Of a DNA stretch of 59,181 nt, positions 1-59,181 are shown piece by piece. Position 1 is the stretch's first letter. Each line of letters opens with the position of its first letter. The DNA comes from Rozella allomycis CSF55. Lineage: Eukaryota. The notes under the pieces are model-generated. The model searched no databases and was not told where the DNA came from. It saw nothing but the letters and a program-made list of their open reading frames with translations. The position numbers were made by a program, and so were the translations under genes. The DNA lies in NCBI GenBank assembly GCA_000442015.1, contig KE561226.1, forward strand, positions 1 to 59,181, in the 5' to 3' direction.

Positions 1-11826: not shown

Positions 11827-14800
11827 ATGTCGTTTTACTGCCTGACTGCACAACCCTCAAGCGCAGTACTAACTTCTTTTGAATGCAATTTTACTGGCGA
11901 AAGTGATTTAAATCTTATTCTAAAGTAAAATAAAAAGGAATATTTTATAGTTATGGCACGAGAATAGTAGTCTACACCGTAACTGAATTTGGTTTGACGC
12001 AAACATTTAATATACCTATAAATGGATGTATATGTATCTTGAAGCCAGTCAAGGTTTCTGGAAGGAAGGAATCGTTGTTATTTGTGTTGACAGAAAAATA
12101 TCACTGTTTTATGTTGGGATATGATGTTGANCTGTATCTTGAAGCCAGTCAAGGTTTCTGGAAGGAAAGAATCGTTGCTCTTTGTGTTGACAGAAAAATA
12201 TCACTGTTTTATGTTGGGATATGATGTTGAGAAGAAGTCTGTGAAGACTATATCGACAGTTGACATTAAAGATAGGTTTGATAGAATAAGTGAAAATGGA
12301 CCGCTGTGCACTGTTGATAATCTAGGCCGATGCATAGTGTTGTCATTTTCACAAGGCTATGTCAAGGTAATTCAACTGGATGAAAATGGGAAAATATGTG
12401 AATCGTTTCCGCTGAGAATTGAAGCACTGGATATAGTATCGATGACGTTGATACCCGGCCATAATAACCCATTGATTGGAATGATCACTCAAGACTACCA
12501 GGAAGCGCGACATTTTGAAACTTTTGAAATATTTTTGAACCAAAAAGAATTAAATGTTTATGGATGGACAAGGAAGAATTTAGAGCGAGGGGCTAATCAT
12601 TTAATTGGACTTGAGAGTGCCGTTGTGATGATTGGTGAACATTCTATAATGTATTTTGGTGATAATGGATTCAAAAAAGAGATTGAAATGAAGCCAACAA
12701 TTGTTACTTGTGTTTGCAGAATGACTGAAAACTCCAACATGTTTCTTATTGGAGATTACAAAGGAAGACTGATGATTTTAACGATTCAAGGAAAAGCCAA
12801 AAATGTTAATTTAGATCTTGAAGAAATGGGAAATACAAATATTCCAAAGTCAATAACTTATTTAGACAATGGATTTCTATTTATTGCAGGGGGTTACTCT
12901 GATTCTCAATTGATTCAACTTCTTCCAAAGATGGATGAAAATGGTAGAAAAATAAAAATAATTGAAAATTTTACAAACATTTCTCCCATGACTGATTTCG
13001 TTTTAGAACAAATTGATCAACAACAAAGCCAGCTGATTTGCTGCAGTGGTGGCTATGAAGAGGGTTCAATACGAAGAATAAGGAATGGTGTTGGGATAGA
13101 AGAACTGGCTACGCTAGAATTAGAAGGAATAGAGTCAGTCTTTCCTATCAATAAAACAGCCAATGGAATGGAATTGGATGATAACACTACCCAATCACAG
13201 AAAACAGTTGAATCTTTACTTTTACTTTCATTTGCTAACAGCACACGAATTCTTTCTCTTATAGAATCAGAGTTTGAGCAAGTCGAGTACCCAGCATTTG
13301 AATTGCATCAAAAAACTATTTATTGCAAAAACATGTTTGATAAAATACTTCAAATAACAACAAATAAATTAATTTTAATTCACCCAGAGTCATTTGAGAG
13401 AATATGCGAGTTGAAGTTGGAAACAATAAATAAAGTTTCAGTCAGTGGCACAGTCGTTGCTGTTGCGATTGGAAAGAAGGTTGCTTTGTACAAAATAAGT
13501 AACGAAATTAAAGAAATTGCATCAATGAAAATGGAAAATGAAGTATCATCAGTCGGTGTGGATGATTCCATGCTGGTTTCTGTTGGCTTTTGGAATGATT
13601 GTAGCGTAAGAGTTTACAATGCAACAGATGTGAAATGGAAAGAAATGTTTAAAGATGAATCATTGAATGTTATTAGTAGATCAATGTTATTTGTTAAGAA
13701 TAATGAAACTGTTTACTTGATGGTAGGAATGGGTGATGGTCGATTGGTTTATTACAATTTGAATGAAGATTATAAAAGAAAAATTATTTCTCTTGGCTCT
13801 AATCACGTGGATCTTTCAACATCTCTTACTGGGGTGTTTGCATCATGTGATCACCCTGTAATGCTCTTTTTTGAACGATCTAAACTTTATTACTCTTCAA
13901 TTAATGTTCCAAATATAAAATCTCTTTGTCATTTCAATTCTCCTCACTTTCCAAATTCTGTAGTTTATTCCACGCCTTTAGCCTTAACAATTGGATCCAT
14001 TGATGATTTAGCAAAGCTGCACATTGAAACATCAATTATCGATTGTCACATCAGAAATATCACTAAATTCACTCCAAATAACATTTTCATTGCAAACACT
14101 ATTAACGTTAATGTAATTGAAAGTGAAATGAGAGAAGAGAAAACTTCATCAGTTAGAGTGTTTTCATACGACTTTAGACGTATCTTTTTCTATTAAATCT
14201 TATTTAGAAATTTCAGAATTCAAATTGGATCAACATGAAGAAGCTTCATCTGTTTCAATGATTTCAATTGGTCTTGAGGATTACGTTGTGGTTGGAACTG
14301 CTTACACAAGCAACATGCAAGACAATCTGAAAGCAACAAGCGGAAGAGTTCTCTTGTTTAAAGTTGATTCATCGTCAAATTTGATTCTAATCAGCCAAGT
14401 CAAAGTAGATGGATGTGTCTATTCCGTTNTAACATGCAAGACAATCTGAAAGCAACAAGCGGAAGGGTTCTCTTGTTTAAAGTTGATTCATCTTCAAACT
14501 TGATTCTAATCAGCCAAGTCAAAGTAGATGGATGTGTCTATTCCGTTCGACCCTTGTTGGGCAAAATAGCCGCCGCAATAAACAACAAGGTACTTTATTC
14601 TTAATCAAAAGACTCAATAGATTCATATCTTCGAATATCAAGAAAACACCTTGAAGCCTCTTGTAACTCAATCTGGATTCATTCTCATTCCTTGCATGGA
14701 AACTAGAGACAATCTCATTTTGGCGGGGGATTTAATGCGATCAGCCACATTACTGCAATTCAATCACGCGGAAAACAAAATTGAACCTGTTTGTATTGAT

Positions 14801-15409
14801 AAAAACAATCACTGGTCAAGATGTTTATCATTCATCGATGAAAATTCATTTATTCTTGCTGATGATAATGGGAATATTGTAACTTTAATTTTTTTTAATA
14901 AATGGTAGCTGTGCAAGAAAAATGAAGAAGGGAACTGCAAGACAATAGCACAATATCATCTTGGGGAAAATATTAATGTGATCACTGAAGGATCTCTAGT
15001 GGTGAAATCTCCAGAATTAGAAAATATCTTAGAGAACACTTTTATATTCGGGACAATTTTTGGAACTGTTGGAGTCGTAGCTAAAATATCGCCTGATTTG
15101 TTTGAAGTTCTCGCAAAGCTGCAACGCAATTTGGCCCGTCATTTGAACTTTGCTGGGAATATCTCACACAACGAGTAATAAACATTATGTTCGTTTAATA
15201 GATGGAGAGAATTTCAGGATGACAGAAAACACTCTTCTTCATTCGGAATGATTGATGGAGATTTGATTGAATCGATCTTAACACTCACACCTGAAACCGT
15301 GGAAATTGTAGTTAATGGTTCTACTGAAAAGAATATGAATATGCAGGCTATCGGCTACTCTGTAGAACAAACAATTCACATAGTCGAAGAATTATCAAGA
15401 CTCAAATAA
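11827..15409 (+). CDS. DDB1: DNA damage-binding protein 1 (DDB1)
   Basis: N-terminus MSFYCLTAQPSSAV..CNFTGESDLNL, plus QLICCSGGYEEGSIRRIRNGVGIEELA, LTIGSIDDLAKLHI, AGDLMRS, IDGDLIES and C-terminus VEELSRLK*. Introns 26-31 nt. Confidence 0.95.
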
Positions 15410-15432
15410 ATTAAGTTGAACACTTTGCATTT

Positions 15433-15946
15433 TTATTTTGCTGGTTTTCTCAAGGTACCATTAGCTCCCATCAATTGGGCTCTAGTCATTCCTGTTTCAG
15501 TTCCATTCTTTTGATCCATCAACTCCAAATGATCCTGCTCAGCTACAACCTCCATCACAACAGGAAACAGATACGATTTATCCTATCCTATCATCAATTC
15601 CATCTTACCTCTTCCGGTTTAGTCCACTCTTCTGGTGGCAGTTTCTCATGATTACTACTCACAAACACCGCTCTTCTGATCCTAAAGCTTCGATCAAATA
15701 TAACCTTGTCCGGTAAACGAGACAATGCCGTCTTGACAAGCTCACAATCCTCATTAATCAAATCATCGCGATTTAATCCTTTACTAATTGTCCGTTATCC
15801 TTACCATATTGACGATATTCACATCTGTTGAGATAGTTTTCACGGAAACGATTGAATCGTTCACGGAGCCTTGGATTTCTTTCAAATAATACATCCAAAT
15901 ATTGAAATGTGCGACGGGTAAATCTCCATGCCCATAAACTCGTCAT
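15433..15946 (-). CDS. QCR7: Cytochrome bc1 complex subunit 7 (UQCRB)
   Basis: Spliced ORF YRQYG|LNRDDLINEDCELVKTALSRLP..DRSFRIRRA..LPPEEWTKPEE|DKSYL matches the UCR_14kD family pattern. Two introns. Confidence 0.9.
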
Positions 15947-16582
15947 ATTGTTTAGACAGGGGTAGGGATTGCTAATGAAAATTGAAGTGGATATCATTAC
16001 TCAGCTCAAAAAATGTTCTTGAAACATTGCTAATGCCTAATTTAGCGATTTTAATCTACGTTGTAAGCGGAAAAAAGGATGACGAGTACAAAGGGTCTAT
16101 TTACTTCTTTGAAACCATGAAGAATGAAGACGGAGAAGAAATTTAAAATTATATATTTTATATTTATATTTTTATTAAGAGCTGCACGTTTCATTCGTTT
16201 CACATCGTTTTGTTTTCATAAAAAGTCTAACAAAAGTGGATTTGAGGTAGCATCAGAGCCGGTGCATATATAGTTGATTGTTAAATCGTAAAATAATTGG
16301 CACGATTGATTACCTCAAAAATACGTAATTGTAATCAAGCCAACCGGGCATAAAACCCATGGCTATGGTGGACGAGTCGACGGTTTGCGTTACACAGCTT
16401 TTATCCTTGATCATCAGTCCCACCAAGAAGGGCTGTCTAAACGTATACGTGAAACATGAATAAAGATAAGTATATTTATTTTGTACGAGGGAAACTAAAC
16501 GACGACAGCCGAAAGGGAATTTGTTAGTATATGCGATTGTGAAGCCTTGAGATGGAAAGTAAAGTAATGAAGATTCAAGAGG

Positions 16583-17453
16583 TTATATATTTATATTTCG
16601 AACTTGATTTGAAGCTTTCCGTTTCATTCGTTTCTTCCTGATTTTACTTTCCATCTTCATCGCTTTGTTTTCTTCTATCAATGGTAAAACTGATGTGATA
16701 CATAATAAAATTTGTACCTTTATCAAGGACACTATTTTTCAACTCTGTAAGAATGTCTTCAATGTCGACCACCTTTCTATCAAGGCCTTTTCCATTCAGT
16801 AGCTCCAGATAATTGTTGCACCTTCGCGTTATTTCTCTCGTCATATCGTTCCACTCATTTTCCATCACAATTCCTTCTTTTCTTGTACAAAGAAGCTTGT
16901 CCAAACAAAGTTCATTGGTTATTTTTAACGCGCCAAATGAATCCAGGATATAGTCATCATAATCAACGTCTACATTTTGGCAAGTAGTTTAAAATACCTT
17001 CACAAAAATACGATAAAGTGCTCTTATAGGTCTCCGCTTGATGGTTTATCTCTTCTATCTCCATTTCCATTTCCTGGAGCCTCTTATTCCTGTCCTTTTG
17101 TTCATAATACACAACATGTGCGTGTTGTATAAGTTCATGAAATTCAGAGATGTTGTTGTTAAATTCCTCAACCCTATCGTCCAATTCATCTAAGCTACAT
17201 AATACGATTAATTGTTACTTGATATAATTTGCTCCTCTGCAATCATAATCTGATTTTCCCTTGTCAAGGATTCGATAAGTCCTTCTTGGTAGTTTTCCAC
17301 CTGTTTCTCCATGTAAGACCAGTAAAGTTTGGGAAAGAACCTAATACTTCTAACAGGGTAATAGATTCTAAAGTGTTTTTGAAACTTGAAAGCATTAAAT
17401 GGCTTTGATTCCTAATTGAAGAGTAAGACAAGTATTACAGACATGGTCGACAT
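16583..17453 (-). CDS. Hypothetical coiled-coil protein (5 exons)
   Basis: Introns of 27, 29, 28 and 28 nt join ORF pieces into MSTMSESKPF...SNQVRNINI*. Glu-rich helical sequence with a basic C-terminus. Confidence 0.65.
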
Positions 17454-17686
17454 TGTAAACAAAACAAATGCAGCCGTATTTATATCTATTGACCTTGATT
17501 GACTTTCCTTTTGTGTAATAAATTATCAATTGTTTATTTTGATTTGTAAAAAAGTAAACAATTTTAGTAAACAAACGCATGAAGAGGTACACGTAAAACT
17601 CGGTGTCAATCAATGCTCTTCGCATAAAAGAATATATAATTTAGACCTTTAAATGACAATTTATTTGCGGTGTAATCAAAAAAAAT

Positions 17687-18704
17687 TTACTGCGTCGCCA
17701 TCGACATTGATTCAATTCTAGACTCATACTCACTCTCCAATTTAGAAATCTGCTCCAACAAGGCCGAATTTGTCATTTCATGTGAATCCACGCGCAACTT
17801 TAGCACATGGCATTCAGCTCTCAGCTGCATATTCTCTTTTTCCATACTGCGATATCTTTCATCAGCTTCATCAGCCTTTATTTGAAGAGATTTATTTAAA
17901 TCTTCCAGATACAGGATTTTCTTCTGCAGTAGAACAATTTCCGGATTAATGTCTTGCAGCTCTACTTCAGGTGCAAGTAGGTTGACGTTCTTTTGTAGAA
18001 TGTTGTCGAGATCGGTCAACTGAAATCCAATGTTTATGGATGAAAGTGGTTTCAGTAAAACTGTGCAAAGGGGTGCCCATTGTGAGGTCAAAAAGGACAA
18101 TGGCTCGTAGTAATCGCTATAATCAACACATTAATATTTTACGCCAGGTTTGAATCAAGAATTACATTGTAAACGTGACTCAACAATCCTTTGGAGAGAC
18201 AATTGCAAATCCATGCACGTAATTTTTCGATAGGAGACTTGTGATTTAATTGTTTTACGTAGTCGAGGGAATTTAGGAGTTTGCTATCTCGTTTTCTTTC
18301 TGAAATATAGGTGATGCATGAGATCGGATCGACTCGTCGCCTGTTAAATAGTTTTGTAACTGTCCAATTGTTATGCTGGTGGTTTGATTCTAATCCTTTC
18401 ACGGGTATTATTGATATTTACCTTTGTTTCCGTGTGTGAATATATTTTCCAAAACTGCTACTAATGCTTCAATGTTTGACTGTTCGTTTGTTCCTTGAGA
18501 ATTTAGTAAGGTTTGAATTGATTGTTTAAGAGAAATGTATAGTCTGAAAGGGATATCGGAAGTGTCTATGTTGGTGGGAGTTTCTAAGGGTTTTGAGGGA
18601 AAGAGGGAGGATATACTTTTTGAAAACGAGAAAGAGTTGTTATTTGAGGTGGTGTTAGAATCGATATTATCAACAAAAGTGAAAAATTCGTCCAACTCTG
18701 TCAT
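17687..18704 (-). CDS. RUN-domain protein with C-terminal coiled coil
   Basis: LVAVLENIFTHG, KSPIEKLRAWICNCLSKGLL and DYYEPLSFL..LLKPLSSINIGF are RUN-domain blocks. Two 26-nt introns. Confidence 0.8.
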
Positions 18705-18801
18705 TGAGAAATTTCAAAAATTAAGTGGTTACATTTTACTTTGACACAACAACGTAAAAACTACACATTATTTTTTAAAAGTTCATAATGTTAATGTTAA
18801 T

Positions 18802-21711
<2,910 letters not shown>

Positions 21712-21972
21712 CTTGAAAAAAATTGTTTTCCGAATTTTACTGAATGTGATCATGTTTCTTTTAAATGTAGACTTGATTACCCTTTCAAATGATATTTTTA
21801 CAGTTTAATATACTGTTTTTTAATTACGTATGTCTTGATAAGAAACAAGAAAATTACAAAGTTGCACTCACTAAATAAGCTCCTTATACTTAAAACTTTT
21901 TAGTCGTTGTAAACCATAATTATGTATTTGTATAATTCTTTATTAATCATGCAGATTTAACGTTGTTTATAT

Positions 21973-22602
21973 TCAGCGAACTCTGGCAGGTTGTCTGACA
22001 GTGTAATATTTTCCACTCCTGGTTGTGTATTTAGACAAGATTTCTTTCATTCTTTTGCGGCTATTTCGTGCACTTATATAGGCTGGTAATCCGCCAACGG
22101 TATGACTGACAAATGATTCTGCAAAACCTCTTGCATACTTTGCATTTGAATCCGCTGCTCTTGTAGTAGTGGATTCACCCCAAGCAGCAGTTTCCGCTCC
22201 GAATGCGACCAAATTCTTGGGACCAGACACCATTCGCCCAGCTTTCTGACCGAATCTTGATAGCTTTGAATCAAACTGAGATGATTTCAAATCTTTTATC
22301 GTTGATTCTTTAATCATGCTGAAACCTGAAGGTTGCTTGGTTTGCCAGTCAAGTAAAGCTTCCACCATGTTGTTTCTCGTCATCGATTTGCTGCTACCTG
22401 GCTCATAAAGAACGACGCGCTTTAGTGCTTCGTCTATGTTTCCTCCATTTATTCCTGCCAGTCTTCCTTTGAACTCTTCAATACTCATTGTAGAGTCTCC
22501 ACGGAGAGCTTCATAAACAAGCTTACTTAAATCATCGAAATCAGCAGGAACTGCAATAGTAAAGGCTAGTAATACGAAAAAAGTCGCGATAAAAAATCTC
22601 AT
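21973..22602 (-). CDS. Hypothetical secreted protein (209 aa)
   Basis: Intronless ORF with signal peptide MRFFIATFFVLLAFTIA-VP. Confidence 0.75.
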   Translation of the reverse strand: MRFFIATFFVLLAFTIAVPADFDDLSKLVYEALRGDSTMSIEEFKGRLAGINGGNIDEALKRVVLYEPGSSKSMTRNNMVEALLDWQTKQPSGFSMIKESTIKDLKSSQFDSKLSRFGQKAGRMVSGPKNLVAFGAETAAWGESTTTRAADSNAKYARGFAESFVSHTVGGLPAYISARNSRKRMKEILSKYTTRSGKYYTVRQPARVR

Positions 22603-22970
22603 GCCGCAGATAAAACAGGGGGTTGCGCCGACTCTAAATATACAAACTCAGCCACGGTGAACAAATCAAGTGTGATTGTAGAGTGTAATTTAAAAATGTA
22701 GAAGTTTAGTCTCTAGATACAATGCTTACTTTACATTTGCATAGATAATTTAAAAAACGGAAAGTAAAGATAGCAATTTAGAATTTACATTTCATGAATG
22801 ATGATACATCGTGGAAAACGAATTTTGTATTATGTTCATGAAGCTTCAAACGAAACCGGAAACATGTCGAGAATCAGGTCATCGCCTTGGTTTACCAGAG
22901 AATTTAATTAATCAATAAAAAATGTTGATATATTAAAAAAATTGTTTATTACTCTCTCCTCGGGACGCTC

Positions 22971-24281
22971 TTACATAATAAACGGTAAAACCTTTTTTGC
23001 GACTTTTTTACCCGTGTCTTTCAAACTTTCTTTATGATCATGAATACCTTCTGGCGTTAATTTTGTCATTTTTAAGAGAGTTAGCATTCTTATTGCATCC
23101 TGTTTTAATTTGGGGTCAAAATCCTTGTAATTAGTAGGGGAAGATATTTCCACAAGATTATTGAATCCTCTAATGTAATTATTTCGATTGAAGCCTTCAT
23201 AAAAGTTACTTGGAAGTCTGGGAGCCCCTGTTTTTGTATGTAGATAATTATTTGCAAGAACAATTAAATTGTTTAACGCTACGAAGCCATCTTTACCGAT
23301 TTCATTAATAATGCTCTCCCTTGCTCTATGATCAGCTGTGTCAGTGTATGTATTAGCATCATAAATCGATGACCTATGGATTCTATTGTAGGTATTCATA
23401 TTACCAACAATAAACTTTGGTTGATAGTGATCAGGGCCACTGTTCATAATTAAATCTGCTTTAGTATATCCTGCGCTTATACTATATTCTTCAATTATTT
23501 TGTTCAAATTTTTGCCCTTCAAAACTTGTTTCACTAATTGCGGGGTAACATCTGTATGAATGCTATCTTTCATACGCTCTGTTCGAACTTGATTGGAATA
23601 CGAGACAAGAAGTTGGTATGGATCTAGGTCAAGTTTTTTTGAACCAGATGGCCCATAGATTTTATTAATGTATCCTCTTAAATCAGAATACAAAACAGGG
23701 CTTTCTTCTTTTAAGATTTCGTAGAATTTTGATTGATAACTGTCGTAATCCACACCAACGTTCTTGTTCATAACATCCTTGTCAAATTTTCTTTTTAGAT
23801 TTGAAGCTGTCTGACCAACACTCTCTTTCGTAGCTTTCGCCATCGCCATATAGCCGCGAGGATTATTCTTTTTGCTGTAGGCATCAAATGCACTAGGGCC
23901 ATCTGGAGATCCTAATCCAGTTTTAAGCGCTTTTGCAACTTTAAATGCTTCTTCACTTGTTCGAAGTTGTTTTTGTAGAGAAGGATTGTTAATCATTCGC
24001 TTATCGTGTTTAGGGTCAAAATATGTTTTTTGAACTTCCATTGGGGCTTTAACAGCCTCATCTAACGGGGGAGGCGTTATTTTGTATCTAAACTCGGGTA
24101 TCGGTCGCCTTACAGGAGCTGTAGAAGGCGGGGAGGCATATTGATAGACTTCAGGAAGAGGCGGTTGCATCGTCGCGGCGGTATTCACCGCGCGATTGTT
24201 AAGATGTTGCGCTGTCGTTGGAACTAGTAGATTCTTCGTAGATTTTACGGAGGTTAAATAAAAATATATGAATAGAATCAT
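22971..24281 (-). CDS. Hypothetical, possibly secreted protein with Pro-rich N-region (436 aa from the ATG at 24281)
   Basis: Long intronless ORF. MILFIYFYLTSVKS is a short signal-like start. No family recognised. Confidence 0.7.
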   Translation of the reverse strand: MILFIYFYLTSVKSTKNLLVPTTAQHLNNRAVNTAATMQPPLPEVYQYASPPSTAPVRRPIPEFRYKITPPPLDEAVKAPMEVQKTYFDPKHDKRMINNPSLQKQLRTSEEAFKVAKALKTGLGSPDGPSAFDAYSKKNNPRGYMAMAKATKESVGQTASNLKRKFDKDVMNKNVGVDYDSYQSKFYEILKEESPVLYSDLRGYINKIYGPSGSKKLDLDPYQLLVSYSNQVRTERMKDSIHTDVTPQLVKQVLKGKNLNKIIEEYSISAGYTKADLIMNSGPDHYQPKFIVGNMNTYNRIHRSSIYDANTYTDTADHRARESIINEIGKDGFVALNNLIVLANNYLHTKTGAPRLPSNFYEGFNRNNYIRGFNNLVEISSPTNYKDFDPKLKQDAIRMLTLLKMTKLTPEGIHDHKESLKDTGKKVAKKVLPFIM

Positions 24282-24981
24282 ATGTGTTAGAAAAAATGAG
24301 GGGTAGGTTAAATGTAGAATATCTAAAAATAGTTGTTGCACGATTCGCGTTGTAATTAGCATTCATAAAAAAGGATGCTGTCAGCGGTGACATTGACTGA
24401 GCGATTTAAGAGAAAAAGATTAAGTTTAAAATATTTTGGACAAATTAGGCCAGATATTGTGTTTGTAAGAATGATACATTCCAGTAGAAAGTGTAATAAA
24501 AGAATATGCTGAAGATCCAGGAATTACAAAAAATATATTTTCAAAAGAAAACTACCGGCATTTCATTAGAAATACTAGGTAATTTTTGTAATTTGAGTTA
24601 TCTAGAATAGTGTAAATATGGTTATGGGATCATGAGGCTAACTTAAACTTTCTATGCAAATTTTAGGACAGGAAATCATTTAAAGACGGAAATTTTCGAT
24701 TTAAAAGCGTTTTGATATAGTATGAATATGATATATTGAAGTCTCTTGACTGCGGTATAAAAGGAACATTCCATTCAGTAGAAAAATGATGCACAATCCT
24801 TTTGAGCTAATGTCCAAAAGGGATTTACTCAGAAAGCTTAACAATAGATAATTGAGAGCCGATTACTAAAACATTTAAGTTACACAGGCCCCCTAATTAA
24901 TTAATTGTCACTACTGCAAAGAGTGGTCCAGTGGACAGTGGTTAATAAAGTTCCTGATTCACTTTTATTTAAATTTAAGTT

Positions 24982-25377
24982 TTAATAGAATCCATCCAAA
25001 GTATTTCCACCAAATTCATAGCTCAAGCGATCAGTAGATTTTTCCCATTCACTTTCTATTCTTGAAATAGAGTCTTTTAAGCTCTTTTCGGCTTTATTTA
25101 AACTAGCATCATCTCCAGCATTGTTGACTATAGGGACAGCCATAGCCAAACCTGTTCCAGTAACTCCCACTGCCGTTAAAATTGGGTGCTTTTTAGCCCA
25201 GTTTACTACTTTTCCTGATCGAGATGTTTTTATATCTCCTGTAGACGGGGTATGATTCACTGGGGCAGCTGGTTTCGGTGTTGTCACGACTGATGGCGCT
25301 TTCACGGTCCCAACAGGAACTGGAGAAGCGAATGTGGTTGTGGCTATAAGAGTCATTAATGTCATTAAAAATTTCAT
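24982..25377 (-). CDS. Small secreted or membrane protein (131 aa)
   Basis: Signal peptide MKFLMTLMTLIATTTFA-SP, P/T-rich linker, then WAKKHP followed by a hydrophobic Gly-rich helix. Confidence 0.75.
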   Translation of the reverse strand: MKFLMTLMTLIATTTFASPVPVGTVKAPSVVTTPKPAAPVNHTPSTGDIKTSRSGKVVNWAKKHPILTAVGVTGTGLAMAVPIVNNAGDDASLNKAEKSLKDSISRIESEWEKSTDRLSYEFGGNTLDGFY

Positions 25378-25558
25378 GGTAAACGTATGAAAAAATTAAC
25401 TGGCGAATCGCATTTTATACCTTTCCTTGTTCACGGCCGTGAACACAACTCTCCAAAAATAGCAACAGTCCAAATTTATATCTATAGCAAGTTTACATCA
25501 AAATTATCACCAGAAACATTATTCACAATTTTTGCTTTAGGGACCCTTGTTAAACGTC

Positions 25559-26297
25559 ATGTTCATTTTAGACTGGTTCCGTTCCATTTTGGATTTTCTT
25601 GGTAATTTTAAACGCAATGCATAAAAGGTCTTTCACAGAAGAATGCGAAACTATTATTTTTAGGATTAGACAATGCAGGCAAGACAACTCTATTGCACGT
25701 CCTAAAAAATTCACGTATGGCGACACTGCAGCCAACTCTCCATCCAAGTATATCAAAATAATATGTTTTTTGTAGCTAGTGAGGAATTGATCGTTGATTC
25801 TGTTAAATTTACCACATTTGATTTGGGTGGCCATAAACAAGGTAAGGTTGATGATGGGCTTTAATATAGCGAGAAGATTGTGGAGAGATTATTTTCCAGA
25901 AGTTTCTGGAATCGTTTACATGGTGGATTGTGCTGATGTTAAGAGATTAAATGAGAGTATTGAAGAATTTGGAGTAAGAAGATTATAATTGTCGTGATAG
26001 AACCTTTTGACAATGGAAGAAATTTCCAAGGTTCCGATTCTTGTTCTAGGAAATAAAATTGATCTTCCAGGTACGATATTATTTGGTGTGTGAAAAGGCG
26101 CCATATCTGAAGAAGAATTGCGTTATCGCTTTAATCTCCAAATGACAACTGGAAAAGTAAGAATGATTAAAACTTATTACATGCAGGGCAAAGTTGCTTT
26201 GGCCGAAAACATTCGCGCTATTGAAGTGTTCATGTGCTCCATTGTTCTAAAGAGTGGATATGGCGAAGGATTCCGTTGGTTGTCGCAATACGTTTAA
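25559..26297 (+). CDS. SAR1: Small GTPase Sar1 (COPII)
   Basis: [27 protein letters not shown] and [17 protein letters not shown]. Six introns of 26-30 nt. Confidence 0.97.
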
Positions 26298-26370
26298 TAT
26301 AAATAATTTTCACGGATTTATTTCTTTTAACCTTTATTGAGTGTCTTTTGAATCCAAGCCACCTGTATTA

Positions 26371-29300
26371 ATGCAAATTTTTTCCACGGTCCCTGATGAG
26401 CTTATAGAGCAATTCCGTGCCCTTTATGCAAATATAACGCAAGATCCCAATAAGCTGTGCAGAGAGCTGGAAGAGAAGGGTGTTGAATATTTGGAGCCGT
26501 TAACGCTTACTATTGAGACGGTGATCAAGGTATGTGTGTATTAAAGAGAGTATTTAGTATGACAAGCCTGATCTAGTTTTAATTTTTCTGCGCTGTTTGA
26601 CTGCTATTGTAAAGATTATATCAACGCCATTGACTCGCCAGTATGCGATTATGTTTAGCAAGTCGCTATTAACAAGGCATCGAAAGGCGATTAATAGATG
26701 GTTTTATATGAGCGAGGGAATAAATTTGGTAGCGGAAATGTGCATGTTGGGTCCGAATGTTGTAAAGGATGTTTTGGGCACTGTGGATATATCGGATGCG
26801 AAGGTTAAGAAAATTGTTGAGAGTAGGGGTGATAAGACTAGGAGGAGTGTGTTGGAATGGATTAGTGCGATGCTGGAGAATGGCAGTGAGAGTCAAGTGA
26901 GTGAGATTGTTTCTACGAAAGATTTCCTGTCGGTTTATTTTAAGAATTTGGGTGTGGATTCTTTTGAAAATGTTAGGAGGTGGATTGATTTGTTGAATAG
27001 ATGTGTTTTGGATAATGTGAAGATATCGAAGAATGCAAAGTTGGGAGTGTTTACGTTAAAGGCGCTTTCACAGACTGCAGATATTTTTCGTAATGAGAAG
27101 AGTGAGATGGAGTTAAAGGAGATAGTTTTTGAGTGGTTAAAGAAGATATGTTGTGAGCCTGGACAAGGAGTGTGTTTTAAAGATGAAGGATGGAGCAAGA
27201 CTAGAGTGAAGAATAAACTGTTGATGGATTTGATAAATGAAAAGTTGAATCCATTGGAATCAAAGTATGAATTTATGTTAACATTGGAAATATTGAAAGT
27301 GTGTCCTGAACTTGTTTGTGGATATTTTTCAAAGAAATATGTGAATCTTGAGTGTAAAGATGAAGAGTCTTGGATTGCTAGAATGGCTTTAGCGATTAAG
27401 ATTGTGCAGCAGCCAATACCAGAACAATTGACAGATAATATTAACGTGTTGATTGATAATGTGTGTCCAAGTGGTATGAATAAGAACGTGTTGACGAAGT
27501 TATTGCAAACAGAGAATGAAACGATTAGACATTTCACTCTTGCGCTTGTTTCTGCCTGTTGTAAAAGATTCGAAGATATTTTGAATAAATTGTTGGGTGA
27601 AGATTGGCGAGAAAAGAGGGAAGATTTGAAAATTATGTTTCGAAAGAGATTGGCAGATTTTCAAGTATTTGTTTCGATATTTCCCAAAGTGAAACAAGAA
27701 GAAAATGATTTGAATTCAATCAAGTTTATTTTAGAAATATTTTTATTTTTTGAAAAGAATTATCCCCACGTGATTTTGGATAATAGATTTGATTTTTCTA
27801 AATTGATTCCAAATAATTTAAAATCTTTAAAAGAAGAAGAAAAGGAGAATTATTTTGAGATTATGAAGCGAGTGAATGATATCTCATGGTTTAGTGGGGA
27901 AGAAACTATTTTTCTTCAATTGATAGAAATGGAAAGAAGAGATTTAGTTTATCATTGTATTTCATGTAGTGGTTTAATTGAGAATGAAGTATCAGCAATT
28001 CTAGTTTACAATTTACCTTTAAAGCAAACGCAAGTCTTTAAATTCTTGAATAATGTTCTTTTAACAGTTACAACGAAATCCAAACCATTTTTTGAAACGT
28101 TTATTGAACAAGGGCTAAGATTAATGAAATCTGAAAAAATGAAAGAGAATGAAAAGAAAAATATTGAAATATTTTTTGTTAAGATTTTGGCAATTTCTAG
28201 ATGGAGTGGCTTTGAGATTGAATCTATTCTAAAAATAGTTTTAGAAAAATTGAAAATAGAACAAATTCCAGATTATGCAGATTTGAAAAACGAATCTAAA
28301 ATTTTGAATGATTATTTTGAAAAAAATGATTTGTTTTATTTAATAAAGAATAAAAATTTTGATCTTGTTTTTGAAAGATTGAAGTTTGTTGAAAAGGAAA
28401 TGTTTAAAACGATTTCAACTTTATTAATTGAAGAGTATAAACAGAATGGATTAAAAATTATAAGAGATTGTTTGAATTTATTAAATTTCAAAGATAATGA
28501 ACGTTTGTTAAATATTTGTTTAGAAAAGGGGCATGATTCAAAAGAAGTTTTAGATTTAGTTTTATTAACAAATAAATATTCTCTTGTTAAAGATTATGTT
28601 GTACAAGTTAAAGATGATGAATTGACATGGGTTGTTAGAAATGAATTTTCTTTTGAACAACTTGAAAATATTTTACAATCTAAATTTTATCTTTTAAAAA
28701 TTTCATTTGAAAGAAATTTAGAAAATTTAATTCTATTAAAAGATTCATTAAAATTTTATCCCAAAGAAACAGAAAATTTTATTCTTTCTTCTTGCCTTTG
28801 CATTGAAAAGTTGGCTTCAAGTGTAAATGAAGATTGTATTACATTTTTACCATTTTCTTTAATTGCTTTATTTTCAAAATTTAATCTCAAGTTTAGTTTA
28901 AATTCAATCTTTTCTAATTCATTTCTTGATGAAATTTTGTCTTGTTCTGAATCAACTCTAAACATAAACCCTGAATTCACAATTGACATTCTTTGTCATG
29001 CTAAAAAGGAACATTTCAAACTTTTGTTAAATCAATTAATTCATTTAGATTTAAAATATATTAAATCTTTTATTGGAAAATATAAACATTCTAAAAAATT
29101 AGTTAACCAATTTAGAACATCTGAAAATTCCAAATTATTTTCTCTATTTTTAGAAACAGAAATATTTGGAAATTTCAAAATTAAATCTGATGAATTTTCA
29201 GAGTACATTTCAAAAGCATTAAAGCAATTCCATCTTTATTCCAACATTGATAAATGTTTAATTGAATATCCCGAATATTTTACCTTTTCAATTTGCGTCC

Positions 29301-30476
29301 AAATAATGCCCAGTACATTGGAAATGGATTCATCTGAAAGGATTTCGTTATTGTTAAATGTTGTAAAATTGCATCCATCTCTCTTAAATTTTGATGTCTT
29401 GTCTATTGCAGCTAATAAATATTCTTGGACTTGCAATGAAAAAGATATTCTTTTGAAAGAATTAATGACATTTGCTGAAACCAAATTAAATATTGAAATT
29501 GGTCATATTCTTTATAAATCATTTAATGAAATTCTTGATTTTGTTGATTCTAGTCTGATTTTTCAAACTATTCATCATGACAAGGGTTATGATTGTCAGT
29601 CATTGTTACTGCTGATTTCTCATTCTCTCAAAGACCAAACTGATTTAAACGTTTTTGCTTTTCTTAAATCTGGATTATTGGCCTTAATCATTTATTCTCT
29701 TTGTAACCAGGATTTGCTCACAAGGCAACTTGCCATTGGACTGTTAAATATTCTCTATTCTTATTTAAATCAATCAAGAAAAACAAATTATCCTTTGAAA
29801 GAAAGAATTAGAATCGCATTCTTTATTAATTTCTTGCTTTCATCAATAACTTCAATTGATGAATCTCTGCCATGTGTTTGTGCAATATTCTTGGCTGAAT
29901 CTAGTCTACTTTTGCTTAAACCTGATCATCCTGTTTATCCAATAATATGCAGATTCCTTTCAAAAACACCGTCTATTGAATTTGATGATCTACCCTTGTT
30001 TTACAGTTCCATCTATTCATCAAAAGATTCATTTAATGAAGAAAGATCTTGGATGTTCAAAATACTCTCAAATGGAATAAAAGATGAAAAAGTAATTTAA
30101 TTTGTGACTTATAAATAAAGAGCTTTGAAATTGTTAGAAAGAGGCATTGTTTCGACATTCTTCAAAACTTTTACAGCATATTGAATGATTCAAATCAAAA
30201 ATCACTAATAATTCAAGTAACTGTTTTCATTAATGTTGTTAGATTATTTATAATTGCGTCAATTCACACAAAATTCCTAACATCTCTTGTTGGGTCTATT
30301 TCACAATAATCAAAGAGCTGCGAAAGAAAAGGTTCACTTTAGCTTTCAAGTTGGTCCAGTTTTTAGATAAAATTAATGATAAGGTTACTATGCTTCAAGT
30401 CAAAGGTTTTATTGAACAGTCTAGTCATAATGTTAATGAAATGGCACAGATTTTTGACATTATAAATAAATATTAA
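26371..30476 (+). CDS. URB1: Nucleolar pre-ribosomal-associated protein 1 (URB1/Npa1)
   Basis: Large helical protein with N-terminal KICCEPGQGVCF..KNKLL and C-terminal NopRA1-like LLKPDHPVYPIICRFLSKTPSIEFDDLPLFY..ERSW. Three introns. Confidence 0.8.
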
Positions 30477-30530
30477 AGAGTTTAGATTTCAAATGTTAAA
30501 CTGTTATTTAAGATTTTCCGAAATATTACA

Positions 30531-32208
30531 ATGCTCAAAAAGCAAACCATTAAATACACCATTTCTATCGTGATGATGCTAATATTCAGTTTCGCTCTAT
30601 TAATGTCCCATAGACAAACCAAAGAAACAAATATTCGAGATGTCACGAGCGTTAACATAAGAAGCACCGTCCAACAATCGAATTTGCAGCCTCAAGTGGT
30701 CTATATACATGAACAAGAAAGTTTCAGTATTGTAACTGCAGTAAACACAGAGAATATGCCACGGTTACGTGAATTTGTTGGAGTAATTGGAATTTGAAAG
30801 TTTCAAAAAGGCAATTCACTCATTCCGCAGTGAAAGAGACAAATACAAGCGCATAATAATATTAACATACCGGTTAACTGCAAAGAATAGCAGGGAAATA
30901 CGGATGTGGGCGAATTGCGACATTTATGATATTGAAAGGGACTTGCTAAATGGAATTGGCCCTGTTGAAATTCCCGATATTAATCATTTGAATCATGACT
31001 TGTTGCTGTACGTTTTAAGTTTTGTAAAAGATAAATACTCTTCTTTTGTGTTTGTGCCGGTTTCTGTGGATTTTGGAAAAGACACGTTTGCGGTGATAAG
31101 GAATGCACTCATTACAAATGGGTACGTATTTACAAGCTCTAATGATATGCAAAGTTGGAAGTATTTGGACTATTCTGTGATAGGATTTGCAAGGAATAAT
31201 GTTTCGGATGTGCTGGTAGACGCTATGGTTAAATGTTCGCGGAGATATTCTTGCTCGTCGGAAACTGAAACTTTGATTACTAAGACTGAAACAGATTGCA
31301 TTGAAAGAAATAATTACAAGAAATTCAGTGATTTTGGATTGTCTATTGGAAACAGCGATCAAAAGCATTTCTGTAAATTGCTGTTAAGGGACGAATTACT
31401 TTACTCTCTTCTTCTCCCTCCAGTGGTAGATGGGAATGGGATTTTATCAAGTGGCAAGAAAAAAGTAGCGTTTGGAATTCCAACTCTTTCACACTCGTCT
31501 TTGAATTCACCAACAGACATTTCTTTATTTAAACACCTTTTGCCCTCCTTGATACGATCTTTGACAGATGATGAATTGAAAAATTATGATTTTGTATTGT
31601 ACATTGGTTTTGATGAAGAAGACAGATTTTTTGACAATGCAGACTCTTTCAATATAATTCTAAATAGATTCAAAGAACTTGTAGGGTCTAGGACAATTCA
31701 AATGGTTGCCTTGAAGTTTCCATTCACAAAAGGCTGGGTTACTTATTTGTGGAATAGCTTATTCGTTAAAGCTGTGCAAGATGGCTGCACTTATTTTTAT
31801 CAAATCAATGACGACATTATCATAAATTCAAGCGGATGGCTCAGCGACTTTGTTTCGACATTGAATGATAATAGTAACATTGGTGTCGTGGGTCCCAAAG
31901 ATCCTCTGCATGGGGATAGAGTCATGCTTACACAATCATTCGTTCATCGCACGCATTACGAGATTTTTGGCCGGTTGTATCCTTCAGATATTAAAGATTG
32001 GTATTCAGATGACTGGATGTCTGAAGTTTACGGGCCAAGTTTCACGAAAACCTTTCCTCAACATACCATAAATAATGTTAATGACAAGGGCACTAGATAC
32101 ACAGCTTGCGTGCGATTAGACTGGAAACCATACGTGGAATCCGGGAAGAAGATATTAGCAGAATGGAAGGAGAATTTATTGAAAAATAGACAGGTTAGTG
32201 TTACATAA
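30531..32208 (+). CDS. Type II membrane GT-A-fold glycosyltransferase
   Basis: N-terminal TM, one 28-nt intron, LYIGFDEED, WNSLFVKAVQDGCTYFYQINDD (DxD-like), NIGVVGP, FVHRTHYEIFG and DWYSDDW. Confidence 0.75.
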
Positions 32209-32321
32209 ATTTTTGATTCATCTTTTGCTATTTTTATCGTCCAATCACTTTTCACTAATTGTTCACGTTCACATATCATTACACATTCATAAAGTGGACA
32301 TGGTTATCGTTCATAAATATC

Positions 32322-32963
32322 ATGAAAATACATTTCGCATTATTCATCGGATTTATTTGTCACACAATGGCTCTCTCGGTGACATCTATTGCCGGGCTTG
32401 GCCAACACTGGGAAAGCGACGCAAAGGTATCCATGAGAATCTTTCTAGATCCTATAGCAAAAGAAAATATATCAAACATTAAGATAACATTGTGGCGAGA
32501 TATACGTTACTTTTTCGACATCAAATTGGCAAACGTCGCTTCATTCAATTTAACACGCTTACAAGAATATTCAAAACAGTTTTCTCATACCTCTTCATAT
32601 ATCAATATCGAATGTCGCACACCTTCTTTATTCGCATTCGACGCTACAACTGATCATGCATACTTGATTGTTGAAAACATGGACAAGGACGGTGTAGTAA
32701 AGTCGACACATCGTTCGGACGACTTTAAGTTTATTCCAAAGTTTCCCATGGCTTTTCCATCGCCTTGGTTTTCGCGAAACTTTGAGGACACTTGCGTGCT
32801 CACCCCTCCCCATGGCGCCGCTGACAATATCAGCAAGGAACCATCAAAATTACTAGCAGAACCAGTAATTATTCCAAATGGATTAAGTGACAAGCTTAAA
32901 GACGAGAATGCAATCATTCAAAAACACTTTGAATACAGCAGAAAATCTGATATAAATAAATGA
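32322..32963 (+). CDS. Hypothetical secreted protein
   Basis: Intronless ORF starting with signal-like MKIHFALFIGFICHTMALS. Confidence 0.65.
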   Translation: MKIHFALFIGFICHTMALSVTSIAGLGQHWESDAKVSMRIFLDPIAKENISNIKITLWRDIRYFFDIKLANVASFNLTRLQEYSKQFSHTSSYINIECRTPSLFAFDATTDHAYLIVENMDKDGVVKSTHRSDDFKFIPKFPMAFPSPWFSRNFEDTCVLTPPHGAADNISKEPSKLLAEPVIIPNGLSDKLKDENAIIQKHFEYSRKSDINK

Positions 32964-32983
32964 CACATTTGCAAATTTATTAG

Positions 32984-34497
32984 ATGAAAAATATTTTGAA
33001 CAACGATAGATACGTTATTATTAAGGAAATAGGACGTGGAACATCCAGCAAAGCATACCTTGCTCACGATAGAGTGACCAGAAACGAAGTTGCGATCAAG
33101 GAGGTTCATTTCGATTTGCTCCACAGTTCAAAAGAACGAGAGTTAGCTAGAAAAGAGGTCTCTCTTTTGTCAAAGCTAGATCATCCAAATATAATCAAGT
33201 ATCTGGATCATTTTGACGAAAAGGGTATGCTCTATTTGGTCATGGAATATGCAGATGGTGGTAAAACTTAGTTTCTGGTAAGAAAAGGGGACTTGCACTC
33301 ATTTTTGAGAAAGAGAAAAGACTTGGATTATTTAAAAGAAGGGCAATTATTGTCAATATTTATTCAGATCGTTTTAGCGCTGAATTACTTGCACGAGCAA
33401 AGAGTGCTTCATAGGGATGTGAAGACAAGAAATATATTTATGTATTCTAATTCGAATACAGTGAAACTGGGTGATTTCGGAATAAGTCGAGTTTTAGAAG
33501 AAACAATTGACCAAGCCAGAACCTCTATTGGAACGCCATACTATCTTTCGCCAGAAATTTGTGAATCTAAACCATATAATGAAAAATCTGATTGTTGGGC
33601 ACTAGGTTGCGTGCTATATGAAATGTGTACTTTAAAACACCCATTTGATGCAAGTACAATCAAATCCTTGATGGCAAAAATAACAAGAGGAATTTATCCT
33701 CCGATTCCTTCGTAAGCATTTAAAACATTTGATATAGCTTGTATTCATCAAACTTGAAGCAACTCATTGATCGATTACTTTACCGCAAGCCGGAAGACAG
33801 GCCAACAACAGCAGATATCTTAGCCTTACCATTTATCCAGCAAAAGAGTCTGATATATGTCACTCATCAAAGACAATCAAATGTCATTAGACAACTAAAG
33901 GACGATATTTCCATCCAAGCAATCCCCATAGATGAGAAAGACTTGACTTCAAGATATTTGAAGCTTTGCAAAAGGTACCATTTTATTCTAAATAGATTAA
34001 GTCTTGGAGAAGAAAAAGCATTCAGAATAATGGCCCAATTTCTATTTGGCAATGTTCCTGTTGAGACTATTATTAGCAAGTTTAGAAAGTCTGATAGTGA
34101 ATCCTTTATCGAGATTGTAAGGCATATTCAAAGTAGCTTGAATGAAACTTCTGAAAAAATACATGACGAAATGAGTAACCTACGCATCCATAAGTCGAAC
34201 ATAGAAGAGGAATTCGATGACTACCCATCATTTAAAGGAAAGATATTGCGCTTTCCAGAATCAATTTCAAATTGGGACTATTTAGAGCACCTTAGAATCT
34301 TTATTGCGGACTATATTGGTGTCCCGGCCCTGATTGAAGCATACAAGTGGTTGCAAAAAGATAAAGCCTGGTTACAAAGTGATGTATTTTTAAACAAAAT
34401 TGCGAATGAGAGTAATTGCAGAGTTAATGACTGTCAAGATATTTGTCAATTAATTCTCTGGCTTATTCAAAGAGAAAAACAGCTAGAGAACGAATAA
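32984..34497 (+). CDS. NIMA-related (NEK1/3/5-like) Ser/Thr kinase
   Basis: IGRG, VAIKE, HPNII, MEYADGGDL, LHRDVKTRNIF, KLGDFGISRVL and IGTPYYLSPEICESKPYNEKSD. Two introns. Confidence 0.93.
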
Positions 34498-34615
34498 AGC
34501 ATTGAATTTCGTGTTTGAATTCAGTCATTTCATATTTCATTAATTTCTTGACGCCGATCTTTGCCATCAAAATTAACCACAAAACTTTTGGAATTTTCAT
34601 AGTGACATATTTTTG

Positions 34616-35535
34616 ATGTATATAGACAGGACTGATGATTACCATCACTTAATTCATAGCTCACTGAAAAGCGACAATCCCCATGTGTTTACAAAAGTTA
34701 CACCCATTAGAGATCCGTTTTTGAAAGAGGCCTATTCGACGGTATGTATAACGCCGTTGAAAAATTAGATTCACAAAATAGAAGTGTTGAATTCCTATTT
34801 AGAAGAAAATAGACACGAATACTGCCAGCCTGAAGCTATAAAGATGTCCAATGAACGAACGTCTGATTTGGATTCTCAAAGCAGTATGTTTATTCAAGCA
34901 TGCATGCAAAAAATTCAAACTATGGAATTAAGTTGTAAGAAGAATAGAGATGATAAAAATACCGACAAAGCCATTCATAGGGAAAGCGTGATATGGTACT
35001 TGAATAAGAAACTTGCTGAGGCTGCTGGATTGAAAAGGCAACTACAGGAAATACGACTTGATCATCAAATGAAAAATAAGGAAAAGTAAATATCACAAAT
35101 ATTCTTTTTCAGTGTTCTTCATCTGATGCAATCACAGGCTTCTCCGATTTTTGGAGAAAACGATGACACTGAATTTGAAAAATATGATCTCCAAGAAACC
35201 CTCTTATTAGAAGAAGAAAATAAAAATATTGCTAATCGGTTCAATTCCTTAATAGATCAACTAGAGTACAGAATCAGATCTTTTGCAATAGGGTAACTGA
35301 GAAAAGCCTTCATGAAGTCGCTAACTTGCAAGCAATTTTGGAACATCATTTAGCTATTCAATCAAAGCAAATAGAATTTATTCACCAGGATTCTTTACTT
35401 ACCCAAGAAAATTTACAAGATGGAAATCGAGAATTGTTAAGTGCTAAAGCACATGGCTCTGATTTCCGAAAGTACGTCCTGCTCTTCTTACTAATATCTT
35501 CATTGGTACTACTTTTTCTTGATTGGTATGACTGA
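34616..35535 (+). CDS. Syntaxin-18/Ufe1 ER Qa-SNARE
   Basis: N-peptide IDRT, DPFLKEAY, HRESVIWYL, SNARE motif LQAILEHHLAIQSKQIEFI..GNREL, and C-terminal TM ending LLFLDWYD. Confidence 0.85.
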
Positions 35536-35605
35536 TCAAACGATAAAAAATAAATACGAGGTGCCGTTTTGCCTAGCAACCGCATTTCGTTTTCCTTCAT
35601 ATTAA

Positions 35606-37081
35606 ATGCTGAATAACTTTTGTTGCTTTAAGTTTAAAAAATCCAAGATAACGCCAGAAACTAAAACAAATGTTAATATTATGTTAACTAGTGAAACCGG
35701 TAACAATACATTCTTGCATAAAGCTCAAAAATCTTTTTCAGATGGTTCAAAATCTTCTAGCAATAAATCTTTCAATTTAACTAATGAAGAGGTTAAGTCA
35801 AAGGCATTGGAATCATTTGGAGCTACTCGATTGGAATCTACGACCGTGTCAACACGTCAAGCTTTGTTGCGGCGAAGATGGTCATTACCAGCAGAGGTGC
35901 CATTCCAACAATCAAGCTCTAAGCATGATAAGAAAGCTTTGACAATGAAGAAATTAGTCAGCAAAGAAGAAGAAACTTCTAGAAATATATTCAACAAAAC
36001 TGATTCCAATAGTATCTCATCGAAAAAATCCAACTCTAGCTCAAAACACAGCGCTATATCCAGCCCAACTGTCCCGAGTATCATGGAAGCGGATGACGAC
36101 TTGCAAGTCCTGGATGAAATAGAAAAGGAGATGTTCCCTAATTTGAGCAATCAATCTAATGACACAGAAGTTCAAACTCCAACCAAAGAAAATCCTCGAA
36201 GAACAATAAGAACAGACCTCTCTAGATCCGGAAGCATTGTTTCAGAGAAGTCTATTCAACAAAGCGTTGTAATTATGTCCCCTGGTGGACCGATAGAAGT
36301 ATCTATTGAATCACTTAAGAGTATAAATGGAAATGCAAACTATAATGATGCGGTGGGCGCAACATCTCCCAATGAAGATCGTAGGAACTCAATATCGAGT
36401 TATTCCAATATACCGGCATTAAAACTTTCCTCTACATCTAATGTCTCAAATTCTTCAAGAAGGACTAGAAGAAGTTCAGTTGGATCTTTAAGACCATCCT
36501 TGACTCCACAGAGTAGAGCATCCGAACCTGATGGGTCGCAGTCAATATCTTTTGGAGTTTCAATGCTAAAATTCGAGTCTGAATTAAAAAAGAAGTTAAC
36601 CCCGAAAAGAATTAGACCGGATAAAGTTATAATTCAAAAGCACTCGATTGGGAAGGAGATGTACTTTCTTTTATCTGGGACAGTCCAAGTACTATCGGGC
36701 GATGGGAAAAGAGTTTACAACACAATAAAGGAAGGCTCGTTTTTTGGAGAGCTTGGGGTACTATTTAATGTACCGAGAACCGCCACAATTAAATCTGTTG
36801 GATGGTGCACTTGCCTTATATTAACGAGGAAGGATTTAGAGGACACTTTAACGAACTATCCTGAAATTGCTGAACGTTTTCGAATGATAGCAGAAACAAG
36901 AATGTTACAAGTCAGCGCCGCGAGAACCAGAAAGCAACGAATGGACCACATTAATATAAAGTTAGACGTTCCAGGTACACTAAACGGTAACATCATATTG
37001 AAATAGAAAAGATTAGAAGAACAGGAACCTCAAACGACTGAAAAGAATCCAGATGCTAATAAAGATGAACAAGTTTTGTAA
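35606..37081 (+). CDS. Cyclic nucleotide-binding domain protein with Ser-rich N-region
   Basis: GKEMYFLLSGTVQV..GSFFGELGVLFNVPRTATIKS cNMP cassette. A probable 30-nt terminal intron extends the ORF from 37006 to 37081. Confidence 0.85.
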
Positions 37082-37101
37082 TAAACTATCGAATTTATAT
37101 T

Positions 37102-37577
37102 TTAAAAAGACTTGACTCTTTCCAAGACTACATCATAATCAACTTCACTCAATTCAGTTGCTTGAATTTCGGTTGAGACTCCGACGAGTTTCTTGCGTAG
37201 AGCATCCTTGCTACTGGCATACAACATTTTTTGCTTCACCTTGGAAGTTTCTGGAGCCCTTGAATGACCAAAAATAATAGTTTTTACCATACGTAAAAGC
37301 AAATCTTGTTGCGCATTCCTTCCGAGGCTGATTTCTCAAATTCAAAGTCGTAAACGGCATAACGACAATCGTCTGATGGAAGATCATTGACAAAAGAATT
37401 GTAATCAGCTTTTTCAACGGCCTTTTCTACTTCAATAGATTTGAAATCGTCAGTGAGTTTATAAATTACATACAGATATTTCTTCTTTAGTTTAAGTTCT
37501 TGAAATATAGTGACGCAATCGTCGTGGACAGTTACTCCGGAAGACTACCATAAACAATGGCGAGTGTCTCTTACCAT
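37102..37577 (-). CDS. COF1: Cofilin/ADF
   Basis: [42 protein letters not shown]. An intron directly follows the ATG. Confidence 0.96.
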
Positions 37578-37674
37578 AATGCCAGGGTGGTATGGCGCAG
37601 TTATTGTCAGCTTAAATAAGGTGATAATAAATTAAGATATAATTAGAATCTAGCAAATAGAAATCAGAAAATAA

Positions 37675-40067
37675 TTATGAAAAATTGGCTTTATATTTTT
37701 TCATCTCTATCATCACTGACTGAATATTTATGGGATCTACTTTTAATTTTTGCGAGCTCTTTTTTCCAACTTTCTTTTCCAATGCCATCAAAAACCTTTG
37801 ATAGCACAATATGGTTTCCTTAAATATACTTTGCAGAATGTCAGTTCCAGTTTTGAGGTTGGGGAAAGAACGTAGACTATTATTACTTATCTCTGATAAA
37901 GACTGTTGCCAAGAAGAATTAAAAAAACTAATTGTTAATTCTAAAAGTTCTATAACATATTTACAGTTTGGCTTACCTGGCGAAGTGTTTACAGGATCCT
38001 TTTCCAACTCACCCAAGCAATCAATAAGTTTGCCAAAATGGGATTTCAATTCAGCATCTTTGTACTCATTTAAGTATGTGTTTAATAAATTGTTAAAATT
38101 TTCCTTCGCCTCGTACACAGCTGTTGTATTCAACTCTGTCAAAACAGCACAAATTAGGTCAAAATTGTTTATCAGGAATATAAGCTGCTCCTTTGTATTA
38201 GTGAATCCATTTGAAAACTTTTGAATGTATGCCTTGAATTCGCTATTTAATCTTTCCAGACTATTCAATATCGCAGGATCATTGTAACCTTCATTCAAGA
38301 TTAATATCGATCCAAAGAATTCAGAAAACTTTCTGGTAACCTTAAATTTTTTAGACTTAAAATGTTTACATGTGTGTTGTGAATATCTGAAGGCGAAACC
38401 TGACGTAATTCTATTTTTCGTAGGCTATTGGTATGTTGTTCAATAATAGATTGATATCTAGGCCAAAGAATTATGTTGAGTTGATTAAAAAACGAATCTA
38501 AACAAGTTAATTTCTTTCTTTGCACGATTTTCATATTTTCTGAGTTTATTCTAATACACAACAAAACAGCCAGGGCATCAGCAGTCAAATCAACATATTG
38601 CTTTATTGAAGTTTGAATTAATCTTAAAGTTGGGCCAAATATTATGAAAAATAAATCCAATTTTCCTTCCATTGACTGATGGGATTCTTGAAAATAATCA
38701 CAAAGGAAATTAAACTCTGAACATGAATTATCGATCAAAAGTTTGTTTAAACTTGCAAACAAAACTTCAAATGTGAATTTCTTACTATAAATTAGAACAT
38801 GTCTATTACTTGATTCTTTTCTTCCGCTATGTGTGGCAAAATTGGATTTGAATCAAGGTTCTGGAGAATATTCTTCCTGTCTCCCAATGTAAATACATTT
38901 CCTTTATCTTTTTGTTTTGAACTGCTGAATGAAAACCCCTTTCTTGCTATCTCAATTGACCCGATCAAATCACTTTTATCGGCTATGACAGTCTATGTAA
39001 AGTTTCCAAGAATGTTACTTGAAGCCTAAGAAGAGAATTAATGTAGTTTGTAAAATGATGTTCGTAATAACCCATCACCACCTCAAAGTATCCAACCACA
39101 ACTTCCCTTGCTACAATTGGCAAATGACGCACGAGAAATGCATACATAGATTTGTTTTTTACTAAAATTTGTTGCAATGCAGCCAAATTAGTTCTTAAAA
39201 ATCTTATCTGCCTAAATTTGTCGACAAAGAAGTCGTATATTTTCTCTCCTGCCTTGATCTTCAATTTCTCAAATTCTGGGGTTATATCAATAACAGCTTT
39301 TAGTTCGACATATTCATCTTTCTTTAAATAAAGTAGATGCCCTGATAAAGCATTAAGAGCCCTATGAAATTCTGAATCAATTTCTCCTTGAAAAATGCAC
39401 TTGATCATTTCAGCAGGTATCACGAGTTCTTTTAACAAGCCTTGAAGTTTAATTTGAACTTCCTGGATTATAGAAACCAAATAAACATACCTTTCTATTT
39501 CTCAACTTTACATTCAACTTGTTTGATTCATTATGAAGCCTTTGAATATCTGAACTCATGTTCTTTATGTTTAGTTGAAATTGAAGCAAAAGAGCTTCCA
39601 TTGTCTCTAAAACTCTATCGCAGGCCTTTCTTGTAAAAATCCATCGCATTACTTTCACTTCTTGATCCAATTTCTTCAATGTTTCACTTTGATCAATATC
39701 TAATTGATATAATTAAAACCAATTCTTACAATCTTTTAAATGACTCTTTTCAATGTTTTGAAGCTCTTTGTCAATCTCTTTTGCGTAATCCCTTAAATCA
39801 ACCCCGTTGGCGATGGCGCTTTTTATTCTGCTGTCTTCATAAAATTCTGACAAACGATCTATATCTGCAAATATTTGAAAATACCCCCAATGTTTTCTGC
39901 AGATTCAATTATTGATTTTCCTTCGTCAATTATCGAGTTTTGTTGATTTTTCCATTTTTCAAACTATGATTGAATTTAATCAAGCTCTATACTTCATTTT
40001 CATCTATATCATTAAAAATACTGGAGAGCAAAGGAACATGACTCCATGTCAATGTTTCTTGATTCAT
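37675..40067 (-). CDS. VPS52: GARP complex subunit Vps52
   Basis: GVDLRDYAKEIDKEL, CDRVLETMEALLLQFQ..MSSDIQRL, PEFEKLKIKA, LIDNSCSEFNF, LWPRYQ and LIFLINNFDLI. Start codon less certain. Confidence 0.9.
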
Positions 40068-40174
40068 TAACGGAATTTTCCACTAAAAACAAAAATATGG
40101 CAAATTTGGCCTCAATTCTAAGAATGTTTAAAAAAAATACTTTATAGGAGATAGTTTTATATTTTTATTAATAT

Positions 40175-40608
40175 TTACATTCCTAATATTTTGAAATCAT
40201 TATTTGAATATGCCTTCTTTAGCAGATCTTCATATTCTCTGTAGCTCTCCTCGGCCATTTTCAGCATTTCTTCACAAAGATGCAAAGCATTTTCTGGTGT
40301 AATTGGTGTTGTTGCATCAACGTCTTTGCATTTTCCATAGTGCTGAATCTTTTCACAATAGTCTTTCACTTTGGTAATCCCTAAAGCAGCAGAGCTTCCT
40401 TTTAAAAAATGACCTAACTTTGACACCTCTATTAAATTATTCTCTTTTCTATGTTATGCGAAAAGTTTAATACATACATCGCATTTCTCATGGACTCAAA
40501 GGTGGATGTTGCTTGCTCAAAATAGTTAGTCACAAGATCTTTGGAAAATTCATGGTCGTCATTTTCATCCATCATTAAAATCTGCTCGAAAACCTCAATG
40601 TCAATCAT
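40175..40608 (-). CDS. YPD1: Histidine phosphotransfer (Hpt) protein, Ypd1-like
   Basis: IDIEVFEQILMMD..HEFSKDLV.NYFEQA and LGHFLKGSSAALG..CEKIQHYG. One 29-nt intron. Confidence 0.93.
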
Positions 40609-40815
40609 GGAAAAACAAATTTCAGAAATTTCACGCTTGAATATCAAACGTCATCAGATTAATAGATTAATATTTTTTTGCCATATTTGATTAAAATGAA
40701 ATCCAACATATTTTATTGTAAAAGAACGGTAACTGTAACTGTTTATTTAAAACTAAATACTTAATAGTCAATTCTATAATTTTGATGTCATTCTACATTT
40801 TGCAGTCCTAAATTG

Positions 40816-41709
40816 TCATTCAGTTGTTGGTATACTTGTATATTTAATATTTTGCGCTTGCGGCGAGTAATTTTCATCTTCGTTACTGTCTTTGTATAAT
40901 TTGTCAACCTTTTTCGCCTTATCATCAACTTTTAACAGGAAGTCTTGAATGATTTCAACTTTCTCGTTGGCTTCTTTTTGAATTTGTAGCATTCGTTCTT
41001 GGTTTTCCAATTCCGAAAAGTAATTTATAGCATCACCAACGAAGTGGCTAGTGAGATAATACGTACCAGTACAACCTAATAAGAATGCAGGAATCCAAAG
41101 AGTATGCAGTCCGATTCTATCGTATGAAATGCATCCTATAGTAGCACCTAATATGTAACCTAAAAACAAAGGAATAAACACACCAAATTTCCAATTATCT
41201 TTCGCTTTTCCTCGCTTGAAAATAATCTGGGCGGTAAGTGTACCAAGATCAGTCAAAATTCCAGTCATATGTGTCGTTCGTAGCACTGCTCCACTATACA
41301 CTGAAGCCATGGCATTTTGTAAACCACTTGAAAATGCTAAAAGAAATTGACCTAGAATGCTCCCATTGTGAAGAACAAGATATCCCAATAGAATAGAAAA
41401 GGTTTCTGTGATCATAACCCAACCATAACTTCGAGCGAGCTTGAAATTTCCGGCGCCATCTTGTACAATCAGGCCAGATGTCAAACTACCTATCCAAAAC
41501 GAGCAAATAAGGCCAAAATGAGATGCTAGCTTTGAAGTATTAGTACGAGCAAAATCTATTCCAATGTTTGTAACAGTTCCAGTTACGTGAGTAACAGGAA
41601 CCGACAGAAAACTTGAAAGTGAAATTGAATTTATCATTCCCGCAACAAAAGAAAGAATTGAACCCCCAGTAACAACTATAGCGAATTCTTTTCTTTCAAA
41701 GGTATTCAT
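40816..41709 (-). CDS. DUF1275/YoaK-family multi-pass membrane protein
   Basis: LSFVAGMIN, VTHVTG, GLQNA and RTTHMTGILTDLG motifs with about six TM helices. Intronless. Confidence 0.85.
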   Translation of the reverse strand: MNTFERKEFAIVVTGGSILSFVAGMINSISLSSFLSVPVTHVTGTVTNIGIDFARTNTSKLASHFGLICSFWIGSLTSGLIVQDGAGNFKLARSYGWVMITETFSILLGYLVLHNGSILGQFLLAFSSGLQNAMASVYSGAVLRTTHMTGILTDLGTLTAQIIFKRGKAKDNWKFGVFIPLFLGYILGATIGCISYDRIGLHTLWIPAFLLGCTGTYYLTSHFVGDAINYFSELENQERMLQIQKEANEKVEIIQDFLLKVDDKAKKVDKLYKDSNEDENYSPQAQNIKYTSIPTTE

Positions 41710-41824
41710 TTAAATATTCCTTCGGGAAATATTCTTCCTCGTTCATAAGCAGTTTCCGAATTTTTGGTGGCGCTTTTGTAAAATTTCTTTTCATCCCATT
41801 GCCCCTGGTTAAAGCATTTAAAAA

Positions 41825-42322
<498 letters not shown>

Positions 42323-42431
42323 ATAAAATATATTTCATTTTTTCACATTTGCGGTAAACTTTATAATGGAGTAATACAATCAATAAATTGGAATGTAAAA
42401 AGTTGCGTAAACCTGTATCTTCGGAGATTTA

Positions 42432-44321
42432 ATGAAGAGTAGAACTTCGTTTATTGCCGAAAAGCCTTCAATAAGCAACAATGATCTACTTCTTAAAAAT
42501 GGTTTGAGCATTGATGGCAATCAAAATCTTTCACGAGTGTCATGGAGTAAATCAATCGCATTTGCAGAACACAGCGATGCGAAGCAAGAACTTAATCAAA
42601 TGGACTCTATCGTATTTGAATCTAGCGTTAATATACAACAAGATGTTTCCACTAAGAAAAGAAAAGAGTTACAGGAAAGAATTCAAATCCTAAAAAGAAA
42701 ATTGAGAGTTCTAGTGAGAACCATGATAAATTCTGCCAGAATGGAAAAGAATAATGAAGTAAATAGAGATTCCTTCATTGCAATTGGAAAATCTAATACT
42801 AATCTCTCTCCTCTCATTGCTGTTCGCGACGAAAGACCAACTTTCCAAGTCGATGACTATAAAGTGAAGAAACAAAATTTGATGATTACTGATAATCTAA
42901 TTAATACAGTATTAAGGAAACAACCAGAAAATAGATCAGAGGCGGATTTTATAACGATTGATCAATTAGTTCAAACGATTCCGTACTTTAAGTCTTATGC
43001 CAGATTTCCTGTGTTAAGAAGGCAAATCAGCAAATCTCTTGTTTTTCAAAAGTTTGAAAGAGGGCGGGTTATTCTTAAGCAAGGTCATCATCCTCCTTGT
43101 TTTGTTTATTTCATTATCAAAGGGCATGTTTCGGTTACTCGTATTGCAACAAGTGATGGCAAGACTAGTGAATGGACAAAGACATTAAAAGAGGGTTGTA
43201 CGTTCGGGGATCTTGAAGTTAAACATGACATACCCAGGGTTGCTACAATTACAGTTCTAACTGATGAAGTATATTTGTTCATGATGCATCAGGAAGCATT
43301 CATTCCATTAATTTCTTCTTTTTCATCTCAACTCAATGAAGAAAACGCAAAGATGATTAAAAGTATTCCATCTCTAAAAGACTTGCCGGATGATATCATT
43401 CAAGCATTAGCAAAAGAATGCTTTGTTGGTGATTTCCCATACCATAGTTTAATAATAAGACAACGAGAGTGGTACCCTGAACATGTGTATTTTGTTCTTA
43501 AGGGTAAGTGCAGCGTGGTGAGAGCAGTCGGGGTGAGGAACAGTATTAACTCTTCTAGCCGAAATTACAGTCTTGCATCTCAATCTTCCAGTAATGTTGC
43601 ACTTCTTCAAGCGACTACTATTGATGTTGGCGGTATGTTTGGAGATGAGAGCATGTTTCTTCTTCCAAATATCCCAGATAGAAAGTCATGCCTACGAGAA
43701 CATGTTGGGTACCCAGTGGTGTTTTCAAGTTTTGAAAAGTATAATGAAAATGCTGCCAAATCAAATAAGAGTATAGAATTAACTGAAGAAGATATACAGC
43801 AAGTGTTTGATTTCCAAGCAATTTCAAATAGAAACAGAGCAGTACAAGAAAATGAATACAAGGATACCACCATTTCCTTGAACTTTAGAAAAAGGAACAG
43901 CATTGCTCCAGTCGCATGTTACAGAAAGAATATTTTTAGTGTGATGCCAATCTCGCAAGTACAATGTTTGTTGCTGCCAAAAGTACATCTGCTCAAAACT
44001 TTAGATGATATTCAATACAAAGAGCTACAATACAAATCGTTTAGTCATAACTTGATGAGACTAATTAGCGAAGAATCAATAGCAGAAAATCACACGCCTA
44101 TCGATCATAGATGTCAAATTTACCGACCTACTTCAATCATAAAACCTGAAGGTTTTGACGATAGATTGGGATCCCAAACACTATATTTACGCAAAGAGGC
44201 TCATCACATGGCGTACGATCCATTTGAAGCCATGATTGATATGACGCTTTGGAAATCTTATCAAAGACAAGAAGAATGGCAAAGATATAGAAACGATTTA
44301 CTTAAAAGATCACATAAATAA
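42432..44321 (+). CDS. Protein with two cyclic nucleotide-binding domains (CNBD2-like)
   Basis: GRVILKQGH..YFIIKGHV..GCTFGDL..PRVATI and a second unit LIIRQ..VYFVLKGKC..GGMFGD. Intronless, 629 aa. Confidence 0.8.
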   Translation: MKSRTSFIAEKPSISNNDLLLKNGLSIDGNQNLSRVSWSKSIAFAEHSDAKQELNQMDSIVFESSVNIQQDVSTKKRKELQERIQILKRKLRVLVRTMINSARMEKNNEVNRDSFIAIGKSNTNLSPLIAVRDERPTFQVDDYKVKKQNLMITDNLINTVLRKQPENRSEADFITIDQLVQTIPYFKSYARFPVLRRQISKSLVFQKFERGRVILKQGHHPPCFVYFIIKGHVSVTRIATSDGKTSEWTKTLKEGCTFGDLEVKHDIPRVATITVLTDEVYLFMMHQEAFIPLISSFSSQLNEENAKMIKSIPSLKDLPDDIIQALAKECFVGDFPYHSLIIRQREWYPEHVYFVLKGKCSVVRAVGVRNSINSSSRNYSLASQSSSNVALLQATTIDVGGMFGDESMFLLPNIPDRKSCLREHVGYPVVFSSFEKYNENAAKSNKSIELTEEDIQQVFDFQAISNRNRAVQENEYKDTTISLNFRKRNSIAPVACYRKNIFSVMPISQVQCLLLPKVHLLKTLDDIQYKELQYKSFSHNLMRLISEESIAENHTPIDHRCQIYRPTSIIKPEGFDDRLGSQTLYLRKEAHHMAYDPFEAMIDMTLWKSYQRQEEWQRYRNDLLKRSHK

Positions 44322-44338
44322 CTTTAGCTGATTTTATT

Positions 44339-44596
44339 CTAGTTTCTTTTCTGCGCTTTCGGAACTCCAACAGTTATTGATGGCACTAATGCGCCCAATT
44401 TCATACCCACCATTTCTTCTCTAACGATTAAAGGTAAAAACTTGTGCCCGTTGTGTACATAGAGCTTTGCACCAACAAAGCCTGGTATTATGGTACAGTT
44501 CCTGCTGTAAGTCTGCACCCCAGCCTTTGTAACATCCTTTTTTATTGCTTCATAGAGGTTTAAGTCAACAAACGGACCTTTCCATTTTGCCCTCAT
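44339..44596 (-). CDS. RSM19: Mitochondrial ribosomal protein uS19
   Basis: WKGPFV, TYSRNCTIIPGFVG, VHNGHKF and EEMVGMKLG. Confidence 0.92.
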   Translation of the reverse strand: MRAKWKGPFVDLNLYEAIKKDVTKAGVQTYSRNCTIIPGFVGAKLYVHNGHKFLPLIVREEMVGMKLGALVPSITVGVPKAQKRN

Positions 44597-44743
44597 TGTT
44601 CAGATTGAACCTACAAGGGTTCATATCCAATTTTCTAATCACCAATCGCCATTAACAATTAAACTTCTTTGAAATATGCATATTTCATTATTATACGCAA
44701 TCATTTTTTAAATAGCTTCTCGTTGTAATTTTCAGGAAAACAA

Positions 44744-45189
44744 ATGAGTGACGAAACTAATGAATCTTACGATTCAATTCCTAGTTTCTCGATTGAGGAT
44801 TTTGAAATGCCTAAATCTAGCATTTTTAAAATGCTAAAGGAAGAATTTAACTCGACAGTACAAATACACAAAGACACGAAGAATGTAATATCAAAAATTT
44901 TAATAGTATTTGTCTGCTTCCTAACAAATGAGTAATTCCCCTTATAACATTTATTAGGGCTGGTAAGATCGCATCAAAGAAAGGACAAAAGTCGCTCTCA
45001 GCGAAGCATGTTCTGGAGGCGCTGAAAAGTATTGAATATCCAGAATTCGTAGATGAAATTCAAAGTAAGTTTCTGTATTTATAAAAAGTAGGTACTTTAA
45101 GTCTTCGTAAATCAGGTAAAGGCCCAACTGTTACAGAACCTTCGCAGGTCGATTCTTTAGACCAAGCGCGTACAGATCAAAGCATATAA
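44744..45189 (+). CDS. Histone-fold NF-YB-type protein, DPB4/POLE3-like (NC2-beta not excluded)
   Basis: IEDFEMPKS..KMLKE..VFVCFLTNEA..KSLSAKHVLEALKSIEYPEFV. Introns 44932-44957 and 45065-45091. Confidence 0.75.
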
Positions 45190-45274
45190 TAATTAATAAA
45201 TTTTTTCCGTTAATTACACTTTTCAGGATGCCAGTCACATCATTAGTCGACTCAGCCCCTCTGAACCAATTCAT

Positions 45275-45842
45275 ATGTCTCACAGAGAGATTGATATTGA
45301 TGCTTATGACGAAGATCAATATATAGACGAAGAAGTAAATCAAATTTCCAATTACGTACAATAATTATACACGTTCGTTACTTATAGGATACAAAGTTAA
45401 CCCAGGCCGGTGCAAATATCAAACAATTATTACAAAAGTAACAAATTTCTTACTTTTTAACCTAAAGAAATGATATTTTAAATGCTTTGCAGGTGATTTT
45501 AGAATCTCCAATCGAAGGGAAGAATGTCCCACAATCAATAAAGGTAACTCGCTTATCATTAATGATGATACCAGGATAAACAACTGAGCATGTTAATGGA
45601 TATATTACAATGTGCAAAATCTCAAGAAGTTTTGTCAATTATTAAAGGACTGACAAGTTCACATCATGATACGCTGATGAAATTCATTTACAATGGTATG
45701 GCACGTCCAGAAATATATCAACCACCTTTATTGCTGTTATGGCACGAAAAAGTAACTTTGAACGCATTTTATTCTGTAGATTGTGGAGCATACTGGGCTT
45801 GGAACGATTATTAGGGTATTGACGGATAAACATAGTGTTTAA
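45275..45842 (+). CDS. ARPC5: Arp2/3 complex subunit 5
   Basis: REIDIDAYDEDQY, DTLMKFIYNGMARP, LLLWHEK|IVEHTGLGTIIRVLTD. Four introns. Confidence 0.93.
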
Positions 45843-45898
45843 TTTAAATATAACATAGTGTTTAATTTAAATTATTTTCACTTCAAGTGTTTAAGACT

Positions 45899-47692
45899 TT
45901 ATTTATTAGTTTGTTTTTCATAAAAAAGAAGATAAGCCTCCTTTGATACCAAAGCTGGTTTCCCCAACTTTGAGTCCTTGTCGTTAACAATGTACCATTT
46001 TTCATTAAGCTTAACATTGGCATAATAGTGGCCATTTGATAGAGTGCCATTATGATTACAAATCGCGAAAAGCTCGTAACTTAGATCTAATTTTGAACAA
46101 TGATTTTGATCACTTTGCTGTTCTGGGACATCTGCTCCCAAGGCATTAATATTCAATAATTCAGGAAGTACTATTTGAGTATTTAACTTTTCTAATTTGT
46201 CTTCTATTTGAATGAAACGTTTCAATTCTATTTAATGATCAATGTGTCACCTTACGAATGACCAGTATTTGAGGATGAGTTATAACAGACATTTTCTTTT
46301 CAATCATTTGCGCCTTAGTACACTGTGAACATACGTAGTTTGCGCTTTTGTCTATTATTTCAGAGGAAAAAAAGGTCTCCAAGCAATCCTCAAGGTTCAC
46401 TTTAGTAGGTGGCCCCTTCAAACTAACAAGTACTCTTTGTTACTTCTTCGGATAATGTTGCAATAGGAATTTATAAATCCCAAAATTGGTCAAAAGATTT
46501 GGAAATATGAAAGCATTTACAGCAAGTTACCTTACTCTCTAGCATTCCGCAAAATATATCAGAAAGAAAGCTGTTTGAGACCAAATGCTGCTTTTTCCAT
46601 AGAAAATCGGATTTTATAACGTTCCTATACAATCATTTGGAAGGCGGTACGGTAAAGAATCTACATCTTTTTGTTTAAAGTTAAATTTTGCGTTAAACTT
46701 CACTCTATTCATTTCATCATGTAATAGAACTAAAAGAGAGTTCAAAAATTCATGGGCATCATGCTGTCTGAGTTTTTGAATTTTGTTTGCTTTTACTCGT
46801 TTCCTTGAAAAGTAGAATTATGATTCTCAACTATCGATTTGATGCTAGAACCATCACAAATACTAGTGGATATCCAATATTGCCTTAACCAATTTTCAAA
46901 TGCTATATTGATTCCAAATGATTAATACTAGTGATAACTACACTCGCATTCGGTTTCTTATTCTTAAAGTACACCACTAGTGGTTTTATACAAGACAAGC
47001 ATTGCAAAACAGCGTTTATGTAACACTTGTACCAAAAGAATAAATATTATACAGTGTTTCCAAGATTTTGAAGACCTACAGGTGCATTAATATCTTCAGG
47101 ATTGTATTTTTTCATTAACTATGTCGTTACGGCTGTTATAATTACCGCTTCAATATCTCTCCTAAAAAGCGCTAGATCTATTTTTAAGACATCATTAATT
47201 GAGAAAGTTTTGTCTGGCTTCCCCAGCACTGTCAATGCTTTGTCAATATCTGGTGTCATAGGGGATTTTAAAGGCGCCTGGATTGCTGGAAATTGTTTTG
47301 AAGGAATTGGTGATTTCGGCGAAAACTCTTTGGATGCGTTTTGTGGAGGCGAGACATTAATTGTTAATGAATTATTCTTTTTCATTTTTTCTGGAGCTGA
47401 TAGTTTATACTCTTCTTTCGATGACAATGAATCACTAGATCCAGTATAATTTCCTCTAGCTTTGGGTTTAAAAGACAATGGTTTTTCTTTCTTCTTTTTT
47501 GCACTCTTATTCTTTCCTTCATTAAGTCTTTCAATAGAACTATTCAGTTTCTAAGCTTTCAAAATATATGAAAAATTATACTTTCGTGCCTAAAGCGCTT
47601 GTCTTTGGTTCATCATTAAGTGGTTCTAAATTAGCATCCGGTGATTTATCTTTGAGACCACCTTTAAGGAGGTTCAATTTGAAAGATTTCAT
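45899..47692 (-). CDS. Ubiquitin-specific protease (peptidase C19)
   Basis: Cys box GLQNLGNT|CYINAVLQCL, QHDAHEF, and His box CNHNGTLSNGHYYA..WYIVND..AYLLFYEK. Multiple short introns. Confidence 0.92.
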
Positions 47693-47835
47693 TTTTGTCG
47701 GTAACCAGGACACTGCCAACAAGATGCGGAATCTAACTTATTTACGGCACTGTATTTGGTAAAATTATGAGTATACAATCATTTATGTAATGTGAATATG
47801 ACAGACTACTATCTTTTGAAATAGATTTCTTTATT

Positions 47836-48950
47836 ATGACAACGAGAAAATCAAGAGAGTCAAAGAACACTTGGTTTTCTATCGCCCTCCAAGATCACAT
47901 TGTCAAGGAATTAGATCTTGGACTAGGCATAAAAAGTAAACTCTCGCGCTAAAATTAAGAGGATTTAATAAGAAATATAAATGTTCAACCCGTTTGAAAA
48001 AATATGTAGACTCTTCACAAGCTTCACAAGAAAGGGTACTTGATGAACGTGACACATTTCGTTCTTTGGCTCATGAAATAGGCCTAATTGATTATTCCAA
48101 TGGCAAACTTACAGAAGAGAATTGGCAAAACATAAAAGTTAAAAGTCATGATCGAGGCACTAATTTTGATTCATGTCCCGTTTGCCAAGAAGGATGGCAT
48201 TTAGGAACTCAAGTATACATTAAAATTAAAAGAGATAAGGTATTATTAAGTTGCAGTCATTCATTCCATTTAAAATGTATTAAAACGTATGAAACGCACA
48301 TATCCAAGAAATGCTGTCCAATATGCCGAGAGACAAATTATAGTAAAAGGGTTATATTTGAAGGCAAAAAACGAGCAATGGAAATGTCAGCGATACTGTA
48401 AGATGCATATTAGAATTACACTATAGAATCCAAAAAGTATACCGCGGATACAAAACAAGAAAGCAATTCAGAAACATATTACAAAGTCAAGAGCCGATAA
48501 ATAAAAGGTGGAAGAAGATACATTATGAGGACAAGGTAAAATATTCTTTTTAGTTATCATCTGTGCATGAGAATAGGAGAAACAATGGATGCCACTCTGC
48601 AAGAAGACTCAATGGAACTGTCAAATTTTCTTGATGAAATGGACGAAATCATTAACCGTTCGAAATCAGTTAATTTAGAATCTACCGATGAAAAGTCTAA
48701 AGAAGACACACTATGGGATAGGATTGAAGAGTCTTTTCGGGAGCATCAGCAGGATTCATGTCCTATTTGTTTAGAGCAACTTTGGAAAATGAATAATCCG
48801 TTCAGGAAGACATACATTTTGAGTTGCTCGCATGCGTATCACGGGACATGTATTAAAAACTTTGAGAAATTCAGTTCAAGTTTGAAATGCCCTGTTTGCA
48901 GAACTGAATATACAAGAAAAGAAATAAGACAAGAAATAAAGGATCATTAA
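47836..48950 (+). CDS. RNF32: RING finger protein 32-like (two RING-H2 domains and an IQ motif)
   Basis: N-terminal ALQDH, two CPxC...LSCSHxxHxxC...CPxCR fingers, separated by IQKVYRGY. Confidence 0.85.
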
Positions 48951-48986
48951 TGCAAGTACCATAATGGGTTAATCATATTCAATTTA

Positions 48987-51732
48987 TTAAAACAAATTAG
49001 TGATCCATTGATATATTCTGTTTTCATTTTTCTTTCTTTTAGATCTCTTTTGTTTGGTATTGGCGCTGATTATGGAGGCGTTACTTTCTTTAAATTGGTG
49101 GAAATGTTTATCCAACTCTTTCATTTGCAAAGACTGATCAACGAGAGGCTTGTAAGAAACATTCAGTGTTGAAATCAAGAATGCATATTCATAAGCAAGT
49201 TCCTATTAGAAACCAAAAATGAATTTTACATCAAGATGGCTGTACTGACCAGATGAGCCGCCGTGCCCACTATCTTCAATTCTGAGGATTAAAAGATTTG
49301 AATCAGTTTTGTAATCACGTAACTTTGCAACAAATTTTGCTGGTTCAAAGTATGCAACTCTTGGATCATTCATTCCACCAACAACCAGCATGTTGGGATA
49401 CGCTTGGTTAGATATATTAGAGTATGGACAATAAGCTTTCATGGCATTGTAAATCTTTTTGTCTTTTGGATTGCCCCACTACAAAAATATAAAGCTATTG
49501 TTGTTACTTCTTCATATTCAAAAGCAGTCCATGGAATGGATGAATCAAACATTGTGTTAATAACATCCACAAATGGAACTTCAGTAAGAACAGCTTTAAA
49601 CAGATCTGGCCTTTGATTGACAACTGCGCCAATTAATAAGCCACCAGCAGATCTTCCATAGATTGATAACTTTTCAGTGCAAGTGTAGCCTTCTTTAATA
49701 AGAAATTCAGTGCAGCTAATAAAATCATTGAAAGTGTTTTGCTTTTTCAATAATTTGCCTTCAGAATACCAAGGCATTCCCATGTCTGCACCCCCGCGAA
49801 CATGAGCAATGGCGTAAATGAATCCACGATCAAGTAAGCTTAATCTGTTGGAGTTGAATATGGGAGAAATACATCCACCATAGGCGCCATAAGCATACAA
49901 GAGACATGGATTAGGGTTTTGTTCTTTATACAATAAATCCTATAATGATAAAGATGAATAAATACTTTTCTGTAAACAAGAGACATTGGAATTGCAGTTC
50001 CATCAATCCCAGTAGCAAATAATCTTTTTTGAGCGTATTTAGAACGATCATAGTTGGTAACCACTTGCATGTGAACAATGGAACTAGTTTTGTCATCCAT
50101 ATTATAATCAATGACTTGTTTAGGATCAACAAGAGAAGTAAATGTATATCTAAGAATGTTTGACTCAAACAATGATTGTTTATTCAAATCAGCGCTTTCT
50201 TCAGCTATCGTTCCCAACCAAATTGAATAAACAAGATCAGAGAATGAAACGTAATGATAGTTTTCAAAATTATTTGAATCTGAAATATCAATTATTCTCA
50301 AGTTTTGGAGACAATTGCTTCTTTCAAGTAAAATCAAATGTTTTTGTCTCATTTGAAGTTCTTCTATATACACAAAATCTCTATGTTCAATTACAATTGT
50401 TCTAGACTGTTCTATTAACGGAGCCTTTACAGGAATTCTAAACAAGAAATTGTTTTTGACATTTTCATTTGAAAGAATATAAAAGAATCCATTATGATGT
50501 TCACAAGTATAATTAACATACTTCTTTCTCGGATAAACAACAACTGGCTCTCCTTCGGGGTCATCAAAAGAAATGAACCTTGTTTCAGATGTGATTTGAG
50601 CGCTGGAATTTATAAACAAATAATTCCCATCGCATGATTTATTTAACGTTAAAAAGAACATTTCATCTTTCTCTTCCAACAGCAAAACATCTTCTGATAT
50701 CATTTTTCCAATTTCATGTCTTTTCAATTGGAACGCCCTCTCAGTATCATCCAACAGCAAATAATAAACAAATCTTCCACACCGAGAAAAATGCAATCCA
50801 CCTTCAGATACATTTTCTAAAACTTCGCTTAAAACTTTTCCAGAATCCTTATTCTTAAAATAAACCGTATATCGTTCATTCCCAGCCAAATCTACTCCAT
50901 ACGCAATCAAATCATTCGCTTGACAATGCCTCAAAAATCCCACATTAAAGAATGTGGTTTCATTATTCAATTCTGATGCCAATAGATTTTCATTCAAATA
51001 AACTTGTTCAACATTGTTTGAAGAAATTCTACAATGCAGAGAATACTCTTCACCTTCAATTCTTTTGGTGTAATATGTGTATCCATCCTTTAAAGTAACT
51101 TTGGGTGATTCTTCATTTTCATCAATTCTACTGATGAATTCTTGATACAAGACCTGTTGAATTTGCATTATTTGTTTCTTACTTTTTGCAACACTGAAGT
51201 ATGAGCCATTGCTTCCTCCGAATATCTATTCTCAGATTCCAAATACTTTATCAAATCTGGATCCTCTCTATTGGTAAAATACGCATAATCGTCATTAAAT
51301 GTATCCCCATGCACATTCACAATACTGGTGCTCTTCTTGACAGCCCGTGGTGGATCTATTTGCACCGGACACGCAATTTGCCCCCTTCGTCTACTTTACT
51401 CTACTCCCAGTCACTTACACAGACTCCTCCAATATCCCCTTCAATTTACACCACGAATCCAAATACGTCTCTGGCGCATTCCTAGTAAGGTTCACAATAG
51501 CACTGGCTATATCAGGCACCATCTGGATAAAATTATTGCTGCTCTTTGATACATACGCGTCCATGTTGTCTAATGTGTCCTTTTTCATGTATTGCGTGTT
51601 TACAGGATTGAAAAGAGAAGATGCGGATAGCTTTCTTGTTAATGGGGTGCCTGGCTGTTTAGATGATATAGATGATCGGAATGTCATTTTGTATATTGGT
51701 CGGATCCAATTCACCCAGGGTCTTGAGCGCAT
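48987..51732 (-). CDS. Oligopeptidase B-like prolyl oligopeptidase family protein (S9A) with N-terminal extension
   Basis: VHGDTFNDDY..YLESEN, YAYGAYG, RLSLLDRG, catalytic GRSAGG / NDPRV / SGHGG, VPFVDV and YEE|WGNP. Five introns of 26-29 nt. Confidence 0.92.
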
Positions 51733-52000
51733 ATGCTAAATTAAGATTTGATGGAATAAATATTTCAGTTTTGTTATTCTAAAAGGTTAAGATGTTCGGA
51801 TTACATGACCATGAGAATAATTACCAGAATAAATCTTACGAGAATTGTTGCTTTATTAAATCGCTGATGAATAGATACTTTCTGAATCCTTTTAATATAT
51901 ATCTAACTACCGTCTTTCAACCATTAACGTTCAACTATACAAAATTATTCTCGGCCCTGATATAAATAGAGTGTCGACCCTGGACACATTTGTTGACGAT

Positions 52001-55000
52001 ATGAGTGAACGCATACCTATAATATTCAAGGAGCACTTGCAGGTAAGCTTTAAAAATATCCAAATAAAGCTCCAAAACATTGGTGTGAATGCAGCAAACA
52101 TAGGCTTCAACACTTTGACTATGGAATCGGACAAGTACATTTGTATTCGCGAAAAGGTTGGCGAGCAGAACCAGTTGGTGATAATCGACATGGGCGATGT
52201 ATCCAACCCGTTGCGCCGTCCTATATCCGCTGATTCAGCGATTATGAATCCGGCATCCAAGGTGATTGCACTGAAAGGTAGATGGTTTGTTTCTGGATAA
52301 TGTAGCTGGCAAGCAGTTGCAGATATTTAATTTGGAGCTCAAGGCCAAGATAAAGTCGTTCATGTTGAGCGACGATGTGGTGTTTTGGAAGTGGATTAAT
52401 GTGAACACTATTGGGATGGTGACGGAGAGTGCTGTGTTTCATTGGAGCATGGAGGGGGAGAGCAATCCGGTCAAGGTGTTTGATCGGCATGCGTCGTTGA
52501 ATGGGTGCCAGATTATCAATTATAGGACGAATGAGGAGGGCAGCTGGATGTTCTTGGTGGGGATATCTGCGCAACAGGGAAGAGTTGTTGGATCGGTGCA
52601 GTTGTATTCAAAGGAGAGGAGTGTGTCGCAGCCTATTGAGGGACATGCTGCGGCCTTTGCAGAGATAAAGTTGGATGGCGCGATGTATCCTACAAAGTTG
52701 TTTACGTTTGCGGTGAGAAGTCAGATGGGTGCAAAGGTAATTGAGTGGGTGTGGTTAGAGTAGCTTCATTTAATTGAGATTGATCACAAGGAGGGGAATC
52801 CTGTGTTTGCCAAGAAGAATGTTGATATATTTTTCCCGCCCGAGGCTGTGAATGATTTTCCAGTTTCGATGCAAGTTTCAAGCAAATACAATGTGATATT
52901 TTTAGTTACTAAATATGGTTTTTTGCATATTTATGATGTTGAGAGTGGAATGTGTTTGTATATGAACAGGATATCAGCTGATACGATATTTGTGACTGCA
53001 GATTATGAGACTACGAGTGGGATGATTGGAGTGAATAGAAAGGGGCAAGTAACGATTAATGGTTGAAAAGAAAGGTGTTGTCTGTGAGTATTGATGAGCA
53101 AAACATTGTGCCATATATTTTGCAGCAGATGAATAATCCCGAGTTGGCTATAAGAATAGCATCTAGAAATAATTTGCCTGGTGCTGATGAATTGTATGTT
53201 GGTAGATTTAATCAGCTTGTTCAAATGGGAAATATGTCAGAGGCTGCCAAAGTAGCTGCAACGTCACCAAAGGTATAGAATGATTTGTGTTTGGAATCAA
53301 GGGGATATTGAGAACTCCACAAACAATAGAAAAGTTTAAGCAAATGCAGGTAAGAATGTAGATATGGATTGAGAGGTGCAACCGGGACAAGTTCCGCCAA
53401 TTTTGCAATACTTTGGAATATTGTTAGAAAAGGGAGATTTGAACAAGTATGAATCTATTGAGCTAGCGAGACCTGTGTTGATGCAAGGGAAGAAGCAGTT
53501 GTTGGAGAAATGGTTGAAAGAGAATAAGTTGGAGTGTAGTGAAGAGTTGGGAGACATTGTGAAGCAGCAAGATGTGATGTTGAGTTTGAGTGTTTATTTG
53601 AGGGCGAACATCCCACATAAAGTGATTCAGTGTTTTGCAGAGACTGGACAGTTTAATAAGATTGTGTTGTATGCCAAGAAAGTTGGGTATCAGCCAGACT
53701 ATTTATTCTTGCTGCAAACTATTTTGAGAGTGAATGGAGAAAAGGGAGTAGAATTTGCGCAAGAGTTGGTTAAGAGTGAAGGAGGCCCATTGTTGACTTT
53801 GGAGCAAATAACTGAATGTTTTATTACAGCTGGTATGGTTCAGCAACTGACAGCGTTTTTATTGGAAGCATTGAAGGAGAATAAACCAGAGCAAGGTGGA
53901 TTGCAAACTAGGTTGATAGAGATGAATTTGATGCAAGCGCCGCAAGTAGCAGATGCTATATTGGGCAATCAAATGTTTAGTCATTATGATAAGAACAGTG
54001 TAGCTCAGATGTGTGAAAAGGTTGGATTGTATCAAAGAGCGTTGGAACATTATACTGACATTTATGATATAAAGAGGACAATAGTGCATACACATTTGTT
54101 GAATCCAGAAGTAAAATGATTTGAGTGAGATGATTGTAGTGGGTAGTTGGGTTTTTTGGCAAGTTGTCAGTTGAGCAGAGTATGGAATGTTTGAAAGAAA
54201 TGTTGAATAACAATATAAGACAGAATCTGCAGATTGTGATTCAAGTTGCAACTAAATATTCAGATTTAATTGGAGCACAAAATTTGATTGAATTGTTTGA
54301 ATCATTCAAGAGTTATGAAGGTAAGATTGATTTAATTTAATTTGTTATTAGGATTGTATTATTATTTGGGATCTATTGTGAATTTTAGCCAAGATGGGAA
54401 TGTGCATTTCAAGTATATCCAAGCAGCGTGTAGAACAGGACAGATGAAGGAAGTTGAAAGGATTTGCCGGGAGAGTGGAGTGATTGATGGAGAAAAAGTG
54501 AAGAATTATTTAAAGGAAGCGAAACTGAATGACCAATTGCCATTGATTATCGTTTGTGATCGATTTAATTTTGTGCATGATTTGGTATTGTACCTTTATA
54601 AGAACAATCTACCTAAATATATTGAAATTTATGTGCAAAAGGTGAATCCAAGTAGAACTCCAGCAGTTATAGGAGCATTGTTGGATGTTGATTGTGAAGA
54701 GAATATAATAAAGTCATTGTTGATGAGTGTGAGAGGGAATATTCCTATTGATGAATTGTGTACTCAAGTGGAGCAAAGAAATAGATTAAAAGTAAATTGT
54801 TAATGAGTAAGAAAAGAGATTATATTGCCATTCTTGGAGATGAAGATAAAGGAGGGAACTAGTGACCAGAATGTGTATAATGGGATTGCCAAGATTTACA
54901 TTGATAGCAACAATAATCCTGAATCATTCTTAAAAGAAAACAAGGTAATGCAATTTATATTTTAATATAGGTAATGATAAAGTAAACTCCCAGATTAGAT

Positions 55001-57681
55001 GTATGATCCATTGGTGGTTGGAAAGTATTGTGAAAAGAGAGATCCCTATTTGGCATTTATAGCATATGAACAAGGGAGATGTGACAAGGAAGTTATTAAA
55101 ATAACAAATGAGAATCAAATGTTTAAACACCAAGCAAGATATTTGGTAAAGAGAAGAGATATTGAATTGTGGATGAGTGTGTTGATTGATAATCCCTTCA
55201 AGAGAGAATTGATAGATCAAGTAGAATAAATAGATTGAATTTAAAAGGTTGTAGGAATAGCGTTGCCAGAAACACAAGATCCAGAAGATGTGTCAGTTAC
55301 TGTTAAAGCGTTTATGAATGCAGAATTGCCAAATGAGTTGATTGAATTATTAGAAAAGATTGTTTTGGAATCATCAGTGTTTAGTGATAATAGAAATCTG
55401 CAGAATTTGTTGATATTGACTGCGATTCAAGCTAATCCAACTAAAGTGTTGGAGTTTGTGCAGAGATTGGACAACTATGATGGGCCAGATATAGCCAATA
55501 TAGCAGTTGGAAATGGATTGTATGAAGAAGCATTCATCATCTACAAGAAATACAATATTTATGAGAATGCAATTAGAGTGTTGATTGAGAATATAAAGAA
55601 TGTAGAGAGGGGACAGGAATATGCGAATCAAGTTGATCAATCCATTGTGTGGTCTATCTTGGCAAAGGCGCAGTTGGAAGAAAAGAGAATTAAAGAGAGT
55701 GTTGAATCTTATTTGAAAGCGAGTGATGCTTCTAATTATGAGCAAGTGTTGAGTGTGTTGAAAGAGATTGGAGAATATGAACAATTGATTAAATATCTGA
55801 GAATGGCTAAAACAAAGAGCAGAGAATCTATTATTGAATCAGAATTACTCTACTGTTTAGCCATGACAAATAGAATTGCTGAAATTGAAGAATTTTTATC
55901 AAATACAAATATAGCTAATGTGGAAATGGTTGGAGATCGATTATATGAACAAGAAATGTATCTTCCTGCTAAAATATTGTTTAATTCAATTTCCAACTAT
56001 GCTAAATTAGCGTCAACGTTGGTTCATTTGAAAGAGTACCAGCAGGCTGTTGAGTGTGCTAGAAAAGCTAATAGTACAAGGTTAGTTTAATTGATTGTTT
56101 AAATTTGTAGAGTTTGGAACCAGGTTATTGTTGCTTGTATTGAAATGAAAGAGTTTAGATTGGCTCAGATCTGTGGGTTGAATTTGATTGTGCATGCGGA
56201 AGAATTGTCTGTTGTTATAAAGTTGTATGAGCAGAATGGATTTATTGAAGAATTAACGAATCTATTAGAAAGTGGACTAGGTAATTAATAGTAGTTATAT
56301 GTTAAATAGGTAATTGATAGTACCTCTCTCTATAATGTTAGGTAATTACTTTCAACTTCACTAACTCATAGGTATGGAAAGAGCTCATATGGGGTTGTTT
56401 ACAGAGTTGGCGATTGTTTATTCAAAATATAAACCAGAAAGATTGATGGATCATTTGAAATTGTATTATTCAAGAATCAATATACCCAAAGTTATTAAAT
56501 CAGTTGAATTGGCACACATGTGGCAAGAATTAGTATTTCTGTACATCCATTATGAAGAATTTGACAATGCAGCACTTTCAATAATAAAATATTCAGCAGA
56601 CGCTTGGGATCATGATCAATTTAAAAATGTTTTATTAAAAGTTTCGAATTCTGACATTTTCTACAAGGTAAATTCTGTTAAGATATAAGAGAAAAAGAGT
56701 TTGAATTTCTATTTGAATGAACATCCATTATTGTTGAATGATTTATTAAATTCAATCAGCCAAAAGATTGATTACACAAGGCTAGTTCAAATATTTCAAA
56801 AGAATAATCATCTTCCATTAATCAAACCATTTCTACAAACAATTCAACAAGTAAACTTTTGAATTTTGAATTTTAAAGATTAATAATCCAACTGTTAACA
56901 TGGCATTCAATCAACTATTAATAGATGAAGAAGATTACAACGCTTTAAGAATCTCTATTGACTCTTTTGAAAACTTTGATTCTATTTCATTGGCTGTTTC
57001 TCTAGAAAATCATCCATTAATTGAATTTAGAAGAATTTCTGCTTATTTATACAAAAAGAATAAGAGATACAAGCAATCTGTTACTCTGTCAAAGAAGGAT
57101 TTGTTGTTCAAAGATGCAATGGAAACAGCTGCAGAGTCTAGAGACTATGAGACGGCTGAAGAGTTGTTGAAATATTTTGTCAAGAATAACAAAAAGGTAC
57201 GTGAAAAGTTTAAATGTTATATTAGGTAAAGTTGTTTAATTGTATTTATAATAGGTAAAGTTGTTTAATTGTTTATAATAATAGGTAATCAAAGTATTTA
57301 ATCACTTCAAAATAGGAATATTTTAGTGCTTGTCTTTATATCTGCTATGATTTGTTAAGACCTGACGTTGTTATGGAATTGTCTTGGAGATTCGGTTTAA
57401 TGGACTTTGCTATGCCATTCATGTGTCAAACTATGCGTGAGTACATGACAAAGGTATTTCATTCAATTCATCCATCAGTAGATTGAAACATTAGAGAAAC
57501 ACAACAATGAACGAAATCAAAAAGAAGAAGAAGCTGAAAAAAGAGCCATTGACAATTCAATCATCAGAGGTACTCTTTTAACTAATTTATTTCTATAGGT
57601 GCTCCTTTGATGCTTACTAATGGTCCTGTATCAATTCCAAACACTTCTCAAGCTCAAATGCCATTCATCCCTCAATGGTAA
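52001..57681 (+). CDS. CHC1: Clathrin heavy chain
   Basis: [78 protein letters not shown] and PLMLT. 18 intron positions comprising 24 GT-AG units of 26-32 nt. Confidence 0.98.
54945..54998 (+). other. Tandem micro-intron pair (26+28 nt), zero-length exon
   Basis: AAG|gtaatg...aatatag|gtaatg...gattag|ATG. Flanking exons join as LKENK-MYDPLVV. Confidence 0.8.
56281..56371 (+). other. Tandem micro-intron triplet (29+32+30 nt)
   Basis: Three consecutive GTAATT...TAG units. Flanking exons join as [12 protein letters not shown]. Confidence 0.85.
57197..57315 (+). other. Tandem micro-intron quadruplet (29+29+30+31 nt)
   Basis: Four consecutive GTA...TAG units. Flanking exons join as [13 protein letters not shown]. 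Confidence 0.85.
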
Positions 57682-57758
57682 TAAATGGTTAAAGATTTTA
57701 AACTATTCAAATATTTCATACTATCAATTTCACTTGGAATGATCACATTTAAATTTGT

Positions 57759-58888
57759 TTATTTTTTACTACTCCAAAAGTGCTTGATAACATCAGTCAA
57801 AGTAACAACACCAATCAACTTTCTATCTTCATCAATAATCCACACCCTATGAGACTTTGTCGCTATAATCTTTCTCATAGCAAACCCTAGTGATGACTTT
57901 AACGTCACCTCAAACACTGGGAATCTATCCTTGCCTTCATTCTGCAATCCCTCCTGCGTCAACACCAACGACACAAAATGTGAACACGTTTGCCATAATC
58001 TCGAATATCTATTTTGCTTCAATATATACTATTCAATCATTAACATCCCACTTACCTTGATATCCGTCATTGATATATTCCCAACAAGCGATTCACCACT
58101 ACCAGCATCAACAACCGCAACCGAAGATATCCCCTTGGCACTCATCAAACTCAAAGCTTCAAGCACCGGAGCCTCACTATTCACCGAAATCACAGGATTA
58201 TTTCCAAATCCCAGCTCTCCAAGCGTCTTTGACGCAAACGCATTCAACTCTGGTTGCTACTCTACAATCATCCCTCCAATTACCTACCATCCTCAACCAC
58301 TACACCTCTTACCTTCATCAACAGTCCCGCCAGATACTTGACCACATCAGTCTGCGACAACACACCCACAACCTCGCCATCCCTCATCACATTCAGCCGA
58401 TGCACACCCTTCCCACTCGCCAGTATCTCCGCAGCCTCTTTCAACGGCGCATCAGCACTAACACTATAAAACGGATTCTTCTTTGACAAGTCTACTCTAC
58501 ACTCCACCAATCCCATACCAGCAGCCACACGCATCGACATCTTATTCACATCCATCGTAATCGCCTTGCGCACCACATCCCTAATATCCATCGTCTCGTC
58601 TTCAGGCACCCGCTCAAGCTCCCGGTGCTTGAAAACCATCAACACATAGTCCGCAATGTCGCGGTAGTCGAACATTCCAACATACTTTTTTAAGGCGGAA
58701 TCGTACACCGGCGCAGACGATATCTTGTGGCTCACAAGAACCTGGAATTTATATAGTGTTTGGTTACCTAGCTCAGTTAAAATTGATGGACGTACCTCAC
58801 AACCGTCTTCAATGGAATGGTCCGCATCGATTATTACTACCTTTTGGGAGGAAACTAGCTCGGAACATTGGATGTGCCACAAATCCAT
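57759..58888 (-). CDS. CBS-domain protein, SDS23/AMPK-gamma-like
   Basis: Four CBS repeats: ISSAPVYD..VGMFDYRD, GVHRLNV..GVLSQTD, GISSVAVVD..LVGNISMTDIK and SHRVWIIDE..IGVVTLTDVI. Confidence 0.88.
58257..58312 (-). other. Tandem micro-intron pair (29+27 nt)
   Basis: AAG|gtaaga...tggtag|gtaatt...gagtag|CAA. Removing both units restores the frame LMK-QPELNAF. Confidence 0.8.
58742..58795 (-). other. Tandem micro-intron pair (28+26 nt)
   Basis: GAG|gtacgt...agctag|gtaacc...ttccag|GTT. Removal gives a normally spaced CBS helix EDGCE-VLVSHKISSAP. Confidence 0.75.
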
Positions 58889-59181
58889 TTTTGGTTTACG
58901 AAATTTGGAAATTTGGGATTGCTAGGTGGAGAATTTAGTTAGGATTATTTTAAAATCCGTTCTTTTGTGAGTTGGCGCATTTCTCCTGTCTTTTGAATAT
59001 ACTATATTAAAGGCATTTTTACTTGAATATCCATTCAATGATAAACGCAGCTATAGTCAACGAGGCGTCAAGGATATGAAGTAATTACTATCGTTTTCAA
59101 TCATTTGTAAGTTTTCCCAAAGATACCTTGGAGTACATTAATACATTTATTCATTTTTTGAAGATTGCTATGAAGTTTTGG

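What the first reader, a model, noticed from the sequence alone, without database searches (positions are those of the whole stretch)
54945..58795. Candidate new splicing system: tandem micro-intron arrays with zero-nucleotide exons (recursive splicing of about 29-nt modules)
Seen: every confidently modelled intron here longer than about 45 nt (54, 91, 119, 56 and 54 nt) divides exactly into 2-4 units of 26-32 nt. Each unit starts GTA and ends AG, and all 8 internal junctions read TAG|GTA. Unit size equals the ordinary intron size, and protein homology leaves no room for exonic bases between units. All five upstream exons end in AG, so each excision regenerates an AG|GT site. Established: recursive splicing at AG|GT ratchet points is known from very long animal introns, and fungal stwintrons are nested rather than tandem. 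Inference: a spliceosome limited to about 30-nt introns removes these arrays stepwise, and the arrays arise by intron duplication. I know of no description of this arrangement, though I cannot search the literature. The five arrays cluster in 4 kb across two convergent genes.
Basis: partly seen in the sequence, partly recalled or inferred. Interest (0 to 1): 0.92.

Follow-up and report, generated by a model that had tools for sequence, protein, structure and literature searches.

The report
Back-to-back mini-introns in Rozella genes
In two neighbouring genes of the fungal parasite Rozella allomycis, five "long" introns are really chains of two to four complete 26-32-base introns joined end to end with no exon between them, an arrangement that seems undescribed and offers a natural test of stepwise splicing and of intron gain by whole-intron duplication.

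Summary
The window is a whole 59,181-bp contig of Rozella allomycis CSF55. Exact mapping of the annotated clathrin heavy chain and CBS-domain proteins, plus ortholog alignments, shows 17 single introns of 26-31 nt. It also shows five arrays of 54, 91, 119, 54 and 56 nt. These split exactly into 13 GTA...AG units of 26-32 nt. All 8 internal junctions read TAG|GTAA.

Chance decomposition is rare: at most 1.4% for four arrays and 2-14% for the fifth.

One array is an in-register 29-nt tandem repeat, which supports whole-intron duplication. In the other arrays the unit interiors have diverged to near background similarity, yet every junction is intact. This argues that each unit is kept spliceable.

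Stepwise splicing through zero-nt exons is the likeliest mechanism, but it is untested because no RNA data could be obtained. "New splicing system" overstates the case: this is ordinary GT-AG splicing on an unusual substrate.

The arrays are confined to 3.9 kb of the contig. Related soil rozellid-like contigs show no arrays, and three of them carry 67-68-nt non-modular introns.

I found no description in the literature searched. I rate it a new variant of a known kind, of moderate to high interest.

The parts
52001..57681 (+). Clathrin heavy chain gene: 18 intron sites, of which 15 are single introns of 26-31 nt and 3 are arrays.
   Evidence: P0002 is 100% identical. One search gives an exact spliced mapping that ends at 57678, followed by TAA.
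54945..54998 (+). Array 1: two units, 54945-54970 (26 nt) and 54971-54998 (28 nt). Junction TAG|GTAATG. Both units start GTAATG.
   Evidence: Gapless ortholog alignment at aa 898/899. Shuffle test 279/20000.
56281..56371 (+). Array 2: three units, 56281-56309 (29 nt), 56310-56341 (32 nt) and 56342-56371 (30 nt). All three start GTAATT.
   Evidence: Gapless ortholog alignment at aa 1306/1307. Shuffle test 4/20000 with mononucleotide and 49/20000 with dinucleotide shuffles.
57197..57315 (+). Array 3: four units, 57197-57225 (29 nt), 57226-57254 (29 nt), 57255-57284 (30 nt) and 57285-57315 (31 nt). Units 2 and 3 are near-identical.
   Evidence: TRF period 29, 2.4-2.7 copies, 85-90% matches. Identity 0.88. 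Gapless ortholog alignment at aa 1562/1563. Shuffle test 0/20000 and 2/20000.
57759..58888 (-). CBS-domain gene, convergent with the clathrin gene. It has 4 intron sites: 2 arrays and 2 single 27-nt introns.
   Evidence: P0121 is 100% identical. Mapping. Ortholog alignment.
58742..58795 (-). Array 4: two units, 58768-58795 (28 nt) and 58742-58767 (26 nt). The sum is 54 nt, a multiple of three with no stop codon. The public annotation reads it through as 18 residues.
   Evidence: Five of 5 orthologs lack exactly these 18 residues. Unit ends. Shuffle test 147/20000.
58257..58312 (-). Array 5: two units, 58284-58312 (29 nt) and 58257-58283 (27 nt). Junction TAG|GTAATT.
   Evidence: Spliced out in the annotated protein. 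Shuffle test 2832/20000 with mononucleotide and 485/20000 with dinucleotide shuffles; this is the weakest of the five.
58492..58518 (-). Probable unannotated single 27-nt intron (GTA...TAG, a multiple of three, no stop codon).
   Evidence: The orthologs have a 9-residue gap exactly here. Located.
58029..58055 (-). Single 27-nt intron of the CBS gene.

Best explanation
Each array is a chain of complete, independently spliceable U2-type mini-introns. In R. allomycis an intron is recognised across its own length of about 26-32 nt. In an array, each GTAA 5' site therefore pairs with the nearest downstream (T)AG, and one unit is excised at a time. Each excision joins the upstream exon, which ends in AG in all five cases, to the GTAA of the next unit. 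That junction is a fresh substrate, in effect a zero-nucleotide exon. The process repeats until the array is gone. Any order or pairing gives the same mRNA, so an extra unit costs almost nothing.

The arrays arise by in-register tandem duplication of a whole intron. Afterwards the interiors drift, while selection keeps every unit's splice sites.

Shown: the anatomy, that it is not chance, the absence of exon bases between units, and one recent in-register duplication. Inferred: unit-by-unit excision, selection on the internal sites, and a duplication origin for the older arrays.
For: Anatomy and exon continuity:
- establish the units and the absence of exon bases between them.
- Unit lengths are 26-32 nt (n = 13) against 26-31 nt for single introns (n = 17).

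Narrow intron length on this contig:
- A splice-aware ORF chaining restricted to 22-36-nt introns called 36 further introns outside the two genes. Of these, 32 are 26-30 nt long.
- The reversed-sequence control gave 0 introns.

Chance decomposition is rare.

Duplication origin:
- TRF finds period 29 with 85-90% matches in array 3.
- One unit pair is 0.88 identical.
- Units within arrays 1 and 2 share their 5' hexamer, whereas the 17 single introns show 15 different hexamers.

Selection on the internal sites:
- Other within-array unit pairs are only 0.50-0.62 identical, against a background mean of 0.52.
- Even so, 8 of 8 internal junctions are TAG|GTAA.
- Single introns have TAG in 9 of 17 and GTAA in 11 of 17 (Fisher P = 0.026 for TAG alone).
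- At the single-intron frequencies, eight such junctions would have probability about 2e-4 (my own arithmetic).

Rivals weakened:
- No Rfam family matches the region.
- The arrays have no stable fold; z-scores run from -0.69 to +1.39.
- The extra length is therefore not explained by a hosted RNA or by a structure that bridges the ends.
Against: - No RNA evidence of any kind exists, so one-step removal of a whole array is not excluded.
- Arrays occur only in 3.9 kb of the 59 kb. None of the 36 intron sites called elsewhere is an array, with one ambiguous candidate at 45065. A general mechanism should leave arrays elsewhere too.
- Three of 12 related soil contigs with 31-41-nt introns carry a 67-68-nt intron with no internal junction. 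A hard length limit is thus not a trait of the wider lineage.
- Uniform TAG|GTAA junctions could partly reflect common descent rather than selection.
- Within-array interior similarity is only weakly above background (Mann-Whitney P = 0.03 without the near-identical pair). The two units of array 5 were cut 3 nt off register in that call. Duplication is therefore firmly shown only for array 3.
- A branch-point-like TRAY motif is seen in only 6 of 13 units and 5 of 17 single introns. Completeness of each unit's signals cannot be fully judged.
Confidence: 0.6

Rival explanations
1. The arrays are ordinary long introns removed in one step, from the first GTA to the last AG. The internal TAG|GTAA sites are unused fossils of past tandem duplications.
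For: The final mRNA is the same either way. The public annotation models four of the five arrays as single introns. Related contigs splice 67-68-nt non-modular introns. Array 3 is a recent repeat whose internal sites have had little time to decay.
Against: In arrays 1, 2, 4 and 5 the interiors are at near-background similarity, yet all junctions are perfect and closer to consensus than those of single introns. Unused sites should have decayed. No verified non-modular intron above 38 nt was found on this contig.
Confidence: 0.22
2. The units of the diverged arrays were not duplicated. They were inserted independently, for example by reverse splicing or an introner-like process, at the AG|GT site that every existing intron boundary offers.
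For: Most within-array pairs are no more alike than unrelated introns. All three clathrin arrays sit at positions where the 12 related contigs have no intron, so these are lineage-specific sites. Some non-adjacent G-rich 27-nt introns resemble each other: 58257-58283 against 52737-52763 is 0.82 identical.
Against: The shared 5' hexamers within arrays 1 and 2, and the clear repeat in array 3, point to local duplication. The similarity of 0.82 lies in a range that non-intron candidates also reach, at 0.80. No intron family was demonstrated.
Confidence: 0.12
3. Artefact: the arrays come from mis-assembly or gene-model error, and some units are really coding micro-exons.
For: The contig has 12 N positions and a duplicated carrier-gene segment around one N. 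The annotation does mis-call two introns as coding.
Against: No N lies in 52-59 kb. The units are diverged copies, not collapsed or expanded identical repeats. Thirteen clathrin orthologs and 5 CBS orthologs leave no residues to be coded between units.
Confidence: 0.03

Closest known systems
Recursive splicing at ratchet points (zero-length exons) in very long animal introns. Recalled from Drosophila Ubx and vertebrate work; PMC2773006 and PMC4482092 were seen only as listings.
   Same: A 3' site sits directly against a 5' site (AG|GTAAGT-like) inside an intervening sequence. Excision of the upstream part regenerates a 5' splice site. There are no exon bases between the steps.
   Different: There the segments are kilobases to hundreds of kilobases long and the device serves very long introns. 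Here every segment is the genome's normal intron size of 26-32 nt, up to four stand in a row, and each has its own complete ends. Stepwise use is not yet shown here.
Stwintrons (spliceosomal twin introns) of fungi. Passages of PMC7138796 were read; PMC8469720, PMC9024468 and PMC5587772 were seen as listings.
   Same: These are fungal complex intervening sequences made of two U2-type introns and removed by consecutive standard splicing reactions. The smallest intron is chosen first, by intron definition. Small duplications of splice signals are proposed as their origin.
   Different: Stwintrons are nested: the internal intron interrupts the donor, branch or acceptor of the external one, so the order of removal is forced. 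Here the units lie side by side, none interrupts another's signals, and any order would work.
Intron gain by tandem duplication of an exon segment containing AGGT (recalled; named as a proposed mechanism in PMC7138796).
   Same: A tandem duplication whose period equals the intron length instantly creates a spliceable GT...AG segment without changing the mRNA.
   Different: That model predicts an intron that is a cyclic permutation of the flanking exon sequence. This was tested and not found: 22 sites gave 0.21-0.59 identity against a null mean of 0.38 and a 99th percentile of 0.61. Here the duplicated unit is the intron itself.
Tiny-intron genomes. Rozella itself: a fungal set whose median intron lengths range from 29 to 197 bp (PMC8042348) and S23 introns of about 30 nt (PMC6349667). 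Paramecium, Stentor and chlorarachniophyte nucleomorphs are recalled.
   Same: A very narrow intron length distribution that implies recognition across the intron.
   Different: None of the passages or listings I saw mentions end-to-end arrays of such introns.

Membership tests
U2-type GT-AG spliceosomal intron (each unit) | GT at the 5' end and AG at the 3' end, with the consensus of the host genome's introns | tested here: met
   Thirteen of 13 units start GTA, 11 of 13 start GTAA, and 12 end TAG with 1 ending CAG. Single introns: GTA in 16 of 17 and TAG in 9 of 17.
U2-type GT-AG spliceosomal intron (each unit) | Branch-point motif upstream of the 3' site | tested here: inconclusive
   TRAY lies within -16..-4 in 6 of 13 units and 5 of 17 single introns. 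Rozella has no clear branch consensus, unlike the related contigs, which show CTRAY.
U2-type GT-AG spliceosomal intron (each unit) | Removal is needed to restore the conserved reading frame | tested here: met
   Met for each array as a whole. Whether a single unit is excised on its own cannot be read from DNA.
Recursive splicing / zero-length exon | A 3' splice site juxtaposed to a 5' splice site inside an intervening sequence, regenerating a 5' site after the first excision | tested here: met
   Eight of 8 internal junctions are TAG|GTAA. All five upstream exons end in AG.
Recursive splicing / zero-length exon | Observed intermediates or lariats of the partial steps | not testable with these tools
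   Only one RNA run was listed, and it held no real match.
Stwintron | An internal intron interrupts the donor, branch point or acceptor of an external intron | tested here: not met
   The junctions fall between a complete TAG acceptor and a complete GTAA donor. Removing any one unit leaves the others already complete. The definition comes from PMC7138796.
Intron created by tandem duplication of an AGGT-containing exon segment | The intron sequence is a cyclic permutation of the flanking exon sequence | tested here: not met
   Best identity was 0.21-0.59 at 22 sites. Two sites lie above the null 95th percentile (0.50) and none above the 99th (0.61).
Tandem repeat of a whole intron | Adjacent units alignable head to tail at a period equal to the unit length | tested here: met
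   Met for array 3 only: TRF period 29, 2.4-2.7 copies, 85-90% matches. The other four arrays were not reported by TRF at score 30 or above, and their unit pairs are 0.50-0.62 identical.
Intron hosting a structured RNA (snoRNA or similar) | A match to a known RNA family, or a fold more stable than shuffled sequence | tested here: not met
   There were no Rfam matches at E <= 1 in 54800-58900. Fold z-scores were -0.69 to +1.39.

The most novel reading that the evidence does not exclude
Rozella's spliceosome measures introns with a ruler that fails above about 35-40 nt. Intervening sequence can then grow only by adding whole, self-sufficient modules. On this reading the arrays are obligately spliced recursively through zero-nucleotide exons. 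In-register duplication of a complete intron would be an active, nearly cost-free route of intron gain, creating new intron units directly from existing ones.
Probability: 0.35. Interest if true: 0.85.

Novelty: new variant of a known kind. Interest (0 to 1): 0.64.

Why it matters
If each unit is spliced on its own, these arrays are natural minimal substrates for recursive splicing: 2-4 steps within 54-119 nt. They would give direct evidence on how a spliceosome measures intron length in a tiny-intron genome.

They would also document an intron-gain route, in-register duplication of a whole intron, that adds an intron without touching the mRNA. This bears on the long-standing question of where new introns come from.

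There is a practical consequence as well. Rozella gene models can be wrong where an intron or array is a stop-free multiple of three. The annotated CBS protein carries 18 and 9 residues that its orthologs lack.

Tried and rejected
RNA evidence. The look-up of sequencing runs listed no RNA holder. It listed only one metatranscriptome run, found by species label, with a word share of 0.00. Laying that run on 39182-59181 gave only nine 23-31-nt chance pieces and one meaningless joint. This says nothing for or against expression or splicing.

Tools and data not available.
- No whole genome is held for this window, so the genome-wide length histogram could not be made.
- The Rozella genome paper (doi 10.1016/j.cub.2013.06.057) is not held.
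- Paper supplements were not consulted. Table S7 of PMC8042348 may give Rozella intron statistics.

Gene finders that failed.
- Dynamic programmes allowing introns up to 150-400 nt chained neighbouring genes through spurious long 'introns'.
- The reversed-sequence control also produced 10 long calls, so those outputs were not used as evidence.
- A hexamer model overfitted.

ORF-pair census. Of 119 ORF pairs, 56 can be joined by an intron of 36 nt or less. Of the 63 that need more, 27 are explained by chains of short introns and 36 had no such path. I checked about ten of the 36 by eye and did not examine the rest:
- Gene ends followed by new starts: 26275-26358, 32865-32983, 35506-35632, 42315-42426 and 30432-30485.
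- Nested or antisense ORFs.
- One plausible 38-nt intron at 9921-9958.

Other candidate arrays from the motif scan.
- 45065-45147 (+), in a gene I read, from recall, as NC2-beta-like. It is ambiguous: a 27-nt intron followed by a 24-nt stop-free unit in a multiple of three, which may instead be coding.
- 11137-11191 (-) has no coding flanks.
- 6318-6370 (-) was not verified.

Other ideas tested and dropped.
- Exon-derived origin by tandem duplication: not supported.
- Intron families or a mobile-intron origin: similarities up to 0.82 were no better than those to non-intron candidates.
- Hosted RNA or bridging structure: none.
- Arrays in 12 related metagenome contigs: the 12 rows are, by my reading, a real intron next to coding sequence or antisense hits, so none is an array.
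- A CBS ortholog in those contigs: none found.
Full report
**What the window is.** A search with one clathrin exon returned a 1664-aa clathrin heavy chain of Rozella allomycis CSF55. It is 100% identical and is recorded on a 59,181-bp contig, the exact length of the window. G+C is 31-41% in 2-kb windows. The genes use the standard code and both genes studied end in ordinary stop codons. Rozella is a cryptomycete parasite of the water mould Allomyces. No whole genome is held for the window, so everything below rests on this contig and on related metagenome contigs.

**Checking the observation: clathrin.** I mapped the annotated clathrin protein letter for letter onto the DNA, allowing GT..AG gaps and taking the shortest first. 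The gene (52001-57678, +) needs 24 GT..AG units at 18 sites. Fifteen sites hold a single intron of 26-31 nt. Three sites hold chains:
- 54945-54998: 26+28 nt.
- 56281-56371: 29+32+30 nt.
- 57197-57315: 29+29+30+31 nt.

A MAFFT alignment with 13 orthologs from fungi and animals is gapless for 15 residues on either side of each of the three sites. No codon can therefore hide between units. The path search did offer an alternative for array 2, with 20-nt introns and exons of 9 and 21 nt. The gapless alignment excludes it.

**Checking the observation: the CBS gene.** The convergent CBS-domain gene (58888-57762, -) was mapped in the same way with its annotated protein, P0121. It has the chain 58257-58312 (29+27 nt) and a single 27-nt intron at 58029-58055.

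It is a multiple of three without a stop codon, and it is annotated as 18 residues. All five chytrid orthologs lack exactly those 18 residues, and the alignment is collinear once they are removed. The same alignment shows a 9-residue insertion. It coincides with a further 27-nt GTA...TAG segment at 58492-58518, which is probably another unrecognised intron.

All 13 units begin GTA. Twelve end TAG and one ends CAG. All 8 internal junctions read TAG|GTAA, and all five upstream exons end in AG.

**Is it more than chance?** I shuffled each array 20,000 times. Decomposition into 24-34-nt GT..AG units occurred as follows:

| Array | Mononucleotide shuffles | Dinucleotide shuffles |
|---|---|---|
| 1 (54945-54998) | 279 | 186 |
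| 2 (56281-56371) | 4 | 49 |
| 3 (57197-57315) | 0 | 2 |
| 4 (58742-58795) | 147 | 195 |
| 5 (58257-58312) | 2832 | 485 |

Array 5 is G-rich and is the weakest case. One search also shows an alternative model there, with a 4-nt exon and poorer donors. Taken together, the five cannot be chance. The heptamer TAGGTAA occurs 12 times in the window on both strands, against 5.9 expected. Nine of those 12 lie between 54968 and 58770.

**How general is it on this contig?**
- *Short-intron census.* A splice-aware ORF chaining that allowed only 22-36-nt introns called 56 introns in 40 coding fragments. Thirty-six of them lie outside the two genes, and 32 of those 36 are 26-30 nt long. The reversed sequence gave 2 fragments and no intron. 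The narrow length peak is therefore real.
- *Long-intron calls are unreliable.* When introns up to 150 nt were allowed, 41 long calls appeared. The reversed control also produced 10 long calls. Many of the real-sequence calls hop between genes through exons of 3-13 nt. I do not use them.
- *ORF-pair analysis.* It found 56 pairs that an intron of 36 nt or less can join, and 63 that need more. Of the 63, 27 resolve into chains of short introns, the arrays among them, and 36 do not. I inspected about ten of the 36. They were gene ends followed by a new start codon, nested or antisense ORFs, and one plausible 38-nt intron at 9921-9958. I did not examine the rest.
- *Result.* I found no verified non-modular intron above 38 nt, but I cannot exclude one.
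- *Arrays elsewhere.* I also found no verified array outside the 3.9-kb region. The motif scan gave three other candidates. One is ambiguous (45065), one has no coding flanks (11137) and one was not verified (6318).
- *Clustering.* Five arrays among 22 intron sites in the two genes, against none among 36 elsewhere, gives about P = 0.006 by my own hypergeometric arithmetic. This figure is post hoc, because the region was chosen for its arrays.

**Origin.** Tandem Repeats Finder reports array 3 as a 29-nt period repeat of 2.4-2.7 copies with 85-90% matches. Its second and third units are 0.88 identical with the splice ends trimmed. This is a recent in-register duplication of a whole intron.

The other within-array pairs are 0.50-0.62 identical. 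The background is a mean of 0.52 (SD 0.09) over 394 pairs of unrelated units. Without the near-identical pair, the within-array excess is weak (Mann-Whitney P = 0.03). Note that the two units of array 5 were cut 3 nt off register in that call.

Even so, the three units of array 2 all begin GTAATT and both units of array 1 begin GTAATG. The 17 single introns show 15 different hexamers. That hints at common descent with conserved 5' sites.

The classical model, in which an intron arises from a duplicated AGGT-containing exon segment, is not supported. Identity between each intron and its flanking exons was 0.21-0.59 at 22 sites, against a null 99th percentile of 0.61.

**Relatives.** A scan of metagenome contigs with the Rozella clathrin found 12 soil contigs whose clathrin genes carry 31-41-nt introns with a clear CTRAY branch motif.
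- They share intron positions 227, 388, 972 and 1249 with Rozella. By my reading of the mis-joined row for L036, they also share position 1608.
- All three Rozella clathrin arrays (aa 898, 1306, 1562) sit where none of these contigs has an intron. They are lineage-specific sites.
- Three of the contigs have a 67-68-nt intron at aa 38 with no internal AG|GT junction.
- A motif scan found no true array in about 89 kb of these contigs (my reading of its 12 rows).

The modular arrangement is thus not a trait of the wider group, and those relatives can splice introns of about 68 nt.

**How it most likely works.** The sequence shows three things directly. Each unit carries a full 5' site and 3' site of the local consensus. 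Unit length equals the normal intron length. The junctions are closer to consensus than those of single introns: TAG in 8 of 8 against 9 of 17, and GTAA in 8 of 8 against 11 of 17.

In fungi with short introns, splice sites are paired across the intron and the smallest intron is taken first. The stwintron work states this (PMC7138796, passages read). By inference, the nearest GTAA and (T)AG pair up, one unit is excised, and the exon's terminal AG is joined to the next GTAA. The cycle then repeats through zero-nucleotide exons.

Any pairing yields the same mRNA, so an added unit is nearly neutral. That would let duplications persist. If longer introns are spliced poorly, loss of an internal junction would be harmful. 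This would explain why all junctions are intact where the interiors have drifted.

The main rival is one-step removal, with the internal sites as fossils. It fits the recent array 3 but fits the diverged arrays poorly. A second rival concerns origin only: independent insertion of introns at the AG|GT that every intron boundary provides.

No RNA family and no stable fold accounts for the extra length. I put stepwise, unit-wise excision at about 0.6.

**What is known.**
- Rozella's very short introns are on record in passing. PMC8042348 gives median intron lengths of 29 to 197 bp across its fungal set (passages). PMC6349667 mentions two introns of about 30 nt in Rozella S23, a gene that lies in this window at about 41.9-42.3 kb (passage).
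- PMC8476143 gives 2.5 introns per kb for Rozella (passages).
- Seven full-text searches used terms for tandem, abutting, juxtaposed or back-to-back introns, intron arrays, zero-length exons, stwintrons and Rozella introns. They returned nothing that describes end-to-end arrays of spliceosomal mini-introns.
- The Rozella genome paper and all supplements were out of reach.

The closest concepts are recursive splicing at ratchet points and fungal stwintrons. Both share consecutive standard splicing reactions. The arrays differ from the first in scale and from the second in being side by side rather than nested.

**Verdict.** The duplication origin is shown for one array and is plausible for the others. 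Stepwise splicing and a length-limited spliceosome are reasonable but unproven. The phenomenon is so far seen only in one 3.9-kb stretch. I rate it a new variant of a known kind, with interest 0.64.

Noticed in passing
58742-58795 (-) and 58492-58518 (-): The public CBS-domain protein model (P0121, 348 aa) reads through two stop-free GT..AG segments whose lengths are multiples of three. It thereby carries 18 and 9 residues that all 5 chytrid orthologs lack. Rozella gene models may often retain such introns.
   Followed up: yes
L030, L036, L037, L045, L046, L048-L052, L056, L069 (clathrin loci): Twelve soil metagenome contigs (G+C 43-50%) carry clathrin genes with 31-41-nt introns and a strong CTRAY branch motif. 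They share 4-5 intron positions with Rozella. They are probably uncultured rozellid-like fungi with their own tiny-intron regime.
   Followed up: partly
45065-45115 (+): Possible sixth array, in a histone-fold gene that I read, from recall, as NC2-beta-like. A 27-nt intron is followed directly by a 24-nt GTA..CAG segment that is stop-free and a multiple of three. It may be a second unit or coding tail. Homology cannot decide.
   Followed up: partly
58257-58283 (-), 52737-52763 (+), 58492-58518 (-): Three G-rich 27-nt introns in two genes resemble each other (0.73-0.82 identity) and share the ending AGAGTAG. The significance is unclear, because non-intron candidates reach 0.80.
   Followed up: partly
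3285-3415 and 3481-3643 (+), N at 3456: A mitochondrial-carrier gene shows a near-duplicate stretch of about 30 residues on both sides of a single N. Twelve N positions lie in the first 15 kb of the contig and none after 14429. This looks like an assembly or masking artefact.
   Followed up: no
30473-30531 (+); 57679-57761: Extremely short spacers. The stop codon of the Npa1/URB1-like gene lies about 55 nt from the next gene's start codon. The stop codons of the convergent clathrin and CBS genes are 77 nt apart, so their 3' ends must nearly touch or overlap.
   Followed up: no
9921-9958 (-): Two long ORFs (128 and 448 codons) can be joined only by a 38-nt GTA..AAG segment. If real, it is the longest single intron seen on the contig.
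   Followed up: no

Follow-up and report, generated by a model that had tools for sequence, protein, structure and literature searches.

Recursive splicing through zero-nucleotide exons has been described at ratchet points in Drosophila and vertebrates (PMC13149111; 10.1101/006163). In the available parts of these accounts, the introns concerned typically exceed 10 kb, the events are rare and splicing intermediates have been demonstrated. Cases are also on record in yeasts: a 336-nt intron of S. pombe SPNCRNA.445 is spliced recursively (10.1101/226894), and a 375-nt intron of C. neoformans BOT1 is split into 210 + 165 nt (10.1101/224170). The excerpts of these sources deal with one or two isolated cases, each with a single internal site and, where sizes are given, with segments of at least 165 nt. 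The stwintrons of filamentous fungi comprise several short U2 introns removed in consecutive reactions under intron definition; they are nested, in that a splice signal of one intron is broken by the other, which imposes an inside-out order, and abutting compound introns are separated there from nested ones (PMC6616335). Proposed mechanisms of intron gain include tandem genomic duplication and introner-like elements (PMC3296678; PMC3609843). The classic duplication model turns exon sequence into an intron at a new position; introners multiply as numerous structured copies. The intron density of Rozella is treated in PMC8476143, with no mention of stacked introns in the passages found, and the words 'recursive', 'tandem' and 'Rozella' are absent from the portion seen of a paper on tiny animal introns (PMC13644364). 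A literature search, with most subscription papers and supplements outside its scope, returned no account of stacked introns in Rozella.

The window analysed in the current study is the whole 59,181-nt stretch of contig KE561226.1 of the fungal parasite Rozella allomycis CSF55 (assembly GCA_000442015.1, positions 1 to 59,181, forward strand). Near its end, region 57197–57315 is an intron within the clathrin heavy-chain gene. This region, here termed array 3, can be cut exactly into four GT–AG units of 29, 29, 30 and 31 nt, as an earlier sequence-only reading had proposed; each unit runs GT...TAG, and the units abut at three internal AGGT joints with zero bases between. Unit 1 (57197–57225, +, 29 nt, GTAC...TAG) supplies the outer 5' splice site and follows an exon ending in AAG. 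Units 2 (57226–57254, +, 29 nt) and 3 (57255–57284, +, 30 nt) are duplicates of each other, differing only near the 3' end, and unit 4 (57285–57315, +, 31 nt) supplies the outer 3' splice site; all three read GTAA...TAG. When the interiors of array 3 were shuffled, 1 in 100,000 sequences could be tiled by GT–AG units of 26–32 nt.

No coding base lies inside the array. Alignment of the protein with 11 homologues reveals neither an indel nor an extra residue at this site, so the whole 119 nt must leave the mRNA, and if units are left in, a stop is reached within 7–23 codons in all 15 retention subsets. The same two results rule out a microexon between the introns. The public gene model has array 3 as one intron. 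No stable fold joins its ends (z +1.39), no hairpin shortens it, and z-scores for all five arrays described below range from -0.69 to +1.39, none better than shuffles. An Rfam search of 51900–59181 with E up to 1 gave 0 matches, and thus nothing to suggest that the units contain an RNA gene.

As in recursive splicing, an acceptor AG directly abuts a donor GT within a stretch that is wholly removed, and stepwise removal is proposed; there are three such AG/GT joints in array 3, and eight in the five arrays, with no exon base between. In contrast to the animal cases, the sites follow every 29–31 nt within 119 nt, and the very long host intron, a typical although not strictly defining trait, is lacking. 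Unlike animal ratchet points, the segments are complete introns of a size normal for this genome, their stepwise removal would be forced by the proposed length limit, and the data on array 3 are DNA sequences. The yeast cases share with Rozella a fungal host and an annotated intron made of abutting introns around a zero-nucleotide exon. Rozella differs from them in that all five long introns of two genes are affected, with up to four units and a visible duplication. Stwintrons are similar in comprising several short introns removed consecutively, but the Rozella units abut, and all 13 retain an intact GT and AG; array 3 was rejected as a stwintron, as no unit interrupts the donor or acceptor of another.

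The clathrin heavy-chain gene (52001–57681, +) has 19 exons and 18 intron sites, comprising 15 single introns and three arrays. The sites were obtained by mapping P0002, the clathrin heavy chain of R. allomycis CSF55, onto the window; the large exon at 55248–56078 is 100% identical to it. Our own spliced aligner, given only a Gonapodya clathrin, returned the same 18 introns, including those of 54, 91 and 119 nt. All 15 single introns are 26–31 nt long, and all three longer introns are stacks, of two, three and four units. Array 1 (54945–54998, +) consists of units of 26 + 28 nt after residue 898, and array 2 (56281–56371, +) of units of 29 + 32 + 30 nt at residue 1307; comparison with the 11 homologues shows no indel at any of the three array sites. 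The exon after array 2 (56372–56404, +) begins GTA behind TAG, and the next AG is 33 nt on. This is just past the length of the largest unit (32 nt), possibly a limit that keeps the ratchet out of the exon. A strong coding-strand skew of G over C is seen in the clathrin gene, as well as in 20001–22000 and 26001–28000, and the third-position G content of the clathrin gene drops along its length, being 0.43 at the 5' end and 0.14 at the 3' end.

Tail to tail with clathrin lies a CBS-domain gene (57759–58888, -), 100% identical to the R. allomycis CBS-domain protein P0121. It contains two two-unit arrays, at 58742–58795 (-, 28 + 26 nt) and 58257–58312 (-, 29 + 27 nt). The first, a stack of 54 nt, is treated as coding by the public model and there forms an 18-residue insertion missing from all five homologues, and a single intron of 27 nt (58492–58518, -) is kept there as nine residues, also missing from five homologues. 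Both insertions mark unspliced introns. Stacks can thus mislead annotation, the 54-nt stack and the 27-nt intron both being part of the public CBS protein.

All five longer introns demanded by homology in these two genes (three in clathrin and two in the CBS gene) are therefore stacks, with 13 units and eight internal junctions in total. Per 100,000 shuffles, the five arrays tile by chance 1, 6, 591, 303 and 8136 times, the 56-nt two-unit array doing so in 8% of shuffles. A strict scan of the window for back-to-back junctions gave 12, against 3.2 ± 1.6 (maximum 6) in 30 Markov sequences; eight of these are the joints of the five arrays, and the other four correspond to the background level of 3.2. 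Given this background, the hits at 45092/45116, 56372 and 58312 were not accepted as arrays, and 45092/45116 reads as open exon.

Elsewhere in the window, introns were taken from a gene model that assembled complete genes, permitted introns of 20–130 nt and favoured those of 24–34 nt. This yielded 68 single introns, all of 26–31 nt, following removal of six calls (three near N and three doubtful, including one of 33 nt and one of 44 nt), correction of one length and addition of one intron by homology. Because the model favoured 24–34 nt, the length rule is firm for the clathrin and CBS genes and model-dependent elsewhere. A flat-length ab initio model was discarded as too noisy, since numerous long introns that it called were false, some of them within clathrin itself. 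One gene of the window, which we take to be S23-like, has two introns of 30 nt each. An R. allomycis S23 gene has been described, in the part of the source available, as having two introns of about 30 nt without a conserved branch-point motif (PMC6349667). In a RING-finger-like gene, the intron at 48536–48563 (+) has no in-frame AG acceptor at 15–60 nt; among cuts of 24–33 nt, the frame is kept by 25, 28 and 31 nt only, that of 28 nt ending in TG. This intron is a candidate for a length-set, non-AG 3' splice site.

Stepwise removal of array 3 appears quite likely. The Rozella spliceosome may find the 3' splice site by its distance from the 5' site, some 26–32 nt, and make little use of a branch-point motif, and under such a limit 119 nt could not be removed at once. 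Each unit would be spliced as an intron of its own, and any removal would leave an AG/GT joint and a shorter stack. The units need not leave in 5' to 3' order, because every unit has both ends and a TAG/GTAA context; the order is possibly free, and every complete path would end in the same mRNA. The motif CT[AG]A is scarce in Rozella (5 of 68 single introns and 2 of 13 units), which fits a choice of 3' site by distance. In 11 fungus-like metagenome clathrin genes with introns mostly of 30–45 nt, the motif occurs in 81 of 102 introns, and none of the nine longer introns of these genes is tiled.

The internal sites are uniform. All eight junctions read TAG/GTAA and all 13 units are 26–32 nt long, compared with TAG in 43/68 and GTAA in 47/68 single introns; the enrichment is p 0.034 for TAG and 0.065 for GTAA singly, and 0.0013 for the two together on the assumption of independence, which units 2 and 3 violate. 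The ends of the units look to be held by selection while the interiors drift, because junctions and lengths are constant and most interiors have lost any likeness to one another. This agrees with the suggestion of the sequence-only reading that diverged units keep GT, AG and length under selection. It also bears on the alternative that all 119 nt leave at once, spliced between the outer sites, the internal AG/GT joints being unused relics of duplication, since relics should decay, yet both junctions and unit lengths are preserved between dissimilar interiors. Removal in one step is consistent with the single intron of the public model and with the plain clathrin introns of 47–134 nt in other fungi whose introns are 30–45 nt long. 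Against this, every homology-demanded long intron is tiled and no hairpin brings the ends of array 3 closer, so that one-step removal seems unlikely.

A metagenome scan identified 77 clathrin loci, none of them close, the best having 73% identity over part of the protein. An intron at residue 1562, the site of array 3, is present in none of the 24 intron-bearing loci that cover it, and one at the array 2 site in none of 21, with no close relative among either set; at the array 1 site, loci L029 and L030 have one 48-nt intron. Among 172 introns called in the metagenome loci, the only tileable one is a 78-nt call (the same in L076 and L077), which is unreliable at 42% identity. An unplaced group (L003, L006, L014–L022 and L068) has introns of 30–45 nt with clear CTRA branch motifs and, where covered, a plain first intron of 67–134 nt. 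Lacking stacks, this group can serve as a control lineage.

Of the 73 intron sites in the window, 13 consecutive ones include all five stacks (54945–58795; p 0.002), and there are none in the first 54 kb. Their clustering at the contig end points to a regional process. It has a bearing on a second alternative, that removal is stepwise but the stacks have been selected as a delay or a splicing-coupled decay switch that tunes expression. Such a role would suit the concentration of stacks in two neighbouring genes and the premature stop in every partial product. However, stops are expected anyway in retained AT-rich introns, a local mutational process explains the clustering equally well, and one array seems, as a hint only, to vary between haplotypes (see below). 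We know of no evident common regulation of clathrin and the CBS protein, which also counts against a switch. Selection for such a function is, overall, rather improbable.

The origin of the units is clearest for units 2 and 3 of array 3. Their first 18 nt are identical, and their global interior score of 37 exceeds the background from 2278 pairs of single introns in the window (mean -0.3, maximum 22). Tandem Repeats Finder reports a repeat at 57217–57288 with a period of 29, 2.4 copies and 90% matches. The near identity of the two units and their recent duplication, as first proposed, are thereby confirmed, and these data support their derivation from a recent duplication in tandem, roughly one intron long. 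That this duplication copied a whole intron holds as regards duplication, but the register is not fixed, as the repeat starts within unit 1 (57217) and ends in unit 4. The break may therefore sit anywhere near a junction, and a duplication out of register, spanning a junction already present, would fit equally well.

The broader claim that whole-intron duplication builds the arrays stands for units 2 and 3 but not in its generality. Of eight neighbouring pairs in the five arrays, one is clearly related, one is suggestive and six are unrelated, and duplication as the general source is for that reason presumed. For units 1 and 2 of array 2 the shuffle p is 0.009, a level also reached, in the 78 pairs tested, by units that belong to different arrays. 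Global alignment of array 3 units 1 and 4 with units 2 and 3 is not significant (shuffle p 0.12–0.36), and the 3' half of unit 1 has a weak local match to units 2 and 3 (empirical p 0.012–0.031, shuffle p 0.07–0.15). A tandem duplication of about one intron over an AG/GT joint may be the only large insertion tolerated in such a genome, since the new unit would be valid. Any duplication of 26–32 nt over an existing joint would have this effect, so that stacks should grow more easily than they start. After duplication both internal sites would be essential, and would be kept while the interiors drift. As in gain by duplication or introners, new units would arise from copied DNA that carries splice signals; in contrast to classic tandem duplication, the intron would be copied where it stands, no exon intervening, and in contrast to introners, no copy family or fold is found in the Rozella window. 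By eye, array 3 has no evident likeness to its flanking exon.

It could instead be supposed that only units 2 and 3 are a slippage duplicate and that the older units are other introns inserted at AG/GT joints, by reverse splicing and reverse transcription or as an introner-like element. The six unrelated neighbouring pairs are in keeping with this, as is the resemblance between unit 1 of array 2 and unit 4 of array 3 in the same gene (shuffle p 0.008), but cross-array similarities are no greater than 78 pairs would yield by chance. In all five arrays the upstream exon terminates in AG, against 24/68 single introns (p 0.008). This excess, too, is in favour of insertion, but it disappears when single introns of the same two genes are used (11/17, p 0.17), and duplication also predicts an exonic AG. 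When the 13 units were compared with each other, no near-identical dispersed copies were found beyond the neighbouring pair 2/3, and the stable secondary structure of introner-like elements is absent from all five arrays. Insertion would also leave aside the weak match between the 3' half of unit 1 and units 2 and 3. Insertion as the source of the older units is thus very improbable, and growth by duplication is preferred.

That the array is real DNA is evident from sequencing runs compared over 51900–59181 (X2, X5, X6 and X8, four of the 15 listed). Array 3 is crossed by single contigs of X2 (56356–59171), X5 (56825–57508) and X6 (56995–57702) with 0 other letters and 0 gaps. These runs come from three studies, and the sequences are contigs rather than single reads; the window itself may derive from X2. 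Spanning sequences with fewer units would have spoken against the array as originally read; in these contigs all four units are unchanged. Array 3 is not an assembly artefact, because contigs of three DNA runs cross it without difference, and it could not be confused in a 31-letter assembly, because its longest exact repeat is only 21 nt. Among the matches listed, contigs of X6 and X8 contain no intron-skipping joint, and both runs behave as DNA. As noted in the first reading, no N lies nearby, the last being at 14429 and none being within 42 kb of array 3.

Among the matches listed, X8 represents a second haplotype, about 2% apart and partly common to X6. The comparison at array 3 covers X2, X5 and X6, the listed X8 matches lying outside it, so that alleles there are unseen rather than absent. 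X8 has four small indels in unit 1 of array 1, and one of its contigs parts from the reference within array 2, at 56322, which is 13 nt into unit 2. The contig continues for 16 letters, 15 of which match the tail of array 2 unit 1 by eye, followed by a new GTAA. This single contig end gives no more than a hint of an array 2 haplotype whose second unit nearly copies unit 1. A further X8 joint, 56683–57253, with 23 letters on one side and a depth of 21, was set aside as probably chimeric. Near-duplicates in two copies split by a single N occur at 3210–3715, 6267–6755, 10551–10779, 12033–12230 and 14312–14547; these are haplotypes set in tandem by the assembler, and they break gene models. The presence of such duplicates and of two diverged haplotypes in the contig might suggest that array 3 is an artefact of the same kind, but this is hardly credible given its distance from any N, its short exact repeat, the unbroken identical contigs of three runs and the fact that units 1 and 4 are not alleles of units 2 and 3.

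We therefore regard it as likely that array 3 consists of four complete minimal introns, stacked and each spliced separately, and that such stacks grow by duplication. A bolder extension can be put forward only tentatively, with the balance tilted slightly against it: that nothing longer than about 32 nt is ever spliced in one step, and that every long intron is a self-propagating stack removed by obligatory, order-free recursive splicing, with whole units gained and lost in living populations. If this is true, Rozella would have a quantized intron system in which the birth of introns by duplication could be watched directly. The stacks offer a compact natural test of how sites are chosen on introns of about 30 nt, by a length ruler or by a motif, and of the way in which new introns originate and reach fixation although they bring no benefit. 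Recursive splicing has so far been regarded as an uncommon means of removing very long introns; if the proposed mechanism is correct, it would be the routine and forced means of removing stretches of 54–119 nt in a lineage next to the microsporidia.
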